Virus record (IMG/VR): IMGVR_UViG_3300045988_130724
Location: 12,203-76,202 of that record
DNA from: a virus
Direction: 5' to 3' (one strand)
Length of the DNA stretch: 64,000 bases
Shown here: positions 1-64,000 of the stretch, one piece after another
How the letters are laid out: every line of letters begins with the position of its first letter
Position numbering within the stretch: position 1 is the first letter of the stretch
Translations under genes and position numbers: made by a program
The notes under the pieces: model-generated
What the model was told of the DNA's origin: nothing
The model's input: the letters and a program-made list of their open reading frames with translations, nothing else
Database searches by the model: none

Positions 1-839
1 ACATACGGCAATTGAAACGTTTTTTTAAAAAAGAAATAGCCACTTTCTTTTTGAATGGAATCAGAAATAACTGTCGAACCTTCTTTTATGATATCCATTT
101 CCTTAGACATTATTTCTTGCATATTAGATAACACTCTATTTTGGTCAAGAGCATATAAGTAAGGAGAATTCTTTATATTGTAAGCTGTTTTTTCAATTCT
201 TGCTTTGGTTGCAAAATTGGAATTTTCCGGCAAGGCCGACCAGTTAACAACTAATTTGACAGTAATCTTTTCCTCGTTAATAGAGCCACTAAACTCAAGG
301 TAGTTATCTTCTGCATAATTATTTGCAAAGAAATCTATAACGTTACCATCTTCATCGCATATTGCAACCTGCCAATACTTAATATCGGAATCGTTTTGAG
401 CACTTGACGAACGTCTGATTTGTTTCACGAATAGTTTTTTTGTTGTTCCTTCAATGTAAAATTCTTTAATAAAAGAGGCATAAAACTTGTTTTCAACAAA
501 AAACGGAACTTCCACAAAAAACCATTTTTGACGGTTGTTAAAACCTCCTCCTTGATACTCCCATGTTTCGATCTCCCCGGTCACTCCCACGAACGACAAC
601 TTCAATCCATTTCTCCTAAGTCCTACGGGAACCTTATCTATGGCTGTTTCCAGCGTATATCTGTTACCGCCTTGGATATTATCGGCAGTAACACCGCCGG
701 TCGGATAGACCACGGATACATTTATCTCGTTTATGAGCGCGTCTATCGAAGTACCTGTTCCGGGATGTTTAACTGCATCAGTGGTTGTAGCCGGGTAAAT
801 GGTCTGACCACCTTGGGTGAGTTTGTGAATTTTAGCCAT
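1..839 (-). CDS. tail fibre-like protein (3' end cut by window edge)
   Basis: ATG at 839-837. I walked the frame by hand and it stays open to base 1 (279 codons), so it is missing from the ORF track only because it has no stop in the window. N-terminus is MAKIHKLTQGGQTIYPATTTDAV. Leftmost gene of the fibre block. Confidence 0.6.
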   Translation of the reverse strand, partial: MAKIHKLTQGGQTIYPATTTDAVKHPGTGTSIDALINEINVSVVYPTGGVTADNIQGGNRYTLETAIDKVPVGLRRNGLKLSFVGVTGEIETWEYQGGGFNNRQKWFFVEVPFFVENKFYASFIKEFYIEGTTKKLFVKQIRRSSSAQNDSDIKYWQVAICDEDGNVIDFFANNYAEDNYLEFSGSINEEKITVKLVVNWSALPENSNFATKARIEKTAYNIKNSPYLYALDQNRVLSNMQEIMSKEMDIIKEGSTVISDSIQKESGYFFFKKTFQLPY

Positions 840-927
840 ATAATTTCTATTTATTATAGCTTAAGTTCCGCAAGAACTTAGGCTGCTGTTGTCTTATGTA
901 ATTATTCATTTTTCTTAAGATTAAAAA

Positions 928-1140
928 TTATATTGATGTCACATCGTCAATTTCCTCGGCAAGCAGATACTTCTTGTCAGCGTCTACTGTTTTCTGATAA
1001 GGTGTTAAATCAGGTGCCACATATTTTTTTAATGCATCGGAAGATGTCCTTCCGTTTGTATTCCCTTCCTGAAAGGGTATGCTTTCCTTGCCGTTCAGTG
1101 TTGTCCGTTCGGCAAGCTCGTTAATCGTTTTTCCTGCCAT
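928..1140 (-). CDS. hypothetical protein, fibre N-terminal anchor-like (70 aa)
   Basis: ORF track. MAGKTINELAERTTLNGKESIPFQEGNTNG resembles short N-terminal anchor segments of phage fibres. Sits in the fibre block. Confidence 0.45.
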   Translation of the reverse strand: MAGKTINELAERTTLNGKESIPFQEGNTNGRTSSDALKKYVAPDLTPYQKTVDADKKYLLAEEIDDVTSI

Positions 1141-1151
1141 AATTATTTGTT

Positions 1152-1685
1152 TTACATTATAAACATTCTGCCAATCTCCGCCAATACGGTGATGCCATTA
1201 ACCTTGATTTCCCCGTCTTCATTTTTCCCGATTGCAAACTCCTTATCCGTAGGGATAACTTCCGCAATGGAAACCAAATCATCCTCTGTGAGTGCCCTTT
1301 CGCTGACTGTATAGTCATTGTCTGCCGAAGCGCATTCTCTTGCCTCTTCAAACTCGCGCATCAATGTTTTTTTCATATCAACATAAGAGAGGTATTCCTC
1401 ACTCTGCTTAATCGACTCAAGCTCTTGTTTTTCTTCGTTGCTTATGTTTCCTTTCTTCTCCAATTCATTCACTCGTGGGAAGGCTTGGGCGTCATATCCT
1501 TCGGGCTTCAGCTTGGCATAGATACCGCGCATATCCTCGTTAAAGCTCTCCATTGCCTTTTCGTAGGCTACCAAATTCAAGATAATCTTCACCTTCGTTT
1601 TATTGGCAAGCGGCTCGCCCTCATCCGATTTCAGAGGCACGAGTTGCAAAAAACTCATTTTTTTGATGATTTCGTTGATTTTCAT
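1152..1685 (-). CDS. hypothetical protein (fibre block)
   Basis: ORF track, 177 aa, 4-nt overlap with the upstream ORF. No motif recognised. Confidence 0.6.
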   Translation of the reverse strand: MKINEIIKKMSFLQLVPLKSDEGEPLANKTKVKIILNLVAYEKAMESFNEDMRGIYAKLKPEGYDAQAFPRVNELEKKGNISNEEKQELESIKQSEEYLSYVDMKKTLMREFEEARECASADNDYTVSERALTEDDLVSIAEVIPTDKEFAIGKNEDGEIKVNGITVLAEIGRMFIM

Positions 1686-1921
1686 TTTGCACCTCCTTCC
1701 TTGGGAATGGAAGACAATATGCTTCTAAGCATACTCTCTATATCTTCGATGGGAACTTTCATGCCTACTGTCATGGTAAACCCTGTGGGCATGATAGAGG
1801 CTGTGCCGACATAAGCATCTCCATCCAATACGATATATTGGATATCATTGGTTGTGTTGTTTGAGACTTCACCGTTTTCATAAAGCCTTGTAATACTTTC
1901 TTTTTTTCTTATCAGTTCCAT
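1682..1921 (-). CDS. hypothetical protein (fibre block)
   Basis: ORF track, 79 aa, tightly packed on the same strand. No motif recognised. Confidence 0.5.
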   Translation of the reverse strand: MELIRKKESITRLYENGEVSNNTTNDIQYIVLDGDAYVGTASIMPTGFTMTVGMKVPIEDIESMLRSILSSIPKEGGAK

Positions 1922-1946
1922 ATCTTATAATTTAATGATTAGTATA

Positions 1947-3065
1947 TTATGGGTTAGGGTTCAAAGCCAAAGGATAAGCCTTCTTCGTGTACTTTCCGTT
2001 GGATAGTGTAACATATACATAGTACTCTTGCAAGAAATTCATCAAATCAAATTGACCCGATATCACAACCGGATTGTCCAGAGTCAAATCCTTGTCTCCT
2101 AAAGATTTTTGCTGCTCACCTGCCTGGAACGGGTCGGTCACGTCACTCGTTATGAATCGCAGACTAATCCAATTGTTGCGAAGTGTCATATTGCCATTGG
2201 TAGCCTTTAACTTGAGTTCCCACTTGACAGCCGTATTCAGACCTGTCATTGGATGCGTCACATACTCTGCATTCAGATTGATTACCAAACCACCCGCTTC
2301 TTCTTCCGATACATACTTAACCCTGCCGGGAGAGCAGTTCATAACGGGCAGGAACAAGTTAACCGAATCCAAGTCATAGATGCTATCAATCTTATTCATG
2401 CAGAGAAACGGATATACATCATAATATTGACCTAGTGTCAGACCCCTGGCAGGCATTTCCAATGACACACCCGGCTTCACGTTCGCCAGTTTCCTTACGA
2501 TTCTGTTGGACGAGTCAACCAACATCGCCCCAAACCACCATGTTTCAAGGTTAGTCCCGAAATCTATATCGGACAACGTTATAGAGCCGGGTCCTGACTT
2601 GTCCACATCGGTAATGTTGATTCCAACCGAACATGATATGGTTCCGGATTGGGATACTTTGGAATCGCACTGAAATGCGAATATGGGTGCCCATGCATTA
2701 TGCTTGTACAACAGAAAATCAGCCAACCTGTACGGACTCCCACTTCCTCCCCAAGGTCTCTCATAGGTATATCCGTTCATCTTGTCTTCCGTATACAGCT
2801 TGGGGATTTCCTCATAAGACGCTACAGGGGGCGGCTTAATGCCGCAATTCCTCATCGAGCCTTTCCACCACGCCCCTTCACCGTCAGATGGCATGCTCCT
2901 GTCAGGAGCGGCAGAGGCAATATGGACAGGCTTGCATCTTGACCACATATTAATCTCATGGCTCGTGCACAACCCGCTCACATTCGTTGCAGACGTCCCA
3001 AGAACGGCAGCAACGTCACTCCTCAGATTGACAGGAGACGTAATTACGTTATTCGAGTTAGCCAT
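1947..3065 (-). CDS. hypothetical tail-associated protein
   Basis: 372 aa ORF, 1 nt after the upstream stop, downstream of the giant fibre gene. No motif recognised. Function inferred from position only. Confidence 0.6.
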   Translation of the reverse strand: MANSNNVITSPVNLRSDVAAVLGTSATNVSGLCTSHEINMWSRCKPVHIASAAPDRSMPSDGEGAWWKGSMRNCGIKPPPVASYEEIPKLYTEDKMNGYTYERPWGGSGSPYRLADFLLYKHNAWAPIFAFQCDSKVSQSGTISCSVGINITDVDKSGPGSITLSDIDFGTNLETWWFGAMLVDSSNRIVRKLANVKPGVSLEMPARGLTLGQYYDVYPFLCMNKIDSIYDLDSVNLFLPVMNCSPGRVKYVSEEEAGGLVINLNAEYVTHPMTGLNTAVKWELKLKATNGNMTLRNNWISLRFITSDVTDPFQAGEQQKSLGDKDLTLDNPVVISGQFDLMNFLQEYYVYVTLSNGKYTKKAYPLALNPNP

Positions 3066-3066
3066 A

Positions 3067-3543
3067 TCAGTAGAGCAGTAACAGGGTTATATAAGTCGAG
3101 ATAAAGGCACACATCTCCATCCAAAACACAGGCTTCTTGAACTTAAGGCATGCCAATACGATTACACCGCCAAGGAAGGTTATAAGAGGGACGTACCAAA
3201 AACTCATCAACACTTGCCATACAAGAGAGGCAAGCGCGCAGATTCCCGCGCTTACATAATGGATATTGCGGTTATAGTCCTCCTTGAACAAGGGAGCCGA
3301 GCCGACAAAAGCCAATGATGCACTTGCAATGAACGCCAGGAATTGGTATTCTTCCTTGCTGGCTTCAATAAACGATGCAACCAGCAGGGAAGATTCGGCA
3401 AGACAGAAGAGCGTGAACAGCCAACCCCTCTTTCCAAGCCGATAGTATGTGTCACTGATACTTGCAGGGATGCCATACATCCCGACTGTATATCCGATAT
3501 AGGATACAAACAGAATAATCGAAACAATCAATAATGTAACCAT
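3067..3543 (-). CDS. polytopic membrane protein (about 6 TM)
   Basis: 158 aa, almost entirely hydrophobic segments (LLIVSIILFVSYIGYTV, WLFTLFCLAESSLLVASFI, FLAFIASASLAFVGSAPLF, VSAGICALASLVWQVLM, VPLITFLGGVIVLACL, MCAFISTYITLLLLY). Confidence 0.65.
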   Translation of the reverse strand: MVTLLIVSIILFVSYIGYTVGMYGIPASISDTYYRLGKRGWLFTLFCLAESSLLVASFIEASKEEYQFLAFIASASLAFVGSAPLFKEDYNRNIHYVSAGICALASLVWQVLMSFWYVPLITFLGGVIVLACLKFKKPVFWMEMCAFISTYITLLLLY

Positions 3544-3548
3544 AGTTT

Positions 3549-6500
3549 TTAATTTATAAATTTACGTTTCAAATCATCAATCTCTTTGTGCAGCTCAATT
3601 ATCTGAGCCTGCAATACTGCCGTATATTGGGCATAGTTCACGGACAGGTAGTGTTCTTTCGTGCTGCCTTTAGACACCAGCTCAGGATACAATTCTATCA
3701 TGTTCTGTGCGATAAACCCTATACTTTCCTTTCCATCCTTGATATAGCTGACAGGGGTGATGAACCCTCTGTTCCGTAGCGGTTTTATACATGACTTTAA
3801 GCGGGCGTCCGAATAAACGGCAACCTCACCTTCTGCAAGGAAGTTTCCGGAAACAGTAAAACGCGAAGCAACAAGGTCCGCTGTACCTTCTCCGTTTAAT
3901 TGAAAATGTACGCCGTTTGTAGATCCATCATCCGAATTGGATACCGCAATCAGCATGCTTCCCCAGTTGTTTACGCGTCTAATACTACCAATTGTATATC
4001 TCGTTATGAATCCGGCTCCACTTAATATATCTTCCCACCCAATGATAGGTCTACAAGCAGAGCCGCTGTTTGACATTACCGCCATTTGATTAGCCCCGAA
4101 TACGCAGTTATCTACATTTTGGAAAATTCTCCACTCGTGCTCCCAATAGTCTGTCATCGTGCTTACGAATGATGCTCTACATTGAAGATCGTTGTAGCAA
4201 TAGAGATTCGTGATATTAACAATACCATCCGGCTGGAACTGAGCTACACACCCTGCCGAAGTGTAGAAATCAATGCCATGATAACCCGACATTACGACCC
4301 TGTTGTTGTAACTAAAATTGATCCCATGCCAAGGATTATAATCATTGTGGACATCATTAGGGTTGACGCCAATCACGTAACACCCAATCTTAGTAAACCA
4401 ACCACTATCCCACATGTGATTAACCCATCCACCGCCAAGGCTCTTGCTTCCCGATGTGGGAATCAGCCCATCAGAACCGAAACTGTAACCGAATCCCGAA
4501 CCATTAAGGGATATTTTTTTGCTTCCGTAGATAGTCAAGGAATCATTAGACGCCTCCTTCAAGTATACGTAATCACCGTCACCGAAGTTTATTTTGTTAC
4601 CAAAATTCCCGGCTTTGTTCAGGACTATATTATTAGCGGTCGTAGTTCCGTTTATCGCAAGGTTGCCTGTTATCGTCCCGCCTGCCAAAGGCAGATACTT
4701 TCCTGTTATAACATCGTCCTCCAATTGGGACAGTTTTGTCGGGTACGCAGGAAGAGGTATCACCCCATTGGATACATTATAAGGAGTCGTGCCCAGCTTT
4801 ACCTGCTTGGCATATACATTGCCCAAGTCCGGTATGTGGGAAAAATGGATTCTCTTGGACGTGTCAGACTTGGCAAGCTCATCCCACATGGCATCTATAT
4901 CCAAACCGCCACCGCCTTTTTTATTCGTCCACTTGTTTTTGATTGAGTCGTAGGTCAATACCTGTCCTTCCGATAGAGGAGTAACCAGGTCTACATCGTC
5001 CAGCATGCCCAATGAGGTTGCACCACTTCCACTACCGGTTGTCGAACCGAACGCAGCAAGGTCTCCCGTAGCGTAGAAATTAACCATAGACCCATCATCT
5101 TTCTCTACATATACGGCATTATTGGCTGCGTCATATTTCAGCATGGCATTACCGATTTGGACAGAATTGATGGCTTTTATATGAGTGAACGGATATTGAG
5201 GTTCCAATATATATTTGAATTCTGCCGAGCGCAAGAACTTAAATGCCGACAGTAATACACCGACCGTTTCCTCACCGACAAAGAATGACAACGGGTCTGC
5301 ATGGAGTGTACCATCTTCTTCCCACCAAAGTGCACCGTTGGCAAAGTAACCCGTACCGTCAAAGCGCACAAGACCTTTGGCAACGTTTTCCGGCACGCTG
5401 CTTTCCGGGTAATCGAATTTGTCCAGCATGGAACCTCCCCACCAGGAAGCAATACCTCCGCCACGCTTGTCGGATTGGTGTACACCGTTCGTACCGCTCA
5501 TTATCTTGAAACCGCTTTCCGAGGTGTATCCTAAAGCTAACAATGAGGATTGAATAAGACCACCCTCAATATTGGTATATTCCTTAAGTGCTTTCGTCAG
5601 ATAGGATATATCTCCTATATTCTTTGATATTTCCTTGATGGATTCGTTAAGCTTGCCCTGTATATAATTGTTCGCAGCATTGACATTGGCAATAAAATCA
5701 CCGTACTTCAAGTTGAACGCTGAATACTTGCCATCCACCATAGCCACTTCGGTCGCTGTGGTCTTACCGTCCTGAATCACACCGTTAATGGTGTTTATAA
5801 GCTCCTGTGCCGAGCTATTGAACAAGCGGTACGCGGTTTCCAGCTCCGTCTTTACCACACCTTCATCAAGAAGCTCATTCTCTATAATCTTATTATAGGA
5901 TTCTGTTACATCGTTTTTGATGGAATCAATATTATTCAGGTATTTTTTAATCGCAGCCGCTTCCCCTCTGTCTACGATACCATCATTGAATGCTTTATCG
6001 GTAAAGTCCTTCATTGAACTTACAGTACTGTCCAGCTTTTCAGCCGCTTTCTTCGTTTCTTCGGCTATTTTCTTTGCTTCTTGCGCCAAAGTGTCATCAG
6101 TGTATTTTGATGCAAGCTCCCAATGGGAGATACTAAATGCTTCCCCTGCCTTTTTTGAAGTGTTCGCTCTGAGCATATCGTCCTTGTAAGTGCTACCATA
6201 GGTCGCATTTACCCACATATCACCTATGTCGTATGCGTCCGAATTCTGCGGTTGTCTCACAAAGATGCGTCTTTTCCCATCTGCGGTATCCTGTGCTTTT
6301 TGAGCGTTTTCCAAAGCCTTGACAATATCCGTATCGGTAATGGCATTCCAATACCATCCCTTTTCTTGTTCATATTGGAACCGGTATGCTTTTCCCTCCT
6401 TGCTGTAATAGAGGTCTCCCAAATGATTGTTCTTCTTCTCATCTGTATCCCAATCGGATGCGGGAAGATTTTCAAGGGTGGGCACCGGGTCGTAAAACCA

Positions 6501-9260
6501 TGTTTCTATCGCACCGTCAACCTGATTCTGGATATTATCTATTTCCTGCTTGATGTACTCTTTCAGAGGGTCTAAATCCTCAATGTACTTTTCAGATGCT
6601 TTTTTGAGAGCATCTTCGATGGTGTCTCCATTGCCGATGGTAGTACCGACCGACAGCTTTCCTTTCAATTCCACGCCTTCACCTTGGGTGAACTTAACAA
6701 AGCTGTTACCATCACGGTCCCCAATATACGCATCACCGTATACATGGAAAAACGCCTTGTTGTTAGTTTTGTCTACACCATACTCAACATACTCCTTGTT
6801 CAAGTAGGAGTAGGAGTCTATACCGTGATACAGAGTAACACTTGGGCTGAACACATCGGTAGAAGAGAAAACGATGGCATTCTGTGCGTCAATATTGCTT
6901 TCATCCGTCACGTCATTACCGCCAATGCCTTTCCATTTGATTCGTGCACCAAGGTGGGCTACAGTATCACCCTTTGCCGGAATGTCACTGCCTGTGTCGC
7001 AATCCGCCATGCTGAGGTCAATATAGTGCAATTTGTATATGCCGACATTGATAGGCTCTTTGCTTGCCCCTACACATAAACGCCAATAATAATGGTTCGC
7101 CACCTGTTGGTATTCTCCCGGCTTTTTGATATTGAAGTTTTTGCTCTGTACCTGGAAGCCTGCACGGAAGCGGTTCTCCACTTCCACACCGTCCTGCTCG
7201 GCAAGGAAGAAACATCTGTACACGCCTTCGGGAACGCCATTGTCTACCGTTTCTTTATCCATCAATTGGAGTTCACTGCCATCTGCAAGCAATATAGGAT
7301 TCCCGTCTGCCATTGAAAGTATGGGCGTTTGTTCAATGGTGCCCTTGGTCCAAACATCAATAAGCGTAACAGCACCACCCGGAGTTAGAACTATCTTTCC
7401 ACCTACAGAATTTACATTTTGTATCTCCAGTGATTCGAAATAGGCTTTCATGCGGACTTTCAGTTTATCAACCTCCGCATAGGTTTGACCTGTTTCCTTA
7501 TCAACCATTATGATACCACCTGTACTACCACTGACAAATTTCCCTATTTCAAAAGCTTTGTCAGAGGATAACTTGTGCGGGGTACGGTCATCTTTATCTT
7601 TCCGCAAGAACATGCTTAATGAACGCAAAGCAGAGAATGCATTATTGTCGGTAGCCGGTGTGGAATCATTTCTTTTAATCAGATAAACCCCACTGCCCCA
7701 ACCGCCTGTATAAGTCTGACCTTTCAGGGTAAGAGATTCTATCTTGCCTTCGAGGTCCCCTATACGCGAGTAGGCTGCCGTCTCCCCTACTGTATAAATC
7801 GGAGAATCATAAGGAAAGTCAAGATTAAACTCGTATCCGATAACCCTTGACTGCCTTCCGTTCTCAAAATAAGCCTTATTGATTAAGTTAACCTTCTGAC
7901 CGATGCCGTAGAGATTGTGCACTCCGTCCTCACTGTATGCGACATCGGACATCATCATACAGTTGTAAGTGTTGGGGTCTATCTTTGACTTGGCAACGTA
8001 CTTCTCGGCTTTGTCCTTCAATTCCTGCTCGGCAGACGATACAAGCCCTAATTCGGCTATCTTCGTGCTGTCCCAACCGGATAGAATATAAGTATCCCCA
8101 TTCTCAGGAATAAGCACTCCGTCCGGAAGCGGTCTGCCGTAGTTCTCATTTCTGACTATTTCCCAAAGTTGTTCATTCTTATTGTCAGGGTCGAATGTCA
8201 CAGCGAATTCCATACCATTCAACTTGCCGGATTGGAAAATGATTTTCAATTCCTCACCGGGAAGGATATAGTCCTTTGAGAAGGTAATGCCGGTATCCTT
8301 GAAGCGGTAGGCATTCCATTTTTTCTCGGTGGTTGTGCCGTCCTCATTCTCCACCTTGTCTGTCACCTCAATAGTTGTGACATCCGACATGGTGCCGACC
8401 CTTCGGGGATAGACTTCATCGAAGATAACCACTTGTTCAATGGCTTCCTCGGTAGTCATATCAGGATAAGCGTCTATGTACGGAGTTCCGTCGGGCAACA
8501 TTAAGCGTTTTTGCACAACGCCGTTCACAACCACCGACTCATCAACCGGACGGTAGTTGGAAGGGATATTCCTTGTGGAACCGAAAGCATATATTCGGGT
8601 GGCGTAGGTTGATTGGGAATCGGAACGTGACATCTCTACAACGTTCACCCCGATTTCAAAGTTAACCGCATCGCCAGACTCGCAACGTCCGAAATGGATG
8701 ATGTTTTCAGTCACCCAACATTCGCAATCCCATTTCTTCGCCATCTCAAAACAGGCGTCAAGGATGTTGATGTTGTCATAAGTCATCAGTAGTGCCTTAT
8801 TCTCTACAGTGCTGTCAATGGAGAAAACAAAATCCTGTCCTTTATACTTATAGCCAAGAGCTTTCAGATTTCTAAGGACTATACCGGCTTGAACATCAAG
8901 TGAAGCGGTGAGATTCCAGGACGCTTCCTGCCCTGCCGTTTCCGGGGTGTATTTGAAGACTTTGTTTTTCCATTTCCAATAATGGGAGCCAAGCTGCAAT
9001 TCATAATCATATCCTCCCGTATTGGCGTTGAAGATGGGTTTTTGCAAGTCGCACACCTCGAACAGTCCAAACTCGCATTCCACGTATGATCCTAGCTTGA
9101 AGTATATGGGGTTATCCAAAGAAAATTTCAACGTGATGTAATCTTCCTTCATCAACGTAAACTTCCGCTTGCAACCGCCATTGGGAAGGATTGAAAGGAT
9201 AATATCTCCTGATATGTTTTTAATGTCTATTAGTCCCATACAAGTATTGTATAGCTTCAT
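3549..9260 (-). CDS. giant tail-tip/fibre protein with C-terminal S74 intramolecular-chaperone domain
   Basis: 1903 aa, directly after the TMP and Dit-position genes. Has a fibre-type LPLAGGTITGNL segment, Gly-rich linkers and a coiled-coil centre. The last 87 aa (3549-3812), SDARLKSCIKPL...GFIAQNMIELYPELV...YAQYTAVLQAQIIELHKEI, match the endosialidase-chaperone (peptidase S74) module. Confidence 0.9.
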   Translation of the reverse strand: MKLYNTCMGLIDIKNISGDIILSILPNGGCKRKFTLMKEDYITLKFSLDNPIYFKLGSYVECEFGLFEVCDLQKPIFNANTGGYDYELQLGSHYWKWKNKVFKYTPETAGQEASWNLTASLDVQAGIVLRNLKALGYKYKGQDFVFSIDSTVENKALLMTYDNINILDACFEMAKKWDCECWVTENIIHFGRCESGDAVNFEIGVNVVEMSRSDSQSTYATRIYAFGSTRNIPSNYRPVDESVVVNGVVQKRLMLPDGTPYIDAYPDMTTEEAIEQVVIFDEVYPRRVGTMSDVTTIEVTDKVENEDGTTTEKKWNAYRFKDTGITFSKDYILPGEELKIIFQSGKLNGMEFAVTFDPDNKNEQLWEIVRNENYGRPLPDGVLIPENGDTYILSGWDSTKIAELGLVSSAEQELKDKAEKYVAKSKIDPNTYNCMMMSDVAYSEDGVHNLYGIGQKVNLINKAYFENGRQSRVIGYEFNLDFPYDSPIYTVGETAAYSRIGDLEGKIESLTLKGQTYTGGWGSGVYLIKRNDSTPATDNNAFSALRSLSMFLRKDKDDRTPHKLSSDKAFEIGKFVSGSTGGIIMVDKETGQTYAEVDKLKVRMKAYFESLEIQNVNSVGGKIVLTPGGAVTLIDVWTKGTIEQTPILSMADGNPILLADGSELQLMDKETVDNGVPEGVYRCFFLAEQDGVEVENRFRAGFQVQSKNFNIKKPGEYQQVANHYYWRLCVGASKEPINVGIYKLHYIDLSMADCDTGSDIPAKGDTVAHLGARIKWKGIGGNDVTDESNIDAQNAIVFSSTDVFSPSVTLYHGIDSYSYLNKEYVEYGVDKTNNKAFFHVYGDAYIGDRDGNSFVKFTQGEGVELKGKLSVGTTIGNGDTIEDALKKASEKYIEDLDPLKEYIKQEIDNIQNQVDGAIETWFYDPVPTLENLPASDWDTDEKKNNHLGDLYYSKEGKAYRFQYEQEKGWYWNAITDTDIVKALENAQKAQDTADGKRRIFVRQPQNSDAYDIGDMWVNATYGSTYKDDMLRANTSKKAGEAFSISHWELASKYTDDTLAQEAKKIAEETKKAAEKLDSTVSSMKDFTDKAFNDGIVDRGEAAAIKKYLNNIDSIKNDVTESYNKIIENELLDEGVVKTELETAYRLFNSSAQELINTINGVIQDGKTTATEVAMVDGKYSAFNLKYGDFIANVNAANNYIQGKLNESIKEISKNIGDISYLTKALKEYTNIEGGLIQSSLLALGYTSESGFKIMSGTNGVHQSDKRGGGIASWWGGSMLDKFDYPESSVPENVAKGLVRFDGTGYFANGALWWEEDGTLHADPLSFFVGEETVGVLLSAFKFLRSAEFKYILEPQYPFTHIKAINSVQIGNAMLKYDAANNAVYVEKDDGSMVNFYATGDLAAFGSTTGSGSGATSLGMLDDVDLVTPLSEGQVLTYDSIKNKWTNKKGGGGLDIDAMWDELAKSDTSKRIHFSHIPDLGNVYAKQVKLGTTPYNVSNGVIPLPAYPTKLSQLEDDVITGKYLPLAGGTITGNLAINGTTTANNIVLNKAGNFGNKINFGDGDYVYLKEASNDSLTIYGSKKISLNGSGFGYSFGSDGLIPTSGSKSLGGGWVNHMWDSGWFTKIGCYVIGVNPNDVHNDYNPWHGINFSYNNRVVMSGYHGIDFYTSAGCVAQFQPDGIVNITNLYCYNDLQCRASFVSTMTDYWEHEWRIFQNVDNCVFGANQMAVMSNSGSACRPIIGWEDILSGAGFITRYTIGSIRRVNNWGSMLIAVSNSDDGSTNGVHFQLNGEGTADLVASRFTVSGNFLAEGEVAVYSDARLKSCIKPLRNRGFITPVSYIKDGKESIGFIAQNMIELYPELVSKGSTKEHYLSVNYAQYTAVLQAQIIELHKEIDDLKRKFIN

Positions 9261-9274
9261 ACAATGTTATGTAG

Positions 9275-9282
9275 CAAATATA
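9275..9282 (-). promoter_or_regulatory. -7 box TATATTTG (Bacteroides TAnnTTTG consensus)
   Basis: Plus strand reads caaatata, 15 nt upstream of the ATG of the 1903-aa gene. Confidence 0.4.
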
Positions 9283-9321
9283 CAAATAAATCACATGATA
9301 GCATTATATTCAAAGAAAAAA

Positions 9322-9738
9322 TCACGTTGTCCTATCCGCAGGATTAGGTTCCACTAATTTCAAGGAGAAACTAGCGATTCCCCTCATAAACTGTGTAAAT
9401 TGGTTACATGACAAATAAATAGTCTTATACACAACATTTGGCTGATATTTGCTTCTGATATGTAATACCCCAGTGGCGAGTTCTTCACAAAAAGAATTAT
9501 ATCTAACAAAAAACTGATCTTCGCTTTTAGCCGTAAGATTAAATGTAAGTGTAATATTCCTTTCATCAACCCTGGGATTTGAAGTTATAACTCGCTTGCC
9601 GTTTTCCAGGCGTGACTTGTTTTCTATAAACTCTTTCATCGGCGGTGGTGTCATTAACGCCGATAAAGAAGAGGTATCCATACTTATTCCCCATGTGGTA
9701 TAAGCATCCTTGTCATTTATATAAAATTCTCCTTCCAT
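9322..9738 (-). CDS. distal tail (Dit)-position protein
   Basis: 138 aa, 1 nt after the TMP stop and before the tail-tip/fibre gene. Call is by position. Confidence 0.5.
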   Translation of the reverse strand: MEGEFYINDKDAYTTWGISMDTSSLSALMTPPPMKEFIENKSRLENGKRVITSNPRVDERNITLTFNLTAKSEDQFFVRYNSFCEELATGVLHIRSKYQPNVVYKTIYLSCNQFTQFMRGIASFSLKLVEPNPADRTT

Positions 9739-9739
9739 G

Positions 9740-12700
9740 TTACATATTTTTAGTATTATCTACTATCTTATCTAATTTCGATCCTAATTCAAGGATAAGC
9801 TTTGTGTATTTTACGATATCTTCCAAATAACCGTTAGTAATCACATGCTGATTCAAGATGTTACCCAACGTAGCATTGCCCTCCGTTGAGATAGAGACCA
9901 AAGATCCTATGCCGACAACAACATTTATCATTTGGCTCTTTATTTCCTCATTTGAAATCTGCAATGCTGTAAACCTACCGCTTAGTTCTCCTGCATCTTC
10001 ATGTGTCATTTCAGTGCCAAACCCTCGTTGAGAACCGCCTTGTTGGGGTGTGCTATCTCCGGTCCAACCCATAGCATCTTTTAAAGCATTCCGTTCCGCA
10101 AGAGCTTCTGCGACAATGGCGTCCCATTCCGCTTGCGACTTTTCCATTTCTTCCTTGGTTATACCTGCCTTATCATCGTTAGCCTTAGCAAAACTATCAT
10201 ACCAAGCTTGCAACTTGTCTTTGTACTTATTTCCTACCATTGTAGTGAGAATAGCACGTTGCATATATTGCTCAAAATTCTTAGAGAAGTCCTCTGCGGA
10301 ACTGTCCATATTTATAAGCATGTCTACAAAGCTGTCAAACACGCTGTCAAAAGACACTTGCGTAAGTTGTTCTTTGATTTGGTTCTGAATATCCTTTATA
10401 CGCTCTTCGCCATCAATAATCCCTTGCAGATATTCACGTACATCATCATCCAACTTTGACCAAAAAATATCAGCTTCTTTCAGTTTCTCAACTTGTTCTG
10501 CTGACAGGTCGAAAAGTCCTGTCATTCTTCCACTTGTCGCTTTATCAAAATCAGCTCCAAGGGCTTCACGTGCTTGTTCCCATCCTTCCTTGCTCATACC
10601 CTTGCGGATTCGTACGCCAATAGAGTGAGAACCTGCGGATGCACCTGCGTTCAGTCTTTCTTTACCAAGAATACGGTAACTTTCAATACTTTTTTCCGCC
10701 AACTCCAATGCCTCTTTCCCGACCTTATTAGCTTCTACACCGTATGAGGTATTAATGTATTCTTTCTTTTTGTCAATCAATTCGTCCCAAATGGAGTTAA
10801 GCGTATCGTACTGTTCCTTCATAGTGTTGTAGTGCGAGTAGTCAGCACCAAACATTCCATCAAGCGCAGACACAACAGAAGAGATTCCGTTGACTGCACT
10901 CATGGCACCACCTACGATGTCACCGCTCATAATCTGACCGACACCTGCCGCTGTTTGTCCTAAACCGCTAACAGCATCAATTGCTCCTTGTACTTTTGAA
11001 TCGTCAAATCCGAAGATACTCCCTATGTTGGAGCTAAACTCTTTGAGCGGACCGGAAAATTCAACGACTGCATTTCCTATTTTCGATATTCCAATACCAA
11101 TCGCATCCGTATCACCTTTAGCGTTTTTAAGGTAACTGATTCCATTTTTAATGTCCTCCGTAAACTTCTTGAACGGTGATTTACCTGAAAGCGTATCCTT
11201 TAAATTCTTGGTAGAATCGGTAATATCCTTGATGTTGATTGTGCCGTCCTCTATGCTTTTAAGGTCTTTATCGGTAAATCCTACGGTTTTCAAATCTTCA
11301 ACGGTAACACCATTCTCTCCAGAAAGGTATGACACAAGTAGCTCGTACTTATCAATGACAGCTTGAATGGCGTTTACCGACTTGTCGGAAGCGTCTTCAA
11401 AGAGGTCCGCCATTGCCTTGGTTGATTTCCCATATTGTTCATCCAATGAAGATAATTCGCTTGCCTGTCTTGCCCTTGCGGATGCAATCTCTCCATTGTT
11501 ACCCCCCCTCTTTATGATGTCCGCTATTTCATCTTCGTACTTCTGCGTGATAGCCTTTCTCTTTTCCTGGTAATCGCCAAACGCAATGAAGTATTCCTGC
11601 CATGCTTTTTTGTCAGCATCAAGTTTCTCTTTATTTGTGTCTTTTACATTATTCTCATATTTCTTGTAAGCGTTTTCTTCGGATTCAGCCAACTGAGCTT
11701 CCTGCTCATCAGTAAGTTTGCCTTTTTGCTTTTTATTCCATTCCTCACGTTGCTTTTCAATGGCATCAAGCTCTTTCTGATAATCCAAATCTATCTGCGC
11801 CAACTTCTTTTCAGTTCCGTCAGCCATGAGATTTATTTCGTCCTGTTGGTTCTTACGACGGATGGAAAGAAGTTCTTCAGCAAGTTGCTCTTGCTGTTTT
11901 AGTCTGTCTTCCACTTCTTTTTTGGAATGGCTTTTTTGTTTAGCCAGTTCATTTCCAGTTGCTCCACCCAACTCTTTATATGCCTTTTCAGCGGATAACA
12001 TCTTATCCCTGGATTCTTTCACCTGTTTCGATGTAGCCGCCTTATCTTTGATTAATGCCTCATATCCTTTTTTCGCTTTTTCCCATTCGGCTTTAGCATT
12101 TGCCAAATCTTCCTGATATGTAGTTTCTTTTGTTCCCTGTTTGTTCTCAATTTCCAATTGGGCATTGATTTCCGACAAGACATCCTTTCTTGCGTTTGCC
12201 AATTCATTTTTCAGGTCTTCGATACGCTGTGCCTGAACCTTCATCTCGGAACGGTTGTTCTCCTTCTTAGCTAAATTATAAGCCCATTCCGCACTTTTTA
12301 TCTGTTGTTCCAAGGACTCGACTATAGCCTGCTTTGACTGTGTTCTAGATTTTACAACTTCTTCATTATATGCCTTCCAAAAACCAATCAAATCCTGTAT
12401 ATGACCTTTCTCATCAACATATTTCCTAAAGAGTGCTGGGTATAGTTCCTCAATATCTTTTAAAGCTTTTAGTTTAGTAACATCGGCTTCCACCTCGCTA
12501 TTAATGGTGCTAACAAGACCTTCCAAAATACGTTTCCGATCTTCCTCGTCCGTGTTGAGTTTTTCTATTTTCTTGTTATATGAATCTAAAGCACGTTCTG
12601 CTGACGTTGTATTATCAGATAACGACCACATTGCAACTCCAAGCCCTACAACAGCAGCTGACAATAACACATACGGATTAGTAAGCATAACAGCGTTCAA

Positions 12701-13690
12701 AGCTTTTTGTGCCGTTGTTTGCAAAACCAGCCATCCGTAGTGGGCACGTTCGGCAATAGTTAGAACGGCAATACCTGAAGCTTGTAAAGCTTGCAAAGCC
12801 GTGACTGTCATCACAGCCACTTTATATACGCCATAAGTTGCTACAAGACTAATAAGGATTTTCCCTACTTTCTCATAATTCTCAACCAAATAAGAGACAC
12901 CGGACAGAGCTTCGTTTATAATTCCTTCATTGGCTTTCCCTATCTCATTGAACATGGTGGAAACAGCATCCTCTATATTAGAAATTTGCCCAGTGATTGT
13001 CTTGGACTGTTCTTGCATAAGGTTGTAGAACATTCCTCCCTCGTTTGTAAGGTTTTGGATGACTTTCTGGACTTCCGGGAATCCCACTTTCCCTGCTTCC
13101 ACTAGACTTTTTACTTCTCCTTCTGCTACTCCGAATACTTTTGCCAATTCGCGAATCATAGGAATACCACGACCTGTAAACTGATTTAAATCTGCGGTAT
13201 ATAACCGTCCTTGCGTCATGGTAGTACCATACAAATACACAATATCACCAAGTGGCTGAGAAAGACCTGCGGCTATGTTTCCAAGACGTATCAAGTTGTC
13301 ATTTACGTTTTCAACATTTTCTCCATAAGCAAGAAGTTGTTTAGCTCCATTTGCTACGCCTTGAAGGTCAAAAGGAGTGATAGCAGCCGTTTTTACCAAT
13401 TGCTGCATGAGGGCATTCGCCTTATCCTCACTGCCAAGCATTGTCTTAAATGCAACTTCCAATTGTTGGAATTCTCCTCGGACTTGTGCAATATTTGAAA
13501 TTAATTCTTTTGCAGTAAAACCAGCTCCGAATGCTGCGGCAGCTCTAGTCATACGGTTAAACAGTTCTTCAATACCTAAACCGCTTTGCTCTATTTGCTT
13601 GGACGTGTTTTTTACACCATTCTCTACTTCACGAAGTCTACGTAAGAAATTAGAATTATCACCTGTAATGTCAAAATGTATTCCAGCCAT
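9740..13690 (-). CDS. tail tape measure protein
   Basis: 1316 aa. Long Lys/Glu-rich coiled-coil centre, hydrophobic block VATYGVYKVAVMTVTALQALQASGIAVLTIA, Gly-rich C-terminal part. Canonical position upstream of the Dit and tip genes. Confidence 0.9.
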   Translation of the reverse strand: MAGIHFDITGDNSNFLRRLREVENGVKNTSKQIEQSGLGIEELFNRMTRAAAAFGAGFTAKELISNIAQVRGEFQQLEVAFKTMLGSEDKANALMQQLVKTAAITPFDLQGVANGAKQLLAYGENVENVNDNLIRLGNIAAGLSQPLGDIVYLYGTTMTQGRLYTADLNQFTGRGIPMIRELAKVFGVAEGEVKSLVEAGKVGFPEVQKVIQNLTNEGGMFYNLMQEQSKTITGQISNIEDAVSTMFNEIGKANEGIINEALSGVSYLVENYEKVGKILISLVATYGVYKVAVMTVTALQALQASGIAVLTIAERAHYGWLVLQTTAQKALNAVMLTNPYVLLSAAVVGLGVAMWSLSDNTTSAERALDSYNKKIEKLNTDEEDRKRILEGLVSTINSEVEADVTKLKALKDIEELYPALFRKYVDEKGHIQDLIGFWKAYNEEVVKSRTQSKQAIVESLEQQIKSAEWAYNLAKKENNRSEMKVQAQRIEDLKNELANARKDVLSEINAQLEIENKQGTKETTYQEDLANAKAEWEKAKKGYEALIKDKAATSKQVKESRDKMLSAEKAYKELGGATGNELAKQKSHSKKEVEDRLKQQEQLAEELLSIRRKNQQDEINLMADGTEKKLAQIDLDYQKELDAIEKQREEWNKKQKGKLTDEQEAQLAESEENAYKKYENNVKDTNKEKLDADKKAWQEYFIAFGDYQEKRKAITQKYEDEIADIIKRGGNNGEIASARARQASELSSLDEQYGKSTKAMADLFEDASDKSVNAIQAVIDKYELLVSYLSGENGVTVEDLKTVGFTDKDLKSIEDGTINIKDITDSTKNLKDTLSGKSPFKKFTEDIKNGISYLKNAKGDTDAIGIGISKIGNAVVEFSGPLKEFSSNIGSIFGFDDSKVQGAIDAVSGLGQTAAGVGQIMSGDIVGGAMSAVNGISSVVSALDGMFGADYSHYNTMKEQYDTLNSIWDELIDKKKEYINTSYGVEANKVGKEALELAEKSIESYRILGKERLNAGASAGSHSIGVRIRKGMSKEGWEQAREALGADFDKATSGRMTGLFDLSAEQVEKLKEADIFWSKLDDDVREYLQGIIDGEERIKDIQNQIKEQLTQVSFDSVFDSFVDMLINMDSSAEDFSKNFEQYMQRAILTTMVGNKYKDKLQAWYDSFAKANDDKAGITKEEMEKSQAEWDAIVAEALAERNALKDAMGWTGDSTPQQGGSQRGFGTEMTHEDAGELSGRFTALQISNEEIKSQMINVVVGIGSLVSISTEGNATLGNILNQHVITNGYLEDIVKYTKLILELGSKLDKIVDNTKNM

Positions 13691-13736
13691 AGGTCTTTTC
13701 GATAGAAATAGTTCCGTGCAACATCACACGGCATTG

Positions 13737-13744
13737 CAAATATA
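13737..13744 (-). promoter_or_regulatory. -7 box TATATTTG serving the tape measure gene
   Basis: Plus strand reads caaatata, 47 nt upstream of the TMP ATG. Lies between the TMP gene and the divergent plus-strand islet. Confidence 0.45.
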
Positions 13745-13815
13745 ACAATAAATGACATAGTTAGAGCCACAAACACACAAAATATATTCAACTGTTTATT
13801 TTTCCTATCTTTAAT

Positions 13816-13846
13816 TTTGTTTATATTATTATATAAATTACATTTG
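13816..13846 (+). promoter_or_regulatory. Bacteroides-type promoter (-33 TTTG, -7 TACATTTG) of the plus-strand islet
   Basis: TTTG at 13816-13819, a 19-nt spacer, TACATTTG at 13839-13846, and the ATG 30 nt downstream. Confidence 0.55.
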
Positions 13847-13875
13847 TACAATATTACAAAGTAAAAAGCAGAGCA

Positions 13876-15000
13876 ATGGATTTTAAGGATCAAGTTACAC
13901 AGCTATCTGATAATATAAAAAAACAAAAAGACAAGATAGCTACAGAAGAAGCTACAAAAAACGCATTTATAATGCCAATGATTGCAGCCTTAGGATACGA
14001 TGTTTTTAACCCTTTTGAGGTCGTGCCTGAAATGGATTGTGACTTAATAAAGAAAAAAGGAGAAAAAATCGATTATGCCATAATGAAGAATGAAAATCCT
14101 ATACTTCTTATAGAATGCAAACACTGCAAGCAAGACCTAAACCTGCATGACACCCAACTACAAAAATATTTTGTAGCGTCAAAAGCGCGTTTTGGCGTGC
14201 TTACAAATGGAATAGAGTATAGATTTTACACCGACCTGGAGAAAATAAACATAATGGATGAGAAACCGTTTCTTGTCGTGAACATGCTTGACTTATCAGA
14301 TGCGGATATAGAGCAACTAAAGAAATTCCATAAGTCATATTACAATGAAGAGGATGTTCTAAGTACGGCAAACGAATTGAAATACACGACAGAAATAAAA
14401 TCAATATTGAATAACGAATTTGCATCACCTACAGCAGAATTTGTTCGGTTCTTTGCACGTCAAGTCTACACTTCAGGGCAAATCACATCAAAGGTGATAG
14501 ATATGTTTACCCCACTCGTTAAGAAATCTATCACATCTGTTATTAATGATATTATTTCTGATAGACTAAATACAGCTATAAAAAACAGCGAGCAAACATC
14601 TGACTCACTCCCAACGATAGACAATACATCCATAAATACTTCCACAGAAGATACAGAAGAGAAACTCCCGGGCGGAGTTGTATACATGGATAAAGAATCC
14701 GGTGTCGTAACAACACAAGAGGAATTAGATGCCTACAACATCGTAAGAAGCATTTTAAGAAAAAGTGTGGATGTGGCTCGCATAACCTATAAAGACTATA
14801 AAAGCTACTTCGTTGTAAATATTGATAACAGCCAATGGTACTGGATATGCCGTATTTCTATCGGAGCAAGAAAAAAGCAAATAGGAATACCGGCAGACCA
14901 ATATAAGAGTTGTGAATGGATTCAGATAGACAACGCGGATGATATATTCAAATATGCAGACAGACTTGAAGAAGCATTAAAATTAGCAATGGGGGAATAA
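13876..15000 (+). CDS. PD-(D/E)xK nuclease-like protein with HsdR N-terminal-type domain
   Basis: 374 aa. ATKNAFIMPMIAALGY...KIDYAI...LLIECKH...QLQKYF...FGVLTNGIEYRFY gives the D...ExK core and TNG..Y tail I associate with HSDR_N domains. The C-terminal 170 aa are unassigned. Opposite strand to all neighbouring genes. Confidence 0.65.
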   Translation: MDFKDQVTQLSDNIKKQKDKIATEEATKNAFIMPMIAALGYDVFNPFEVVPEMDCDLIKKKGEKIDYAIMKNENPILLIECKHCKQDLNLHDTQLQKYFVASKARFGVLTNGIEYRFYTDLEKINIMDEKPFLVVNMLDLSDADIEQLKKFHKSYYNEEDVLSTANELKYTTEIKSILNNEFASPTAEFVRFFARQVYTSGQITSKVIDMFTPLVKKSITSVINDIISDRLNTAIKNSEQTSDSLPTIDNTSINTSTEDTEEKLPGGVVYMDKESGVVTTQEELDAYNIVRSILRKSVDVARITYKDYKSYFVVNIDNSQWYWICRISIGARKKQIGIPADQYKSCEWIQIDNADDIFKYADRLEEALKLAMGE

Positions 15001-15018
15001 TTATTAAAAGCGTACATT

Positions 15019-15723
15019 ATGAAAAGAATTTTATTTTTTATGGCAATGTTGCCTATGTTTTTTTTAACAGCTTGTTCAGATGACAATGAAATACAAAAAG
15101 ATGGAGAGACAGGAAATGGAAATCCGCCTTTATCTTCCATTGTTGGAACTTGGGAAAGTGGAAATTATTTTGTTTCATTTGGAGAAGATGAATTTTATTC
15201 CGCATATATAGCAGATGAATTTATTGACAGTGGAGACTATAAACAAACAGAAAACGAGGTTACATGTTCAAATAATTACTTTAATAGAAAAACAGTCTAT
15301 ACTATTAAAAACATATCTAAGACAGAGATGAAGGTGCAAGTTTCATATACCGACCTGTATGGAAAAACTAATAGCAAAGACATGACTTTTACAAAGTCAA
15401 ATGAAACCATAGTATCAAAAAGCAACACGTTGGCAGGTAAATCCATTACATCATATTCTTCTTACTTTGGAAATGTTACAAGAACATTTAATTCCTTTAA
15501 TGCTGGGGTAAAATCAGCAACAAAAGGTAGTGCCGCAAAATATCCTTTAAATTTTTTCTATATCTATATCGGAAATAAAATGTATCATCAAGTTCTAAGA
15601 AACAACTCAATTCAAGTTCCTAGTATTGGAGGTTGGTCAACAAACTACAATGAGGTGATATGCTGGGAATTGCATTTCTCTGCCAATGGTTCTATAGATA
15701 GTTTCGATAAAATCGAAATATAA
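15019..15723 (+). CDS. lipoprotein, lipocalin-like
   Basis: Signal peptide plus lipobox MKRILFFMAMLPMFFLTAC-S, and a GTWE motif typical of small bacterial lipocalin-like lipoproteins. Starts 18 nt after the upstream stop. Confidence 0.75.
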   Translation: MKRILFFMAMLPMFFLTACSDDNEIQKDGETGNGNPPLSSIVGTWESGNYFVSFGEDEFYSAYIADEFIDSGDYKQTENEVTCSNNYFNRKTVYTIKNISKTEMKVQVSYTDLYGKTNSKDMTFTKSNETIVSKSNTLAGKSITSYSSYFGNVTRTFNSFNAGVKSATKGSAAKYPLNFFYIYIGNKMYHQVLRNNSIQVPSIGGWSTNYNEVICWELHFSANGSIDSFDKIEI

Positions 15724-15732
15724 AATAAATAC

Positions 15733-15763
15733 ACAATGTCATAGTTTTAAACTATGACATTGT
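15733..15763 (+). terminator. perfect palindrome hairpin after the lipoprotein gene
   Basis: acaatgtcatagttt / aaactatgacattgt arms, 10 nt after the stop codon. Confidence 0.55.
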
Positions 15764-15779
15764 TCTATTTCACCGATAA

Positions 15780-15817
15780 ATCACGAAAGTTTTTGTATAA
15801 CCCTCGTGATTTTTTTG
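15780..15817 (+). terminator. rho-independent terminator
   Basis: 7-bp stem atcacga...tcgtgat followed by TTTTTTT. Confidence 0.6.
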
Positions 15818-15851
15818 CCTTTTATTTGTCGCGCTGTTCTATTTGTCGTAT

Positions 15852-16565
15852 TCAGTCCCATCTCATAGCCTTAATCCTTGCCATATTTGCCGGATCATCG
15901 GCATTGATGATATCACGGTCTTGAGGTATGTTAACTCGCTTACGTTCCTCGTCAGACAAATATATGGATGTTACGGAATCGGCAAGAAGCAATTGTAAAT
16001 TGGCATAGCTAATACCCCAAACAACATATTCAAAAGTCCATCCGTACCGTTGACAAGCTGTATCTATCAATGTGCCATATATACTTTTGCCGCCAAATGT
16101 AAGAGAATTATTATCCTTCTTGGCTCTCATAGCTTTTGCTTGCCACTCTTTTTCCTTATCTATTCCAAGGTGTTTCATATATGCTGATATGTCTCCTTCA
16201 GGCAATACCATAACCAACAGTTGTGCCATGCTGTCATCGTCAAGCTCCTTGCAGAAGAAATCGCACCTTTCCTGTACGAGATTGCAGTCAAACAGCTCAT
16301 CTTTCTTATTGATGGTATGATAGGACAAAATACGGCACACGCTTTCTTTTTTTCCCTGACACAGTCTCAACGCTTCCATATACGGATTAGCCTTGATAAT
16401 TTCCAGATTTATGCCAAGACACTCCACAATCCTTGATATTAGGTATGTTTTTCCAAGAGTAACCGGATATAGATAAAACTGACGTTGATTTACTTTAAAA
16501 CCATGCGGACGTTCAATTATAGTATCCGCAATGTCCATGTCTATAAGTTTCCCATCTTCTAACAT
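15852..16565 (-). CDS. tail assembly chaperone-position protein
   Basis: 237 aa between the major tail gene and the TMP gene (ignoring the inserted islet). No frameshift site identified. Confidence 0.45.
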   Translation of the reverse strand: MLEDGKLIDMDIADTIIERPHGFKVNQRQFYLYPVTLGKTYLISRIVECLGINLEIIKANPYMEALRLCQGKKESVCRILSYHTINKKDELFDCNLVQERCDFFCKELDDDSMAQLLVMVLPEGDISAYMKHLGIDKEKEWQAKAMRAKKDNNSLTFGGKSIYGTLIDTACQRYGWTFEYVVWGISYANLQLLLADSVTSIYLSDEERKRVNIPQDRDIINADDPANMARIKAMRWD

Positions 16566-16781
16566 AACAGTTCTTGTTTTTTTTAATTAATGCCGGATAT
16601 CTTCACAGACAACCGGCATGAAAAGACATATGAACAACAAATCAAATTCTCAAAATCGAGCGGAAACACAGATTCGGACTGTGACCTCATATCTGGTTGA
16701 TATGTGTGCATCCATTACACCATTTCCGCAAAACACGTGAGTACAAAGCCCCCACGCTTGGCATTACCTATCAAAAACTTA

Positions 16782-17324
16782 TTACCCACCGGGATTGGGA
16801 GCAACTTCAAATTTATCTCCATCTCCGGATGTGTCTTCCGGATCACATTCAATCTTAGTTGGCTTACCAGAAGCAGGCGTTGTTATAATCTTGCCCCATT
16901 GAATCTGTTTTTTGTCCGAACCCGGTTTCAAGGCATCAAAAGTATACGCCCAAATACCACCATCTGCCGCTGTAAATGAATCCTCAACAGAAACGGTAGT
17001 TTTCTCCATACAGAATCCCTGAACATCAGGATCTTCGGGCTGCAAAGCAACAGCATAATTATGTGCTACCACTCCATCACTATCACTTATAGGACGCTTA
17101 CGCCCTTTTGCAGCACGAATATTGAAAGTAAGAGCATAGGTGTTTTTTCCATACTTTACATCCTCGTTCTCTCCTCCTTCAATCTTTGCTTCTTTCTTGT
17201 CACCTTTTGTTGTTGTCAACTGTGTGGAATCCTCTACCGGAGTAGGCAATTCTTCCCATGAAGGTGATACTGCATCAAGGTCTTTAATAAAAATACGGGG
17301 CTTACCCCATCCGATTACTGCCAT
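16782..17324 (-). CDS. major tail protein (by position)
   Basis: 180 aa after the connector genes and before the chaperone-position gene. Followed by a hairpin at 16590-16619. Confidence 0.55.
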   Translation of the reverse strand: MAVIGWGKPRIFIKDLDAVSPSWEELPTPVEDSTQLTTTKGDKKEAKIEGGENEDVKYGKNTYALTFNIRAAKGRKRPISDSDGVVAHNYAVALQPEDPDVQGFCMEKTTVSVEDSFTAADGGIWAYTFDALKPGSDKKQIQWGKIITTPASGKPTKIECDPEDTSGDGDKFEVAPNPGG

Positions 17325-17353
17325 AGTTCTATATTGCTTAATATAGTTAATAC

Positions 17354-17779
17354 TTATTCGTTATTTATTTCAATATACAGTTTGTTGTTGATGAAATGTT
17401 CCATGTGTCCATCCTCAAAAGAAACACCTGTTGGATTGGTTTTCTGACTGCATTTCGAAGGCACAGTATGATACTCATCTTTCCGTATAAAAAAAAGGAA
17501 CTTGCATAATTCGCATAATTCACCGACACGTTGGGTATTCTTTTCCCATGCCTTTGTTCTAGCATTCCATTGGTCCCTAACATAAACATTGACATTCACA
17601 TAAGCCCGCTGAATCTGACCGCATCCTTCATTAGCAAGAACAGATATAACAATATCCTCTCTGTCTGACTTGTTAGGTCTTCCCCTGTCACTCAATTTTC
17701 CAGTAATATCACTTTCAAGGCTGCTACCTTTAATCTTGTGATAAACGAACTTTGCAATATCAATATCTGATTTCATCAT
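17354..17779 (-). CDS. tail terminator/neck-position protein
   Basis: 141 aa, 4-nt overlap with the upstream gene. Call is by position. Confidence 0.45.
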   Translation of the reverse strand: MMKSDIDIAKFVYHKIKGSSLESDITGKLSDRGRPNKSDREDIVISVLANEGCGQIQRAYVNVNVYVRDQWNARTKAWEKNTQRVGELCELCKFLFFIRKDEYHTVPSKCSQKTNPTGVSFEDGHMEHFINNKLYIEINNE

Positions 17780-18237
17780 TTGGCAATCTGTCTCTTTAAT
17801 TTTTCAAGCATCTTGGGAACTTGGTCTATTGACCATAATTCCGTTGATGCAAGCACATCCTTGTTATCCATCGCTTCCACGTATTCAGCATAGTTCATTC
17901 CGGCAACTATAACAAGAACATAGTCATTGGGATATCTTCTAGCCAGTTCTTCTGCCAAGTCTTTGCCGACTTTTACACCTTCTGAACCCTGCTTCACCTG
18001 ATTAAAGTCCGAGTATTGGATAATACTGCCATTATGGGCTATTACATAGCCAACTGAACTACGCAGATTACCGGACTGGTCATACCAACTTTTGTCACCA
18101 CCTCTATCACGTACCCTGATAACACATTGTTCACCAAGATACGACAAGGCGCGTATTGTCAGCCTCTCAACCCGTTCTGCCTCTTTCATCAGTATTTTAT
18201 GAATCTCATCCAGTTTGGAAGTCATTCTTATTCCCAT
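17776..18237 (-). CDS. HK97 gp10-like tail-completion protein
   Basis: 153 aa. GNLRSSVGY and GMNYAEYVEA resemble the gp10-family ...YA.YVE.G motif. Sits in the connector module. Confidence 0.6.
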   Translation of the reverse strand: MGIRMTSKLDEIHKILMKEAERVERLTIRALSYLGEQCVIRVRDRGGDKSWYDQSGNLRSSVGYVIAHNGSIIQYSDFNQVKQGSEGVKVGKDLAEELARRYPNDYVLVIVAGMNYAEYVEAMDNKDVLASTELWSIDQVPKMLEKLKRQIAK

Positions 18238-18240
18238 ATA

Positions 18241-18588
18241 CTAAACCCAAATCTTGCACTGAAGTTGGTAACGATGAAAACCTTTCACATTAAACTCTCT
18301 TTCAATTCCTCCAAGCAAAATCAACTTTACCCTATCACCTATTGTGAAATTACGGCAGTCCGGAGGAAGGTTGTACACCTCATAAGAGTATTTTCGTGTT
18401 ACACCGTCTTCAAACTCCTTTTCATCTGCCTTACCGGAAGGAACAGCATCACAAGGAATATCACCTTCCCAATGGTCTTCTCCAGGATGGTAATCTCCGT
18501 TTCCATCCTCATACCCCGAAGCGGAAACGAGGTACTGTAATCTGTTAGAATTTCTGTTCAATACCGCCATTCTACAATAAACAATCAC
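18241..18588 (-). CDS. head closure / head-tail adaptor-position protein
   Basis: 115 aa. The FTIGDRVKL...F.V segment resembles head-closure proteins. Call is mainly by position. Confidence 0.5.
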   Translation of the reverse strand: MIVYCRMAVLNRNSNRLQYLVSASGYEDGNGDYHPGEDHWEGDIPCDAVPSGKADEKEFEDGVTRKYSYEVYNLPPDCRNFTIGDRVKLILLGGIEREFNVKGFHRYQLQCKIWV

Positions 18589-18910
18589 CTACATATACCG
18601 TTGGTTTTGCCTCCAGTTCTACTAAAGGTTCACCAATAGTCTTGTAAATGGAGTTAACACGTAAAAGTATCCGTTCTTTATCTTTATCAGATAAAGCCCC
18701 GAAGGACTTGTCTGCTTCAGAGAAATTGATAGCCTGGACCAAAGACCAAAGACAATCAGCTAAAGCTCCCTGGTATTCGTTAGAATGATCTATATCATGA
18801 CCAAACTCATCATCACCATTAAGATTACGTTTAATCATCACATTCTCTACAAAACCGATAGAAATCGGATAGTGTATTTCGTCTATGAGAGCTTGCTGTA
18901 TTGTCTTCAT
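18572..18910 (-). CDS. head-tail connector-position protein
   Basis: 112 aa immediately after the capsid gene. Call is by position. Confidence 0.45.
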   Translation of the reverse strand: MKTIQQALIDEIHYPISIGFVENVMIKRNLNGDDEFGHDIDHSNEYQGALADCLWSLVQAINFSEADKSFGALSDKDKERILLRVNSIYKTIGEPLVELEAKPTVYVGDCLL

Positions 18911-18913
18911 GGG

Positions 18914-20251
18914 TTACGATGCTTTATGTGATTCAACCGCTTTTTTCAATGCTTCTTCGTCTGCGTCACTTAATCTGTTGACTGCTGCGATCAGCTTATC
19001 GTCAGAAACGGTGGGAGTAAGGTTCCTGCCTGCAATCTTATTATATTCCGTCACAAACTCCGGTTTTTTGTAAGTTACTCCCCAAATTGTAATCTTAACA
19101 TCAGAAGAATCTTCCCCTTCTTTTGTTGTGTCTACTGTTTGGGCTTCTAATATATCCAAAGAGTAGATTTGATCTACATTTTCGATAACCGGTAAGCAAA
19201 TAGCCTGTCCGCTTGTAAATTCCCGTAACGGATCTGTCTTAGAGTAACGGCTAATCAACTTGTATTCATCAACGGTAGTATATTCAACTCCATTAACAGG
19301 ATTAGTCGCTTCAGCCAAAGTTCCCCATACAAAAGAACCTACATTATCGGCAGAAGGGAGAAATATCAATTTATTCGCATTCCACGGTTTATAAGATACC
19401 CTTCGACCGTTCTTTTCATAAGTTACTGAACGGTCAATTTTCAGGAATGAGATACCGTTATATTGGTCAGAGAACGCTTCATCAAATAATGTAGAAGTAG
19501 GTACAGGCAGCTTAGTATCATTATTAAAGGTTTGACCTTGATAATTTGCAGCTAGCTCCTTTGCCCATTGAGACTGACGCATTTTGTTATATGTAGATAA
19601 AGCCAGCATAATAACTGAAATACTGTTACCGTCATCGTTAGCTTTACTTATAACTCTTTCAATATCATCTCCTGTAACTTCACCAGTAGTAACAACACCA
19701 AAGCTATGTTCTGGCAAATAACCATAATCAACACGAAGACCTATACCAGTATTTTTATCATCATCACCCTCAACAATGATGATGCCATCGGAGAGTCCTG
19801 TAAGGAAATTTGCTTCATTTCTCTCATCAATACCAATAGAGCAAGCCGTTCCATCGTCTAACACGCGAGTGATTATGCGGTTAAGGACAGATTTCTTAGC
19901 TGCATCCGTACTGGCATTGGATAAATGAGCTCTCATGATGTTGATGGCATTAATTTGACTCTCTTTTAGATTCTTTTTAATTCCGATCTTAGGCAATTCC
20001 CCGTTTGACCGTGCGATAGAATCTCGCTTTTTAGGTGAAAGCGGAGAGTCCATAGCTACCATATCAGCAGCTACATATGTAGTATTAGCAGATGTGCCTT
20101 CCCATTTTTGATCAGGAGAATATACATTAGTAAGCATCGTTTTGTGAAGATAGGTCAATTTCTTGTTTGTTTTATTGATCTTTTCTTTCACATATAGACT
20201 CAATTTAGGCCATATTCTTCTTACATATTCAATAAATAATGATTCATTCAT
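18914..20251 (-). CDS. major capsid protein
   Basis: 445 aa. Gene order scaffold - 133-aa - this ORF mirrors the lambda order Nu3/C - D - E. Confidence 0.7.
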   Translation of the reverse strand: MNESLFIEYVRRIWPKLSLYVKEKINKTNKKLTYLHKTMLTNVYSPDQKWEGTSANTTYVAADMVAMDSPLSPKKRDSIARSNGELPKIGIKKNLKESQINAINIMRAHLSNASTDAAKKSVLNRIITRVLDDGTACSIGIDERNEANFLTGLSDGIIIVEGDDDKNTGIGLRVDYGYLPEHSFGVVTTGEVTGDDIERVISKANDDGNSISVIMLALSTYNKMRQSQWAKELAANYQGQTFNNDTKLPVPTSTLFDEAFSDQYNGISFLKIDRSVTYEKNGRRVSYKPWNANKLIFLPSADNVGSFVWGTLAEATNPVNGVEYTTVDEYKLISRYSKTDPLREFTSGQAICLPVIENVDQIYSLDILEAQTVDTTKEGEDSSDVKITIWGVTYKKPEFVTEYNKIAGRNLTPTVSDDKLIAAVNRLSDADEEALKKAVESHKAS

Positions 20252-20264
20252 CTTTCACCTCCTT

Positions 20265-20666
20265 TTAATCGTGTAAAAAAGTTAGTTGTGGCAATGCCGT
20301 TTTTAATTCAGCCCTAATGCTGTCAATAGGATAAGGACTTGCCACGTCATTCACTTCACCAGCATACATGATACCAACGAATGGTTTGTCGGCAGGCTTG
20401 GAACAAACAACAACACCGACATATTCATGACTTTCCGGCAATGATTCGTAGGCTGTACCTGCTGAATTAACAGGCATTGGCTTATAAGTATCGTTTTCTG
20501 TATCGCGGATGACAATGTGCCCAGCTTTGATCACAGGCTGTTTAAATTCAGTCATATCTAGCGTCCGACCATTCATAATTCCGCCTAAATAGTTACGAAT
20601 AACAATCGAATCCATTCCGGTTAAGATTGTTTCTTGTTCGTTTACTAAATCAGCTTTTGCACCCAT
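20265..20666 (-). CDS. head decoration-position protein
   Basis: 133 aa between the scaffold and capsid genes. Confidence 0.45.
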   Translation of the reverse strand: MGAKADLVNEQETILTGMDSIVIRNYLGGIMNGRTLDMTEFKQPVIKAGHIVIRDTENDTYKPMPVNSAGTAYESLPESHEYVGVVVCSKPADKPFVGIMYAGEVNDVASPYPIDSIRAELKTALPQLTFLHD

Positions 20667-20683
20667 TTTTAATTTGTTTTTGA

Positions 20684-21394
20684 TTAAAGGCCTTTAGCTA
20701 TTGCTATGACCTCTTCGTCAGTTAATACTTCATTTTTTTCTTGTTTCTTACTACCTGGACCTGGAGGATTACCTAAACTAGAAAGCCCTGCATCGGCACG
20801 TTCTTGGTTGTAAGATTTCAAATCTTCCTCAACTTCGGAATAGAATTCTTCAAATTCTTCATCATTTTCAAACTTCATTTTATTGAAGGATTTTAATGTG
20901 CGAGCTCCGAATGTACCAGCGTCTTTCAATAAGGATTCAAGTTTTTCTTTACGTGTAGTGGTAACTTTTTCACCTTTCAATGCTGCGATTTCGTCATTCA
21001 GTGTTTGCACTGTCTGAACCAAACCTTTAGCCCATTCCGGAGTATCATCATTCTTTCCTCTGTTTTTGGGATTTTTTTTGTTTAAACCCGGCTGGCGATT
21101 AGTGGGATTTGATGGGCCATCGTCATCATCGTCATCGGGTTCATCGTCGTCGTCATTCTTTTTGCGGTTTTCTTCGATTACTCGATTTGCAAAAGACTGG
21201 CTGACTTGCAGGTAGGGGAGAACCGCATCGATAGCTGCTTCAATTTCTGCGTTTACGTCCTCATCGGAGACGTCATCTGTGGAGGTTAGGTTATCGGCAA
21301 TTCTAGCAGCGATACCCATCACCTCTTTTTTATTGAACCCGAACGCCTTCACTTTCGGTTTCAATTTCAGCAAAACCTGTTGTTTTCTATCCAT
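20684..21394 (-). CDS. scaffolding protein
   Basis: 236 aa, helical and charged, with an acidic run DDDDEPDDDDDDG. Immediately upstream of the capsid genes. Confidence 0.65.
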   Translation of the reverse strand: MDRKQQVLLKLKPKVKAFGFNKKEVMGIAARIADNLTSTDDVSDEDVNAEIEAAIDAVLPYLQVSQSFANRVIEENRKKNDDDDEPDDDDDDGPSNPTNRQPGLNKKNPKNRGKNDDTPEWAKGLVQTVQTLNDEIAALKGEKVTTTRKEKLESLLKDAGTFGARTLKSFNKMKFENDEEFEEFYSEVEEDLKSYNQERADAGLSSLGNPPGPGSKKQEKNEVLTDEEVIAIAKGL

Positions 21395-21531
21395 TGTACA
21401 ATGTTTTAATTAATAAAAACGGCCTGCAAAACATTACATGCAAGCAGACCGTCAACCTTCTTAATCATACATTAAGAGCAATGAATGTATTCACGACAAG
21501 TTCGGTTGCATGTAACTTCACATGCTTTATG

Positions 21532-21566
21532 CAAATATACGAAAAGTGATTCTTTTTACTTCACTT
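21532..21566 (-). promoter_or_regulatory. -7 box TATATTTG plus AAGTG-N13-CACTT inverted repeat
   Basis: caaatata at 21532-21539. After a 4-nt gap, aagtg at 21544-21548 and cactt at 21562-21566. Lies upstream of the scaffold/capsid operon. Confidence 0.45.
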
Positions 21567-21593
21567 TAAGTGTTAAACTATTATAATAAAACA

Positions 21594-21628
21594 CACGGCA
21601 CGAAAGTAATCTTGTACTCCGTGCCGTG
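21594..21628 (-). terminator. rho-independent terminator after the alarmone-hydrolase-like gene
   Basis: 9-bp stem cacggcacg/cgtgccgtg. On the minus strand it is followed by UGUUUUAUUAU. Confidence 0.55.
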
Positions 21629-21655
21629 AAACTGAATGTAATTGTACATCAGTAG

Positions 21656-22087
21656 TTATTCTTTGAGATACTTATAAGCCTTTAGATATTTATTCAGCCT
21701 TGATAAATCGCTCTCTGTAATTTGCTCCAGTCGGGTAATGTCCATATTATCTTCTAAATCGTGTAACTTTACTTGTCTTCCAATCGGATTAAAGCGGGAA
21801 CGCTTGATAAAATCTTCATAGCTTTCATCTTTGTTGCGGGTGACAGAAAGAATGGCATCAACGATATTACGAGGAAAGCCTTCCATTAGTAAATATTCAG
21901 CAGTAACTTCAGTATCTTCTATCGTATCGTGCAACAAAGCAACAATTCTTTCTTCATCAGTAGAGCATCTGTTTGAAACACGGATAGGATGGAAAATATA
22001 AGGTGCTCCAGCTTTGTCAGCTTGATAAAGATGCGCATCAGTTGCTATTTGAAGAGCTTTTTCTAATAGTGAATTAGTAGTTTCCAT
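21656..22087 (-). CDS. HD-domain small alarmone hydrolase-like protein (RelA/SpoT hydrolase fold)
   Basis: AHLYQADKAGAPYIFHPIRV...ALLHDTIEDT are the H...HD...ED motifs of (p)ppGpp hydrolase domains. I prefer the ATG at 22087 (METTNSLLEK), 11 nt after the upstream stop. The ORF track start at 22126 is the alternative. Confidence 0.75.
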   Translation of the reverse strand: METTNSLLEKALQIATDAHLYQADKAGAPYIFHPIRVSNRCSTDEERIVALLHDTIEDTEVTAEYLLMEGFPRNIVDAILSVTRNKDESYEDFIKRSRFNPIGRQVKLHDLEDNMDITRLEQITESDLSRLNKYLKAYKYLKE

Positions 22088-22098
22088 ATTCCATAAGT

Positions 22099-22359
22099 TT
22101 ATCTTCCATTGTCTGAATACTCCCATTTTTTATCCCGTTCATACACAGTGTCACATACCTGTCCTTTAATGGGTGAGTTGTGTTTCTGTGTGCCTCTAAG
22201 CAATTCGTCAGGAATACCATCAGGGTAAGCAGAGCAATAATAGTCATCTGCATGAAAATGTTTACAGTATGCGCATTGTGAAGCATACAGATTTAATATT
22301 TCATGCCTGTCATCTGTACATGAATAATTGTCACCGTTTTTATATAATCTCTTAACCAT
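22099..22359 (-). CDS. Cys-rich small protein
   Basis: 86 aa with C14, C29-x2-C32, C42 and C68 (QCAYCKHFHADDYYCSAYPDGIP). Probably metal-binding. Family not recognised. Confidence 0.55.
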   Translation of the reverse strand: MVKRLYKNGDNYSCTDDRHEILNLYASQCAYCKHFHADDYYCSAYPDGIPDELLRGTQKHNSPIKGQVCDTVYERDKKWEYSDNGR

Positions 22360-22372
22360 AATGCGAATATAG

Positions 22373-24025
22373 CTATTTAGTCTTCATTTTAGAATAATCG
22401 AATCCCAGTTTTTTTGATAACCTCTTCCATAATATATGAAAATGAGTTGCACTTGCCTGTGATATTGTAAGTGTGTCTTTATTTATCCTTCTTGTAAATT
22501 CTAACCGCAGATTTCGATTTTCATCATTATATAATTTCATTAATTCCTCTACGCTTATTCCCCAGCCTCCATCAGGCCTTTTCATTGAAAAGGTATAATT
22601 AGGGGTTACGGCCCTCATTTCTGCAAGATTATTTCCAACAGCCAATGCTATATCTTGTATGCTGAAAGAATTTCCTATACGCATAATATCGTTTTCCGAA
22701 TATCCCCATGCACCCGGATGATTATGGGTAAATATTCCGTCATTCATTAAGAGACATTCATCTTTTGTGAATTGAACACTACGACTTCCTCCCCTCTTAT
22801 CAATCACAATATTACCATCCTTATTGAACAATACACCTGTCTCATGGCTTTTATTTTGCCGTATATTAGATTCCACATCAGATACAGCCTTAGTAAGCTC
22901 GTAATTACTTCCGTCAAGGACTGAAAGCTGCTCCATACCCTCAATCTTATAAACTGTAAATGTCGAAGTTGGTGTATAATCAAGTATACTGTCAATTCGT
23001 TTTTGATTATCCCTAACAAAATATGGTAGCGTCCTTCTTTTCTTGGCTTCTTCTATACGGTAAGCATTTGCTCCCACCCACTGTTTGAAAGCGTCCGGTA
23101 CATCCTTGACCTCATTCACGCTTTCTGTAGAAACATCGCTCCGTCCATCCCATTCCCAAAATTCTTCCTCTGTTTTGAGGATGGGGATTTTATAACAAAG
23201 GTCATTCGGATGCCAGCCAGTCCAAACGAAATCTTTAGGATATTTACCTGCTAACCTATCGCATATATCCCCATGTGGCATACGGTGATGATGTGAAGAG
23301 CTTAGCTTTATTTCGTACCCCACAACGAAATCCATTTGTTTCCAACGCTCATTTTCAGCAGTCCGGTAAGCCATGTTAATTTCAGATCGAGCCAGTCGGA
23401 TAGAACGGTATTCGCAATCCAGCAAATGCATCGCACTTCCATACTTCTCTTTGTAGTCTTTTTGCAGCGATGGGAAGTCGAGCAGGTATTTGGAGATTTG
23501 CTTGCTTAACGTAATCGCACTTGTGCCTTTCTGGATGGCACAAGAAATGGCAGCTTCCAGTTCTTCTTTGTAGATGGTCGATTGCTTCCAAAGTTTATCT
23601 GATATATTGAACCCCTTATCCTTTCTGCTCTGAAAGCTTTTCAGAGCATCGGAGTTTGTCTGATACAGCACCGTGTATTTTTTCTTATCCACAATGGCAT
23701 CGTATGCTTGTAGCACCTTGTCAGCCATCAAATCCTGTACCTCGTTACTATTCTTCCATTCCTCGGATGTTCCTCGATAGATAACTGAATGAATATCATC
23801 AACGAACTGCATTTGAATGTCAGCTATCTGTTTTCTTGTTTGAGGGTAGTCAGACCATTTGAAAGGCTTGTCGCTTTCAGCGGAGTAATCGGTACACGAC
23901 ACGGCTTTGGCGACTTCCAAGTTAAGAGTGTCGTAGATTTGCTCAACAAGGGCGACATACCTGTTCAGCCGGTTGTTGAGTTCCTGATACTTCTTCTTTT
24001 GGTTGGGGATTTTAGGCTTTGCCAT
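22373..24025 (-). CDS. MuF/SPP1 gp7-like head morphogenesis protein with extra C-terminal domain
   Basis: 550 aa. HHHRMPHGDICDRLAGKYPKDFVWTGWHPNDLCYKIP is MuF-like. The last ~200 aa carry THNHPGAWGYSENDI...FSIQDI, a JAB/RadC-like HxH...S..D pattern. Confidence 0.75.
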   Translation of the reverse strand: MAKPKIPNQKKKYQELNNRLNRYVALVEQIYDTLNLEVAKAVSCTDYSAESDKPFKWSDYPQTRKQIADIQMQFVDDIHSVIYRGTSEEWKNSNEVQDLMADKVLQAYDAIVDKKKYTVLYQTNSDALKSFQSRKDKGFNISDKLWKQSTIYKEELEAAISCAIQKGTSAITLSKQISKYLLDFPSLQKDYKEKYGSAMHLLDCEYRSIRLARSEINMAYRTAENERWKQMDFVVGYEIKLSSSHHHRMPHGDICDRLAGKYPKDFVWTGWHPNDLCYKIPILKTEEEFWEWDGRSDVSTESVNEVKDVPDAFKQWVGANAYRIEEAKKRRTLPYFVRDNQKRIDSILDYTPTSTFTVYKIEGMEQLSVLDGSNYELTKAVSDVESNIRQNKSHETGVLFNKDGNIVIDKRGGSRSVQFTKDECLLMNDGIFTHNHPGAWGYSENDIMRIGNSFSIQDIALAVGNNLAEMRAVTPNYTFSMKRPDGGWGISVEELMKLYNDENRNLRLEFTRRINKDTLTISQASATHFHILWKRLSKKLGFDYSKMKTK

Positions 24026-24028
24026 ACA

Positions 24029-24199
24029 CTACTTCTTCTTGAACTTGTCACATATATCTCTATTCAAAAACTTACTCCATTTAAAGAAAGGGCAACGGCA
24101 CATGAAGAACTCGCCTTTTAAATTTTTCTCGTGCCAGTCGTAACTATGCGCACAATCCCGGCAATGATAATTGGATTGAGGTGTTACTTTCTTTGCCAT
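24029..24199 (-). CDS. small zinc-ribbon-like protein (56 aa, below ORF-track cutoff)
   Basis: Hand-translated: MAKKVTPQSNYHCRDCAHSYDWHEKNLKGEFFMCRCPFFKWSKFLNRDICDKFKKK. CxxC plus CxC motifs. TAATG overlap with the upstream stop, and its stop lies 3 nt before the MuF ATG. Confidence 0.5.
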   Translation of the reverse strand: MAKKVTPQSNYHCRDCAHSYDWHEKNLKGEFFMCRCPFFKWSKFLNRDICDKFKKK

Positions 24200-24558
24200 T
24201 ATTCTTCAATTCTATCGGGTGCGGGCATTTCCAATAGACGGATAGCCTTAATCGTCTCTTTGCCTTCCAAGATGGCTTTGCACAGTCTATGATAACCATC
24301 TGCTATTTGCCCTACCTCATCCAATAGGATAGGATAATCAAGGGAACAGTCACGCACACGCTTGCATTGAAATATGAAGTTGTGAAGCTGGCTGCACTCA
24401 AACGGCTCTGTCGTCAAGTCGATATTCCAAAGTGGCATATCCATAACTGGATACTCTTTTGCCTTAGCAAAATCGTACAACGTTTGGGCATTCCATATTT
24501 TGTTACCTCTATGATATTCGCTTTCGGCAAACGTCATTTCATCTATTGGAACTTTCAT
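24199..24558 (-). CDS. ParB/Srx-fold domain protein
   Basis: 119 aa. ILLDEVGQIADGYHRLCKAILEG carries the DGxHR signature of ParB N-terminal-like domains. Confidence 0.6.
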   Translation of the reverse strand: MKVPIDEMTFAESEYHRGNKIWNAQTLYDFAKAKEYPVMDMPLWNIDLTTEPFECSQLHNFIFQCKRVRDCSLDYPILLDEVGQIADGYHRLCKAILEGKETIKAIRLLEMPAPDRIEE

Positions 24559-24907
24559 GCGATTCTTTTTTTATATATACTTTAATTTCACCGGTAACAT
24601 GAAGTGCGTCACCGACTTTTTCAACAAAATATTCTATTAACCCTCTTTGAATGATAGAGTTTATAATCGATTGGCGGACTTCATTTTTTACTTCTTTGAT
24701 AAGCATTTCATCTGATTTCCGATTAGACCAACCTTCGTCAAGTTTCATCTTCTTACGATAATCCTTGATTTCTTTCTTGGTCCGTGTAAGACATATGCCT
24801 AGTTTCTTTGCTTCGTAGTTATCAACTTGTTCAATACTACTTAGTCTTTCTTGTGGGTTGATCTTCAATGCTAATCTAATAAGCCAGTTTGATATTTTTT
24901 TCTTCAT
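24539..24907 (-). CDS. hypothetical protein
   Basis: 122 aa ORF, 20-nt overlap with the next gene. No motif recognised. Confidence 0.55.
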   Translation of the reverse strand: MKKKISNWLIRLALKINPQERLSSIEQVDNYEAKKLGICLTRTKKEIKDYRKKMKLDEGWSNRKSDEMLIKEVKNEVRQSIINSIIQRGLIEYFVEKVGDALHVTGEIKVYIKKESHESSNR

Positions 24908-24982
24908 GATTTTAAGTTTTAAGCCAGCAGCATAAACAGATGCCTACGCTGCCTTTAACTTGTCTACAACTTGGCAGATAGG

Positions 24983-25273
24983 CTATAAACCTTCATATTC
25001 ATAAGCCATCTTTGCACTCATGACGCCTACCTGACTTACTATTTTGACGGACAGCCCCTTTTGTACATCAAGCTCAAAAATCACATTATCATTAAATTGA
25101 GCAGAAGAGTATTGATACAACAGTGCATAATCCATACCTTCCAATTTTGCGTATATACTAAGTATGCCACTATACTCTCTGTCTATCTGTATTACACATT
25201 TCCCAACAGAAATAAATTCACAGGAGTAACCTTGTTTTTCTTTACTAAATTCTAGTACATCAGTTTTTGCCAT
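24983..25273 (-). CDS. hypothetical protein
   Basis: 96 aa ORF downstream of the portal gene. No motif recognised. Confidence 0.55.
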   Translation of the reverse strand: MAKTDVLEFSKEKQGYSCEFISVGKCVIQIDREYSGILSIYAKLEGMDYALLYQYSSAQFNDNVIFELDVQKGLSVKIVSQVGVMSAKMAYEYEGL

Positions 25274-25293
25274 AATATTTATATTTTAGATTA

Positions 25294-26694
25294 TTATTCT
25301 GATTGTTCGAATATATTGCTTATCCTGCTTTTGGAAGCCTCTGCATCTTCTTTTTGAATTTGAGAGAGAGTCTTTTGCGGATCGGTAGAAATACCCAAGT
25401 TCTTGATGGCCTCTAATTGACTGACAACCGCTTTCCCCCCACTGGCTGTAACCCACTTCTCTATTTCTGACTTTTCATCATTTTGGATAAACGGAGTAAT
25501 AACATGCTCAACTTCAACATTATCTACCTCACCTTTCCAAGAAACATTCATCATTTTCAAGAAAGCTTTGATTACGCTACATTCACGTTCAAATGCTTCT
25601 ATCCATGCACCACTTTCATCTCCAACCTTTAAATGAGCGTCAGTAAGTAAAGTCTGCCTTGCATCAAATCCGATGTTGCCAAGAGACTTCATGTTTTCAA
25701 AAGAAATATCCGGCATTTGTGATTGTGACCAAAATAACTTAATAAGGGTATCGACATGATATTTTAACGCTTCGATAGATTGCGCCCATGAAACATAAGA
25801 AACATCTCCGCCGTTTTCGACACGATAAACTCTACGACTTTCTCCCTTGTCTTCTTTTCCTTGAGTTGCGCCTGCTACTTTGAGAATAGGAGCACTATTA
25901 TATGCGATCACGTCACTATTGCGTGAAAGGGTGTATTCGATTTCTTTTCTGATATAGGAAAGACCGTGATAAATGGGAACAGGACGATAAGCGTATACTC
26001 CAGGTATCTTCAGAATAACGACCGATTCTGATTTAACTAATTCCCAGCCGTTCCCCTGTTGTTTCCATTTATAATGAATGTTTGCTGTGTATGTCTCGAA
26101 ATAGGTAACTTCTTCATTTTTGGCTTTTTTTGTGTATTCAAAAGACATTGCGATCATATCACCAAGCTCATCAAGTAAAGGGTATAACCTAACACCGTCC
26201 ATTGGTGAGTAGGTCTTACATTTTAGCTTATACTTACTTTTAAAGCCGTATAGGGTGTTGGGGCTCTCAACTGTGTACCAAATGGTGAACATTTCGCATG
26301 AAGCAAAGTAAGCATTGCCCCGATTAGTATTCTCGCTATCAATACGGGCATACTTATATATCGCTTCAATCGCTTTCGCAATACTTTGGCGGATTTCATT
26401 GTCTTCTATATTGTGATATACACGTTTAATTGGGATAGCAAACATGAATTCAGTCATTCGTTTGGTGAGAAGTTTTTCAAGCCCAATGTAGATACGGGAA
26501 GCTTTTTCTATATCTCCATTAGATCGAATCTTGTCTTTACGAGTAACTGTGTCAGATACTATCTCATGTTCTGTTGGTTCGTAGTCTTTGATAAGTTTAT
26601 CCCAGGAGGGGACATAGACTGACTTTCCTTTTAAGTCGTTGATAATATTATCAACGGGTCGGGTACTGTCTAATATAGCTGTTATTTCGTCCAT
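25294..26694 (-). CDS. portal protein
   Basis: 466 aa. Its size and its placement between the terminase and the MuF/scaffold genes are typical of SPP1 gp6-type portals. Confidence 0.75.
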   Translation of the reverse strand: MDEITAILDSTRPVDNIINDLKGKSVYVPSWDKLIKDYEPTEHEIVSDTVTRKDKIRSNGDIEKASRIYIGLEKLLTKRMTEFMFAIPIKRVYHNIEDNEIRQSIAKAIEAIYKYARIDSENTNRGNAYFASCEMFTIWYTVESPNTLYGFKSKYKLKCKTYSPMDGVRLYPLLDELGDMIAMSFEYTKKAKNEEVTYFETYTANIHYKWKQQGNGWELVKSESVVILKIPGVYAYRPVPIYHGLSYIRKEIEYTLSRNSDVIAYNSAPILKVAGATQGKEDKGESRRVYRVENGGDVSYVSWAQSIEALKYHVDTLIKLFWSQSQMPDISFENMKSLGNIGFDARQTLLTDAHLKVGDESGAWIEAFERECSVIKAFLKMMNVSWKGEVDNVEVEHVITPFIQNDEKSEIEKWVTASGGKAVVSQLEAIKNLGISTDPQKTLSQIQKEDAEASKSRISNIFEQSE

Positions 26695-26736
26695 AAATAT
26701 AGTAAAGTGTCACTTGACACCCTTTTTTTATATTGA

Positions 26737-27498
26737 TTATTTAGATAGGAATTTATTCACGAAATATATTTGTCCTTTGCCGGTTACTTTGGTAGTGGTC
26801 GTTACCAATACCGAACCATCCGGCTTGGTGATTGATGTTTTCTTTAACTCGAAAAGTCCCAATTTCATAGATTTCTGCGTCGGCTGATTGTAGTAGTCAC
26901 CCTTTTGACAAAGATAACCATTCTCGCGCATCCAGCTAAACAAACGGTTCTGACCGATATTTACCCCATTTTGTTGTAATATTTTAGCCAGTTCAGCAAT
27001 TAAACAAGAGCGATGTGAAGTTGAGACAGCATCAGCAAAAAGGACTTTAGGAGCATCTTTTTGGATCTTCCGCTCAGCCTCTATAAGACGCTGTTCTTTT
27101 CGTTTCAGTGTTTCTTGTGCCACAATAAGCGCACGTGCCATGATTTCTTCTGGAGTGTCGTCCATTTTGGTAGCGATGTAGCCACCTGTCTTACGGATAC
27201 ATGGCAACACTTCGCTTGTTACCCATTTGCGGAACTTTTTAGCTTCAGGCTTACGACTATCCAATATTGTATCATACAAACCATCCTCATCAACAAAATT
27301 TGCCTGTTGGATTCCACCGGCTGTTTCAAGGGGATACTTTGAAAGTACATCCTTATCTAATCTTTGCGCTACCTTACTGGGAATCAAATCCAAAATCTGG
27401 CATACATCTGCCAAGCAAAAGAAAGGTTCGTTATTTTCACTCATCGCAATTCTTACCTTTCCGAATTGCTCATTCTCAAAAATTTTAATTGTGTTCAT
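26737..27498 (-). CDS. Bro-N / KilA-C type antirepressor
   Basis: IKIFENEQFGKVRIA...FCLADVCQILDL...DGLYDTILDSRKPEAKKFRKWVTSEVLPCIRKTGGY is a Bro-N domain. The C-terminal half is antirepressor-like. Paralogue of 52785-53486. Confidence 0.8.
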   Translation of the reverse strand: MNTIKIFENEQFGKVRIAMSENNEPFFCLADVCQILDLIPSKVAQRLDKDVLSKYPLETAGGIQQANFVDEDGLYDTILDSRKPEAKKFRKWVTSEVLPCIRKTGGYIATKMDDTPEEIMARALIVAQETLKRKEQRLIEAERKIQKDAPKVLFADAVSTSHRSCLIAELAKILQQNGVNIGQNRLFSWMRENGYLCQKGDYYNQPTQKSMKLGLFELKKTSITKPDGSVLVTTTTKVTGKGQIYFVNKFLSK

Positions 27499-27507
27499 AA
27501 TGTAGTT

Positions 27508-27525
27508 CCGTACTCCTTCATACGG
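27508..27525 (-). promoter_or_regulatory. 5' leader hairpin CCGTA-N8-TACGG
   Basis: Nine nt upstream of the ATG. The loop on the mRNA is UGAAGGAG. A covarying copy is at 53514-53531. Confidence 0.35.
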
Positions 27526-27624
27526 TGATTAGTTACACATGATACTGCTCCATAAAGAAACCGGATAGCACAATACGTATACCCGAGAACATGAAAGGAT
27601 ACGTTAGCATCAGATGCTATGGTG

Positions 27625-27659
27625 CAAATATAACAAAAGTGACATTTATTATGCCACTT
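27625..27659 (-). promoter_or_regulatory. -7 box TATATTTG plus AAGTG-N13-CACTT inverted repeat
   Basis: caaatata at 27625-27632, a 4-nt gap, aagtg at 27637-27641 and cactt at 27655-27659. Same geometry as at 21532-21566. Confidence 0.45.
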
Positions 27660-27686
27660 TTAAACAAAAAAAATAATAATATTTAT

Positions 27687-27956
27687 CTAATAACCTACCA
27701 TTTTTACAGCTTCATGCATATAATATGGAAAGTTAATGCCAGCAATTTCACCAGAATATCCACAACGCCATAATTCAGCTTGCCAATCTTGGATTTCATC
27801 ACGTTCATCAATATTGTACCTTTTCATCAAATCTCGCATAATGGCACAATCTTCGTATTTTTCTAGCGCCTTTGCGGATGAATACAGATTGAGAAACACG
27901 TACTGTCCGTACAGACAAAGAACTTTCTGAAATACATCAAAACGATTTTGTTCCAT
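27687..27956 (-). CDS. hypothetical protein
   Basis: 89 aa ORF. No motif recognised. Confidence 0.55.
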   Translation of the reverse strand: MEQNRFDVFQKVLCLYGQYVFLNLYSSAKALEKYEDCAIMRDLMKRYNIDERDEIQDWQAELWRCGYSGEIAGINFPYYMHEAVKMVGY

Positions 27957-27957
27957 A

Positions 27958-28317
27958 TTAAGGTATAGCTATACAGTGTCCGACAGCTTTTATTTCACTA
28001 TAATCTCCTTCAATAACCCGAAGCATTGCTTCAATTATATACCGATAAGTGTTCTTATAGTCACTATATCCAAATTCCAAGTAAGTGCTGCTATATTTTA
28101 AGGGAATATCATCGTTATATAAATATCCTATGTAATATTTCTCTCCATTATATGACACATTTTCCACTATTTCAATATTATATCCTATTTTGCCATTAAC
28201 AACTATCGCATACCAATATCTATCATTATCTAATGAACGAGGTACAACAAATCTATGGCTAATGATTTTTATCCTTGGTTGTAATATACTTCGACTGTTT
28301 ATGTTATCTGAGCTCAT
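27958..28317 (-). CDS. hypothetical protein
   Basis: 119 aa ORF, 1 nt from its neighbour. No motif recognised. Confidence 0.55.
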   Translation of the reverse strand: MSSDNINSRSILQPRIKIISHRFVVPRSLDNDRYWYAIVVNGKIGYNIEIVENVSYNGEKYYIGYLYNDDIPLKYSSTYLEFGYSDYKNTYRYIIEAMLRVIEGDYSEIKAVGHCIAIP

Positions 28318-28327
28318 AGTTGTGTAT

Positions 28328-28645
28328 TTAAAAGTCGCACATTATGGTATATTTAGTTTGCAGAATCTTTAGGACTTTTTCTGTTACAGAAATTATATCT
28401 TCATTATACCTTCTTACGTTTCTGCCATATCCTTTTATATCTTTGCTTATCTTCCGGCGAAGTGTAGCATTTTTAGGCAAACAGATTTCATAGAAACTGC
28501 CATCAATTGAAGTTATCAACATATCAGCTTTCTTCTTTTGATAATCCAGTTCAGTTTCTTTGTATTCACCTTTAGGAATGAAATTGGGATTGGGAACTAA
28601 ATAGCCTTCTGCTACTACATTGCCATTTATATCATATACTTTCAT
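28328..28645 (-). CDS. hypothetical protein
   Basis: 105 aa ORF. No motif recognised. Confidence 0.55.
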   Translation of the reverse strand: MKVYDINGNVVAEGYLVPNPNFIPKGEYKETELDYQKKKADMLITSIDGSFYEICLPKNATLRRKISKDIKGYGRNVRRYNEDIISVTEKVLKILQTKYTIMCDF

Positions 28646-28656
28646 AATCGTGTGTA

Positions 28657-28839
28657 TTAAGCGTTAATACCAATTGATTTTCTCATAAAGTCACTTGCTT
28701 GCTCTACTGACATATTCAGTTTCTTTTGAATCAGGATAAGCATACAGCTTACTTGTTCTTCTGTATCTAAGTTACCTTGTACAAACTCTGACATGATGAA
28801 CTTTTCTATTATTCTCTGTTGGATTATTGTTGCTTTCAT
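28657..28839 (-). CDS. hypothetical protein
   Basis: 60 aa ORF. Its first 12 nt and its upstream region duplicate those of the ORF at 39409-39693. Confidence 0.5.
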   Translation of the reverse strand: MKATIIQQRIIEKFIMSEFVQGNLDTEEQVSCMLILIQKKLNMSVEQASDFMRKSIGINA

Positions 28840-28975
28840 TGCTCTTGTCTTTTAATTGTTAGTATTATTGGTTTCTTTTTGTATTGTAAAGATAGTCATT
28901 ATCAACGAGTTAGCCAAACATTTGCACTTTTATTTTTATCACAAACATCTCTAAATCAAAGATTTAACTTTTGAC
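28828..28975 (-). repeat. dispersed repeat copy A (promoter plus leader plus first 4 codons)
   Basis: About 85% identical by eye over about 148 nt to 39682-39827 (cattgctcttgtcttttaattgttagtattattggtttcttttt...caaagatttaac). Confidence 0.8.
28887..28918 (-). promoter_or_regulatory. early-type promoter (-7 TATCTTTA, -33 TTTG)
   Basis: taaagata at 28887-28894, caaa at 28915-28918, 20-nt spacer. Confidence 0.5.
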
Positions 28976-29026
28976 ATAGAACAAAAATGGCACCGACTTT
29001 CACAAGCCAGTGCACATAAGAGCAAT

Positions 29027-29049
29027 GAAAACACAAAAGAAGTGTTTTC
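29027..29049 (-). terminator. hairpin after the large terminase gene
   Basis: 8-bp stem gaaaacac/gtgttttc with a 7-nt loop, 29 nt after the TerL stop. The U-run is partly inside the stem. Confidence 0.4.
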
Positions 29050-29077
29050 GGTTACAAAGGTACTAAAAGAAACACAA

Positions 29078-30589
29078 CTACAAAAAATCTTTGAGCAGCT
29101 CTTCATCGCTAATAAAGCTGTAATCCCTAGGATAGAATGTATTCGCTAATGCATCCATATAGTCAGGAGAACGCTTGATACGTTTTTTTATGTCTTCTTT
29201 AGCCTCAATGATAACCTTTCCATTACTGAGAAACTTCCATTTAGTTTCAGTCGCTTCTTCCATTAACTGGTCACATGGAGGTAAAGCTGCACCAAATCCA
29301 TTTTTAGGATTGAGCCAGTCGCGCAAAGCCCAATACAAATATGCGCGCATATTGGCAAATTCATATTCTCCGGTAATATCATGCAACCCATCCGCACCTT
29401 CTGAATATTTACATGAAAAAGCATTTGTAAATTTTTCCTCCAATAAGCGGGAATAAACACCTGCCCCCTCTCCTATCGTATCAACAAATGCTTTTGCCCC
29501 TTTCTTCTTTAGGTAGGGAATCATCATACCTACCACGTGCATGTGGTCCGCACGTCCGGCAGATTGATGCACCTCAAACTGCGGCACATAATTACCATAT
29601 CGGAGACAAAGCACGCTATTATCGCGTCCCATACCGGCCACGTCAACACCTAACTTACAAGATTTGGCTGGAATAAAACCGTTTGCTTGTAATTCTTGCC
29701 AATTCCTGTTTGCTATCTCTATCCATTCATAAGGTATAAGTACATCTTCAGAAACTTTCGGGAACATACCAAGTACCTTAACTCGAAATAAATCATTAGG
29801 TCTGTATAGTTTACCTTCCCAATTGAAATCGCCTTCTCCCTCATTGAAATCTGTTTTTTGAATGGGAGAACACCAATTTATTACCTTGTCTTTTACCCAT
29901 TCATAATCCACTTGACCGGGTATTACTATTTGCTTCTTTACTACATTTTCTGCATTTAGAGAGCTAAGCCTGAATTTCGCAAAACGGTCAGACTTCATGG
30001 CACGAGCTGCGTAACCGGTAGTAACATTAGGATTGAACACTATGAGAAAGCGGGAATTACCCTGTAAGTTACCTTCAATAGCGTTGTATGTCGCTTCTGA
30101 TATACCGGAAGCTTCAGTAACAACAAACATGGTATTTACAGCATGGAAACCGGACCATGCTTCTGTGTTGTCATCACCAGCTTTGAACCCCGTTAGAAAC
30201 CACTCTTCGTAATCTGTTTTAATTCCGGAAGACAGTAGACGTCCGGGCAAGAACCCTGCATTTCTAAATAAACGAGATATTTCAGGTATCATTATATTTT
30301 GAACCTGACGAGCTGTAGGAGCTGTCATAGCAATCTTGGTATTCTTAACTAACTTACCTTCTTTCCAACGTGGAGTAAGATACATAAAGCACATAGATGC
30401 ACAAGCTGCAATGTAATCTTTCCCACGAGCTGTGCCCGATGCTACAGCAGTCATTGGATTATGCTGAACGGATTGAAGAATAGCTTGTTGCTCTCTGTCT
30501 AGCCTTGAATGAAGAACATCATGAGCAAACTTGCACCAATCCTCTCGCCATGCTTTCATGTATCGTATAGACTTTTCATCTTTGCTCAT
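29078..30589 (-). CDS. terL: terminase large subunit
   Basis: 503 aa. Walker-A-like VASGTARGKD near the N-terminus. ATGA overlap with the small-subunit gene. Confidence 0.85.
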   Translation of the reverse strand: MSKDEKSIRYMKAWREDWCKFAHDVLHSRLDREQQAILQSVQHNPMTAVASGTARGKDYIAACASMCFMYLTPRWKEGKLVKNTKIAMTAPTARQVQNIMIPEISRLFRNAGFLPGRLLSSGIKTDYEEWFLTGFKAGDDNTEAWSGFHAVNTMFVVTEASGISEATYNAIEGNLQGNSRFLIVFNPNVTTGYAARAMKSDRFAKFRLSSLNAENVVKKQIVIPGQVDYEWVKDKVINWCSPIQKTDFNEGEGDFNWEGKLYRPNDLFRVKVLGMFPKVSEDVLIPYEWIEIANRNWQELQANGFIPAKSCKLGVDVAGMGRDNSVLCLRYGNYVPQFEVHQSAGRADHMHVVGMMIPYLKKKGAKAFVDTIGEGAGVYSRLLEEKFTNAFSCKYSEGADGLHDITGEYEFANMRAYLYWALRDWLNPKNGFGAALPPCDQLMEEATETKWKFLSNGKVIIEAKEDIKKRIKRSPDYMDALANTFYPRDYSFISDEELLKDFL

Positions 30590-30972
30590 TCGTCATCGTC
30601 CGGCAATTCCTGCATCAATTTTTCAAACTGATTCACATTCACATCCTGCTCCACTTTTTCAACATAACCTCTATGCTTCATTTTGGTCTTGCTTAGCCAA
30701 ATAAGCATAGTATTATCTTGTTCCGTCAGAGCTTTGGCAAACATTGTCGTTTCTAGCTTATCATAGAAACTTTCTTCTACTTCTTTCCATTTTTCGGCAA
30801 AATCTGGATCATTCGCTTTCCATTTATAAGCGATTGAGCGTGATATTTCCACAGCCTCACAAGCTGCGGTAACATTCAACATCCTTGCGTCCAAAGCTTT
30901 TAAGAATTTCGCTTTCTTTTGCCTTGTATTAAGCCTGTACTTCTGTGCCATCTTTATTTCCCTCCAATACAT
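30586..30972 (-). CDS. terS: terminase small subunit (HTH)
   Basis: 128 aa with an HTH-like TAACEAVEISRSIAYKWK segment. Immediately upstream of and coupled to TerL. An alternative ATG is at 30951. Confidence 0.65.
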   Translation of the reverse strand: MYWREIKMAQKYRLNTRQKKAKFLKALDARMLNVTAACEAVEISRSIAYKWKANDPDFAEKWKEVEESFYDKLETTMFAKALTEQDNTMLIWLSKTKMKHRGYVEKVEQDVNVNQFEKLMQELPDDDE

Positions 30973-31639
30973 TGTTTACGATTTCCAACATTTTACAAAT
31001 ACTCAAAGCTTGAGCCTTGATTTTATACTTGGCTTGCACTTTAGCTGATACTTCATTCAACCGGTGCATTGTATCCATATCCACCAAAGTTAGATTACCA
31101 AGCTCTTTTTCTGAATAACATTCCAACGTTTCCATGAGTTTATCAAACGAAACCTTCTGCGTATCAACAAACATAAGAGTTACAGGAACGATTTCGTTAT
31201 TCGGCATTTCAACCGTATAGTTGATATCCTTTACACTTTCCAGAACTTCATTGCTGATATGCGCATACTCTTTCAGTGCGACATCTGTTATTTCATCAAG
31301 CAATTGCTTCAGAATCTCCGCATCGTCCTGCCCAACTATACTGTTATGTGACAATTGTGTTGCCAGCAACCAATCGTTTGTAGTTTCCTCTTCATCTATG
31401 TACATAACATGGATGGAAGTAAGCCCAGCCATTTTTGCCGCTTGCGTCCGGTGATTACCACTCACCACCGTATAAGAGCCATCCGAATGCCTTACACAAA
31501 ACGGTACGGACGACAATTGACCGTCCCTACGAATATTATTTACCAAGGCATTAAACGTGTCCTGTTGCATGAAATGCGCATTTTTCTTGACCAGCTTAAT
31601 GTCTGATAACTGTACTTCCGCTATCTTGAATTTTCCCAT
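30929..31639 (-). CDS. ParB N-terminal domain-like protein
   Basis: 236 aa. SVPFCVRHSDGSYTVVSGNHRTQAAKMAGL resembles the ParB/Srx GxxR box. Overlaps the TerS ORF. Confidence 0.65.
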   Translation of the reverse strand: MGKFKIAEVQLSDIKLVKKNAHFMQQDTFNALVNNIRRDGQLSSVPFCVRHSDGSYTVVSGNHRTQAAKMAGLTSIHVMYIDEEETTNDWLLATQLSHNSIVGQDDAEILKQLLDEITDVALKEYAHISNEVLESVKDINYTVEMPNNEIVPVTLMFVDTQKVSFDKLMETLECYSEKELGNLTLVDMDTMHRLNEVSAKVQAKYKIKAQALSICKMLEIVNNVLEGNKDGTEVQA

Positions 31640-31642
31640 ACA

Positions 31643-33730
31643 TTACTCCTTTCTCGGCTCATCACCGTATTTTTTTACAAAAGCTTTTAAAATATCATCC
31701 AATTTTCCACGAATACCCGCATCTTGTATGTAATGGAGTTTACCAACACAGCGTTCATGCAGTCTGAACACTCCCCGATACTTCATACTTACCGGTTTAT
31801 CGGTAAATACAGAAGTGGCAATCACCCCACATTCATGTTTATACCTTATACCCAACTCTGATTTAAATTCTGATGAAAGAACGCCCATTATTAGTAATCG
31901 GCTTAACTTAGGCAGAGGGTGGTCTATGACAAAATCCGATTTCATCCAAACTGCATCCATGCCGTATTTGCTGACCTTCAGGAAGTCAAACATACAAGCT
32001 CCGAACACGTAATCATCCAAGAACCACAAATAACAGAACGGAGCTGATCCGAGTATGATGCCTTTCTTCAAGTAAATCATGCGCAGATAATCAATTTCTG
32101 CCATAGAAGCACGAACAAACCGGAGTTTGCTATTATTTGTAAGTACGTAATCGTCTGGCAACCGTTTATATTTTAGAGGGATGATAGTTCGCTTGTTAAA
32201 ACTGCTGTCTCCACTTTCTACCACATTAGACCAAATATATGTGCGTTGGTCTTTGAATACCTCTCTTCTGCCCATAAATCCATGCTGCGAGAGAGCCATG
32301 TAATTAACTTGTTCTTCATCTATTTCTGCATATTTCGTTTTAGTTCGTTCTTGAGATCCAAAATCATCCAATAAGAAACGCTGTAATGCGTTGCTTGTGG
32401 CTTTCATACCGGAATGAAATTCATTCTGATAGATTAATATGTCATTCTCTTTGCAGTTAAGAATTGCATCTGATATATCAGCACAATAAAATACTTCAAT
32501 AGACTTACTTTTAAGGCTGTCTACGAGCTTTTGGTAACGTTCCGTATACTTTTTATGGTAATGCTCCAATTTTGCCATAAAATCGTCATAAAGCGACTTA
32601 TGGTAAATATCTTGTGAGTTCTTATGCTTCTTGATGGCATTGAACAGATGGATAGTGGCAATAATTTCAGCCGGACTTTCAGACTTGATATTCAGAAACT
32701 CATATTCATCATTAAAACGCAGTTCTTTTATCTCTCCCTTGATTGCTTTATACATCATGTAGATAAAATACTCCTTTGTATACACCTTAATCTCACGGTT
32801 GGTAAGTATTTGCTCTATATCCATATAGTATGAGTTTACCACATGGGCTACATCAAACTTGGCCGCTTCTTTCTTGATGAAAGAAAGCATACGATTTGAC
32901 TTCTTGAACATGGAACCCACTATCGTAACATTATCCGAATGTTCTGCCGCCCAAAGCAACGGTTTGTGCCTTTGGGGAACTTTAGAATAATCAATATGGA
33001 ACGCTTCAATACATTTATCAATTGTAGTGAGTTGCTTATATTCCTCCATGTCTTCATGTAGATAGGCATACTCCACGAATGAATACATGAATTTGATTGT
33101 TTCCAGAATTTTATCGAAATCCCAGGAGCTATTGAAGATCCTAAACTCTGCCGTTCCTATCTTTTCAATAGAACATAAATTAAGCCAGTACCGGATGTGT
33201 CCTCTATCTGAACCATTGCTAAAAACTTTCAGTAGATTTTCAATAGTATCTGCTTCCAATACACGCTTCACTACATCCCAAGGAGGGCTTGGTACGAGAT
33301 ATTTTGTTTCCCACCACTCCGCAATATCGAATATCCGTTTGATTGGATATGCAGTATAATAAGAGAGAACAAACATACGCTTGATAACATTTAAGTCCAT
33401 GTCCTTGATGTACAGATGCGCATCAAAGCCTTCATTCCACATAAGATAGCTCCCTGCATCTTTCATGGTCTGAATAAACTCCTTCATTTCTTGTAAATCT
33501 TCTGCGCAATAATGGTACGGTCGAGTATTTATCTCACCGCCAAACTGGCCGTGATGTGTAACTGCTGAACCGTCTGAGTTATTCATCATGGTCAGCTTGT
33601 TATCCGTCCACTTGTAACCTGATGGAAGTGGTATGCGTTGTTTGTCACCATCCGCAAACTCTAGTTCCATACCAAATGTTCGATTGGATATGTAGCCTAT
33701 CCACCTTTTATCTATATTCATGTTCTGCAT
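31643..33730 (-). CDS. amidoligase-like (glutamine-synthetase-fold COOH-NH2 ligase) N-terminal domain fused to about 450 aa of unknown function
   Basis: 695 aa. FGMELEF...NNSDGS...GGEINTRP...GFDAHLYI matches the Amidoligase_2 pattern as I remember it. The rest is unassigned. Confidence 0.55.
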   Translation of the reverse strand: MQNMNIDKRWIGYISNRTFGMELEFADGDKQRIPLPSGYKWTDNKLTMMNNSDGSAVTHHGQFGGEINTRPYHYCAEDLQEMKEFIQTMKDAGSYLMWNEGFDAHLYIKDMDLNVIKRMFVLSYYTAYPIKRIFDIAEWWETKYLVPSPPWDVVKRVLEADTIENLLKVFSNGSDRGHIRYWLNLCSIEKIGTAEFRIFNSSWDFDKILETIKFMYSFVEYAYLHEDMEEYKQLTTIDKCIEAFHIDYSKVPQRHKPLLWAAEHSDNVTIVGSMFKKSNRMLSFIKKEAAKFDVAHVVNSYYMDIEQILTNREIKVYTKEYFIYMMYKAIKGEIKELRFNDEYEFLNIKSESPAEIIATIHLFNAIKKHKNSQDIYHKSLYDDFMAKLEHYHKKYTERYQKLVDSLKSKSIEVFYCADISDAILNCKENDILIYQNEFHSGMKATSNALQRFLLDDFGSQERTKTKYAEIDEEQVNYMALSQHGFMGRREVFKDQRTYIWSNVVESGDSSFNKRTIIPLKYKRLPDDYVLTNNSKLRFVRASMAEIDYLRMIYLKKGIILGSAPFCYLWFLDDYVFGACMFDFLKVSKYGMDAVWMKSDFVIDHPLPKLSRLLIMGVLSSEFKSELGIRYKHECGVIATSVFTDKPVSMKYRGVFRLHERCVGKLHYIQDAGIRGKLDDILKAFVKKYGDEPRKE

Positions 33731-34586
33731 ATCTCAACTTGACTAATGATTTATAATTGGGAACAAACGTAACCACATCACCAATGCAATAATTTGAGAC
33801 ATAGTCACACTCCATAATTGAGTATTCACTAGAACTATCTACAAACTTCAAATTGGTACAATCACTAATTTGACACTTATCTAAGTCTACCATTGAATAG
33901 CCACAATCCAAAATCAATTGATTACGTTCTGGGTAAATACCTATAATCCTTGTTTCGATTTCTATACCATTAAGACCCTTTCTCACCTCATAATTACAAT
34001 ATGGGATTGTGCCAAACAACATATATTCACCAATACGAACATCACTTATGAAACTAGGCAGTTTACTATTTTGCCCAAGCCAAAAACTACCTCCCAAGCT
34101 GATAGACTCAATATCATTACGCAGGAGATTCCAGATACGGAACAGTTCTTTTTCCGAAGGGTGATTTTCATTCAGACAACCGGAAGTAATCAAACCATAT
34201 ATATGGGAGCTTGAAAGTGTCCTTATTTCATTGGCCAACTTACTTGCTTCATAAATGCTTAAGCCTTCTCTATTATCACATGCATTAATCGGAATATAAA
34301 AATTATGTATTCCTTGGCACGCATTTCCATTGATAGTAAGATATTTCCAAACATCCGCAAATGATGTAACCACAGCGCCGCTATTCCCCTTTACTGCCTT
34401 TCCGATAGAATAGCATATACTGTCTTTTAAATGGAGTCCAAAAATCTTATTTCTTATTTTATCCGATATATGCTCATAAATATCTTCATAAAAATCCTTG
34501 AACATTAACGAAATAGGAACATTAACAAGTGTTCGGGATTTCTCGATATTCTCAATGATATTTTTGGTATAAACTATAACTTTCAT
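33708..34586 (-). CDS. fold-type III PLP enzyme-like protein (alanine racemase / decarboxylase fold)
   Basis: ISLGGSFW and VRIGEYMLFG (compare RPG..LYG). I place the start at the ATG at 34586, which forms an ATGA overlap with the upstream stop. The track start at 34595 is a GTG. Confidence 0.5.
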   Translation of the reverse strand: MKVIVYTKNIIENIEKSRTLVNVPISLMFKDFYEDIYEHISDKIRNKIFGLHLKDSICYSIGKAVKGNSGAVVTSFADVWKYLTINGNACQGIHNFYIPINACDNREGLSIYEASKLANEIRTLSSSHIYGLITSGCLNENHPSEKELFRIWNLLRNDIESISLGGSFWLGQNSKLPSFISDVRIGEYMLFGTIPYCNYEVRKGLNGIEIETRIIGIYPERNQLILDCGYSMVDLDKCQISDCTNLKFVDSSSEYSIMECDYVSNYCIGDVVTFVPNYKSLVKLRYAEHEYR

Positions 34587-35512
34587 AGCTCCCACTTTAA
34601 GATTAGACGTTCAATCCCTTTGTATTTGATATCTCTTTTGAATGAGAACCCTGCATTGATGAAGCTCTTCATGCTTGCCTCATTCTTGGGTGATGTCATA
34701 GCAAATATCTCTTGTACACCATTAGAAACCAATTTTGCTATATTTGCATTAATAAGTATATACTGGAATCCGTTACCCCTATAATCAGCATGAACAAAAC
34801 ATTTATCCACGTAGGCAGTACCATATTCAGTAAAGTACGTAAGAGAATAGGCAACCAGCTTGTCATTTACCAGTAACCCGAAACTGCAACCGGATTGCAG
34901 GCATTTCACTATATCTTCCTTTTCAGAAGGAAAACACATATCAGGATTAACAAAAAGAGTTTGCTCCATTTTTTCAATATCGGATGTATCAGATATAGAC
35001 AATACTTTCACTTGTATCTTATACTCAATATTTCCTTTTTTTACTGGAAACAATGGTTCGTAACGGTCAATCCATGCTTTAGATAGGAATGTGTCTATGT
35101 CAGTTTTAGGCAACAATGCTTTTCTGTAACTGTCAAAGATGCCCAATACAAACTCTTTATGTTTGGTAAGTTGTTCATTCTTCAACGGACACTTACCACT
35201 ACGAAAGACAAAACTTTTCTTTACCGATTTTACCCACAAGGGGTAAGTACGACACATGATAGGCTTATAACCATTGTCACATGACTTACAGTCTCTGGCG
35301 AAACATTTTGCCTTTTTACCGCCAAAATAATCATCGTCTATAATCTGCAAATGGGAGATTTCTTCTTGGTGCCCATCAAGTTCATGGGGCAATATTACAA
35401 TATGCCCGTCCGACCCGAACGAACAACATTTCCAACCGCAACCGGAGTTTTCACATGCTCTTATTAGTCCTTTTTCGTCCATATATTTGGTTGTATATAA
35501 CTTCATATACAT
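34583..35512 (-). CDS. YkgJ-type Cys-cluster domain fused to GNAT acyltransferase
   Basis: The N-terminal half has CENSGCGWKCC...CFARDCKSC...KPIMCRTYP (CxxCxxCC family). The C-terminal half has HADYRGNGFQ...SPKNEASMKSFINAGF (GNAT motifs A and B). Confidence 0.65.
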   Translation of the reverse strand: MYMKLYTTKYMDEKGLIRACENSGCGWKCCSFGSDGHIVILPHELDGHQEEISHLQIIDDDYFGGKKAKCFARDCKSCDNGYKPIMCRTYPLWVKSVKKSFVFRSGKCPLKNEQLTKHKEFVLGIFDSYRKALLPKTDIDTFLSKAWIDRYEPLFPVKKGNIEYKIQVKVLSISDTSDIEKMEQTLFVNPDMCFPSEKEDIVKCLQSGCSFGLLVNDKLVAYSLTYFTEYGTAYVDKCFVHADYRGNGFQYILINANIAKLVSNGVQEIFAMTSPKNEASMKSFINAGFSFKRDIKYKGIERLILKWEL

Positions 35513-35524
35513 TTTGCGTTAAAT

Positions 35525-35550
35525 GCCTGCCGAGCGTATTCCCGACAGGC
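35525..35550 (-). promoter_or_regulatory. hairpin with GAAUACGC loop just upstream of the cassette
   Basis: The minus strand GCCUGUCGG-GAAUACGC-UCGGCAGGC ends 12 nt before the ATG at 35512. A similar loop occurs at 55155-55178. Confidence 0.35.
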
Positions 35551-35706
35551 TTAACACAAAATTCAATCATCTATAAGTCACTCACAAGAACACCTATGCA
35601 ATCTATTCGGCTTCTTTACAGTCGTGTCAGATGGCAATTACCATCACCCCGTAAACTGCACAAGCTTTTATGTTCTTGCTTCTGCTTATCGCTACTATAA
35701 GGGTTG

Positions 35707-35776
35707 AGCGGAAACAGGGAGTCGACCCCCACTCTTTGGCTGGAATGCCAACGCTCTACCGATGAGCTATTTCCGC
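35707..35776 (-). tRNA. tRNA-Gly(UCC)-like, irregular anticodon loop
   Basis: GCGGAAA-TA-GCTC-ATCGGTA-GAGC-G-TTGGC-ATTCCA-GCCAA-AGAG-TGGGG-GTCGACT-CCCTG-TTTCCGC-T. G1:C72, C2:G71, G3:C70, U73 and UCC fit Gly identity. Total length is only 70 nt, the anticodon loop is 6 nt as drawn, and the T-stem has two G-U pairs. Confidence 0.6.
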
Positions 35777-35898
35777 AATTGTCTATGCTGTCAAACCACC
35801 GCTTGCTTGGCAAATTTGGCAGCATTCCATCAAACGCTATTGATGGTTGGCTAATATTTTTTCTAACTTATCAAGAATCTTATCAAACTTTAGTTCCT

Positions 35899-35927
35899 TG
35901 CAGAAGACTTTAAAAAAGTCTTCTGCA
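35899..35927 (-). terminator. 12-bp perfect hairpin after the DUF488 gene
   Basis: tgcagaagactt-taaaa-aagtcttctgca, 55 nt after the stop at 35982. No clear U-tract. Confidence 0.4.
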
Positions 35928-35981
35928 GGCATTACCAAATTCTACTACGCTTTCCTGTAAGGTCATAATATCAAAACAAAC

Positions 35982-36386
35982 TTAGAACAAACTTGCTTGT
36001 TCGTACTTAGGTTCTTTCTTCTCAACTACTCCAAATTCTGTTATCTCAATGCCAGTCTTTTCAGTAAGCCACTTTGCCAAAATATGCCGATGGCAGAAAT
36101 CACCTGGTTTTTCATAACAGCAGAGAGCAACATCTTTACCTTCACTGTGTCGTTGGATAGTTTGAATCAATTCTTGCGGATTGACTTTTGCAAGAACATC
36201 ATTCAAATACATACTCGTGTACTCTTCATAAGTCCATTTATCATCCAACATGTATCTTCTTGGTGCAACCTCTATGATCTGAGGTGCATTATAAAATCTT
36301 GGCCTCCCTAACGCAACACATATCATTTTTACGTTTGCAGCTGCTAGTTTTCTGTAATTCCCGAAATAACTTGTATAAATCCTCAT
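35982..36386 (-). CDS. DUF488 family protein
   Basis: MRIYTSYFGN...ALCCYEKPGDFCHRHILAKWL matches DUF488. The ATG at 36386 is preferred because a -7 box lies inside the longer track ORF. Confidence 0.7.
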   Translation of the reverse strand: MRIYTSYFGNYRKLAAANVKMICVALGRPRFYNAPQIIEVAPRRYMLDDKWTYEEYTSMYLNDVLAKVNPQELIQTIQRHSEGKDVALCCYEKPGDFCHRHILAKWLTEKTGIEITEFGVVEKKEPKYEQASLF

Positions 36387-36404
36387 TGCTTTATTTTTAT
36401 GGTG

Positions 36405-36412
36405 TAAAGATA
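36405..36412 (-). promoter_or_regulatory. early-type -7 box TATCTTTA
   Basis: Plus strand reads taaagata, 19 nt upstream of the DUF488 ATG. Confidence 0.4.
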
Positions 36413-36455
36413 CTAAATATGGCGTAAAAAGCGCCACATTTAGTCATAAATTTAT

Positions 36456-36641
36456 CTAATTTGATGATTTTATTATCTCAACCTTGTAACATGTCATCAT
36501 GTGGTCTGTTTCGCGCCCCATATTGAAAATATTGCCGAGATAATATTTGCGTACTTCTTGCTCTGATAAGTTGATAGGGGTGACGAACCAGTCTTCATTA
36601 CCTTGTTCGTCTCTTAAATACACTTTTACCGTTGTTTCCAT
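36456..36641 (-). CDS. hypothetical protein
   Basis: 61 aa ORF. No motif recognised. Confidence 0.5.
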   Translation of the reverse strand: METTVKVYLRDEQGNEDWFVTPINLSEQEVRKYYLGNIFNMGRETDHMMTCYKVEIIKSSN

Positions 36642-36652
36642 TGCTTTTAATC

Positions 36653-37081
36653 CTAAAAATGCGGGTCAATATAATGACTTTGATAATGAAGCATAAGCAA
36701 AACACCGTCCTTGTACGATTGTCCATCTGCTACCCAACAGCCGTTTCTTCTTTTAGTGAACACCTTTGCTCCACCTTCAAGTGTTGGTAAAATCCTATAA
36801 TCACCAGCATAGTAGTCGATACATTCCGTTTGATTAAATGTAACCTCAATCTTGCATGGAGAAATAATTTTGGTAACAGTAGCTGCTCTCCTATCAGAAT
36901 AGTAGCATACAGTACACCCTAGCCCGATTTCAGGAATTAAGTTTTTGATGGCTTCTGTCTTCTGTCTATCCCTTTCTTCTCTCCATTCGGAATACTTAAC
37001 CCCATCCGGACATTTTCTGCTTTCGATTTCTCTCAGGATAGCAAAGCTTTCTTTGCTTGTTAATTTGTTCGATGTTCTCAT
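36653..37081 (-). CDS. hypothetical protein
   Basis: 142 aa ORF. No motif recognised. Confidence 0.6.
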   Translation of the reverse strand: MRTSNKLTSKESFAILREIESRKCPDGVKYSEWREERDRQKTEAIKNLIPEIGLGCTVCYYSDRRAATVTKIISPCKIEVTFNQTECIDYYAGDYRILPTLEGGAKVFTKRRNGCWVADGQSYKDGVLLMLHYQSHYIDPHF

Positions 37082-37092
37082 TGCCCTATATT

Positions 37093-37377
37093 TTATCCAT
37101 TATATGATGCTGTTATTTCTTCGGCTTTAAGCTCAGTCTTCAGTTCGCCATTCTTATACATTCTTACTGCTACGACACGAACGGTTTCAGATAAGAATCT
37201 GCCTAAGTCATTTCTAACTTTTTGATCCAGCTTAATAGCCTTTGCCAAATCCTTAGTCCGCTTTCTAATGGTTTTCCTGAAACCGAAAACATAATCTTCC
37301 GTGTCAATCTCAAACTGGTATGTAGTTGAATGCAATACCCGGTTAAGCTCTTCTGTCATTTGTTGTACCCTATTCAT
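37093..37377 (-). CDS. hypothetical protein
   Basis: 94 aa ORF with AGAGCAATG start context behind an early-type promoter. Confidence 0.55.
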   Translation of the reverse strand: MNRVQQMTEELNRVLHSTTYQFEIDTEDYVFGFRKTIRKRTKDLAKAIKLDQKVRNDLGRFLSETVRVVAVRMYKNGELKTELKAEEITASYNG

Positions 37378-37411
37378 TGCTCTTATTATTTAAGTTGTTA
37401 TTTTTGATATG

Positions 37412-37419
37412 TAAAGATA
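37412..37419 (-). promoter_or_regulatory. early-type -7 box TATCTTTA
   Basis: Plus strand reads taaagata, 35 nt upstream of the ATG at 37377. Confidence 0.4.
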
Positions 37420-37491
37420 CAAATAATATATTGAATATCAGTATTTTACATCTTAAATATCGCAAGCTTAAACTTTGTTTAACTTATTCAT

Positions 37492-37722
37492 TTACTGATA
37501 CTTAGTTAACAGAATAGATTTACTTTTCTCTATTTCGCCATTGGTATCAATACCAATTTGCTGGTAGAACCCGGCATTACCAGAAAGACATTCATACGCA
37601 ATTTTCAATGTTCTGCGTTCTTCTTTGGTAAATCCAATGCGAAAAGTGGAGAAAATAGCCAGTGCGGCTTTAAAATCACCGCACCGGAGTAATGAGATTG
37701 CTTTATTGGTTTTCGTTTCCAT
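37492..37722 (-). CDS. hypothetical protein
   Basis: The ATG at 37722 (METKTNKAISLL) is preferred. The track start at 37746 is a TTG. Confidence 0.5.
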   Translation of the reverse strand: METKTNKAISLLRCGDFKAALAIFSTFRIGFTKEERRTLKIAYECLSGNAGFYQQIGIDTNGEIEKSKSILLTKYQ

Positions 37723-37882
37723 AAAGATAAAATTCTCTCCCTTCAAAATCGTCTGCTGTCAACACAATATCTTCACAGTTTACCATGTCTTCCACTTTCT
37801 CAAAAGCATCATCTTTATCTTCCGCTTCCACCTCTACCACTTTAGAAAGAGTTTCTACTACTTTAATTCTGTACTTTTTCAT
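37703..37882 (-). CDS. DpnD/PcfM-like protein (59 aa, below ORF-track cutoff)
   Basis: Hand-translated: MKKYRIKVVETLSKVVEVEAEDKDDAFEKVEDMVNCEDIVLTADDFEGREFYLYGNENQ. The pattern Y.I.V.E.....VEVEA....A...V......IVL..DDF matches the DpnD/PcfM family as I recall it. Confidence 0.55.
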   Translation of the reverse strand: MKKYRIKVVETLSKVVEVEAEDKDDAFEKVEDMVNCEDIVLTADDFEGREFYLYGNENQ

Positions 37883-37885
37883 TCC

Positions 37886-38215
37886 TTAATTCCTTTTTTT
37901 TAGTTCTTCAATAAGTGCATCAGCTAACATTACAGAATGTCGTACAAGTTGTTGTATGCTTGGATTTGGGTCTACTCCATCTACAACAGGAGCGGCCAAA
38001 TTTCCAATCATTGCAGTTTTTGCTATCTCATACCTACGTTGTTCCCAATCAATACAATCGGACTTTTCCTGCATTATTTCAAGCTCGTCACAATCATATA
38101 CATCTTCTGAATTAGATACGTTCACATACCCTTTTGCTATAATTTCATTGCCTAATCTTACGTTCAAGTGACGTACTTCTATGATTTCTCCTGTTTTCTT
38201 TATCTTTGCTTTCAT
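37886..38215 (-). CDS. hypothetical protein, paralogue of 41308-41604
   Basis: Both share MKA.(I/V)K.TG...(I/C)(D/E)WEQRRYE(I/L)AK(T/S)AM.G...ADALI..LK. Confidence 0.6.
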   Translation of the reverse strand: MKAKIKKTGEIIEVRHLNVRLGNEIIAKGYVNVSNSEDVYDCDELEIMQEKSDCIDWEQRRYEIAKTAMIGNLAAPVVDGVDPNPSIQQLVRHSVMLADALIEELKKRN

Positions 38216-38718
38216 GCTGTATAATTTATGATTTGACCACTAAAACTACATATAATATCATCGTATTCATTGGCAGGTATTAATTCATCTATTTCCTCAA
38301 AATCTTTATGTAACTCTTCAGAAAGATTGGTTATAATATCAACGTAAATATCCTTTGCTTTATCACGAACAGCTTCATCGTAGTCATCTTCGTTCATCCA
38401 TCCTTCTTGGTAAACGAAACATGGTTTGAACCGTTTCTTGACTTCATCTATCAAATGGTAGTTCAAGAGTATTTCGACTTCCGTCTTTTCAATAGAAGAT
38501 TGGAAACTAATCCCGTCATACTCAACACCGTGCTTTCGCTGGTAACTACTTATACCATCATGTCCTGACTCTATTGCATTGAATATATCCCCCTTTTGGT
38601 AATTCTTATCACCCCTAATTTTTACAGTGTTGATGTATTTTGAACCTTGCACATCGAAATACTCAACAATACAGCCATTTTCACAGACAATCCTTTCTTC
38701 TAATATCAACTGTATCAT
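38212..38718 (-). CDS. hypothetical protein
   Basis: The ATG at 38718 forms an ATGA overlap with the upstream stop. The track start at 38733 is a GTG. Confidence 0.55.
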   Translation of the reverse strand: MIQLILEERIVCENGCIVEYFDVQGSKYINTVKIRGDKNYQKGDIFNAIESGHDGISSYQRKHGVEYDGISFQSSIEKTEVEILLNYHLIDEVKKRFKPCFVYQEGWMNEDDYDEAVRDKAKDIYVDIITNLSEELHKDFEEIDELIPANEYDDIICSFSGQIINYTA

Positions 38719-39365
38719 AAATCCTCTCCCCACAACTTTTTAGCCAGCTCGTATTTCTTTTGCAGTTCGTTTACCTCTTTCTTGGCATAAGTGAGAGTGT
38801 ACGCATGTTCACGTGGGTATTTGCCAGACTTTACGCCTTCATGGTATTCTTTAGCTTGTTCCAATTTATGCTCGTAGAAGTCTATACTTTCAGGCATTGA
38901 GAGATTAATCATATTGGCTCTTTCTTCCCAATATTTGGCTACCCTTTCATGTTCATTAGTCTTATCACTGAACTCAACGCTTTTACCCATGTTGTTCCAA
39001 GCATCATCTATCATTTTGCGATGCCGCTTTTCGCTATGATGTCCTACTTTGATAGGTTCACCGAGAGAAAGAAAATCAGCATCCTTATTTGACTTGTTAT
39101 AAAATTCAGTACTTTTGCGTTCTGCGGATACAGCCCATTCACGTCTGCGCTCCGCTCTTTGCTTTGCCCATTCCTGAACATTAAAACCGTCGGCTCTGAT
39201 GATGGAATAGTAATAGAAGCCATCTTTCTCAAAAATCAGATTAAAAACGATGCTTTCATTTTCTTTGCCATACTTGGTGGTAACTAGAATTTCTTCACCT
39301 CTTTCGTACTTTTCTTCGCACTTTGCCAAAAATACGTTTGGCGCAAATTTGTAATATGTGTTCAT
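38715..39365 (-). CDS. DUF3560 domain protein
   Basis: LGEPIKVGHHSEKRHRK matches the conserved DUF3560 core as I recall it. Confidence 0.6.
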   Translation of the reverse strand: MNTYYKFAPNVFLAKCEEKYERGEEILVTTKYGKENESIVFNLIFEKDGFYYYSIIRADGFNVQEWAKQRAERRREWAVSAERKSTEFYNKSNKDADFLSLGEPIKVGHHSEKRHRKMIDDAWNNMGKSVEFSDKTNEHERVAKYWEERANMINLSMPESIDFYEHKLEQAKEYHEGVKSGKYPREHAYTLTYAKKEVNELQKKYELAKKLWGEDL

Positions 39366-39408
39366 TGCTCTTATGTGTTATGCAGGGCTTTCGCCCTGCT
39401 GGTTAAAC

Positions 39409-39693
39409 TTATCTTTTATCTATCACTAAGTAATGGTCAGCCAAACACTTTACCCATTGTATTCTATACTTTCTTGAAGCACATCTAAATTCAATATCTC
39501 TTATAGCAGAAAGAATATCAGACACGCTTTCATTATAATATTTTGCGAGTATAGTTAGTACATGATAGCTTTCTTGCGGTGTAAAGTGCAAAGAACTTCT
39601 GTATCTCTTTGCTGTCTCATATACTCTTTTAGAAAAAGATTCTATAGTTTCAAATTCTTCTAATCTATAATTGAATAAATCTGTTGCTTTCAT
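39409..39693 (-). CDS. hypothetical protein
   Basis: 94 aa. First gene behind the duplicated promoter (copy B). Confidence 0.55.
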   Translation of the reverse strand: MKATDLFNYRLEEFETIESFSKRVYETAKRYRSSLHFTPQESYHVLTILAKYYNESVSDILSAIRDIEFRCASRKYRIQWVKCLADHYLVIDKR

Positions 39694-39827
39694 CGCTCTT
39701 GTCTTTTAATTGTTAGTAATATTGGTTTCTTTTAGTATTGTAAAGATACTCATTATCAATGAATTAGCCAAGTATTTACACAATTATTTTAGTCGTAAAA
39801 CACTCATAACCAAAGATTTAACCTTTA
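39682..39827 (-). repeat. dispersed repeat copy B
   Basis: Partner of 28828-28975. Confidence 0.8.
39741..39748 (-). promoter_or_regulatory. early-type -7 box TATCTTTA
   Basis: Plus strand reads taaagata, within repeat copy B. Confidence 0.45.
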
Positions 39828-39884
39828 GAGTAAAACAGCAAACATAATACAGATGATGCATCGGAAATGGTTACTTTGTACAGT

Positions 39885-40139
39885 TTATCCATTCCACTTT
39901 TTTAATTTATCTAAAAACTTGCTATCCCCTGAGTAATCAGCACTGATAGCCTTCTTGCTTTCGATAATCTGCTCTAAAAGTATTATACATTCCTTTCTTA
40001 TCTCTTCGGTTTCATTATAACCGCAAGCGTTGTCAACCATTATCTCTATGTTTGATTTTGGCTTAGAAAGTTGTTTGCAGAGAATTTTCAACCGCCAGTA
40101 ACAGAAATCAATTGTGGCTATGTGTTCTAACTTGTTCAT
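39885..40139 (-). CDS. hypothetical protein
   Basis: 84 aa, ATGA overlap with the next gene. Confidence 0.55.
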   Translation of the reverse strand: MNKLEHIATIDFCYWRLKILCKQLSKPKSNIEIMVDNACGYNETEEIRKECIILLEQIIESKKAISADYSGDSKFLDKLKKWNG

Positions 40140-40375
40140 TTCTTTTTAAGTATTTCAATACATTCCTTTACTCCATCATCGAAACCTTGTTTATACCCTT
40201 TGGTATAATCCCCTATAGTATATACCGCCATTGACAGAAAAAATAGAAGGATACCTAAAGCCTTATGCCAACCGGGCAGCGAGATAGAAAACGGCTTAAA
40301 TGTAATTGTGAGATCTCCAACCCATAATAGGGCGATAATACATATGATTGTAAATATAATTGTTTTCATAATCAT
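40136..40375 (-). CDS. small membrane protein (2 TM)
   Basis: 79 aa. TM segments IIFTIICIIALLWVGDL and ALGILLFFLSMAVYTIG. ATGA overlaps at both ends. Confidence 0.55.
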   Translation of the reverse strand: MIMKTIIFTIICIIALLWVGDLTITFKPFSISLPGWHKALGILLFFLSMAVYTIGDYTKGYKQGFDDGVKECIEILKKK

Positions 40376-40743
40376 ATAAGTTTTAATGCTTCCTGTAATC
40401 CTGCTTCAAGTGCGTCTTCGTAGATATCCCATTTACTACCATCATTTGTTCCTTCATAAACAGAACTGGCTATATGAGTTCCATTGTCAGCTTTAGATAT
40501 TTCGTATCCATAACCACAAGCACAGTTATATACACATATATGAATGTTTTTGGTTTCACGTAACCACTTTTGGGCGATGGATTGTGTAGGGCAAGAATAA
40601 AATAATTTAGGTAAATCCTTACTAGTTCTAAATATGGTTTCCATCATTATACCCTTATGATTAATAATATCTTTGCAATACTCATTAAACCCTTTCTCTT
40701 TCAGCAACTTCGCTGTTTCTAATGTTACAAGTTCTTCGGTCAT
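40372..40743 (-). CDS. hypothetical protein
   Basis: 123 aa ORF. No motif recognised. Confidence 0.55.
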   Translation of the reverse strand: MTEELVTLETAKLLKEKGFNEYCKDIINHKGIMMETIFRTSKDLPKLFYSCPTQSIAQKWLRETKNIHICVYNCACGYGYEISKADNGTHIASSVYEGTNDGSKWDIYEDALEAGLQEALKLI

Positions 40744-40745
40744 AA

Positions 40746-41090
40746 CTATTTCTTGTTTAACTCATCCAACACTTTCTTTACTAATTCATAGCGTGGTAAT
40801 TGCCAATTCTTCGCAATATCATCTATTTTATCATCATAATGATTGTCGTAAACATACTGATTTAAGTTGTCAACAAACCCATCACTATCAAGTCCTTCAT
40901 CGCAATCATCAAACATATCAAGTTCACAGGCTAACTTGGAGCATTCACAGTGGGTTACCCAGTCATAAACACGACCGTCATAAACATTGGTCTGTCTGTT
41001 ATATTTTTCTCCAACGGAAATTACTTCACCGCAAAAATCGCACCTGTGTTCTTTGCGAGCGACAGGAGTTTCATTTCTTAATACTTTCAT
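40746..41090 (-). CDS. hypothetical protein
   Basis: 114 aa ORF containing HRCDFCGE...THCEC cysteines. Confidence 0.55.
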   Translation of the reverse strand: MKVLRNETPVARKEHRCDFCGEVISVGEKYNRQTNVYDGRVYDWVTHCECSKLACELDMFDDCDEGLDSDGFVDNLNQYVYDNHYDDKIDDIAKNWQLPRYELVKKVLDELNKK

Positions 41091-41092
41091 AG

Positions 41093-41305
41093 TTATCTAC
41101 TCTTTAAAGCATTAGCAAGCATATCTTCACAATGCAGCTTATAAGCATGGGCAAACATTTTCAAAGTAACAGGCTCAAAGTGAAAATCTGCCTGTTTCCC
41201 TTCTAAAACAACAGAAATATATAATTGTCCATCGCAAAAGTCAATATATGCTTCACCACCTCCATCCCCTTTAATGGAAAAGGTTTGTGTCTGTACACTA
41301 TCCAT
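41093..41305 (-). CDS. hypothetical protein
   Basis: 70 aa ORF. Confidence 0.5.
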   Translation of the reverse strand: MDSVQTQTFSIKGDGGGEAYIDFCDGQLYISVVLEGKQADFHFEPVTLKMFAHAYKLHCEDMLANALKSR

Positions 41306-41307
41306 AG

Positions 41308-41604
41308 CTATTCTCCTTTCAGTTTCCTTATTAGCGCATCAGCGAAACCAAGACTCCATTCTGCTATCATATCTGAACCAGCACTCATTATCTGTTCATG
41401 TGGATTGCTGCAAAATCCTTGCATCGCGGATTTAGCTAGTTCATATCGCCTCTGTTCCCATTCGATAGCTGAAAAATCAAGTTCGTATTCCTTGAAAACC
41501 ATGTTATCACATACATATAAATAATCTCTGCTATGTTGAGAGTTGATGTTTAATTGGGGAGTTACATCTACCAAAACTCCTGTTGATTTTACTCTTGCTT
41601 TCAT
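41308..41604 (-). CDS. hypothetical protein, paralogue of 37886-38215
   Basis: 98 aa. Shares the WEQRRYE.AK.AM core. Confidence 0.6.
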   Translation of the reverse strand: MKARVKSTGVLVDVTPQLNINSQHSRDYLYVCDNMVFKEYELDFSAIEWEQRRYELAKSAMQGFCSNPHEQIMSAGSDMIAEWSLGFADALIRKLKGE

Positions 41605-41761
41605 ATTTAATATTCTGATTTAATAATAGTACCAAATGAACGATACCTACGCCAAACTATATTTCCACGCTGAATACTAGTAAGCCAATCACAAGCCTTA
41701 AACACTTATCCTACATTATATAAAAATGGTCGTTTTTGTATTTTTCTTTTTATTCTTGCTT

Positions 41762-42217
41762 TCATAATTCCTTCTTTGTTTTAAAGTGTTCAATCAGTTC
41801 ATTTACGGTAGCCTTACGGAAATTTCCTGAAATAATTGTTGCATTTTGATATTCTATACCCCAAAAGAAGAAGCTACCTTTAGGCTCTATGAAATAATGG
41901 TCATTACCAATAGCATCTCCAAAAGAAACGCTAAGTGAAGATTCTGCTATAAACCACTGCATATAGTTACTATCATCCCTTAATGCAGCTATAGCCAGAA
42001 AAAGTTCCTCATTCGTTCCACAATCAACACTATCGGTTTCGTCAGGATGTGGAATATTACTGAAAAACTCAATACTATATAGACCGTATTCGGGTTCAGT
42101 GAAAATACATAAATCTTCGTTAAGTTCCGCTCCAAACAATCTATATCCCAACTCATCTAATTTCTTTTTAATTTTATAGGTACTCTTGCGAATAAAACAC
42201 GGTGTTGTAAATCCCAT
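41762..42217 (-). CDS. hypothetical protein
   Basis: 151 aa ORF. Confidence 0.55.
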   Translation of the reverse strand: MGFTTPCFIRKSTYKIKKKLDELGYRLFGAELNEDLCIFTEPEYGLYSIEFFSNIPHPDETDSVDCGTNEELFLAIAALRDDSNYMQWFIAESSLSVSFGDAIGNDHYFIEPKGSFFFWGIEYQNATIISGNFRKATVNELIEHFKTKKEL

Positions 42218-42219
42218 AG

Positions 42220-42417
42220 TTATTCCTCCTTCTCTATTTTTACTTTTCCGCGGTTAACAAAGCCATCACAGTTCATCAAAGCACAAAGACAGACGGAATA
42301 TTCTTCCTTTTCTGACTTACTGCAAATGCGCAACAGTGAGCATTGGTTGCATGGGACATTTTCACTCGTCATCTCATGCAACACTCCATTTATTATTATT
42401 CCGTTCTTTATTTCCAT
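42220..42417 (-). CDS. hypothetical Cys-containing protein
   Basis: 65 aa with CNQC...C...C.C...C. Confidence 0.5.
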   Translation of the reverse strand: MEIKNGIIINGVLHEMTSENVPCNQCSLLRICSKSEKEEYSVCLCALMNCDGFVNRGKVKIEKEE

Positions 42418-42420
42418 ATC

Positions 42421-42822
42421 TCAATCTCCTTTCTCTTTAATTCGTTCCAGTACATCCCTGTTGGATTCTAGTATCTCATCGAAAGACGGTATTGGCATCC
42501 AATAGATTACATCATCTCTATGATAACTCTCACTTGCAGCGCAGTCATACCAAAAGTGATATTCCATATCTTCGTTGTAATCTTCATCATAATGCGCTAT
42601 TCTTATTGTTCCATCTTCAAGCGCCACTAATTTTTCGTTTGTATCTTCCGGCAACCGTTCCTTAACGCTTATCCACGGGGATTGCTTGGACTGCCACTCA
42701 GCACCTTGGATGAAATTTATCTCTCCAAACCTTGCCAAATCTTTACCAAACAAAGTCCTGTCAACTGTCCTGTGATTAAACAAGATATTTTCCCTTGCCG
42801 CTTCTTCTACTGTCTGTTTCAT
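42421..42822 (-). CDS. DUF551-like protein
   Basis: WISVKERLPE...VIYWMPIPSF resembles the DUF551 W..V.D.LP...W.P.P pattern. Confidence 0.55.
   Translation of the reverse strand: MKQTVEEAARENILFNHRTVDRTLFGKDLARFGEINFIQGAEWQSKQSPWISVKERLPEDTNEKLVALEDGTIRIAHYDEDYNEDMEYHFWYDCAASESYHRDDVIYWMPIPSFDEILESNRDVLERIKEKGD
42422..42464 (-). repeat. 43-bp repeat copy 1 (3' end of the DUF551-like gene)
   Basis: 39/43 identical to 43552-43594. Confidence 0.7.
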
Positions 42823-42833
42823 AATTTAATCAA

Positions 42834-43055
42834 TTAGGGGTGATGTGGTTGAATGTTCAATTCGTTCTCTATAAATTTCTGTAACTTATGGGCGCATTCC
42901 GAGCATAAGTCGGCTTCTTGGATGAATATATCTTCCCTTCCACCAACAGAACCACCATCCCATTTATCCACCTTGAAATCCAATCTTGCGCTGCGGAAAT
43001 ACGATGGCTGTATCTCTCTTCCGCATGCATCACATATTATCGTTACTTTTTTCAT
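42834..43055 (-). CDS. zinc-ribbon protein
   Basis: 73 aa with CDACGREI...CSECAHKL. Confidence 0.55.
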   Translation of the reverse strand: MKKVTIICDACGREIQPSYFRSARLDFKVDKWDGGSVGGREDIFIQEADLCSECAHKLQKFIENELNIQPHHP

Positions 43056-43072
43056 ATTTGTTCTGTTTTAAA

Positions 43073-43330
43073 TCAAATACAAGCTAAATGTCCGTAGGCG
43101 CATTCTGACATGTTGCCATGTTTATTTACATGGTCAATAAAATCCTCCAAAGGAACGGCATCTATCTCTTCTCTTGCTTTTACAATGGGAGCACCGCCAC
43201 CAGTGATACTTACTTGAACAGTATCCCAAGAAACGTACTTCTGACATTCTTTGGTCAATTCACTTTCTATTACTGCTAGTCGAGCAAAGGTGGAGTTATA
43301 TTCTCCAGCCAATTTTTCTATCTTATTCAT
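43073..43330 (-). CDS. hypothetical protein
   Basis: 85 aa ORF. Confidence 0.5.
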   Translation of the reverse strand: MNKIEKLAGEYNSTFARLAVIESELTKECQKYVSWDTVQVSITGGGAPIVKAREEIDAVPLEDFIDHVNKHGNMSECAYGHLACI

Positions 43331-43425
43331 ATTTATCTTGTTACAAGTTAAAATATTTTCCTTTTTTTGCGCCTACGTTGAAAATCCAACATAAATTTTT
43401 TCCTACCATTAAGAGTACGTGACAT

Positions 43426-43548
43426 TTAAATGATCATATATATTATCAAAATAAATACAATGACAGATGAAATACCTACGGCAATCATATATGTACGTAC
43501 TAATCCCGTCAATCCGGATTGATTCAAATAGTCAATAAGTTCTTTCAT
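43426..43548 (-). CDS. small membrane peptide (40 aa, below ORF-track cutoff)
   Basis: Hand-translated: MKELIDYLNQSGLTGLVRTYMIAVGISSVIVFILIIYMII. One TM segment. Its ATG lies in the same GGAGATTGA-N3-ATG context (ATT vs GAT) as gene 42220-42417. Confidence 0.35.
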   Translation of the reverse strand: MKELIDYLNQSGLTGLVRTYMIAVGISSVIVFILIIYMII

Positions 43549-43551
43549 AAT

Positions 43552-43594
43552 CAATCTCCTTTCTCTTTAATCCGCTCCAATACATCCTTGTTGG
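43552..43594 (-). repeat. 43-bp repeat copy 2
   Basis: Partner of 42422-42464. Here the conserved ...DVLERIKEKGD frame is shifted relative to the annotated ORF. Confidence 0.7.
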
Positions 43595-43815
43595 TTCAAT
43601 AGCTCACTAATGTTATCTATGACTTCCCCATCTGTCAACGTATCATCCAGGATGATAGATTTAATCTGACTTGAAAGCCATGATGTGCCATTTTCAAAAC
43701 TAAGAGCAATCATGTCTTTAATATCGGAAACACCATTCGGAATTCCGTTTGTCCCGAATGAATCAATTACTGATTCTGCATATTCTTTTGCTGCTTCTTC
43801 TAACTTCTGTTTCAT
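43567..43815 (-). CDS. hypothetical protein
   Basis: 82 aa. The N-terminus MKQKLEEAAKEY resembles MKQTVEEAAREN of 42421-42822. Confidence 0.5.
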   Translation of the reverse strand: MKQKLEEAAKEYAESVIDSFGTNGIPNGVSDIKDMIALSFENGTSWLSSQIKSIILDDTLTDGEVIDNISELLNQQGCIGAD

Positions 43816-43833
43816 ATCTATCTTGGTTATACG

Positions 43834-44328
43834 TTAAACCTCTATCTCAAACTGCTCACTTTTTGCCGATGGCATACAATCAAGAAGAGAAGAACCTACT
43901 GAGACATAATAGATACCATCTTTTTCAAACGGGAGCCAATGGAAGTAGCGTCCTGTTTCTTCGTGCATTACCGGAATCCCAAATTTATTAAGGAGCCGAC
44001 CATTTATACCTCGAAACTTTCTACGCCATCTATCAATGAATTCACGACCTTCTTTCTTTCGTTTATCGATTTTCCAACACGGATGCTTCTTATCATCATT
44101 ATTCGGAATCAGTTTCTCAGGAACAAACTCCTTATCATCAAATCCAATAAGAGTATAAAGCCACTCAGCGGTTATTCCAAATGCCCATCCATATCCGAGG
44201 CTATCCGGTCTTGAACCACAATATTCTTGAATCATATCTTTAGCTTCGTTTTGTTCGCGCATAAGCTGTTCATTCATTTGTTTCAGTAGCTTCTCAAGCT
44301 CTGAACCTTGTTTTGCTATTATCTTCAT
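43834..44328 (-). CDS. hypothetical protein
   Basis: 164 aa ORF. Confidence 0.6.
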   Translation of the reverse strand: MKIIAKQGSELEKLLKQMNEQLMREQNEAKDMIQEYCGSRPDSLGYGWAFGITAEWLYTLIGFDDKEFVPEKLIPNNDDKKHPCWKIDKRKKEGREFIDRWRRKFRGINGRLLNKFGIPVMHEETGRYFHWLPFEKDGIYYVSVGSSLLDCMPSAKSEQFEIEV

Positions 44329-44340
44329 TTCTTATCTGAT

Positions 44341-44685
44341 TTATACTAATTCAATTATAACCTTTTTTAAATTAACAAATAAAGGTATTGCTGACATGCC
44401 CCCATTGCAATCCAACTGTCTTAAAGAGGGAACAACCTCTCCGTCATCATCAATCTCATAATCTGCAATATAGGCTAACATCTTCGTTTTGGGGACCAAT
44501 ATCCTTTCATTGCTCAAAGGAGAAAACCTTTCATGAACCGGGACCGTTATACAGACCTTGCTTCCAATAGGGAACCCTTGGTTGGATTCAATGTATTCCT
44601 TTTCCAACTTCCCCTTTTCGCCATTCAATTCTTTTAGCTTTAAATCAATGGCATTTCTTTTGCTCAAAAATTCTTCCTTATTCAT
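44341..44685 (-). CDS. hypothetical protein
   Basis: 114 aa ORF. Confidence 0.55.
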   Translation of the reverse strand: MNKEEFLSKRNAIDLKLKELNGEKGKLEKEYIESNQGFPIGSKVCITVPVHERFSPLSNERILVPKTKMLAYIADYEIDDDGEVVPSLRQLDCNGGMSAIPLFVNLKKVIIELV

Positions 44686-44694
44686 GTTTTTGTT

Positions 44695-45429
44695 TTACTC
44701 TAATTGTTTATCGAAAATCTTAATACATTCAAATAAATAGTGCGCAATTATAGGTTGTACTGCATTGCCTATACACTCCGTTCTGTCCACCCTATCGGGA
44801 AGTTCATTAGACTTTCCAGCAAATCGGGGTGAGGGTATTGACTGTCTTGTTCTCCATCCCGGATATACTCGTGTATATTGCCCCGATAGGTAGGGCTTCC
44901 GAAATATCGATTCTTGGATGCTCCTTTTGCTGTTGATTTCACAGGAGTAGGCAATACAATATAATCGCTCCCGACCCTGTTGTATACCAAAGTCGGTGCC
45001 TGATAAACATTGCCATTCTGCATCATACCCGATTTCGGAAAGGTCGCATAAGACCCGTTCAAATCCCCGAATAAGGAGCATTGGACTGTTTTCAATGATG
45101 ATGTATTTAGGTCTAACTTCCCGTATAACTCGGTACATTTCAGTCCATAAGCCACTTCTTTCACCGACAATTCCGACACCTTTTCCAGCAACGCTGATGT
45201 CTTGGCAAGGGAATCCACCGCTGATGATGTCAACAAATGTTGGATTTGAATACGTTCTAATATCTCTGTTGATTTCATGGTTTTCTCCAAAATTTTTTTT
45301 GATTATACTTGCTTGATAGTCTTCATATTCGCAGCTCCAAAGTGTTTTTATTCCGGCAAACGCTGCGCCCAAGCCGAAACCTTCTATCCCACTAAACAGA
45401 GAGCCATGAGTCAATTTACTTTGCTTCAT
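44695..45429 (-). CDS. DNA (cytosine-5)-methyltransferase, compact
   Basis: Motif I LFSGIEGFGLG, motif IV GGFPCQDIS, motif VI ENSP, motif VIII QQGRERLY, motif X GNAV. The ATG at 45429 is preferred (244 aa). The track start at 45504 overlaps the upstream gene. Confidence 0.9.
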   Translation of the reverse strand: MKQSKLTHGSLFSGIEGFGLGAAFAGIKTLWSCEYEDYQASIIKKNFGENHEINRDIRTYSNPTFVDIISGGFPCQDISVAGKGVGIVGERSGLWTEMYRVIREVRPKYIIIENSPMLLIRGFERVLCDLSEIGYDAEWQCLSGTDFGIQQGRERLYCIAYSCEINSKRSIQESIFRKPYLSGQYTRVYPGWRTRQSIPSPRFAGKSNELPDRVDRTECIGNAVQPIIAHYLFECIKIFDKQLE

Positions 45430-45448
45430 CTCTATATCGTTTTGAGGG

Positions 45449-45679
45449 TTATTCACTATCGTATTCTGACATGATTTCCAAAATATCGCTTTGTATATTT
45501 TCATCAGTTAACATGTGCTCAACTAATTCTTTTTGCTGCGAGGGTGTGGCTATAATACACTTCACTATTTTATTGCTATCGGTAGCCATTATTATAATTC
45601 CACCTTCGCGAGTCTTAGGTAGGCGTACTGCTATTTCTTTAGCAAATGCCTCTACGTCTTGAATAAATTGACATTCCAT
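45449..45679 (-). CDS. hypothetical protein
   Basis: 76 aa ORF. Confidence 0.5.
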   Translation of the reverse strand: MECQFIQDVEAFAKEIAVRLPKTREGGIIIMATDSNKIVKCIIATPSQQKELVEHMLTDENIQSDILEIMSEYDSE

Positions 45680-45719
45680 ATTAGTTCCTTTCTTTCTCGG
45701 TTTTAATTAATTACTCCCG

Positions 45720-46901
45720 CTAAGCCTCCTTAAGCTCTCCATTGACTAGCATATACCATGTGTCAGCCTTAACCTTTTCCCCGTCAACTTCAAACGCCTT
45801 GACCTCCTTAATCGGGTAGGTATTACCGTTCCATTCTCCACGTTCTGCGAGGACTATCCAGCAACCTATAGCTCCCTTAGCCTTACACCCGTATCCGGCA
45901 GCAAGAGCAATGCTATCCTTGCCTGTGGCTGATGCTGCACCTCGGTCGCCGGTGGCTGATGCTGCACCATAGTTGCCGGTGGCTGATGCTGCACCTCGGT
46001 AGCCTGTGGCTGATGCTGCACCATAGTTGCCGGTAGCTGATGCTGCACCTCGGTCGCCGGTGGCTGATGCTGCACCTTGGTAGCCGGTGGCTGATGCTGC
46101 ACCTTGGTAGCCTGTGGCTGATGCTGCACCTTGGTAGCCGGTGGCTGATGCTGCACCTTGGTAGCCTGTGGCTGTCTTACCCTTCTTCCACTTGCATTTT
46201 TCAAACGTAAACTTAACGGCTGCGTCTACAATACTCTTAATACTTAGTTCCGCTCCTATGTGGATTTTTGAGCAAGCAATTTTCGTATCATCCGTATCTA
46301 CGTCCATATCGCCAGTCCCCTCAACCTCGTGAAACTTATTCATACCAACTGTGGCAGGTGGATAGTAACCGAACACGTCCAACGGATGGAGGCAGAAGTG
46401 AAATCCGTTACCGCAAGCCGTTATATCGCCTGTTTCTTCATAGTCCTTACCTTCTTCGTATTGGAAATCCCTACATGTCATATCGGGGTTAAAACCTTTG
46501 TAGCCTTTGATTTTGACAAACTCCTTTGGCAGGGTAACGTTATCCGGCAAGTTTGCTCTAAGTACCATGTACGCCATGTAGCTGGCATCAAATCCGGCTA
46601 TCCCGGTGCCAATGGCAGTTAGGAGAAATTCCTTTTCTGGGTGCTCGTTAGCGTAATTCCCGAAGTTCCCTAAAAATACGACCAACTCTTCTTCGGTAAC
46701 TTTCTGCATATCCTTGTCCAGCGTAGGAATGGCATAGGACTGACCTTGTATTCCTTCTGCCTGCCCCATAATTGCGCCAAATTTCTCAACTGCCAATCTA
46801 GCTGCACCTCCGGCGTGATTGCCGTTCATGTTGCTTCCAAAAACGAATATTTGATTTTCTTTCAGTTCCTGAATATTCTCAGGTGTTAATTCTCTTTTCA
46901 T
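45720..46901 (-). CDS. three-part protein: Rossmann-like GSN..G.H.GGAA domain, ACGNGFHFC domain, 9-aa tandem repeats
   Basis: The N-terminus IFVFGSNMNGNHAGGAARLA...GQSYAIPT resembles the family labelled A1S_2505 phage non-structural protein (LOG/DprA-like by my recollection). The centre has ACGNGFHFCLHP. Then nine GAASATGxx repeats. Confidence 0.7.
   Translation of the reverse strand: MKRELTPENIQELKENQIFVFGSNMNGNHAGGAARLAVEKFGAIMGQAEGIQGQSYAIPTLDKDMQKVTEEELVVFLGNFGNYANEHPEKEFLLTAIGTGIAGFDASYMAYMVLRANLPDNVTLPKEFVKIKGYKGFNPDMTCRDFQYEEGKDYEETGDITACGNGFHFCLHPLDVFGYYPPATVGMNKFHEVEGTGDMDVDTDDTKIACSKIHIGAELSIKSIVDAAVKFTFEKCKWKKGKTATGYQGAASATGYQGAASATGYQGAASATGYQGAASATGDRGAASATGNYGAASATGYRGAASATGNYGAASATGDRGAASATGKDSIALAAGYGCKAKGAIGCWIVLAERGEWNGNTYPIKEVKAFEVDGEKVKADTWYMLVNGELKEA
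45921..46172 (-). repeat. 27-bp tandem repeat, about 9.3 copies (coding)
   Basis: Unit ggtggctgatgctgcaccttggtagcc. Variation is confined to the 6 nt encoding the xx dipeptide (YQ, DR, NY, YR). Confidence 0.95.
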
Positions 46902-46931
46902 GATTCTTGTTTATTTCTGTATTACTTTTAA

Positions 46932-47282
46932 TTAATGGTTCCTACAAACTTCTCTAGGTTTCCACTCTGACGGTACTTTAGCCCACTCTCTGAATGCTTT
47001 ATCAAACCCATCAAGGTCAGAGAACATATCCATCTTGGCGGTATCAGTAGTAACGAGGGTGGAGAATTCCTTGAAATACTTATCGGCAACTTTTACGAAG
47101 TCATTGTGCAACTTTTTTAAATCTCCAAGCAGAAGGGAGTTCTCTGCCATTAAATCGCTCGCTTCCTCTACTAAGTTATTGGCTTCGCAATTCAACAGGT
47201 GAGCGGCTGAAAGCAGCATATTCAATCTATCTATGCTACCATTGGCTATGGCGGCATCTATTATTTTTTTCTTTGGTTTCAT
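46932..47282 (-). CDS. hypothetical protein
   Basis: 116 aa ORF. Confidence 0.55.
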   Translation of the reverse strand: MKPKKKIIDAAIANGSIDRLNMLLSAAHLLNCEANNLVEEASDLMAENSLLLGDLKKLHNDFVKVADKYFKEFSTLVTTDTAKMDMFSDLDGFDKAFREWAKVPSEWKPREVCRNH

Positions 47283-47294
47283 AATTGTATATTT

Positions 47295-47480
47295 TCACTT
47301 TACATTTCCTTTCATGCGGTTAATACTTTCGTTCTCCTTTTTATTAATTTTGTCAATCCACCTTTGGAATTTGGCAGCTACAAGAGGACAGTGGATGCGC
47401 AGGTTCCTGTCGCGTTCCGCTTCCCATTCACGTATCTTTATTAGCGTTTCGGTATTCATGATTCTTTTATTTTGTTTCAT
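47295..47480 (-). CDS. hypothetical protein
   Basis: 61 aa ORF with AGAGCAATG start context. Confidence 0.5.
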   Translation of the reverse strand: MKQNKRIMNTETLIKIREWEAERDRNLRIHCPLVAAKFQRWIDKINKKENESINRMKGNVK

Positions 47481-47538
47481 TGCTCTTATGTTTTATATAT
47501 TTCTGATTTACAGATATAAAGTTAGCTAATTTGCCATT

Positions 47539-47568
47539 TGTAAACAAACATTACTTCTTTTGTTTACA
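47539..47568 (-). promoter_or_regulatory. 10-bp perfect inverted repeat tgtaaacaaa-N10-tttgtttaca
   Basis: In the 176-nt gap between the 217-aa gene and the next operon. No U-tract, so an operator or an RNA hairpin are both possible. Confidence 0.35.
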
Positions 47569-47656
47569 CGGCTTTACAATTAATCAACATACTGAAAATC
47601 AGGCATTTATATTATTACCATTATACTTTAATTGTTCGCTACAAATTAGGCTACCC

Positions 47657-48310
47657 TCATGGTGACATCAGCATTTTTCTGGCTTCCTCATCTCCAGATT
47701 CCGCCCGACGTTTCAATTCGTTGTACAAAGTCAAAGAAGAATACCCTTCAGGTGGAATAAATTTTCTGTTCTCTATCTCATCCTGCACCCTTTTTCGGTT
47801 TATCGCGTCCAGTTCATAATTTCTTTCGGAATAGAACTCTTTGAAGAAGGCATTGCCTATTCTTCTGGCATCAAAGGATGCGAATGAATTATCATACTTC
47901 CCGGCCTTGTAGCGTGCAAAAAACAGCATCAGTTCAGAAAGCTTGTAAGCCTTGACCTGTGAGGCAAAGGACTGACAAAAGATTCTTATCCCATCGGCAA
48001 CGCCCTTTTCCTTGCTGTTGGAAGCCCCGAATATGCCGGACACCTGTATGTCAATCCAATATTCGGAAGAGCCATAGCCGTAAAGCGCATCATACTGCAT
48101 CAGCGATGGACAGTCTGCCATATAAGCTTTTTCCGGGTTCTGAAGGACATACCCCCACTGGACTGGTGAAAATACTCTTTCAACCTCAGAACGGTCTTTC
48201 CATTTGGTCAACCAGACCTTCTTCGAGGTCTCGCTTATGTTGTTGCAGCAAGCCAAGAGCGTAGGCGTTAGCTTCTTGTTTGCTTGTATAACTGCTCCGA
48301 TTGTTTCCAT
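47657..48310 (-). CDS. hypothetical replication-module protein
   Basis: 217 aa. The ATG at 48310 lies 125 nt inside the upstream ORF. No NTPase motif seen. Confidence 0.5.
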   Translation of the reverse strand: METIGAVIQANKKLTPTLLACCNNISETSKKVWLTKWKDRSEVERVFSPVQWGYVLQNPEKAYMADCPSLMQYDALYGYGSSEYWIDIQVSGIFGASNSKEKGVADGIRIFCQSFASQVKAYKLSELMLFFARYKAGKYDNSFASFDARRIGNAFFKEFYSERNYELDAINRKRVQDEIENRKFIPPEGYSSLTLYNELKRRAESGDEEARKMLMSP

Positions 48311-49124
48311 TGTTTCGTTGTTTTAGTTCAAATAATCCAGCCCAATTATTAGCCATAGACTGCTCAATTATCTGTGTTGCAACATTGGGATTGTTGTCGC
48401 AGAGCCTTAAAAGTTGCTTATAGCAGCTTTGCAAAGATTTCTCAGACTTATAGCTTTCTTTTCTTTGTCGTTTATATTCAAGCCATGTATTGAATATTTC
48501 CCGAAATTCATCTGCTACGAAATCAATCTTTGGCGGTTTCACTTCAGATGCTTTTATTGCAACCTCTCGCTTAATCAATTCCTGTTCTCGAGTATTAAGT
48601 CTTTCTTCCCAATCAGATAATTCCTTCTGCTTTTGAAGAATCTCCTCATCCCCAATTAGGGGGATTATAGGGGGGATATTATTATTTTCTTCTTCTACTT
48701 CTTCTTCTATTTTAGGAATGGATTGTTCCGTGATTAATCCGTGATTAATCCGTGATTGTTCAGTGATTTTATCTAAATTCTTAAATAATATCCCTTTAGG
48801 TACATTTACATCTTCAAAATTTGGCTTATTTATCTTTTGGTGCAGACTAAATTTAGGCAGATAGTAGAATTTCTCGTTGCGATACGAAAACAGACTAATA
48901 AATCCATTTCTTAGAATCTCCTGACAAATCTTCTCAAACTGTTGAATCTGTATTTGGTCAAAAGGAAATATTTTAGACTTCAACCAAACCACATCGGCAC
49001 GAATAATACCTAAGTCATCACAAAAATTCCACATACCTATATAGAGAAGCCGAGCATCCCTACTAATCTTAGCTATTTTAGAATCATCCCAAAACTGAGG
49101 CTTTATCATCCGATTTCTTGGCAT
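48186..49124 (-). CDS. replication initiator / replisome organiser-like protein
   Basis: 312 aa. The N-terminus MIKPQFWDDSKIAKISRDARLLYIGMWNFCDDLGI resembles phage replication-organiser N-termini. Has a coiled-coil centre. Confidence 0.5.
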   Translation of the reverse strand: MPRNRMIKPQFWDDSKIAKISRDARLLYIGMWNFCDDLGIIRADVVWLKSKIFPFDQIQIQQFEKICQEILRNGFISLFSYRNEKFYYLPKFSLHQKINKPNFEDVNVPKGILFKNLDKITEQSRINHGLITEQSIPKIEEEVEEENNNIPPIIPLIGDEEILQKQKELSDWEERLNTREQELIKREVAIKASEVKPPKIDFVADEFREIFNTWLEYKRQRKESYKSEKSLQSCYKQLLRLCDNNPNVATQIIEQSMANNWAGLFELKQRNNGNNRSSYTSKQEANAYALGLLQQHKRDLEEGLVDQMERPF

Positions 49125-49129
49125 AACAA

Positions 49130-49597
49130 TTACTGTATTTCATCCATACCAATATCAGCCCTGCGTTTTATTAATCTTTCAAAAATTCCACATTCAGCAG
49201 GGTGTAATTTATTATAAGTCTGAATCATACTATCATTAGGATCGGCTTCAATTCCACAAGAATATCTGCCTATATAAAACATTATCTCTTTATTGGTAAA
49301 TCCATAATACCTCATGTTGGTTATTATTTGATTAACCAATTCAGCATACTCATAATGTTCTTTATTATGGCAATCTTCACACAGTGTTATAAGCTGGTTA
49401 TCTTTATACTCCCATATTTTTCTTTTAGGGATATAAATAGTATGGTGAACATGAAGAGTCTTCTCTTTACAACCGCATATCTGACAAGTAAAATTATCCC
49501 TATTTAGGATTTCAAGACGCCTTTTCTGCCATTTAGGAGATTTAATTTGTTCCAAATAATAATTGTTATTGTCCATATAAAAAGTAATGGCTTTCAA
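49130..49597 (-). CDS. HNH endonuclease
   Basis: RDNFTCQICGCKEKTLHVHHTIY...LITLCEDCHNKEH. The track start is a TTG. An ATG at 49576 is the alternative. Confidence 0.75.
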   Translation of the reverse strand: MKAITFYMDNNNYYLEQIKSPKWQKRRLEILNRDNFTCQICGCKEKTLHVHHTIYIPKRKIWEYKDNQLITLCEDCHNKEHYEYAELVNQIITNMRYYGFTNKEIMFYIGRYSCGIEADPNDSMIQTYNKLHPAECGIFERLIKRRADIGMDEIQ

Positions 49598-49703
49598 GTT
49601 TCTATACCTTTGAAGTGGTGTTAAGGTATATACTCCGAGAAAGCCAGTTTAATATCTTATTTATCATCGAACACCACTAAGATGATTTATTATTTTCACG
49701 GTG

Positions 49704-49711
49704 TAAAGCTA
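49704..49711 (-). promoter_or_regulatory. -7-like box TAGCTTTA
   Basis: Plus strand reads taaagcta, upstream of the HNH/replication operon. Confidence 0.3.
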
Positions 49712-49772
49712 ATAAAAGTGGAGTAAAAACAATCACTTTATAACTATTATTTTTCCGTGATTAACTTTTTTT

Positions 49773-50162
49773 CTAATATCCAGTCTTATTTAACCGCAAA
49801 GCTTCCTTTTCATAGCTTAGCAAAGTGCGTAATGCATCTAACTGATGTGAAGTAGATGCACATAATCTTTCAAGCCTATCAACAACGAAGCATTCTTCTT
49901 CCGCTATACTATCAAGAAGAGCGTTTTGGACTTTCGCAGACAAACAATTCTCCCGAGCAATTTGGAGAATGGTATTCTGTATTTCATCAGACTTTCGCTT
50001 TCTTAGTTCTCGTTTAGCTTCAGCAAGCATTTCTCCACTTCTTATCGAATATACCATAATAGTAGATATACGGTCTTGTATTTCTACCGGATTATTTGAA
50101 CAAGTAATTTTCATATAATCACTCATTTCATCTATTTCTCTATAAAAATCTGTTGTTATCAT
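49773..50162 (-). CDS. hypothetical protein
   Basis: 129 aa ORF. Confidence 0.55.
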   Translation of the reverse strand: MITTDFYREIDEMSDYMKITCSNNPVEIQDRISTIMVYSIRSGEMLAEAKRELRKRKSDEIQNTILQIARENCLSAKVQNALLDSIAEEECFVVDRLERLCASTSHQLDALRTLLSYEKEALRLNKTGY

Positions 50163-50212
50163 ATTATTTAGTTTTAAATTACAATATACGCTTAGAACCA
50201 GTTATCTAATGC

Positions 50213-50422
50213 TCAATTCATACAGAAGTCAAGAAAAAACAGATTGCCTTTCTCTGCCCCGTATTTATCTATATGAGAGCCACAAGATTTCAGTTCTGAT
50301 ACCTTATGCTTTAAATTTTCGTTTTCAGCTTGCAAGCGATAACATTCTGCTTTGCATTGGGCATATTCCGTAAACGCCTTCAGCATTGCCATGTAATGAC
50401 TATAATCTATCTCTATCTTCAT
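50213..50422 (-). CDS. hypothetical coiled-coil protein
   Basis: 69 aa ORF. Confidence 0.5.
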   Translation of the reverse strand: MKIEIDYSHYMAMLKAFTEYAQCKAECYRLQAENENLKHKVSELKSCGSHIDKYGAEKGNLFFLDFCMN

Positions 50423-50617
50423 AACAATGTGTTTTTACTGTGATAATTACTCTAAACCTACCGCCCGAATTGACGGTAGGGTGTCATAAATGATAACGTT
50501 GGTTAACCCCCATACGGCACTTACGCTTTTTATATGTGGCAAAATATTTCTCATCAAACCTGCCCTAGGAATTACTTAGGGCAGGACACTTCCACGTGCT
50601 TCCATTGCTCTTAAATT

Positions 50618-50770
50618 CTATTCCCTGACCTTGTTTATTGAAAGTTCCGGGAACTTATTTCCTTTAACCTGCTCTGCCATTACATACATATAGCAGAAAT
50701 CGGCTGCTTGCTTATAAGTTTCAAACTTGAAAACAACATTTGAACCCTTTTTTGAGACCTTGTATTTCAT
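50618..50770 (-). CDS. hypothetical protein (50 aa, below ORF-track cutoff)
   Basis: Hand-translated: MKYKVSKKGSNVVFKFETYKQAADFCYMYVMAEQVKGNKFPELSINKVRE. Starts 10 nt after the upstream stop. Confidence 0.4.
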   Translation of the reverse strand: MKYKVSKKGSNVVFKFETYKQAADFCYMYVMAEQVKGNKFPELSINKVRE

Positions 50771-50780
50771 TGTATGTAGT

Positions 50781-51191
50781 TTATATTGGTTTCATTATAG
50801 CTCCATTAAGACGCTGTGTAGTTCTTATGTAATCATCAAGAAGCTCTTGTAATATGAAGTCCGGATAAACGTTCACAACACCGAAACGGTCTATGTTCAC
50901 CTTATTTACCGGATACCCCCTTTTCCTACACAGACGTGTAGCGTCATTGCCGAGCTTCGAAATGTCACTTACATAAATGGGGAGCTTATGCCTCTGCACG
51001 TATGCAGACATAGTGGAACACCCATATTCACCAATAGCTTTTCGGGAAAGTTTTTTAACCTCATCTTCTAGCGCGCCTAACCTTAGTTCTGTAGATTTTA
51101 GCCTGTTTTCCTGTTCCACATTGGTTTTGGCCAGTTGAAGAATCAATTCTGCCTGGCTCATTTCAACGGTTGAATTCAAAATATGATCCAT
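50781..51191 (-). CDS. hypothetical protein
   Basis: 136 aa ORF with AGAGCAATG start context. Confidence 0.55.
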   Translation of the reverse strand: MDHILNSTVEMSQAELILQLAKTNVEQENRLKSTELRLGALEDEVKKLSRKAIGEYGCSTMSAYVQRHKLPIYVSDISKLGNDATRLCRKRGYPVNKVNIDRFGVVNVYPDFILQELLDDYIRTTQRLNGAIMKPI

Positions 51192-51223
51192 TGCTCTATA
51201 TTTTTATATTAAAGTATTGTGTT

Positions 51224-51514
51224 TTATAAATTCATCGAACGGTTTATCGCTGTTCTTATATCGTTACGATAATCACGGTTCCAATCATTACGTCCCATGC
51301 GTGAACCGTAATAGGAACGGTAGTTTCTATAGTCACGATTGCCGTACTTCGATTTGTATTCGGCTGCACGCTTGGCGTTTTCTTCATTAATCTTTGCTGC
51401 TTCCTTAGCTTCAGCCCATGCTTTTTTAAGGCAGTAACTAAATGTAGCATTGAAGGTATGATTGAAAATGTAATGCGCTCTCTTCATTATGTCTGATAAA
51501 TTGTAACGTTTCAT
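51224..51514 (-). CDS. hypothetical Arg/Tyr/Asn-rich protein
   Basis: 96 aa. First gene behind the promoter at 51555-51586. Confidence 0.55.
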   Translation of the reverse strand: MKRYNLSDIMKRAHYIFNHTFNATFSYCLKKAWAEAKEAAKINEENAKRAAEYKSKYGNRDYRNYRSYYGSRMGRNDWNRDYRNDIRTAINRSMNL

Positions 51515-51554
51515 ATGGTTAGGAGTTAATTGTTATTAGTTCTTTTATTTGATG

Positions 51555-51586
51555 TAAAGATACAGTATTTACTGTATATTGCCAAA
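51555..51586 (-). promoter_or_regulatory. early-type promoter (-7 TATCTTTA, -33 TTTG)
   Basis: taaagata at 51555-51562, caaa at 51583-51586, 20-nt spacer. Confidence 0.5.
51561..51576. promoter_or_regulatory. palindromic operator candidate O1 (TACAGTA-TT-TACTGTA)
   Basis: Perfect 7-2-7 palindrome overlapping the -7 box of the leftward promoter. Confidence 0.45.
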
Positions 51587-51626
51587 CAAAACAACTATAA
51601 TATACTATCTCTTTTACATAAATTAA

Positions 51627-51642
51627 TATAGTATATACTGTA
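51627..51642. promoter_or_regulatory. palindromic operator candidate O2 (TATAGTA-TA-TACTGTA)
   Basis: Same 7-2-7 design with one mismatch, 19 nt upstream of the rightward -7 box. Confidence 0.4.
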
Positions 51643-51660
51643 TTCTTCATAAATAATCTG

Positions 51661-51668
51661 TATTTTTG
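51661..51668 (+). promoter_or_regulatory. -7 box TATTTTTG for the plus-strand HTH gene
   Basis: Matches TAnnTTTG, 18 nt before the ATG at 51686. Confidence 0.45.
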
Positions 51669-51685
51669 AAATCAAAAAGATAATT

Positions 51686-51970
51686 ATGAGAATAAAGGAA
51701 CTTTTAAAAGAGAAACATTACACACAACAAGAATTAGCAGATAAAATGAATGTAAGCCTATCTGCTGTTAGACAAATGGTTGCTGCTGAATCATTGACAA
51801 CTGCTACACTTGAAAAAATCGCCACTGCCCTCAACGTCCCCATGTGGCAGCTCTTCGCGTCCCCGGAAGAAGTGCAGCTACCGTCGAACGCTCTTTCTAT
51901 CAAATGCCCACATTGCGGAAACAAGTTCCCAGTTAGCGTGAATGTTGAACTTAAAACAGAAAACAGATAA
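51686..51970 (+). CDS. XRE-type HTH protein with C-terminal zinc ribbon
   Basis: YTQQELADKMNVSLSAVRQM is the HTH. IKCPHCGNKF is ribbon-like. Confidence 0.7.
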   Translation: MRIKELLKEKHYTQQELADKMNVSLSAVRQMVAAESLTTATLEKIATALNVPMWQLFASPEEVQLPSNALSIKCPHCGNKFPVSVNVELKTENR

Positions 51971-51984
51971 ACCAATAACAAGCT

Positions 51985-52416
51985 ATGAATGCAAGAGAAC
52001 TAAGGTTAGGCAACTATGTACGGCTTGCCAAAGATTTCAAGTTCGTCGAAACAAAGGCTCCTGCCGGAACTGTATGCAAGGTGGAAGCCATAAAGCGCAA
52101 CTCCTTGTACCTAGAATGTAAGGTAGGTGACGGAGTTTGCTACAGTGAAGTCCCGGTTCCTATAGTAGAGCCTATCCCACTGACAGAGGAATTACTCCTG
52201 AAAAGCGGATTTACAAAGGAATATGATGGATTCTCTTGCGGTATTGAATTATCATACGGACGTTACCTATATGACGATGGGGCAAATGGCGATAAACTAT
52301 TTGTATCTATAAACTGTGCCGAATATCCTTTATCCCATATTCCAATTGAATATCTAAACCAGCTGCAGAACGTGTATTTTGCGCTAACTGGAGAAGAACT
52401 GCAAGTAAATCTATGA
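51985..52416 (+). CDS. hypothetical protein
   Basis: 143 aa ORF, 14 nt after the HTH gene. Confidence 0.55.
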   Translation: MNARELRLGNYVRLAKDFKFVETKAPAGTVCKVEAIKRNSLYLECKVGDGVCYSEVPVPIVEPIPLTEELLLKSGFTKEYDGFSCGIELSYGRYLYDDGANGDKLFVSINCAEYPLSHIPIEYLNQLQNVYFALTGEELQVNL

Positions 52417-52417
52417 T

Positions 52418-52747
52418 ATGAAACGAATAAAACTCACAAAAGAGGAAAAAGGCACACTTAGGATTGTCGATATGTTCAACGGTAAATGCCCTTCCTTTTT
52501 CCCGTTGCACGCCTACAACTTATCCGTCCGTTCACTTGAAAGGAAAGGATTGGTCAAAGCTGCATATATGGAAGGTGGCGGGGTAGAAGATGCGCGAACC
52601 ACCGATGAAGGGAAGTTATACCTATGTGAGAATCCTAATTTACGAAACCCTATCAACTGGACTGTTATCGGAGTGATAGCCGGAATACTTTCTCTTATCG
52701 TGTCTGTTATAGCCTTATTTATAAGCTGTACCGTAATGTATAGATGA
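52418..52747 (+). CDS. membrane-anchored winged-helix-like protein
   Basis: 109 aa. LSVRSLERKGLVKA is wHTH-like. C-terminal TM segment WTVIGVIAGILSLIVSVIALFI. Confidence 0.5.
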   Translation: MKRIKLTKEEKGTLRIVDMFNGKCPSFFPLHAYNLSVRSLERKGLVKAAYMEGGGVEDARTTDEGKLYLCENPNLRNPINWTVIGVIAGILSLIVSVIALFISCTVMYR

Positions 52748-52751
52748 ATAT

Positions 52752-52773
52752 AAGGGATGCGAATGCACCCCTT
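52752..52773. terminator. bidirectional hairpin between convergent genes
   Basis: aagggatgc-gaat-gcacccctt (one mismatch), between the stops at 52747 (+) and 52785 (-). Confidence 0.45.
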
Positions 52774-52784
52774 TATTATATCAA

Positions 52785-53486
52785 CTAAGAATTAATAAGA
52801 TTGATGATACCTTGCCTACCAATTCCGGTAATCTTTCTATGGTAGATAATATGGCCATTGTCAGCAACCTCTTGCTTTATATCAAACCAGCCAAGGGTAG
52901 AGTATTTGGTGTATGGTACCCACGTCTGATTAACTTTGTATTGTACGCCAAGTTCTTTTAAACGGTTATTAAGTTCAATTGCTGATTTAAGCCCTAATTC
53001 TTTAGCAACCTCCGTACATGTATAGGTTTTATTGACATGAGTAAGAACGGCTACTTGTTTCTCTGCTTCAATGCGTGCCGACCGTTCTTCTTTTAGCTTA
53101 GTGAGAAGCTCAATACCGAAATCTGGATTATTCAATATCTGGTCAATAACATTGTCGGTAGCATATATGCCATGCTTGCGGATTGAAGGAAGGATTTCAC
53201 TAGTTACCCATTTACGGAAAGTTTTAGCCTGTGGCTTACGACTATCAAGTATTACGTCATACAAACCGTCTTCATTAATAAAAATCATTTCTTGTTGTCT
53301 ACCAAGAGAGTCCGGGATGACCTCATTAGTAATGACCTCACCACAAAGTCTTGTTTTTACTTGACTAGGATTTCCTAACTCCAAAACTTTGCAAACATCT
53401 GCAAGACAAAATAAAGGTTCTTCACTTGTTCCGGCTACACGAACTTCACCGAACGATTCATTCTTGAAAATCTGAATATTGTCCAT
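52785..53486 (-). CDS. Bro-N type antirepressor (second copy)
   Basis: MDNIQIFKNESFGEVRVAG...DGLYDVILDSRKPQAKTFRKWVTSEILPSIRKHGIY. The ATG at 53486 is preferred. The track start at 53519 is a GTG. Confidence 0.8.
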   Translation of the reverse strand: MDNIQIFKNESFGEVRVAGTSEEPLFCLADVCKVLELGNPSQVKTRLCGEVITNEVIPDSLGRQQEMIFINEDGLYDVILDSRKPQAKTFRKWVTSEILPSIRKHGIYATDNVIDQILNNPDFGIELLTKLKEERSARIEAEKQVAVLTHVNKTYTCTEVAKELGLKSAIELNNRLKELGVQYKVNQTWVPYTKYSTLGWFDIKQEVADNGHIIYHRKITGIGRQGIINLINS

Positions 53487-53513
53487 AATAAAGTCTTTTC
53501 GTTTGAGGACGTA

Positions 53514-53531
53514 CCGCACTTCTTCATGCGG
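53514..53531 (-). promoter_or_regulatory. 5' leader hairpin CCGCA-N8-TGCGG
   Basis: Covarying counterpart of 27508-27525. Confidence 0.35.
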
Positions 53532-53634
53532 AGATAAAAAGCGAAAGCCATGCAGGGGGTTGTGGCCTACACAGCTTTCTATATCTTAATCCTCTGATTA
53601 ATTCTAAATTTAATAAGTACAACCCAATGCACTG

Positions 53635-53679
53635 CAAATATACGGATAATTTTCAAAAGTGACACTTTAAGAGCCATTT
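53635..53679 (-). promoter_or_regulatory. -7 box TATATTTG plus AAGTG-N13-CATTT
   Basis: caaatata at 53635-53642. aagtg at 53657-53661 and cattt at 53675-53679. Homologous to the 27625-27659 region with a 10-nt insertion. Confidence 0.4.
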
Positions 53680-53688
53680 TTTTAAGAA

Positions 53689-53714
53689 AAAAAGAGAGGT
53701 GCAAATACACCCCT
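53689..53714 (-). terminator. rho-independent terminator after the VRR-NUC gene
   Basis: The minus strand reads AAGAGGGGUG-UAUUUG-CACCUCUCUU followed by UUUUUUC. Confidence 0.6.
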
Positions 53715-53856
53715 CTTATGAAGATACAGCATAACTTCACAGTTTTCCGTATCTTGATGATACATAAAAAGCGTAAGTGCCAAAAACATTTACATCATTA
53801 TTCTACAAGCTGAAAACAAAATGTCAAAGAGCGATTTATTTAAAATCAAGCATACA

Positions 53857-54264
53857 TTATATGTCTTTCAAATAATTATCCACCACTTTAATAAACTCGT
53901 CTAATGACCGAACAACGATGTATTTGTTACCATTTGCCTCACATTCCTTTTGCCATTCTTTTTGGACCGGTCTTTGGTATTCTCCCGGCTTTTTCATTTC
54001 CACACACAAAGCTCCATAGAAACGATTGCTCTTAAGAAGTATCAGGTCTGCGACTCCGGGAAGCATACCTTCATCTTTCATATAAGCTCCGTTCCTTGCA
54101 GAACGTCTTGCCGCATTAGGAACAGCAAACAGCATATTTCTGAGATGGGGATATTTTAAACGGAAATATCTAACACAAGAACATTGTATTTTATGCTCTT
54201 CATTTTTGGGCTTACTACGGCTGCTTGCCACACAAGCCTTGGATTTCATCTCTTCGTATGTCAT
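53857..54264 (-). CDS. VRR-NUC domain nuclease
   Basis: GMLPGVADLILL...ALCVEMKKPG carries the PD-(D/E)xK motif arrangement of VRR-NUC. Confidence 0.75.
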   Translation of the reverse strand: MTYEEMKSKACVASSRSKPKNEEHKIQCSCVRYFRLKYPHLRNMLFAVPNAARRSARNGAYMKDEGMLPGVADLILLKSNRFYGALCVEMKKPGEYQRPVQKEWQKECEANGNKYIVVRSLDEFIKVVDNYLKDI

Positions 54265-55136
54265 AACACTTCAACAAGTTTAAAACCAAGTAACATCAAC
54301 AATTCGTTGAATTTCTCTTTATACCAAAGTGGCTGTGTTTCTTTGGGATTATTAGGGTTGACTTGGTTCTCACCGTATGGAAGCCCGGATTCAGTTATAG
54401 ATTTGAAATGCTTATCTCTACCTTTTGATGATTTCCTTTTAATATCACACAAGATACCTTTCTGAATCGCTCTTTGATTAAACGCCTGTGCGCTGATAGA
54501 CAGACCCGCTTCTTTGAGTAATTCAGTAGCAGATTTGAGTATTCCATGTGATGGAGTATAATCAGGGGTCGGCAACCCAAGAGGTGCAGCTATACTCTTT
54601 GCCAGCATCAATTTAGATGTATCGTTTAAATTAAGCGTCTTTATAAGCCATGTAGCTACTTTCATTTTGTCGGAGATGGTTGGCTGTTTCACTTCTGTTT
54701 TTACCGAAGTGATTATTGGTTCTGCTTTCCCTGTTTCCAACGCTTCCCATCTATCAATAATCTTTGCTCTAAGTACAACATCATAACCACTCGCTAACAA
54801 TATACTTGCTTTTTTGTTAAGGCTGTATAATGTTCTTTGTTCGCCTTTTGCATCTTGATAAGAATCTTCTGTAATTACATATTGTGAACCTCCAACGCTA
54901 AAAGCAAAATTCAACAATTTCTTTTGTGTTGATTCAGATAGATACTTGTATTGAGTTCTATCTCCTCGATGGTAATCTTCTTCAACCAATCCAGATGTGG
55001 ATTCGTTAGATTTCTTCAAGCTTTCTATCATGTTACGAATATCTCTCATAACATGAGCGTGTTGTTTACCTGTGAGTTCGGCAATTTCAAGCGAACTCAT
55101 TGTTTGTTTTGATAAAATAATTTCTTTTGTTTTCAT
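54261..55136 (-). CDS. Rha family phage regulatory protein
   Basis: MSSLEIAELTGKQHAHVMRDIRNMI is the Rha N-terminal signature. Confidence 0.75.
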   Translation of the reverse strand: MKTKEIILSKQTMSSLEIAELTGKQHAHVMRDIRNMIESLKKSNESTSGLVEEDYHRGDRTQYKYLSESTQKKLLNFAFSVGGSQYVITEDSYQDAKGEQRTLYSLNKKASILLASGYDVVLRAKIIDRWEALETGKAEPIITSVKTEVKQPTISDKMKVATWLIKTLNLNDTSKLMLAKSIAAPLGLPTPDYTPSHGILKSATELLKEAGLSISAQAFNQRAIQKGILCDIKRKSSKGRDKHFKSITESGLPYGENQVNPNNPKETQPLWYKEKFNELLMLLGFKLVEVL

Positions 55137-55154
55137 GTTATTCTTTTAATTAAA

Positions 55155-55178
55155 GCCCCGAAGCGTATTCTCCGGGGC
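55155..55178 (-). terminator. hairpin with GAAUACGC-containing loop, followed by UUUAAUUAAAAG
   Basis: GCCCCGG-AGAAUACGCU-UCGGGGC, 18 nt upstream of the Rha ATG. Confidence 0.4.
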
Positions 55179-55495
55179 ACAACCATTCTTTACTAACCCT
55201 TGCCATTTATGTGTGGCTCACATTTATGAGGTGGTAGCAGGACTTGCACCTGCATGATAGGAGTTTTTCTTGGACTTTCACCAAGTAGTTTATTCATTGA
55301 CATTGCGGTCTATTCGGCATTACCCGTTATTAACTCAGTGGTTTGAATTTCTTTTTACGGCTAACCGTAACACATTGACTTACCAACCTATCTATAAGAG
55401 CTTCACTTTAGCGTCTCTCGTTGTTCCGCCATACCACCATTTTCGCCCGCCCCATCTTCACAGACCGGGAAGGCATGTAAACAAATGCACTTAAT
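55179..55495 (-). ncRNA. ORF-free, GC-richer structured region (candidate ncRNA or cis element)
   Basis: No convincing ORF in any frame. Local hairpins at 55237-55253, 55269-55285 and 55355-55370. Long-range complementarity ggtggta (55230-55236) / taccacc (55432-55438). Strand is assumed from context. Confidence 0.3.
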
Positions 55496-56164
55496 CTATA
55501 TCAAATCAGTCAACCCAAATTTAATTTTAATAGCATTGATGATGGCTTTATACTGTTTCTCGTAGATTTTTCCCGAATGTGTCTTCTCTACTTTCTTTTC
55601 AAACTCTTCAATGCTGCCACGAAAACACCCACAAGTTATTTCGACTTTATTATCTTTTGTCAAATATGCGTGAGTGTGGCGGTTGCATGAACCGAAACAA
55701 TCAAATCCGCAATGATTGTTATCATTTTCTATATCAGCATCGCCGGACACCCGAGCATCGCCGTACACCCGAGCATCGCCGTACACCCAAGCATTGCCGG
55801 ACACCTGAGCATTGCCGGACACCTGAGCATTGCCGTACACCCAAGCATCGCCGTACACCCAAGCATCGCCGGACACCCGAGCATCGCCGTACACCCGAGC
55901 ATTGCCGGACACCTGAGCATTGCCGGACACCTGAGCATTGCCGTACACCTGAGCATTGCCGTACACCCAAGCATCGCCGTACACCCAAGCATCGCCGGAC
56001 ACCCAAGCATTGCTTTCTTGGTCTAAGTTCTCATCTTTCTCAACATATCCTCCCAAATCACCTTCCTTGGCATATTTGAAAGACTTTGTACACTTAATTT
56101 GGAATAATTTAATTCCAAAAGTATTGAATACAAACTTGTCTGTAAGTTCAAATTTCTTTTCCAT
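55496..56164 (-). CDS. hexapeptide-repeat (left-handed beta-helix-like) protein
   Basis: MEKKFELTDKF...GDLGGYVEKDENL, then 15 to 16 repeats of (D/N)A(W/Q/R)V(Y/S)G, then a Cys/His-rich tail. The ATG at 56164 is preferred because a packed 32-codon ORF fills 56166-56264. Confidence 0.75.
   Translation of the reverse strand: MEKKFELTDKFVFNTFGIKLFQIKCTKSFKYAKEGDLGGYVEKDENLDQESNAWVSGDAWVYGDAWVYGNAQVYGNAQVSGNAQVSGNARVYGDARVSGDAWVYGDAWVYGNAQVSGNAQVSGNAWVYGDARVYGDARVSGDADIENDNNHCGFDCFGSCNRHTHAYLTKDNKVEITCGCFRGSIEEFEKKVEKTHSGKIYEKQYKAIINAIKIKFGLTDLI
55737..56011 (-). repeat. 18-bp tandem repeat, about 15 copies (coding)
   Basis: Unit gcatcgccgtacacccaa and variants. Confidence 0.95.
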
Positions 56165-56165
56165 G

Positions 56166-56264
56166 TCAATCAAAATTAAAATTATCCTCACCGTCCGATT
56201 CTTCCTCCGGCATATCATTACCGAAATCCATCGGAATGAACCAATCTGAAATAAACTCTTCCAT
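56166..56264 (-). CDS. acidic 32-aa peptide (below ORF-track cutoff)
   Basis: Hand-translated: MEEFISDWFIPMDFGNDMPEEESDGEDNFNFD. Starts 2 nt after the upstream stop, and its stop lies 1 nt before the next ATG. Confidence 0.35.
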   Translation of the reverse strand: MEEFISDWFIPMDFGNDMPEEESDGEDNFNFD

Positions 56265-56266
56265 AA

Positions 56267-56674
56267 CTAAATCAAATCAATTATTTTGGTTTTAACAATC
56301 GCATCCAATCTCATATCAGACAAACCTTGTGAAAGGTGTTGTTCCATCAAAGTGTTTGCCTCCTTTAAATCTTTTGCACAAACCAAATTATAGTATTTCA
56401 ATTCTTTCTCATTGCCGTTCTCATCAATCTGAGTATCTACAATGGTAGCCTTGAAGAATGGCTTGTCTTCTGTCTTTTCGTTGATTATCTCAATGATGTT
56501 TGAACGTGAAATGGAGAAGACATCAGATTCCATATTATCAGATGCGTACTGTTCAAGCCCTTTGGCTTCCGCTTCTGCAAAAAGTGAACAGTCTGTAATG
56601 AAGTGTTCTTTTACTTCTTTTTCAAGACCGTCCTTGTTAGGTTTCATTACCTTTAACTTTACCTCGTAATACAT
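56267..56674 (-). CDS. DUF4494-like protein
   Basis: MYYEVKLKV...FITDCSLFAEAEAKG...FFKATIV...KELKYYNLVCAKDLKEA parallels the Bacteroidetes DUF4494 pattern as I recall it. Confidence 0.55.
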   Translation of the reverse strand: MYYEVKLKVMKPNKDGLEKEVKEHFITDCSLFAEAEAKGLEQYASDNMESDVFSISRSNIIEIINEKTEDKPFFKATIVDTQIDENGNEKELKYYNLVCAKDLKEANTLMEQHLSQGLSDMRLDAIVKTKIIDLI

Positions 56675-56675
56675 A

Positions 56676-56897
56676 TTATTCCTCCTTTGTCTTATTACGT
56701 TCCTTAATCATTGCATCAGCTATTTGGTAAGCTGTTTTAGCCTGTTTTTCAGAGCTGTAGTTTGTAATACTAACTTCTTTGGATGGGAAAAACAATGTTA
56801 CAATTCTATTCCATAAAGTTCTTCTGCGTTTTGCTCCCATCATTATGCACTTCATTGCTTCAAGCGCAATATGATCGCGCGAAATATTCGATTCCAT
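56676..56897 (-). CDS. hypothetical protein
   Basis: 73 aa ORF. Confidence 0.5.
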   Translation of the reverse strand: MESNISRDHIALEAMKCIMMGAKRRRTLWNRIVTLFFPSKEVSITNYSSEKQAKTAYQIADAMIKERNKTKEE

Positions 56898-56901
56898 AAT
56901 T

Positions 56902-57063
56902 TTATTGCTTTAATTGATTAATAACTTGTCTTTTGATTTTCTTGTACAGCTTCCCGACAAAACGTCCATGCTTCTCTGTTCCGTCATCGGGCAACTCGTT
57001 TTTATAAATATGAAGAAGTAACTGGATGAGAAGCACTTCTTGTTTTGTCAAAGTAAGTTTCAT
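56902..57063 (-). CDS. hypothetical protein (53 aa, below ORF-track cutoff)
   Basis: Hand-translated: MKLTLTKQEVLLIQLLLHIYKNELPDDGTEKHGRFVGKLYKKIKRQVINQLKQ. Confidence 0.4.
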   Translation of the reverse strand: MKLTLTKQEVLLIQLLLHIYKNELPDDGTEKHGRFVGKLYKKIKRQVINQLKQ

Positions 57064-57072
57064 GATAATAAC

Positions 57073-57267
57073 CTAAAGGAGCGATTCTATATCGCAAAGT
57101 TCAGCATATATCAACATCAGCCATACTATTATTTGTAACAGGATAGCCATATAATTATCACTGTCATTCTTATAAAACAATATCAAGAAAGATATTGCCA
57201 TAATGATAAAGGCACTAATTCGTATAATCATTGTTTCAGATATGAAATTTGTTTTGTTCGATTTCAA
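57073..57267 (-). CDS. small membrane protein (2 TM)
   Basis: 64 aa with TM segments ISAFIIMAISFLILF and LLQIIVWLMLIYA. Confidence 0.5.
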   Translation of the reverse strand: MKSNKTNFISETMIIRISAFIIMAISFLILFYKNDSDNYMAILLQIIVWLMLIYAELCDIESLL

Positions 57268-57310
57268 TCTCCATTACTGGAGTATATCAACTTTACATAA
57301 CCACATAACA

Positions 57311-57694
57311 TCAAAATGGCAAATCGTCCAAATTTTCATCCACTTGTGCGGTGGGTGCATTTACAGACGAAGAAGCGTTTAGCACTTCATAAGGCTTCAT
57401 GTTACCTATATACGGAACAGCTTTTAGCTCGTCCTCTGTCATACGTTCGCGAACTTCTTTGGCGAGCGACTGTCGTATGCTGTGCGTGTCACCATACTTG
57501 CCGGGCGACTGGTTTTCCCAAGCGGTGGAGTCAATGTACGCACCTTTGGCTTTCAGGTTATCATCTGCCGATATGAAGATGTTATTGTCTTCAATAGGTA
57601 TGAAAACACCTCTTTTTGTAGCTGTTGCACCTTTTACAGTTACAACGCAGGCGTTTTTAAATTTTAGTAAATTCAATTTGATGCTATAATTCAT
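57311..57694 (-). CDS. putative ssDNA-binding protein
   Basis: 127 aa in the recombination module. The C-terminal acidic tail ENLDDLPF resembles the SSB partner-binding tip. Confidence 0.5.
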   Translation of the reverse strand: MNYSIKLNLLKFKNACVVTVKGATATKRGVFIPIEDNNIFISADDNLKAKGAYIDSTAWENQSPGKYGDTHSIRQSLAKEVRERMTEDELKAVPYIGNMKPYEVLNASSSVNAPTAQVDENLDDLPF

Positions 57695-57707
57695 AACTCA
57701 ATCTATA

Positions 57708-58625
57708 TTAAAGTTCTATCTTATCAAAATCAATACCTTTTTCATTCATAAAGTCACCCAGCGCAATGATGTTTTCACGGGTAGTAGTAACCTTGAAAGC
57801 TCTCGTTAACAACTCAGGCTGTTGTACTTCGGGATGATTAATAAAAGGAGGCTGTTCGTTGGCTTTTTGTCCTGCCATGGCAAACGGATTGATCGGACGG
57901 GATTTGGCTTGTTCTACTTCAGCAGCTTTACGGGCTTCTTCAGCAGCCTTTCTTTCCCGCTCAGCCTTGATGCGCGCCTCTTCTGCTGCCTTGGCACGCT
58001 CACGCTGCTCCTTCAGACGGTTGGCATACTGGATGGTGGATGAGATATTGAGCGTATCCATATAATAAGTACGAAGGACATCGAAATCCTCACAAAACCC
58101 CTTTAGCGTGGAAAGTTCGTTTTCGACTTTGGAGAATATGGAATCAATTTCGTTGCATACAGACTTCATGCTTGCTGATTTGTTGAGCCACTCCGGTTTA
58201 AATACCTTGTTGAAATCCACAAGGTTAACATTCAATCCATCAAAGTAAGTCTTGATAGTGGCTTTCTTCCTATCCTTGTATTGCTGTTCGTTTTGCTTGA
58301 CTACCGTGTCAATCTTGGCAGAGCACTCGCCGATAAGTTTCACGGTTTCGGTTACAACGTCCTTGAACTCCCCGAAAGGTTTCATGAATTCTTTCTCAAT
58401 TTCAAGACGTTTGGCATTGAGGGCTTTCGCCGCCTTGTTTAAAGCTGCCTTGTCTTTCTTTGCCTGATCGATATTCTCATCGTTATAATTGGAGATATCA
58501 TACATTGGCAAAGCGGCTTTTACCATATCTCTGATTTGCTTTGCGTTGGTAGTAAGACTACCTAACGTCTTTTCACTCACAACCAGTTCTAGGTCGCTTT
58601 CTTGAATTGCTAATTGTGTGTTCAT
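57708..58625 (-). CDS. DUF1351-like recombination-module protein
   Basis: 305 aa, coiled-coil with a Lys/Ala/Glu-rich segment. Its position next to the exonuclease is as in Gram-positive phage modules. Confidence 0.45.
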   Translation of the reverse strand: MNTQLAIQESDLELVVSEKTLGSLTTNAKQIRDMVKAALPMYDISNYNDENIDQAKKDKAALNKAAKALNAKRLEIEKEFMKPFGEFKDVVTETVKLIGECSAKIDTVVKQNEQQYKDRKKATIKTYFDGLNVNLVDFNKVFKPEWLNKSASMKSVCNEIDSIFSKVENELSTLKGFCEDFDVLRTYYMDTLNISSTIQYANRLKEQRERAKAAEEARIKAERERKAAEEARKAAEVEQAKSRPINPFAMAGQKANEQPPFINHPEVQQPELLTRAFKVTTTRENIIALGDFMNEKGIDFDKIEL

Positions 58626-59308
58626 TGCTCTATATCGGCTATTTGGTTAATAATATCGTCTGCCATACGAATGCGATTCTCCATTTCCGCAAAAACCTTT
58701 TCATCTGGTAGTATGCGAACAATATGGATAGGATCTTTTTGGAAAGGATTGTAAGCAACAAAATCCGTCCAGATTGCATTACAGCACATCATGTGAGCCA
58801 TACACTGATAGAAGTATTCATACTTGACTTTGAGGAGCGAATCATTGTCATAAACTTCACTCTTATATTTCATAAATGTGTTCTGAGACGGACATTTTAT
58901 CTCAATACATCCACGCTCCCCAGATTCTTCATCATAAAAGAACCCGTCAGGACTACTGGCAAAGTTGGGGATAGTGGGGTGTTTACACGACCCCACTTCT
59001 ACAATATGCCTTCCTGTTAACCTTGAATACAAATCACGTGCGCTTGCTTCCTGTTCTGTTCCGAATCTCATTGCTTTGCTCTCTACATTAACAGCAGACA
59101 AATACTCGGCAAACGCAATATCATCGTTTACAATCTCAGGATTCATAGCTCTTTCTGCCGCAACTTGGAAAATGTAATTCTTGGCAGTATCGCTGAACAT
59201 GTCACTTCTGCCGCTTTTCATAATCAAGCCGACATTACTACCAGTAATGTTTCCGAGACGCTCACGCATCCATCCTATGGTCCTTTGTTCAAAATTGTAA
59301 TTCATCAT
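58622..59308 (-). CDS. YqaJ-like (lambda Exo-type) exonuclease
   Basis: RTIGWMRERLGNITGSNVGLIM...GCIEIKCP carries YqaJ/PD-(D/E)xK signatures. Confidence 0.75.
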   Translation of the reverse strand: MMNYNFEQRTIGWMRERLGNITGSNVGLIMKSGRSDMFSDTAKNYIFQVAAERAMNPEIVNDDIAFAEYLSAVNVESKAMRFGTEQEASARDLYSRLTGRHIVEVGSCKHPTIPNFASSPDGFFYDEESGERGCIEIKCPSQNTFMKYKSEVYDNDSLLKVKYEYFYQCMAHMMCCNAIWTDFVAYNPFQKDPIHIVRILPDEKVFAEMENRIRMADDIINQIADIEQ

Positions 59309-60237
59309 ATATCTTTATATTTAAATCTGTAACCATTTGATTGTCCAATTCTACCCCTACAACAATTACATATTGAGCCGAAATTTGTGCCTGTTGCATT
59401 GCCTGCTCCAATAATTGAAGGATATTCAGACAGAAACGAACCATCTAATGAAAAGACTAATACCGCTTTACGGTATTTTTCTTTAGATTTACGCATATTT
59501 ATTATAGCCTGTTTTGTTTGCTTATAACCTGTTTTGTATATGCGCTTTTTATTTGCCAATTTAGGTAGATCCTTCCCTTTATAATTTTTTTTATAGACCC
59601 ATCTATACCCACCAGCTGTTTTCCTTTTTCCATTACAACAAGCTACAATATGGGTTCGTAATGCCCCTGTCTCACTTTGAGCATAATAAGGACTTTTATA
59701 CTCCATGATAAAATCACCACTTATAGTAAACTGCATTACTGGAAATCCTCTAATACGGAGTTTTTCTCTTGTAGATTCTTTAAATATGCGTCCCTTGTTT
59801 AATAACCCTATCTTTTTCTTAACTTCTTCTGAATGGTGGAAACTTGGCCTACAGTTTTTCAACCATTCCCTTGTTAATGGGTTATTCATATTCTCCTTGC
59901 CTGTGCACCATCGCAAATTATTAACATTATTATCTGTCTTTATACGATTTATATGATCAATAAATGGCTTTTTATCAGGATTAGGAATAAAAGCTTCTGC
60001 TACAACTCTATGTATCCTCATGAGCTTTCGTTTACCAAAACTGGAACTAAAGCAGTACTGAGGATAGCCAAACGCGCTTAAACTGGCTTTAAGAATTTTA
60101 CCTTTCCTAAACTCTATCTTTCCATCACGTTTATGCAAGTTAATATCAAGAGATTTAATTCTTCCATAGTTGGACACTTGGTATCTACCCTCATATCCAA
60201 CTATATCTTTCCATATTTCACCATCATTTTCCATCAT
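59305..60237 (-). CDS. free-standing HNH homing endonuclease (NUMOD4 plus HNH_3 plus DNA-binding repeats)
   Basis: EIWKDIVGYEGRYQVSNYGRIKSL (NUMOD4). DHINRIKTDNNVNNLRWCTGKENMNN (HNH_3). The C-terminal half repeats ...GGYRWVYK / NGYRFKYK. Confidence 0.8.
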   Translation of the reverse strand: MMENDGEIWKDIVGYEGRYQVSNYGRIKSLDINLHKRDGKIEFRKGKILKASLSAFGYPQYCFSSSFGKRKLMRIHRVVAEAFIPNPDKKPFIDHINRIKTDNNVNNLRWCTGKENMNNPLTREWLKNCRPSFHHSEEVKKKIGLLNKGRIFKESTREKLRIRGFPVMQFTISGDFIMEYKSPYYAQSETGALRTHIVACCNGKRKTAGGYRWVYKKNYKGKDLPKLANKKRIYKTGYKQTKQAIINMRKSKEKYRKAVLVFSLDGSFLSEYPSIIGAGNATGTNFGSICNCCRGRIGQSNGYRFKYKDI

Positions 60238-61001
60238 AACAGTGTTTTTTGAACAGGTTTATCATTTGCTTTAGTTTGGGGCTGATTTACCGGCTGTTCT
60301 GCTTTTGGTTGTCCTTCAACTCCTGCGGCTTTTGCTGCGATTTCGGCAAGTTTATTAGCTTTAGATTCTTTATCTGTGACATCCTCATATTCAGTAAACT
60401 TAACTTCTTGTTCTTCTTGCGTGTACATTGCACCCAATTGGGCTGGAAAAGCTTCACGTAATGCTTGAACCTTGGCAATCTTGGAAATCATGGTAGATTT
60501 TTTTTCATTCCATATAGACTGCTTTTTATCGTACTCGGAAAGATTTACTTTCGCTACAATAGGGAATTTACGGTCAGAACGGTAAACTTCACACCACCCA
60601 CCAACAAGAACATCTGTTTTTTCATTATAGAAGCATCCTTCCACCTCTACAATTTGATTGTCTCTAACTAGAATAATACCGGCTTTGAAACCTTCATATT
60701 GCTCACTCGCATCAGCACGTTTGAAAAACGCTTCTTTACTGACAATCATTTGCGCTGGCTGTTGCCCGAATTTTACGAGAAATGCCTCATTCAAGAACGG
60801 GTTAAGCTGGTTGAATTTACAAATACTGATAAACTGTACAATATCTTGGTCAGAGACCTGACCGTTACCTTTTGTCAGATAGTTGCGTACAATATCAAAT
60901 GACAACGCCACATCATTACCTGCGACTTGGTAAATAGTCTTGCCTTTACCAAATATTGCCAATGCATCATTTTCTTGCTTTGTTAACTTGTTTTCTTCCA
61001 T
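60234..61001 (-). CDS. recT: RecT-family single-strand annealing protein
   Basis: QFISICKFNQLNPFLNEAFLVKFGQQPAQMIVSKEAFFKRA is RecT-like. Paired with an exonuclease in the module. Confidence 0.75.
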   Translation of the reverse strand: MEENKLTKQENDALAIFGKGKTIYQVAGNDVALSFDIVRNYLTKGNGQVSDQDIVQFISICKFNQLNPFLNEAFLVKFGQQPAQMIVSKEAFFKRADASEQYEGFKAGIILVRDNQIVEVEGCFYNEKTDVLVGGWCEVYRSDRKFPIVAKVNLSEYDKKQSIWNEKKSTMISKIAKVQALREAFPAQLGAMYTQEEQEVKFTEYEDVTDKESKANKLAEIAAKAAGVEGQPKAEQPVNQPQTKANDKPVQKTLL

Positions 61002-61020
61002 TGCTCTAATATTTAAAAGT

Positions 61021-61311
61021 TTAACAATATCTTGATAACCCCTGCGATAAGCAAAGGCTGGTTCTTTCTTCTTCTAAGCTTTCATCGGTATATCCTGATG
61101 AAAGCTTAGAAATGCGTAATTTTAAATTCTGATCAATCTGTCCTTTAACATCGGATATGTCTTCCTTGATAAGCTGAATAATTTCTTCCTTAGACGAATA
61201 CCCGTATTTAGGAAGATATTCAAGTTTACATGATTCAACTTTTTTCAGTTCTTCTTCCAATTGATATAGTTCATCATACATTCTGTTCTCTTTTATAGGT
61301 TTCATAAACAA
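61021..61311 (-). CDS. hypothetical protein
   Basis: 96 aa ORF. Confidence 0.5.
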   Translation of the reverse strand: MFMKPIKENRMYDELYQLEEELKKVESCKLEYLPKYGYSSKEEIIQLIKEDISDVKGQIDQNLKLRISKLSSGYTDESLEEERTSLCLSQGLSRYC

Positions 61312-61468
61312 TGCCTACAGCAGCCAACAATTCTTTCATTCTTGAATTTTTCTGTTCCACGGCATCATACATGGATGCTTTAAATTGAACTTCAACAGTA
61401 TAATTGGCAAGTTCTTCGTGACTCATAGCCAACAGTTCTTCTTTTGTTTTCATTGCTCTTATGTGCAT
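61274..61468 (-). CDS. hypothetical protein
   Basis: 64 aa ORF with AGAGCAATG start context. Confidence 0.5.
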   Translation of the reverse strand: MHIRAMKTKEELLAMSHEELANYTVEVQFKASMYDAVEQKNSRMKELLAAVGIVYETYKREQNV

Positions 61469-61472
61469 TTAG

Positions 61473-61673
61473 TTATACATATTTTACTTTTAGTATTACA
61501 TCTACCGGATTATCCTTCATTGAAGAAAAAGCGTCAAGTACCTTTTCCTTAATAATCCTAATCGGAATGTCTATAATTCTTTCCTCTACAACTGAAACAG
61601 GAATCTTACTACCATTATATGTCAACAGTGTAATTGATTGAATTACATACGGACGTTTTTTATTCATCTTCAT
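61473..61673 (-). CDS. hypothetical protein
   Basis: 66 aa ORF. Confidence 0.5.
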   Translation of the reverse strand: MKMNKKRPYVIQSITLLTYNGSKIPVSVVEERIIDIPIRIIKEKVLDAFSSMKDNPVDVILKVKYV

Positions 61674-61824
61674 GTTCTAATCTTTTACTGTGCTTCTCTA
61701 TATATATTGAAGAACAAGAAAAAATAAAAAATGAAATCCAAAACCAAACATTATCAGGATTGGCAAGTAATATTACCATGATCAATGATAAAGCCCAAAT
61801 AGTTAAAATTGGTGTTCTTTTCAT
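61660..61824 (-). CDS. small membrane protein (54 aa, below ORF-track cutoff)
   Basis: Hand-translated: MKRTPILTIWALSLIMVILLANPDNVWFWISFFIFSCSSIYIEKHSKRLEHEDE. I prefer it to the antisense track ORF 61634-61834. Confidence 0.4.
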   Translation of the reverse strand: MKRTPILTIWALSLIMVILLANPDNVWFWISFFIFSCSSIYIEKHSKRLEHEDE

Positions 61825-61853
61825 AACTTATTGATTATCTTTTTATTATGATG

Positions 61854-61861
61854 TAAAACTA
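61854..61861 (-). promoter_or_regulatory. -7-like box TAGTTTTA
   Basis: Plus strand reads taaaacta, 30 nt upstream of the ATG at 61824. Confidence 0.3.
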
Positions 61862-61935
61862 CTTTATTTTTGACTTTTACCCAAAAATTATACTTTGAAA
61901 ATACTTGTCATTAACATGATATAACAATTTGATAA

Positions 61936-62145
61936 TCAGTGTTTTAAAGAGGCGTACTTCACTACATCATAAGCATTACAATACCATCTTCCATTTTGGC
62001 GATTGGCAGGTTTCTTTTCGGCTCGTATCGCCCCAGAACCAACCAAACGAAACAGACGAGATCTACCTCCAACTATATCAGCAGCCTCACGTTGACCAAA
62101 AGTCTTATCATTAAGGACTATCTTCAATACATCTTCATCAATCAT
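61936..62145 (-). CDS. small DNA-binding (excisionase/HTH_17-like) protein
   Basis: 69 aa. FGQREAADIVGGRSRLFRLV...GRWYCNAYDVV resembles Bacteroides excisionase-type HTH proteins. Confidence 0.45.
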   Translation of the reverse strand: MIDEDVLKIVLNDKTFGQREAADIVGGRSRLFRLVGSGAIRAEKKPANRQNGRWYCNAYDVVKYASLKH

Positions 62146-62147
62146 AT

Positions 62148-62714
62148 CTAATCTTTGAAAAGGTTATTCTTATGGGCATATTGGATAAATTCAGATTTCT
62201 CGTGAATATCCAACTTTAAATAAACTGATTTAATATGGTTTTTAACTGTATGAGGGGAAAGATAAAGCCTTTCTGCAATATCCTCATTATTAAAGCCTTC
62301 ATATACCAACTGCATAACTCTCATTTCCGCATCCGATATACGGCAGTTGAATTGTGGACAGCAAATAACGCCCTCATATCTGCATTCACCACGCATAGGA
62401 CATCTCACACGTTCAAAATTGAATCCACCTTTTTTATCTATATCCCTGCTAGTATTATCCAACTCTCCAAAATTGCACTTGCAAAATCTATTTACCATAA
62501 GAAATTGAAAGTATGGGATATTCTGCGAGCTTCTGCTATAACATTCCATTAATGCTTTATACGCTTCAGGATAACACTCCCTTATACGTTCGAGAATATC
62601 TTTCACAAGAACAGTTTCTTTATCTGTTATCGGTTTATTGCTTCCGTCAGGAAACATGCACCAAAGCTCATCTTCAAATATGTAAAACTCCAAATCCTTC
62701 ATCATTTCACACAT
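62148..62714 (-). CDS. LuxR/GerE-type HTH regulator with Cys-rich N-terminal part
   Basis: ISDAEMRVMQLVYEGFNNEDIAERLYLSPHTVKNHIKSVYLKL is a GerE HTH. Upstream lies RCPMRGECRYEGVICCPQFNC. Confidence 0.75.
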   Translation of the reverse strand: MCEMMKDLEFYIFEDELWCMFPDGSNKPITDKETVLVKDILERIRECYPEAYKALMECYSRSSQNIPYFQFLMVNRFCKCNFGELDNTSRDIDKKGGFNFERVRCPMRGECRYEGVICCPQFNCRISDAEMRVMQLVYEGFNNEDIAERLYLSPHTVKNHIKSVYLKLDIHEKSEFIQYAHKNNLFKD

Positions 62715-62715
62715 T

Positions 62716-62970
62716 TTAGTCGGACCATAGATTTTCAGGAGATATCCCTGTTATTTCAGAAAGGGCAGCGATATGTTCTGGGTTATTAGGTTTCATTCCA
62801 TATACAACCCAGTTTCTTACAGCAGTAAAAGACACTCCTGTCTTTTTTATCACCTCGTTGATAAACTCAGTTTTGGGATGAGTAGCATTGGGAAGATTTG
62901 AATAATAGTCCTTTAAGGTTATTTTATCACCTTCACAAAGCTTTTTGGTTGTTTTTAAATCATCTTTCAT
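62716..62970 (-). CDS. Cro-position small HTH-like protein
   Basis: 84 aa. First leftward gene, divergent from the cI-like gene. INEVIKKTGVSFTAVRNWV is HTH-like. Confidence 0.55.
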   Translation of the reverse strand: MKDDLKTTKKLCEGDKITLKDYYSNLPNATHPKTEFINEVIKKTGVSFTAVRNWVVYGMKPNNPEHIAALSEITGISPENLWSD

Positions 62971-62978
62971 TATCTTTG
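62971..62978 (+). promoter_or_regulatory. -7 box TATCTTTG (perfect TAnnTTTG) for the rightward cI-like gene
   Basis: Abuts the Cro-position ATG, 87 nt upstream of the ATG at 63065. Confidence 0.4.
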
Positions 62979-63003
62979 TAGTGTTATATAATTAATAGCA
63001 ATG

Positions 63004-63011
63004 CAAATATA
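63004..63011 (-). promoter_or_regulatory. -7 box TATATTTG for the leftward operon
   Basis: Plus strand reads caaatata, 34 nt upstream of the ATG at 62970. The inverted repeat tataga-N9-tctata at 63017-63037 lies next to it. Confidence 0.45.
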
Positions 63012-63064
63012 CTAATTATAGATAAATAAATTCTATAAAACAGATATATTTAACTTATTTTTAT

Positions 63065-63595
63065 ATGGATAATAGATTAAAATATCTAAGAAAATTTCTA
63101 AGAATGACCCAAGCACAGCTTGCTGAAGTATTGCACATGAGACAAAACAGTTATTCTCAGATTGAAATAGGAAATGTATCACTAACAGATAAAAACAAAT
63201 ATTTGTTAGAAAACAAGTATCATCTAACCCCAGGGTGGTTGGATGGGGAAGATGTGCCAATGTTCATAAAAGGTGATGCAATAGCTGGAATTATGGAAAA
63301 AAGACTTCCCATAACCAACAAGGAGAAGCTAAAAGAAAAGATTTTAGAAGAACTTATAGAACAAAAACTGGAAGGTAAAAGTGATTCCATTTCTATGAGC
63401 AGAGAAGTTTTTGAACAGATATCAAGACTTACTGAAACCGTGTTGTCTCAGCAAAGAACTATAGAATCAATGCAGGAACAGAATAAAAAATTTCTTGCCC
63501 AGCAGGAAAATGTTGTCAGATGTGCTCATGTAAGTGGGTCGGATATTTCAACGAGCGACATAAAGAACCAAAATATTAATAAGGGAATAAGATGA
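63065..63595 (+). CDS. cI-like XRE-family repressor
   Basis: LRKFLRMTQAQLAEVLHMRQNSYSQIEIG is the HTH, plus a WLDGEDVPMF tail and a coiled-coil C-terminal half. Divergent from the early operon. Confidence 0.7.
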   Translation: MDNRLKYLRKFLRMTQAQLAEVLHMRQNSYSQIEIGNVSLTDKNKYLLENKYHLTPGWLDGEDVPMFIKGDAIAGIMEKRLPITNKEKLKEKILEELIEQKLEGKSDSISMSREVFEQISRLTETVLSQQRTIESMQEQNKKFLAQQENVVRCAHVSGSDISTSDIKNQNINKGIR

Positions 63596-63867
63596 ATATA
63601 TCAGATGAAGGAATAGCTATAAGCAATCGTTTTTTTAAAGCTATAGCAATATTAAAAGAACAGAAAAAGATCAGAGGGCTTCAGACTTTCACTAGAAAAC
63701 ACAATTTGAACAGATGGAATGTGAACCAAGTAAAGTTTTATCCAGGTCGAAGTGTGTTAAAGCCTGAATGGATTGTGTATATACATGAAGATTACGGGAT
63801 TTCTGTTGAATGGATAGTACTAGGAAAAGAACCTATTTTTGATCCAAACTGGAAAGAGCATAAATAA
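63592..63867 (+). CDS. small HTH-like protein
   Basis: 91 aa, 4-nt overlap with the cI-like gene. The EWIVLGKEPIF tail resembles Bacteroides HTH proteins. Confidence 0.5.
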   Translation: MNISDEGIAISNRFFKAIAILKEQKKIRGLQTFTRKHNLNRWNVNQVKFYPGRSVLKPEWIVYIHEDYGISVEWIVLGKEPIFDPNWKEHK

Positions 63868-63904
63868 AAAAATGTGCAAGAACTTATCCTTGCACATTTT
63901 TTGA
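63865..63904 (+). terminator. rho-independent (bidirectional A/T-flanked) terminator
   Basis: aaaaaaatgtgcaag-aacttatc-cttgcacattttttg. Confidence 0.75.
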
Positions 63905-63969
63905 TAACTTGCAACATACTATATTACAAGCAATTAATCTATAAACTGGATAAACATTCGTAATGAATA

Positions 63970-64000
63970 GGTCCCGGGTTCGAGTCCCGGTTTCGGCTCA
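63970..64000 (+). other. 3' fragment of a tRNA gene (T-arm plus acceptor 3' strand): possible att core
   Basis: CCGGG-TTCGAGT-CCCGG-TTTCGGC-T-CA ends at the window edge. No matching 5' acceptor, D-arm or anticodon arm lies upstream. Confidence 0.55.

What the first reader, a model, noticed from the sequence alone, without database searches (positions are those of the whole stretch)
13691..15851. Autonomous two-gene moron (HsdR-N-type nuclease plus lipoprotein) splitting tail chaperone from tape measure
These are the only plus-strand genes within 50 kb of minus-strand late genes. They have their own -33 TTTG / -7 TACATTTG promoter (13816-13846) and two tandem terminators (15733-15763 and 15780-15817).

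The insertion lies between the chaperone-position gene and the TMP gene, a junction that is normally uninterrupted in siphoviruses. TMP has acquired its own TATATTTG box (13737-13744).

Gene 1 carries the PD-(D/E)xK core of HsdR N-terminal domains (IDY...ECK...TNG..Y) plus an unassigned 170-aa C-terminal half. Gene 2 is a lipobox lipoprotein with a lipocalin-like GTW motif.

Inference: this is a lysogen-expressed cargo pair, for example superinfection exclusion or a nuclease-based defence. I do not know this nuclease-plus-lipoprotein pair as a named system.
Basis: partly seen in the sequence, partly recalled or inferred. Interest (0 to 1): 0.65.

Follow-up and report, generated by a model that had tools for sequence, protein, structure and literature searches.

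The report
Prophage nuclease plus swappable surface-protein cassette
A gut Bacteroides/Phocaeicola prophage carries, between its tail-chaperone and tape-measure genes, a backwards-facing two-gene unit with its own promoter and terminators: a conserved stand-alone nuclease followed by a slot that in sister phages holds at least nine unrelated exported proteins, so it is a modular accessory cassette rather than a fixed two-protein system.

Summary
Window 13876-15000 (+) encodes a 374-aa protein with an intact HsdR-N-type PD-(D/E)xK nuclease core. Window 15019-15723 (+) encodes a 234-aa lipoprotein. Both lie antisense to about 50 kb of phage genes. They have a Bacteroides-type promoter, two strong terminators and lower GC than the flanks.

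Comparison with about 270 related loci changes the interpretation. The nuclease is nearly fixed at this site in a Phocaeicola dorei / Bacteroides fragilis prophage lineage and is under strong purifying selection (dN/dS about 0.04). The gene after it is swapped among at least nine unrelated signal-peptide or lipoprotein families, between the nuclease stop codon and a conserved terminator.

This lipoprotein also occurs without the nuclease. The nuclease occurs alone, downstream of the repressor, in temperate phages of Firmicutes, Fusobacteria, Actinobacteria and Proteobacteria. A distant relative shows the empty site.

The best reading is a lysogen-expressed moron operon of two independent modules. 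One is a candidate anti-DNA (restriction or abortive-infection) nuclease. The other is an exchangeable surface-exposed lipoprotein. The pair is not an obligate system.

No named defence system matches, and function is untested. Syntenic chromosomal orthologues in Chryseobacterium weaken the defence inference. Interest is moderate.

The parts
13816..13846 (+). Bacteroides-type promoter: -33 TTTG (13816-13819), 19-nt spacer, -7 TACATTTG (13839-13846)
   Evidence: Read directly from the sequence. It is one of 6 such motifs in the window against 3.6 expected. It is conserved in the P. dorei and B. fragilis variants.
13876..15000 (+). Gene 1: 374-aa stand-alone HsdR-N-type PD-(D/E)xK nuclease with a family-specific helical linker and an alpha-beta5-alpha C-terminal domain
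   Evidence: Pfam HSDR_N 4.4e-15. phrog_4225 'endonuclease' matches over the full length, 4.8e-126. The catalytic residues D66/E80/K82 and QxxxY are invariant. dN/dS is 0.04 against the B. fragilis copy.
15019..15723 (+). Gene 2: 234-aa lipoprotein (lipobox LTAC, mature N-terminus CSDDNE) occupying the exchangeable slot. It starts 18 nt after the gene 1 stop, so it is co-transcribed.
   Evidence: The AF2 model is all-beta with pLDDT 84.5. The mature N-terminus matches the LES motif CS(D/E)2 (PMC6222051), and 23 of 26 family members are acidic after the Cys. Only 47 homologues were found.
15733..15763 (.). Terminator 1: a 14-bp perfect palindrome with T-rich tails on both strands. It travels with the lipoprotein module.
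   Evidence: z -7.6. It is absent from variants that carry other gene 2 families.
15780..15817 (+). Terminator 2: hairpin plus T7, the constant right border of the slot
   Evidence: z -5.5. It is conserved in the P. dorei and B. fragilis variants despite their different gene 2.
13737..13744 (-). TAtaTTTG -7-like box 47 nt upstream of the TMP start codon; a candidate re-start promoter for the tail genes
   Evidence: Sequence. It is conserved in all variants, including the distant L004. It has no canonical -33 element, and lone -7 boxes occur at chance frequency.
9740..13690 (-). Tape measure protein gene (left flank of the insertion site)
   Evidence: Homologues carry Pfam TMP_3.
15852..16565 (-). 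237-aa gene in the tail-chaperone position (right flank of the insertion site); function not shown
   Evidence: phrog_11996, unknown function, 1.4e-58. It served as the anchor for 80 sister loci.
63065..63595 (+). cI-like HTH repressor on the same strand as the cassette (context for lysogen expression)
   Evidence: Pfam HTH_3 2.3e-6. Strand map.

Best explanation
This is a lysogenic-conversion (moron) operon at an accessory-gene hot spot between the tail-chaperone-position gene and the tape-measure gene of a temperate Phocaeicola/Bacteroides siphovirus lineage.

A housekeeping-type Bacteroides promoter drives two co-transcribed but functionally independent genes, antisense to the late operon. 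Transcription ends at two terminators.

Gene 1 is a cytoplasmic stand-alone HsdR-N-type PD-(D/E)xK nuclease. Its conserved C-terminal domain probably supplies target recognition or regulation. I infer that it attacks incoming foreign DNA, or triggers abortive infection, in the lysogen.

Gene 2 is a lipoprotein with a Bacteroides surface-export motif. It fills a slot that recombination refills with unrelated exported proteins. I infer that it remodels the cell surface, for superinfection exclusion, receptor masking or host fitness.

Shown: the anatomy, the modularity, the conservation and the sequence signals. Inferred: expression in lysogens and both biochemical roles.
For: Anatomy:
- Promoter, 18-nt intergenic gap, two terminators and a GC dip.
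- The promoter and terminator 2 are conserved across variants.

Insertion and hot spot:
- The empty site is seen in L164.
- Other antisense cargo lies upstream of the TMP gene in L173 and L176.
- Extra pRha/Bro genes are inserted there in B. fragilis prophages.

Modularity:
- The nuclease is detectable in 77 of 80 sister loci, including three with only a 345-nt remnant.
- Gene 2 falls into at least 9 unrelated exported families.
- The recombination breakpoints lie in the last codons of the nuclease gene and just before terminator 2.
- The lipoprotein occurs without the nuclease.
- The nuclease occurs without an exported partner in Streptococcus and Fusobacterium phages.

Lysogeny link:
- The prophage is integrated in P. 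dorei and B. fragilis chromosomes.
- The cassette is on the same strand as the cI-like repressor.
- Homologues follow the repressor/ImmA genes and precede the integrase gene in Fusobacterium, Acetoanaerobium, Enterococcus, Streptococcus, Corynebacterium, Klebsiella, Clostridium and Lacticaseibacillus phages and in a Parabacteroides prophage (L193).

Functional nuclease:
- The D-ExK and QxxxY motifs are invariant.
- dN/dS is 0.04, and the protein is more conserved (89% aa) than the neighbouring 237-aa gene (78%).

Defence flavour:
- One homologue lies beside a Type IV restriction helicase and PDC-S20.
- Rare TerD and SeqA-C-like fusions exist.

Lipoprotein surface exposure: CSDDNE matches the experimentally defined CS(D/E)2 signal.
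Against: - No expression or phenotype data exist.
- PADLOC and NCBIfam give no full-length match to any known defence protein.
- In Chryseobacterium and Aquimarina the nuclease orthologue is a syntenic chromosomal gene. It is 86-92% identical between species and lies beside a TPR-histidine kinase and a response regulator. That pattern looks like a housekeeping or regulated cellular function rather than a patchy defence gene.
- No methyltransferase partner is adjacent, so self-protection is unexplained.
- The nuclease AF2 model is poor (pLDDT 64) and has no significant structural neighbours. The C-terminal domain is therefore unassigned.
- Gene 2 type does not track the distal tail protein. This argues against a simple Llp/Cor-like blocker of the phage's own receptor.
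- Across 38 Bacteroidota genome loci with a same-strand downstream neighbour, that neighbour is exported in 24, against a 26% background. Complete independence of the two genes is therefore not proven.
Confidence: 0.55

Rival explanations
1. The pair is an obligate two-component defence system. An envelope protein senses or blocks phage at the surface and is functionally coupled to the cytoplasmic nuclease effector.
For: The two genes are co-transcribed with an 18-nt gap. Across Bacteroidota the same-strand gene directly downstream of the nuclease is exported in 24 of 38 loci. The background is 26% and the upstream neighbours reach 13%. The pattern recurs in unrelated prophages: L193, L205 and L224.
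Against: The partners belong to at least 9 unrelated families and folds. One nuclease would have to couple to all of them. The lipoprotein occurs with an HTH protein or alone. The nuclease is solitary in Firmicutes and Fusobacterium phages. The enrichment count is not corrected for shared ancestry, because many of the loci are orthologous Chryseobacterium loci. Moron accretion behind a lysogen-active promoter explains the pattern equally well.
Confidence: 0.1
2. Gene 1 is a selfish, homing-type free-standing endonuclease. It has inserted between two conserved essential tail genes and drags neighbouring cargo with it by recombinational repair.
For: It sits between two conserved essential genes, next to a recombination-prone variable slot. 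The family appears at different positions in unrelated phages. PD-(D/E)xK homing endonucleases are known (general knowledge).
Against: It is nearly fixed in the lineage and under strong purifying selection, dN/dS 0.04. It has a host-type promoter antisense to the lytic genes. In other phages it lies preferentially in the repressor operon, not between lytic genes. Syntenic, vertically inherited orthologues exist in Chryseobacterium.
Confidence: 0.1
3. Gene 1 serves the phage or the cell in DNA metabolism, for example repair, recombination, prophage maintenance or induction control. It is not an immunity gene. Gene 2 is an unrelated lysogenic-conversion passenger.
For: The nuclease is more conserved than the adjacent structural gene. 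It is nearly universal in the lineage. It is a conserved syntenic chromosomal gene next to a two-component system in Flavobacteriia. It is often adjacent to ImmA-type metalloprotease/repressor pairs that control induction.
Against: Three sister phages keep only a 345-nt remnant, so it is dispensable for the virus. More distant relatives lack it entirely. Its orientation and promoter are separate from the replication and lytic modules.
Confidence: 0.2

Closest known systems
N-terminal nuclease domain of Type I restriction subunit HsdR (Pfam HSDR_N / HSDR_N_2; e.g. EcoR124I)
   Same: Shares the PD-(D/E)xK core with D...ExK and the QxxxY motif. The Pfam match is above the gathering threshold. RefSeq names the close homologues 'type I restriction endonuclease (subunit R)'.
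   Different: It has no helicase/translocase motor and no HsdM/HsdS neighbours, and is only 374 aa long. It carries a family-specific C-terminal half that is almost never found apart from this nuclease domain. The RefSeq name is an over-annotation.
PHROG phrog_4225 'endonuclease' (temperate-phage family)
   Same: Full-length match, 4.8e-126. Members occur in Porphyromonas, Fusobacterium, Enterococcus, Streptococcus, Clostridium, Corynebacterium and Klebsiella phages.
   Different: Those members mostly sit in the repressor-integrase module. Here the gene lies in the tail module and is followed by a variable exported-protein slot. No experimental characterisation of the family turned up in four literature searches.
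Phage morons / lysogenic-conversion cassettes (Hendrix-type morons; general knowledge)
   Same: It is an extra transcription unit with its own promoter and terminator. It lies between genes that are adjacent in a relative, has a deviant composition and is antisense to the late genes.
   Different: One gene is lineage-fixed and highly constrained, while the second position is a recombination slot with constant borders.
Superinfection-exclusion lipoproteins Llp (T5), Cor (phi80/N15) and Ltp (TP-J34) (general knowledge)
   Same: It is a phage-encoded lipoprotein gene embedded among tail genes, and its product is predicted to be surface-exposed.
   Different: There is no sequence or structural similarity to them. 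The gene 2 type is not linked to the distal tail protein type. Receptor blocking is untested.
Prophage and satellite defence hot spots (variable cargo between conserved genes, as described for P2/P4-like elements; general knowledge)
   Same: A fixed genomic position between conserved genes holds interchangeable accessory genes across sister elements.
   Different: The interchangeable genes here are exported or surface proteins rather than recognisable intracellular defence systems. They sit behind one constant nuclease.

Membership tests
Type I restriction enzyme HsdR subunit | N-terminal PD-(D/E)xK nuclease domain with the QxxxY motif | tested here: met
   Pfam HSDR_N 4.4e-15. D66, E80, K82, Q94 and Y98 are invariant.
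Type I restriction enzyme HsdR subunit | SF2 helicase/translocase motor (ResIII + Helicase_C) and a C-terminal assembly domain | tested here: not met
   No such Pfam hit at E<=1, and the protein is only 374 aa.
Type I restriction enzyme HsdR subunit | Adjacent hsdM and hsdS genes | tested here: not met
   The neighbours are the TMP gene, the lipoprotein gene and the 237-aa tail gene. No methylase or specificity genes flank the nuclease in any of the related prophage loci whose gene tables were read.
PHROG phrog_4225 (phage 'endonuclease') | Full-length profile match | tested here: met
   E 4.8e-126; residues 1-370 match profile positions 2-353 of 357.
Known anti-phage defence systems (PADLOC-DB v2) | Full-length match of either protein to a system component | tested here: not met
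   Only nuclease-domain-level hits were found: mad2 1.7e-5 and Type IIG REase 3.8e-4. The lipoprotein gave a chance-level hit.
Moron (autonomous accessory transcription unit in a prophage) | Lies between genes that are adjacent in related phages | tested here: met
   In L164 the chaperone-position ORFs end at 5920 and the TMP gene starts at 5917.
Moron (autonomous accessory transcription unit in a prophage) | Own promoter and terminator, and deviant base composition | tested here: met
   (sequence-level signals only).
Moron (autonomous accessory transcription unit in a prophage) | Transcribed from the repressed prophage | not testable with these tools
   Only indirect evidence exists: the cassette shares its strand with the repressor, and homologues lie in repressor operons.
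Llp/Cor-type receptor-blocking superinfection-exclusion lipoprotein | Lipoprotein signal and outer-membrane or surface location | tested here: met
   Lipobox LTAC and the invariant Cys. The CSDD surface-export motif is present. Location is predicted, not measured.
Llp/Cor-type receptor-blocking superinfection-exclusion lipoprotein | Genetic linkage or co-variation with the phage's receptor-binding protein | tested here: not met
   The same lipoprotein is found with two different distal tail proteins. The P. dorei-type tail is found with two different gene 2 families.
Llp/Cor-type receptor-blocking superinfection-exclusion lipoprotein | Blocks adsorption or DNA entry of the cognate phage | not testable with these tools
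   Requires adsorption and efficiency-of-plating assays.
Bacterial lipocalin-like (calycin) lipoproteins | Eight-stranded beta-barrel fold or a family profile match | tested here: inconclusive
   The model is all-beta with 16 strands. Foldseek hits to DUF4822, BACEGG_01585, BACUNI_01346 and odorant-binding proteins have E 7e-3 to 0.2, with target-normalised TM-scores of at most 0.49. No Pfam lipocalin hit.

The most novel reading that the evidence does not exclude
The constant nuclease plus 'any exported protein' arrangement is a genuine, previously unrecognised functional architecture in Bacteroidota. It recurs in this lineage with at least 9 partner families, in unrelated Parabacteroides and Phocaeicola prophages, and next to chromosomal orthologues in Chryseobacterium. 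One possibility is a nuclease-anchored recombination slot that diversifies prophage-encoded surface proteins. Another is an envelope-to-nuclease immunity module whose outer component is freely exchangeable.
Probability: 0.12. Interest if true: 0.8.

Novelty: new variant of a known kind. Interest (0 to 1): 0.5.

Why it matters
Temperate phages of gut Bacteroidales are abundant, but their lysogenic-conversion genes are almost unstudied.

This locus offers three things:
- A very widespread, uncharacterised stand-alone nuclease family. Its C-terminal half alone defines about 1,700 clusters at 50% identity. It sits in the repressor operon of temperate phages from at least five phyla. That makes it a good candidate for a new single-gene prophage immunity function.
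- A natural, near-isogenic series of prophages that differ only in which surface-exposed protein they give the host. This is a tractable handle on how prophages remodel the Bacteroides cell surface, affecting phage receptors, outer-membrane-vesicle cargo and host interaction.
- A correction to a systematic mis-annotation: 'type I restriction endonuclease subunit R' is applied to a 374-aa protein that lacks the motor domain.

Tried and rejected
- Megablast of the region against 50,697 phage records found nothing. The phage itself is not in INPHARED, and its capsid protein has only distant matches.
- Sequence and profile searches of both proteins against the PDB found no meaningful relatives.
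- The AF2 model of the nuclease had low confidence (pLDDT 64) because only a shallow alignment could be submitted. Its Foldseek search gave nothing significant. The top, non-significant PUR-repeat hit for the C-terminal domain is not used.
- Foldseek of the lipoprotein against viral models was uninformative.
- PADLOC and NCBIfam named neither protein.
- Literature searches for the HsdR-N solo family in prophages found only annotation-level mentions. COG4748 is grouped with HSDR_N in PMC3424549, but I could not test membership of that COG.
- The BV01/Salyersviridae paper contains nothing on such a cassette.
- I considered that gene 2 is a receptor blocker matched to the phage's own tail. I rejected the strict form because gene 2 and the tail type assort independently.
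- I considered that the TMP-side 5'UTR hairpin (13714-13731) is a regulatory structure. Its folding is not better than shuffled sequence (z -1.0).
Full report
**What is there**

Window 13876-15000 (+) is a 374-aa ORF and 15019-15723 (+) is a 234-aa ORF. They lie between the 1316-aa tape-measure gene (9740-13690, -) and a 237-aa gene in the chaperone position (15852-16565, -). After removing nested spurious ORFs, these are the only credible + strand genes between position 1 and about 51.6 kb. The other + strand genes are an HTH-led trio at 51686-52747 and a cI-like HTH repressor plus a 91-aa ORF at 63065-63867. GC falls from about 0.41 to 0.30-0.35 across the two genes.

**Signals**

- Promoter: TTTG (13816-13819), 19 nt, then TACATTTG (13839-13846), 30 nt before the ATG. 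This is the Bacteroides -33/-7 consensus (general knowledge). Only six such full motifs occur in the window on both strands, against 3.6 expected. The element is conserved in the P. dorei and B. fragilis versions of the locus.
- Co-transcription: the two genes are 18 nt apart.
- Terminators: both hairpins fold far better than shuffles (z -7.6 and -5.5) and are followed by U-runs. The first is a perfect palindrome and also scores as a terminator on the minus strand. It could therefore stop late transcription coming from the 237-aa gene.
- TMP restart: this fits the conserved TAtaTTTG box 47 nt upstream of the TMP start (13737-13744, -). That box lacks a canonical -33 element, and lone -7 boxes are at chance frequency (69 observed, 72.6 expected). 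'TMP acquired its own promoter' therefore remains plausible but not shown.

**Gene 1**

- Domain: Pfam HSDR_N (4.4e-15) and HSDR_N_2 (5e-9) cover residues about 24-123. Nothing is assigned to residues 130-374.
- Phage family: phrog_4225 'endonuclease' matches end to end (4.8e-126).
- Conserved residues: in 57 homologues of 35-61% identity the invariant residues are E24, E48, E52, D66, E80, K82, Q94, L95, Y98, T110, G112, D128 and E283. This is an intact D...ExK site with the QxxxY motif of HsdR nucleases, plus one invariant Glu in the C-terminal domain.
- C-terminal half: on its own it finds 1,705 clusters at 50% identity. In the listed hits it is nearly always attached to an HSDR_N domain, although a sizeable group of about 230-250-aa hits cover only this half; two of them were scanned and show no HSDR_N domain. 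Rare additional fusions carry TerD or a SeqA-C-like domain.
- Missing HsdR features: there is no helicase motor and no hsdM/hsdS neighbour. The RefSeq names 'type I restriction endonuclease (subunit R)' on 89-96% identical proteins are over-annotations.
- No named system: PADLOC gives only nuclease-domain-level hits.
- No structural relative: none was found by sequence or profile. The AF2 model was too poor to use (pLDDT 64).

**Gene 2**

- Lipoprotein signal: the sequence starts MKRILFFMAMLPMFFLTAC. The lipidated Cys is invariant in 31 homologues.
- Surface-export motif: the mature N-terminus CSDDNE matches the experimentally defined Bacteroides signal CS(D/E)2 (PMC6222051, read). In 23 of 26 family members at least two acidic residues occur in the six positions after the Cys.
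- Fold: the AF2 model is confident (pLDDT 84.5) and all-beta with 16 strands. Foldseek gives only weak lipocalin-like matches (DUF4822 at 7e-3, then BACEGG_01585, BACUNI_01346 and odorant-binding proteins). The 'lipocalin-like' idea is a lead, not a result.
- Family size: small, 47 proteins, all from metagenomes.

**Comparative evidence**

*The nuclease is fixed at this site.*
- Proteins 96-97% identical (P. dorei) and 89% identical (B. fragilis) sit at the same place, between the TMP gene and the 237-aa gene. They lie in prophages on contigs up to 5.5 Mb.
- In 80 IMG/VR loci anchored on the 237-aa gene, the nuclease is detectable in 77. In three of those 77 it is only a 345-nt remnant. Two of the three loci without a hit simply lack the DNA. 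This lipoprotein is present in only 11 of the 80.

*The downstream slot is variable.*
- The ORF immediately downstream of the nuclease, on the same strand, is always an exported protein, but from at least nine unrelated families (checked by eye):
  - 165-aa signal-peptide protein, 44 loci
  - this 234-aa lipoprotein, 11 loci
  - 167-aa lipoprotein, 5 loci
  - 108-aa lipoprotein, 4 loci
  - 464-aa lipoprotein, 4 loci
  - 290-aa lipoprotein, 4 loci
  - 228-aa signal-peptide protein, 3 loci
  - 148-aa signal-peptide protein, 1 locus
  - 242-aa lipoprotein, 1 locus
- The window differs from the P. dorei type only between the last few codons of the nuclease gene and the conserved sequence that starts terminator 2. 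This is a clean cassette swap.
- Terminator 1 belongs to the lipoprotein module. Terminator 2 belongs to the frame.

*The two genes are separable.*
- The lipoprotein occurs with an 85-aa HTH_3 protein in place of the nuclease (L009). In a different phage it occurs with no nuclease, next to another lipoprotein (L010).

*The site is a hot spot.*
- A more distant relative has the canonical uninterrupted arrangement (L164).
- Other relatives carry different antisense cargo upstream of the TMP gene (L173, L176).

*Selection.*
- The nuclease is under strong purifying selection (dN/dS 0.04 against B. fragilis). It is better conserved than the adjacent 237-aa gene (89% against 78% aa identity).

**Where else the nuclease lives**

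- In phages of nine host groups outside the window's own prophage lineage, eight place the gene in the lysogeny module. There it is co-oriented with and downstream of the repressor (often with an ImmA-like metalloprotease), and where an integrase is annotated it lies upstream of it. These are Fusobacterium, Acetoanaerobium, Enterococcus, Clostridium, Corynebacterium, Streptococcus, Klebsiella and Lacticaseibacillus phages.
- Porphyromonas phages place it beside HicAB, near the tape-measure gene.
- A Parabacteroides prophage has the order repressor, nuclease, signal-peptide protein, integrase. A P. coprocola prophage has lysin, lipoprotein, nuclease, lipoprotein, integrase.
- A Tannerellaceae copy lies next to a Type IV restriction-like helicase and the candidate defence gene PDC-S20.
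- Against a pure defence reading, the orthologue in Chryseobacterium and Aquimarina is a syntenic chromosomal gene. It is 86-92% identical between species and lies next to a TPR-histidine kinase and a response regulator.

**Is the pair a system?**

- The partner's non-homology and both genes' independent occurrence argue against an obligate pair.
- One observation keeps a looser coupling alive. In 38 Bacteroidota genome loci with a same-strand downstream neighbour, 24 of those neighbours are exported. The background is 26% and upstream neighbours reach 13%.
- That count is inflated by orthologous loci. It is equally explained by accessory genes accumulating behind the one promoter that is active in lysogens.
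- The Llp/Cor-style idea that gene 2 blocks the phage's own receptor fails a simple test. The same lipoprotein travels with two different distal tail proteins, and the P. dorei tail type travels with two different gene 2 families.

**Verdict**

- The 'autonomous moron, probably lysogen-expressed' reading is supported at the sequence and comparative level.
- The 'nuclease plus lipoprotein pair' reading is replaced by a constant nuclease plus an exchangeable exported-protein slot.
- The most likely mechanism is two independent lysogenic-conversion functions: an anti-foreign-DNA nuclease and a surface-remodelling lipoprotein. Both functions are inferred.
- Rival readings remain open. They are a coupled module, a selfish homing-type nuclease, and a DNA-metabolism or maintenance role.
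- It is a new variant of a known kind (a prophage accessory hot spot) of moderate interest. The uncharacterised nuclease family is the most valuable lead.

Noticed in passing
window 16658-16729 (-) and 35706-35776 (-): ARAGORN calls a tRNA-Gly (anticodon ACC as printed) between the 180-aa tail-position gene and the 237-aa gene. It also calls a second odd tRNA with an undetermined anticodon in an intergenic gap.
   Followed up: no
window 51686-52747 (+): A second antisense island within the minus-strand genome: a 94-aa Xre-type HTH ORF followed by 143-aa and 109-aa ORFs with no Pfam hits. It lies next to a Bro-N/ANT antirepressor at 52785-53519 (-).
   Followed up: partly
window 31643-33730 (-): A 695-aa fusion protein with Amidoligase_2, DAM-like-phage1 and GNAT-phage-like domains. 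This may be a DNA or protein modification enzyme. A Porphyromonas phage with the same nuclease family also encodes an amidoligase about 1.1 kb upstream of the nuclease gene.
   Followed up: no
window 45720-46901 (-): A 393-aa protein with DUF7666 and collagen triple-helix repeats. B. fragilis relatives carry collagen repeats in the giant tail protein instead.
   Followed up: no
L082, L085, L088 (about 11007-11351) and L093: In L082, L085 and L088 only a 345-nt remnant of the nuclease gene is left. The region between the 237-aa gene and the TMP gene has grown to about 4.3-4.7 kb. It carries a 464-aa lipoprotein, Bro/pRha-like genes and others. L093 carries the same cargo but keeps a full-length nuclease.
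   Followed up: partly
L009 1195-2172 and L176 1546-2744: In two different phage backgrounds a small Xre-type HTH gene directly precedes an exported protein where the nuclease would be. The exported protein is this lipoprotein family in L009 and the 228-aa signal-peptide family in L176.
   Followed up: partly
L238-L268 (Chryseobacterium), L225-L235 (Aquimarina): The nuclease orthologue is a syntenic chromosomal gene downstream of a TPR-histidine kinase and a response regulator. The gene just after it varies between species and is often a small signal-peptide protein with a GRCTG motif.
   Followed up: partly
P0308 and P0212 (representative-library proteins): Rare fusions of the whole nuclease architecture exist. 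P0308 has an N-terminal TerD domain. P0212 has a weak C-terminal SeqA-C-like domain.
   Followed up: no
window 13714-13731 (-): A hairpin, CCGTGTGATGTTGCACGG, lies in the TMP 5' leader. It is conserved in the P. dorei and B. fragilis variants. Its folding energy is not better than shuffled sequence (z -1.0).
   Followed up: yes
window 63592-63867 (+); L193 5565-5819; L195 5116-5601: A conserved small ORF (N-terminus MxISxEGIAIxxRFF...) lies between the repressor-side genes and the integrase gene in the L193 and L195 Bacteroidales prophages. In the window it follows the repressor gene at the right end, where the window stops before any integrase gene. It may be an excisionase or regulator.
   Followed up: no

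Follow-up and report, generated by a model that had tools for sequence, protein, structure and literature searches.

What does a gene cassette do when it sits at the head of a phage packaging operon? In the 64,000-nt gut-phage window analyzed here (the whole stretch from positions 12,203 to 76,202 of IMG/VR record IMGVR_UViG_3300045988_130724), four minus-strand ORFs, listed at 34583-35512, 33708-34595, 31643-33730, and 30929-31639 (309, 295, 695, and 236 aa, respectively), run into the terminase genes TerS and TerL (Table 1). A first-pass annotation had described these ORFs as coupled, and both the coordinates and the junctions were confirmed on the sequence. An ATGA at 34586-34583 holds the stop of the 309-aa ORF and the ATG of the PLP enzyme ORF; the 695-aa ORF, with its ATG at 33730, overlaps the stop of the PLP ORF (33708-33710); and a TAA-tgt-ATG junction leaves a 3-nt gap (31640-31642) before the ParB-like gene. 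The stop of the latter (30929-30931) falls inside the start region of TerS, whose ATG lies at 30951 (MAQKY, the start seen in relatives) or 30972, and TerS overlaps TerL through a second ATGA (30589-30586). Translational coupling to TerS and TerL implies late timing for the cassette, like that of Mom, and the view that the four ORFs form one coupled late unit with TerS-TerL is supported.

Upstream of the four ORFs lie a tRNA gene, then a 13-bp hairpin, then a DUF488-N3a gene. The first two had been reported ahead of the unit and are both present (by ARAGORN and Rfam and as an inverted repeat, respectively). The hairpin has no T-run, which sets it apart from canonical terminators, and it did not score as an intrinsic one. 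The DUF488-N3a protein likely starts at the MRIYTSYFGN ATG at 36386, the listed ORF extending to 36437, and has conserved residues C107/E109/C115-H116-R117. Given that the identical gene string recurs in >80 near-identical IMG/VR contigs and in relatives down to 23-30% identity, the arrangement is not due to chance; the quartet is found next to terminases in many phages.

Pre-packaging DNA hypermodification with amino-acid moieties, as originally proposed for this unit, stands as the best-supported reading, with Mu Mom as its closest mechanistic precedent; the chemistry is what we infer. In our version, to which we assign a probability of roughly 0.55, glycine from the cassette tRNA-Gly would be placed on phage DNA late in infection, before packaging, and then elaborated.

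Table 1. Features of the cassette and the adjoining terminase genes, in window coordinates
Feature	Position	Strand	Basis or remark
DUF488-N3a protein	35982..36386	-	PF22751, 40.4 bits vs cut-off 27
Hairpin, perfect 13-bp inverted repeat	35899..35927		Arms 35899-35911 / 35915-35927, between DUF488 and tRNA
tRNA-Gly-like gene	35706..35776	-	ARAGORN; Rfam tRNA 47 bits, E=7e-9
Cys-rich domain + small GNAT fusion, accessory	34583..35512	-	PF00583; Cys motif
Fold-type III PLP enzyme, 292 aa, accessory	33708..34586	-	Alignment, AF2, Foldseek
Amidoligase_2 domain, aa 1-265 of 695-aa protein	32936..33730	-	PF12224; clade-specific N-terminal fusion
Dam-like domain, degenerate, aa 266-505	32216..32935	-	PF22555; Foldseek to E. 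coli Dam
GNAT-phage-like domain, aa 506-695	31643..32215	-	PF22559 E=3.5e-25
ParB-like protein	30929..31639	-	PF02195; phrog_7405 2e-56; PDB ParB matches
TerS, small terminase subunit	30586..30951	-	phrog_4044 1e-12; HTH_Tnp_1_2; overlaps ParB stop and TerL start
TerL, large terminase subunit	29078..30589	-	phrog_2 2e-27

Whereas the amidoligase, the PLP enzyme, and the Cys-cluster/GNAT protein had been placed at the heart of the system, they are clade-specific accessories that sister clades exchange. The core lies instead in the ~450 residues of the 695-aa protein that had been called unplaceable, which comprise the Dam-like and GNAT-phage-like domains; this module and ParB, with DUF488-N3a and tRNA-Gly, make up the invariant core. 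ParB comes immediately after the Dam-like/GNAT-phage-like gene in ~80 genome loci, spanning many phyla plus one archaeon, and in 69 of 80 independent viral loci; overall, ~160 diverse loci show this direct succession, usually with DUF488-N3a upstream (55 of the 80 viral loci, a frequent cassette member) and often with TerS downstream. ParB is the obligate neighbor of the core enzyme, adjacent to it in essentially all of the genome loci, and cultured Gordonia, Mycobacterium, and Faecalibacterium phages also carry the core gene.

The GNAT-phage-like domain is predicted to be the catalytic core for aminoacyl transfer. It belongs to a family of at least 421 clusters at 50% identity and contains, along with the conserved residues G577 and D599, a PVSMKYRG motif whose 100% conservation argues for catalysis. 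Foldseek returned GNAT matches that include Mu Mom (8bv8_B, 2e-4), but generic GNATs (Naa60 and Naa50) match structurally at least as well, and no sequence relationship to Mom was detectable (HHalign probability, 0.2%). Since the domain lacks the usual Q/RxxGxG/A loop and its model has no helix between beta5 and beta6, the fold does not reveal which molecules are the donor and the acceptor. The preceding domain resembles Dam only weakly: it scored 25.4 bits against PF22555, just below the cut-off of 27 (relatives match PF22556), aligned with E. coli Dam (2ore_F) over 281 columns in Foldseek (E=2.6e-3), and reached E=0.15 against EcoDam in hhalign. No PDB profile match was found for it, and conservation analysis detected neither a DPPY motif nor a glycine-rich SAM loop. 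The phage-specific families PF22555/PF22556 (DAM-like-phage1/2), PF22559, and PF22751, the names of which are fold based, include the window proteins and their relatives as members or near-members. These families probably stem from work by Burroughs and Aravind in 2023 (NAR Genom Bioinform), which reportedly predicted nucleic-acid-modifying and DNA-end-processing systems.

These features also bear on a protein acceptor, with the GNAT-phage-like domain acting as an L/F-transferase or Fem-like aminoacyl-tRNA-protein transferase. A packaging, virion, or host protein would then be glycylated, the amidoligase and ligases would extend the tag, and the Dam-like domain would be an inert scaffold. The loss of methyltransferase motifs from the Dam-like domain fits this possibility, as do the peptide-type modifications for which Amidoligase_2 was originally predicted, reportedly by Iyer et al. 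in 2009. Moreover, GNAT-fold aminoacyl-tRNA transferases with peptide or protein acceptors are well established, as reviewed by Silva et al. (Nat Commun 2026, PMC13219725). However, the invariant partner has a ParB fold, the fold of the second domain resembles that of a DNA methyltransferase, the unit is tightly joined to TerS and TerL, and the core travels with no conserved protein that could be the acceptor; we consider a protein acceptor unlikely. DNA is the target that we infer, on the basis only of ParB, the Dam-like fold, and the terminase context.

The tRNA gene, previously treated as a mere landmark, is a component of the cassette. Gly-type tRNAs accounted for 48 of 50 tRNAs in the 80 independent viral loci, with 43 located within 360 nt upstream on the same strand, and for 14 of 15 in a set of 60 loci. 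In the amidoligase clade the tRNA lies where it does in the window, with DUF488 on one side and the enzyme genes on the other, and a tRNA-Gly(tcc) abuts the core gene in mycobacteriophage Jeon. Given that a tRNA-Lys(CUU) sits at the same place in 51 of 52 tRNA-bearing loci of the FP_Brigit sister subclade, tRNA identity tracks the enzyme lineage. Clustering at 75% identity sorts the 83 distinct cassette tRNA sequences into 23 groups; G1-C72, C2-G71, G3-C70, U73, C35, and C36, all carried by the window tRNA, are invariant across cassette tRNAs, and the other stem pairs covary (0 of 500 shuffles equaled the observed cloverleaf score). Every Gly-type cassette tRNA retains the GlyRS identity elements, which points to charging rather than decoding as the important property. 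In the window tRNA, the anticodon loop is 6 nt long (AUUCCA) and the T-loop reads GUCGACU. Among the 83 sequences, many have a 6-nt anticodon loop, 9 have an ACC anticodon, 11 have a TGC T-loop, 26 lack the D-loop GG, and none is a GCC isoacceptor, the commonest type.

These observations can be set against the view that the tRNA is an ordinary translation supplement or processing signal in a hot-spot and that the core assists packaging or partition in a non-enzymatic way, as when ParB and an inactive methylase mark the pac site. Close relatives do carry additional Phe, Ser, and Cys tRNAs at this position, which makes the site a more general hot-spot for tRNAs as well; no tRNA lies near ~40-45% of core loci, and the Dam-like motifs are degenerate. 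Nevertheless, the strong Gly and Lys biases, the missing GCC isoacceptor, the invariant PVSMKYRG, and the retention of aberrant anticodon loops, including the 6-nt loop, in phages whose fusion proteins share only 26% identity make such a role very unlikely. It is similarly improbable that the tRNA is a substrate rather than a donor, with either the GNAT-phage-like domain or the small GNAT acylating Gly-tRNA in the manner of the TacT and AtaT toxins, or the tRNA being otherwise modified, such that host translation is reprogrammed or stopped late in infection. Gly-tRNAGly is the specific target of the GNAT TacT (cited in PMC13219725), and the cassette has two GNAT domains, but a toxin needs no decoding-defective tRNA of its own, ParB, Dam-like domain, or amide ligases, and the conserved GlyRS elements again speak for charging.

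We therefore return to the tRNA as glycyl donor for DNA modification. Host GlyRS would charge the cassette tRNA-Gly, and since the GlyRS elements are kept while a 6-nt anticodon loop would make a poor decoder, the tRNA may be a dedicated donor, like the staphylococcal cell-wall tRNA-Gly species. The engine would consist of the C-terminal two-thirds of the 695-aa protein (Dam-like and GNAT-phage-like domains) plus the ParB-like protein: the GNAT-phage-like domain would take glycine from Gly-tRNA and load it onto a DNA base, with N6 of adenine as the most plausible site; the Dam-like domain, being catalytically degenerate, would handle the DNA or the flipped base; and ParB would either activate the enzyme or clamp the DNA. 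The GNAT Mom of phage Mu uses Gly-tRNAGly to glycylate N6-dA in double-stranded DNA (dsDNA), yielding N6-carbamoylmethyl-dA (PMC13219725). Both systems have a GNAT-fold catalytic domain and late, pre-packaging expression, and a dsDNA adenine target and anti-restriction logic are predicted likenesses; the tRNA-Gly link is biochemical for Mom and one of genetic linkage here. In contrast to Mom, an enzyme unrelated in sequence that stands alone and uses host tRNA, the cassette is multicomponent, with a Dam-like domain, ParB, and DUF488, a non-canonical tRNA-Gly of its own, and further enzymes that form amides or transform amino acids.

Staphylococcal tRNA-Gly(UCC) paralogues retain the GlyRS determinants, deviate in their T and D loops (TGC for TTC), and feed FmhB/FemA/FemB, GNAT-fold aminoacyl-transferases whose acceptor is lipid II; such non-proteogenic tRNA-Gly was thought to be unique to staphylococci (Rietmeyer et al., NAR 2021, PMC7826273). 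The loop deviations of the cassette tRNAs parallel theirs, and D-amino-acid and Ddl-type enzyme chemistry is associated with both systems. Here, however, phages encode the tRNAs, some of which have a 6-nt anticodon loop or an ACC anticodon, and DNA is the predicted acceptor.

The ParB/Srx-fold assignment of the partner protein was upheld, as ParB_N (PF02195) scored 29 bits against a cut-off of 26.3. The protein has an N-terminal NTP-binding fold and no recognized DNA-binding domain. A phage ParB-like protein is the obligate activator of a DNA-base dioxygenase in systems that co-occur with terminases (5mYOX-ParB, PNAS 2026, PMC13229309). Common to both are a short ParB-like protein without a recognized DNA-binding domain beside a base-modifying enzyme and, often, nearby terminases; post-replicative modification and a ParB requirement are features of the 5mYOX-ParB T-dioxygenases. 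The enzyme there is an Fe/2OG dioxygenase acting on thymine, whereas here it is a GNAT-type transferase, and box II reads GERR there but GNHR here. Given the existing phage-specific Pfam families for the core domains and the published work on Mom tRNA chemistry and ParB-dependent phage base modification, the initial statement that no such pathway had been described was too strong.

The accessory enzymes are all of amino-acid or amide chemistry and are exchanged combinatorially: where the window clade encodes a small GNAT along with the racemase-like PLP enzyme, sister clades have an opine dehydrogenase (Octopine_DH, 1.6e-27) and one or two Ddl-type ATP-grasp ligases. Profile and structure searches recovered the enzyme classes first suggested for the ORFs. 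Amidoligase_2 passed the Pfam cut-off (35.2 bits versus 22, E=1.5e-8), with invariant residues T18/G20/E22/E24, E66/N68/R70, H105, R180, and E195/R197 and BFVD structural matches to phage amidoligases; the domain is predicted to be a glutamine-synthetase-like, ATP-dependent carboxylate-amine ligase. Homologues of the PLP enzyme begin at MKV, so the true product has 292 aa, not the listed 295. The enzyme is alanine-racemase/D-Ser-dehydratase-like; its fold-III match fell below the Pfam cut-off by sequence, and the fold-III assignment was confirmed at the level of the AF2 model (pLDDT, 91.6; Foldseek matches to 3anv, E=8e-15, D-Thr aldolases, and Ala and Lys racemases), with an invariant K33 (R187 and Y233 are also invariant). 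For the predicted CxxCxxCC-GNAT fusion, the GNAT (~aa 166-309 of the 309-aa protein) was borne out by PF00583 (E=3e-7, 31.2 bits versus 20.7), whereas the Cys-rich domain had no Pfam match, and its CxxCxxCC assignment is only at the motif level (C-x4-CGW-x-CC ... GYKP-x2-CR-x-YP; hhalign E=0.054 against a bona fide member). The two halves are separate ORFs in one relative (L084), and a CxxCxxCC ORF (PF03692, 5.5e-11) follows ParB in another (L083).

With its racemase-like PLP enzyme, ATP-grasp enzymes of the D-Ala-D-Ala-ligase type, amide ligases, and a tRNA-Gly donor, this repertoire closely resembles peptidoglycan peptide chemistry, and PacB-type tRNA-dependent natural-product GNATs are known. 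The product could accordingly be a small molecule or cell-wall-type peptide made by Fem-like chemistry, such as a peptidyl-nucleoside or a peptidoglycan precursor modified for superinfection exclusion or lysis control. We find this quite unlikely: the racemase and ligases are clade-specific add-ons, the minimal set (Dam-like/GNAT, ParB, tRNA-Gly, and DUF488) includes no scaffold builder, and the ParB and terminase context would be left unexplained.

For DNA modification, the accessories would act on the transferred glycine. In this lineage, the amidoligase would use ATP to join the glycyl amine to a carboxylate, probably that of an amino acid; the PLP enzyme would supply or convert this amino acid, probably to the D-form; and the small GNAT would N-acylate a remaining amine. 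Phage thymidine hypermodification clusters are likewise combinatorial and natural-product-like, with PLP enzymes, amidoligases, and amidotransferases decorating the base after replication, and begin at 5-hmdU, using the 5-HMUDK kinase and aGPT-Pplase (Lee et al. 2018; PMC8989533). In contrast, the entry chemistry predicted here is aminoacyl transfer from tRNA, and, as noted originally, a scan of 30 window ORFs turned up no hmU/hmC synthase, no kinase, and no DpdA.

If this reading is correct, the cassette would represent a second, widespread system akin in function to phage Mu Mom, and, given its multicomponent nature and extra ligases, its final adduct should exceed the +57 Da of Mom.

The four minus-strand ORFs that the first-pass annotation had described as a coupled unit leading into TerS are present in the window, and direct reading of the sequence confirmed their junctions (coordinates are collected in the table below). 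The ORF for the 292-aa PLP-like protein begins at the ATG of an ATGA overlap, the same start as in its homologues, and the ATG of the 695-aa ORF overlaps the stop of the preceding ORF. A 3-nt gap (TAA-tgt-ATG) separates the 695-aa ORF from the 236-aa ParB-like ORF, whose stop falls within the TerS start region, and TerS and TerL are joined by a further ATGA overlap. Since the cassette is coupled to TerS and TerL, late expression is implied, as for Mom. A perfect inverted repeat of 13 bp lies upstream of the cassette tRNA; its assignment as a canonical intrinsic terminator was unsupported. The gene upstream of the tRNA encodes a DUF488-N3a protein, which had no match in the PDB.

Coordinates of the cassette and of other features discussed in the text (window positions unless a homologous locus is named)
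Feature	Position	Strand	Remark
Perfect 13-bp inverted repeat	35899-35927		Upstream of tRNA
Cassette tRNA	35706-35776		
T-loop region of cassette tRNA	35717-35730		GUCGACU
ATGA overlap at PLP-like start	34586-34583	-	
ATG of 695-aa ORF	33730	-	
Stop of preceding ORF	33708-33710	-	
TerS/TerL ATGA overlap	30589-30586	-	
HSDR_N moron-like gene	13876-15000	+	PF04313, 4e-15
Second Gly-type tRNA	16658-16729	-	Structural module
C5-cytosine DNA methyltransferase	44695-45504	-	PF00145, E=5e-40
DUF7666 protein	45720-46901	-	Early region; DUF7666, 7e-37
YqaJ exonuclease	58622-59308		
NUMOD4/HNH_3 gene	59305-60237	-	Homing-endonuclease-like
RecT	60234-61001		
tRNA-Lys, locus L168	4747-4823		FP_Brigit subclade
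PAPS-reductase-like gene, loci L084/L085	15723-16457		PF01507

The window derives from a phage genome with a GC content of 38.7%, and its gene content includes an SPP1-type portal, RecT/YqaJ recombination genes and a C5-cytosine methylase. A nucleotide search of GenBank phages with the window returned no match; more than 80 IMG/VR contigs are near-identical to it, with sample names that point to human-gut and HMP metagenomes, and a 96%-identical UniProt entry is titled "Amidoligase enzyme [Siphoviridae sp. ct4Uy2]." PADLOC returned nothing relevant for the four ORFs. Given its C5-cytosine methyltransferase gene, whose match is truncated (profile positions 4-181 of 324 only), the phage probably carries m5C too. 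The NUMOD4/HNH_3 gene sits between those for the YqaJ exonuclease and RecT, and the DUF7666 protein also contains collagen-like repeats.

Domain assignments made earlier from motifs were largely upheld. The Amidoligase_2 pattern in the 695-aa protein was detected by PF12224 (aa 62-218; 35.2 bits versus a cutoff of 22), invariant residues of this domain include E22, E24, E66, H105, R180, E195 and R197, and among BFVD viral models, phage amidoligases match the 695-aa protein via its N-terminal domain. Structure agreed with the fold-III PLP call for the 292-aa ORF: its AF2 model (pLDDT, 91.6) matched D-serine dehydratase (3anv; Foldseek E=8e-15, TMq 0.77), followed by D-threo-3-hydroxyaspartate dehydratase, D-threonine aldolases, and alanine, lysine and broad-spectrum racemases. 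The fold is a TIM barrel plus a beta domain, with the PLP lysine on strand 1; this lysine, K33, is invariant in 31 sequences, as are R187 and Y233. This ORF fell below curated Pfam and NCBIfam cutoffs (PF14031, 20.7 versus 22; Orr model, 30 versus 480). D-Ser dehydratase-type enzymes use a C-terminal His/Cys pair as metal ligands, and this pair is absent from the invariant residues of the PLP-like homologue alignment.

The 309-aa ORF had been proposed to fuse a YkgJ-type CxxCxxCC cluster to a GNAT. Its GNAT half stood (PF00583, 31.2 bits versus 20.7), with YRGNGF as the R-G-x-G acyl-CoA loop, and the cluster half stayed at the level of a motif. This Cys-rich N-terminal half had no Pfam match at an E value of <0.05 and aligned with the PF03692 member of a homologous locus (L083) at a hhalign E value of 0.054, with C..C..KP..CR.YP in register, which leaves it a putative CxxCxxCC domain. 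The ParB/Srx fold of the 236-aa ORF, an N-terminal NTP-binding domain, was recovered by PF02195 (29 bits versus a cutoff of 26.3), and its box II (G61-N-H-R64, GNHR) aligns with GERR of 4umk, G61 and R64 being 97% conserved. The protein scored below the canonical partition ParB model (TIGR00180, 37.7 versus 58.45) and matched no HTH family, and no ParA partner was seen in the neighborhood of its gene. A phage ParB-like protein that lacks a DNA-binding domain is an obligate activator of a DNA-base dioxygenase, and terminases often neighbor such ParB-dependent dioxygenase genes (PNAS 2026, PMC13229309).

Downstream of the amidoligase domain, aa 266-505 of the 695-aa protein bear a weak, fold-level likeness to Dam. 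E. coli Dam aligned over 281 columns with the AF2 model of the full protein (pLDDT, 86; Foldseek E=2.6e-3), and PF22555 reached 25.4 bits against a cutoff of 27; more distant relatives match PF22556. The window protein has neither the FxGxG SAM loop nor the (D/N/S)PP(Y/F/W) catalytic motif of Dam-type N6-adenine methyltransferases, both DPPY and the glycine-rich loop having been lost; core-only relatives, which consist of the Dam-like and GNAT-phage-like domains, retain GCSGNF and xPTY in their place. Since E. coli Dam and the core Dam-like domain gave no significant HHalign match (E=0.15, with motifs I and II lined up), we hold "Dam-like" as a fold-level term only. Profile searches of the PDB with the full fusion and with the core-only family gave no matches.

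The C-terminal domain (aa 506-695) matched the GNAT-phage-like family PF22559 (E=3.5e-25), and its AF2 model adopts a GNAT fold, with Foldseek matches to GNATs at E=3e-5 and to Mu Mom (8bv8_B) at E=2e-4; the fold fits generic GNATs as well as it fits Mom. Essential parts of Mom are an HTH-like insertion (residues 175-209) and the catalytic residues R111, S124 and R151. In AF2 secondary structure, aa 506-695 show no helix-turn-helix insertion. Since HHalign showed no relation between Mu Mom and the 94-sequence GNAT-phage-like profile (probability, 0.2%), we do not file the domain as a Mom family member, and no Mom family was among the Pfam matches of the cassette proteins. Conservation of the fusion protein is concentrated in this domain, where S610, S648, K650 and R652 are invariant and all 94 sequences share G577, D599 and the PVSMKYRG motif without exception. 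A homologue search with this domain alone returned only fragments. One homologous protein, P0213 (1068 aa), has an odd repeat architecture in which 11 separate stretches match the C-terminal part of the GNAT-phage-like query (aa 130-189, the SMKYRG region).

The gene order DUF488-N3a, small GNAT, PLP-like, fusion, ParB, (sometimes CxxCxxCC), TerS, TerL is kept at 28 to 50% identity. A profile scan that took a single genome for each species returned 79 loci, and iteratively built HMMs of the cassette proteins were then run on these. In essentially all of them, ParB directly follows the Dam-like/GNAT-phage-like gene; DUF488 is usually close by, and TerS is often immediately downstream. Among 80 independent core-only viral loci sampled separately by profile, ParB adjoins the core in 69 and DUF488 is present in 55. 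The core-plus-ParB arrangement occurs in Bacteroidota, Bacillota, Proteobacteria, Nitrospirota and Planctomycetota, in Actinobacteria phages and in a Methanobacterium, and the amidoligase fusion is mainly restricted to Bacteroidota-type prophages. Within the fusion group, one variant has genes for the PLP-like enzyme, the small GNAT and the Cys-cluster; in another, this set gives way to an upstream opine dehydrogenase (PF02317, 1.6e-27) together with D-Ala-D-Ala-ligase-type ATP-grasp enzymes, either one or two, between ParB and TerS. Some relatives, including L084 and L085, have a PAPS-reductase-like gene downstream of the cassette, at a distance of a few kilobases. Among cultured phages, the core is also found in Gordonia phages Clawz and Sting; the minimal Sting protein, gp28, labeled "DNA methyltransferase," matches PF22555 (3e-94) and PF22559 (3e-52), and a ParB gene follows it. 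When 1.84 billion representatives were scanned with a single sequence, at least 421 clusters (50% identity) were obtained, with length peaks at ~430 aa for the core and ~680 aa for the amidoligase fusion; relatives are encoded by more than 560 IMG/VR stretches.

The cassette is linked to a tRNA gene of a particular type. In a scan of 60 loci, 14 of the 15 tRNAs were Gly-type, those of the amidoligase clade lying at exactly the position of the window tRNA. Forty-seven of the 80 core-only loci bear tRNAs, of which 48 of 50 are Gly-type (UCC, 26; CCC, 11; ACC, 8; aberrant, 3), and 43 of these 48 are on the same strand and at most 360 nt upstream of the core; the remaining two (Leu and Met) are both kilobases off. 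In Mycobacteriophage Jeon, a tRNA-Gly(tcc) abuts the core gene. The tRNA type of the window, whose anticodon loop (AUUCCA) has 6 nt, is kept in ~80 close relatives and also in homologous locus L093, where identity of the fusion protein is down to 26%. A rival reading holds that the tRNA is incidental, and none is present nearby in ~40 to 45% of core loci; on the other side, tRNA identity tracks enzyme lineage, since 51 of the 52 tRNA-bearing loci in the FP_Brigit subclade (66 to 99% identity) carry a tRNA-Lys(CUU)-type gene there instead, which suggests a lysine-specific branch. The FP_Brigit tRNAs (L168, Faecalibacterium phage FP_Brigit; L251-L330) lie ~160 nt upstream, start their acceptor stem with C1-G72 and include several aberrant anticodon loops. 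The tRNA was rejected as an integration-site remnant given that the gene is of full length, lies inside the phage genome, immediately precedes the enzyme gene in the same orientation and occurs in cultured phages too.

Among close relatives (L005-L078), extra Phe-GAA (one with an AAA anticodon), Ser-GCU and Cys-GCA tRNAs occur ~150 to 300 nt upstream of the constant Gly-type tRNA; these variable extras indicate that the DUF488-cassette intergenic region is also a tRNA insertion hot spot. The second Gly-type tRNA of the window has an ACC anticodon, A33 and a TCC T-loop, and its neighbors have no Pfam matches; since this tRNA and the cassette tRNA have identical acceptor stems (GCGGAAA/UUUCCGC), the two are probably paralogues. 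Close to it, the HSDR_N gene, with a type I restriction domain, lies on the plus strand within the minus-strand structural module.

We collected 83 distinct cassette tRNA sequences (23 clusters at 75% identity). In 24 representatives, the cloverleaf is supported by 96.6% pairing and 127 double-change cells, and 0 of 500 shuffles attained the observed score. In the same 24, G1-C72, C2-G71, G3-C70, U73, C35, C36 and A37 are invariant and the other stem pairs covary freely; G3-C70 was counted as a GlyRS determinant from the E. coli identity set. The GlyRS determinants of Rietmeyer et al. (PMC7826273) are among these invariant positions. None of the 83 sequences is the common GCC isoacceptor; 9 have an ACC anticodon, at least 26 have an anticodon loop of other than 7 nt, TGC replaces TTC in the T-loop of 11, and the D-loop GG is missing from 26. 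In the window and homologous locus L001, G54 of the T-loop creates a GTCGAC palindrome, and close relatives nearly all read UUCGAUU or UUCGACU. Staphylococcal non-proteogenic tRNA-Gly feed FmhB/FemAB and evade EF-Tu and the ribosome (PMC7826273). Judged by sequence, the cassette tRNAs appear to share the traits of this class, which was thought to be confined to staphylococci (PMC7826273), with GlyRS identity retained and ribosome and EF-Tu features degraded. One rival reading takes the tRNA as the target of the cassette enzymes; as sequences, the cassette tRNAs look made for charging, not decoding.

Published precedents bear on the chemistry. The GNAT Mom of phage Mu takes glycine from Gly-tRNAGly and attaches it to adenine N6 in double-stranded DNA, and the adduct rearranges on the base to N6-carbamoylmethyl-dA; Mom accepts all tRNA-Gly isoacceptors, and its authors state that the donor is not predictable from structure (Silva et al., PMC13219725). 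In thymidine hypermodification clusters, PLP enzymes and amidoligases are already tied to base decoration (PMC8989533). We favor tRNA-Gly-dependent glycylation of phage DNA and give a probability of roughly one in three to the claim that these loci define a large family of DNA-aminoacylating phage systems, of evolutionary origin separate from Mom, that use their own non-proteinogenic tRNAs (Gly in most lineages; Lys in that of FP_Brigit), depend on a ParB-like partner and, in abundant human-gut phages including this one, place a peptide-like adduct on a DNA base. The genetic linkage to tRNA-Gly, together with the ParB/Dam-like/terminase context, is what points to Gly-tRNAGly as the putative donor and double-stranded DNA adenine as the putative acceptor. 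DNA is predicted as the acceptor from that context; rival readings make the acceptor a protein or the product a small molecule or cell-wall compound.

Under DNA glycylation, for which we infer the mechanism as a whole and predict the chemistry of this family, the cassette tRNA would be charged by GlyRS and the GNAT-phage-like domain would transfer glycine to a DNA base, which on the model of Mom would be adenine N6. The Dam-like domain would grip either the DNA or the flipped base, and the part of activator or clamp would fall to ParB. In the window phage, the glutamine synthetase-like amidoligase would then join the free glycyl amine, by an amide bond, with an amino acid processed by the racemase-like PLP enzyme, and the small GNAT would N-acylate the product; an example adduct from the fused amidoligase, racemase and GNAT would be an N-acylated D-aminoacyl-glycyl-adenine. 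In sister clades, reductive alkylation of the glycyl amine by the opine dehydrogenase, with a keto acid as the second substrate, could provide the carboxylate that the ATP-grasp ligases and amidoligase would use; the strombine reaction is the case of glycine with pyruvate. Acylation or alkylation of the amine would also prevent Mom-type rearrangement.

Pfam families exist already for the core domains, and we take them to come from Burroughs and Aravind 2023; the two key mechanistic precedents, Mom and the ParB-dependent dioxygenase, are already published. The literature searched contained no description of the cassette, of the operonic tRNA-Gly/tRNA-Lys linkage, of phage tRNAs of this kind as non-proteogenic, or of the amidoligase/racemase/GNAT extension and its opine-dehydrogenase/ATP-grasp alternative. 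Public records call these proteins "amidoligase enzyme," "DNA methyltransferase" or "hypothetical protein," annotations that this analysis corrects.

If this reading is true, DNA aminoacylation from tRNA would be a widespread strategy (at least 421 clusters and more than 560 IMG/VR stretches) and not a curiosity of phage Mu, spanning many bacterial phyla and one archaeon by means of a GNAT family that is unrelated to Mom and has its own partners. The swapped accessories (amidoligase, racemase, GNAT, opine dehydrogenase and ATP-grasp ligases) predict a family of new peptide-like DNA adducts, with relevance for restriction evasion, gut-virome sequencing artifacts and enzyme tools. tRNAs that are charged and do not decode have until now been known only from the staphylococcal cell-wall tRNA-Gly. 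Besides peptidyl-DNA, the cassette would offer a new non-translational reason for phage-encoded tRNAs and a concrete, testable answer to part of the old question of why phages carry tRNA genes.
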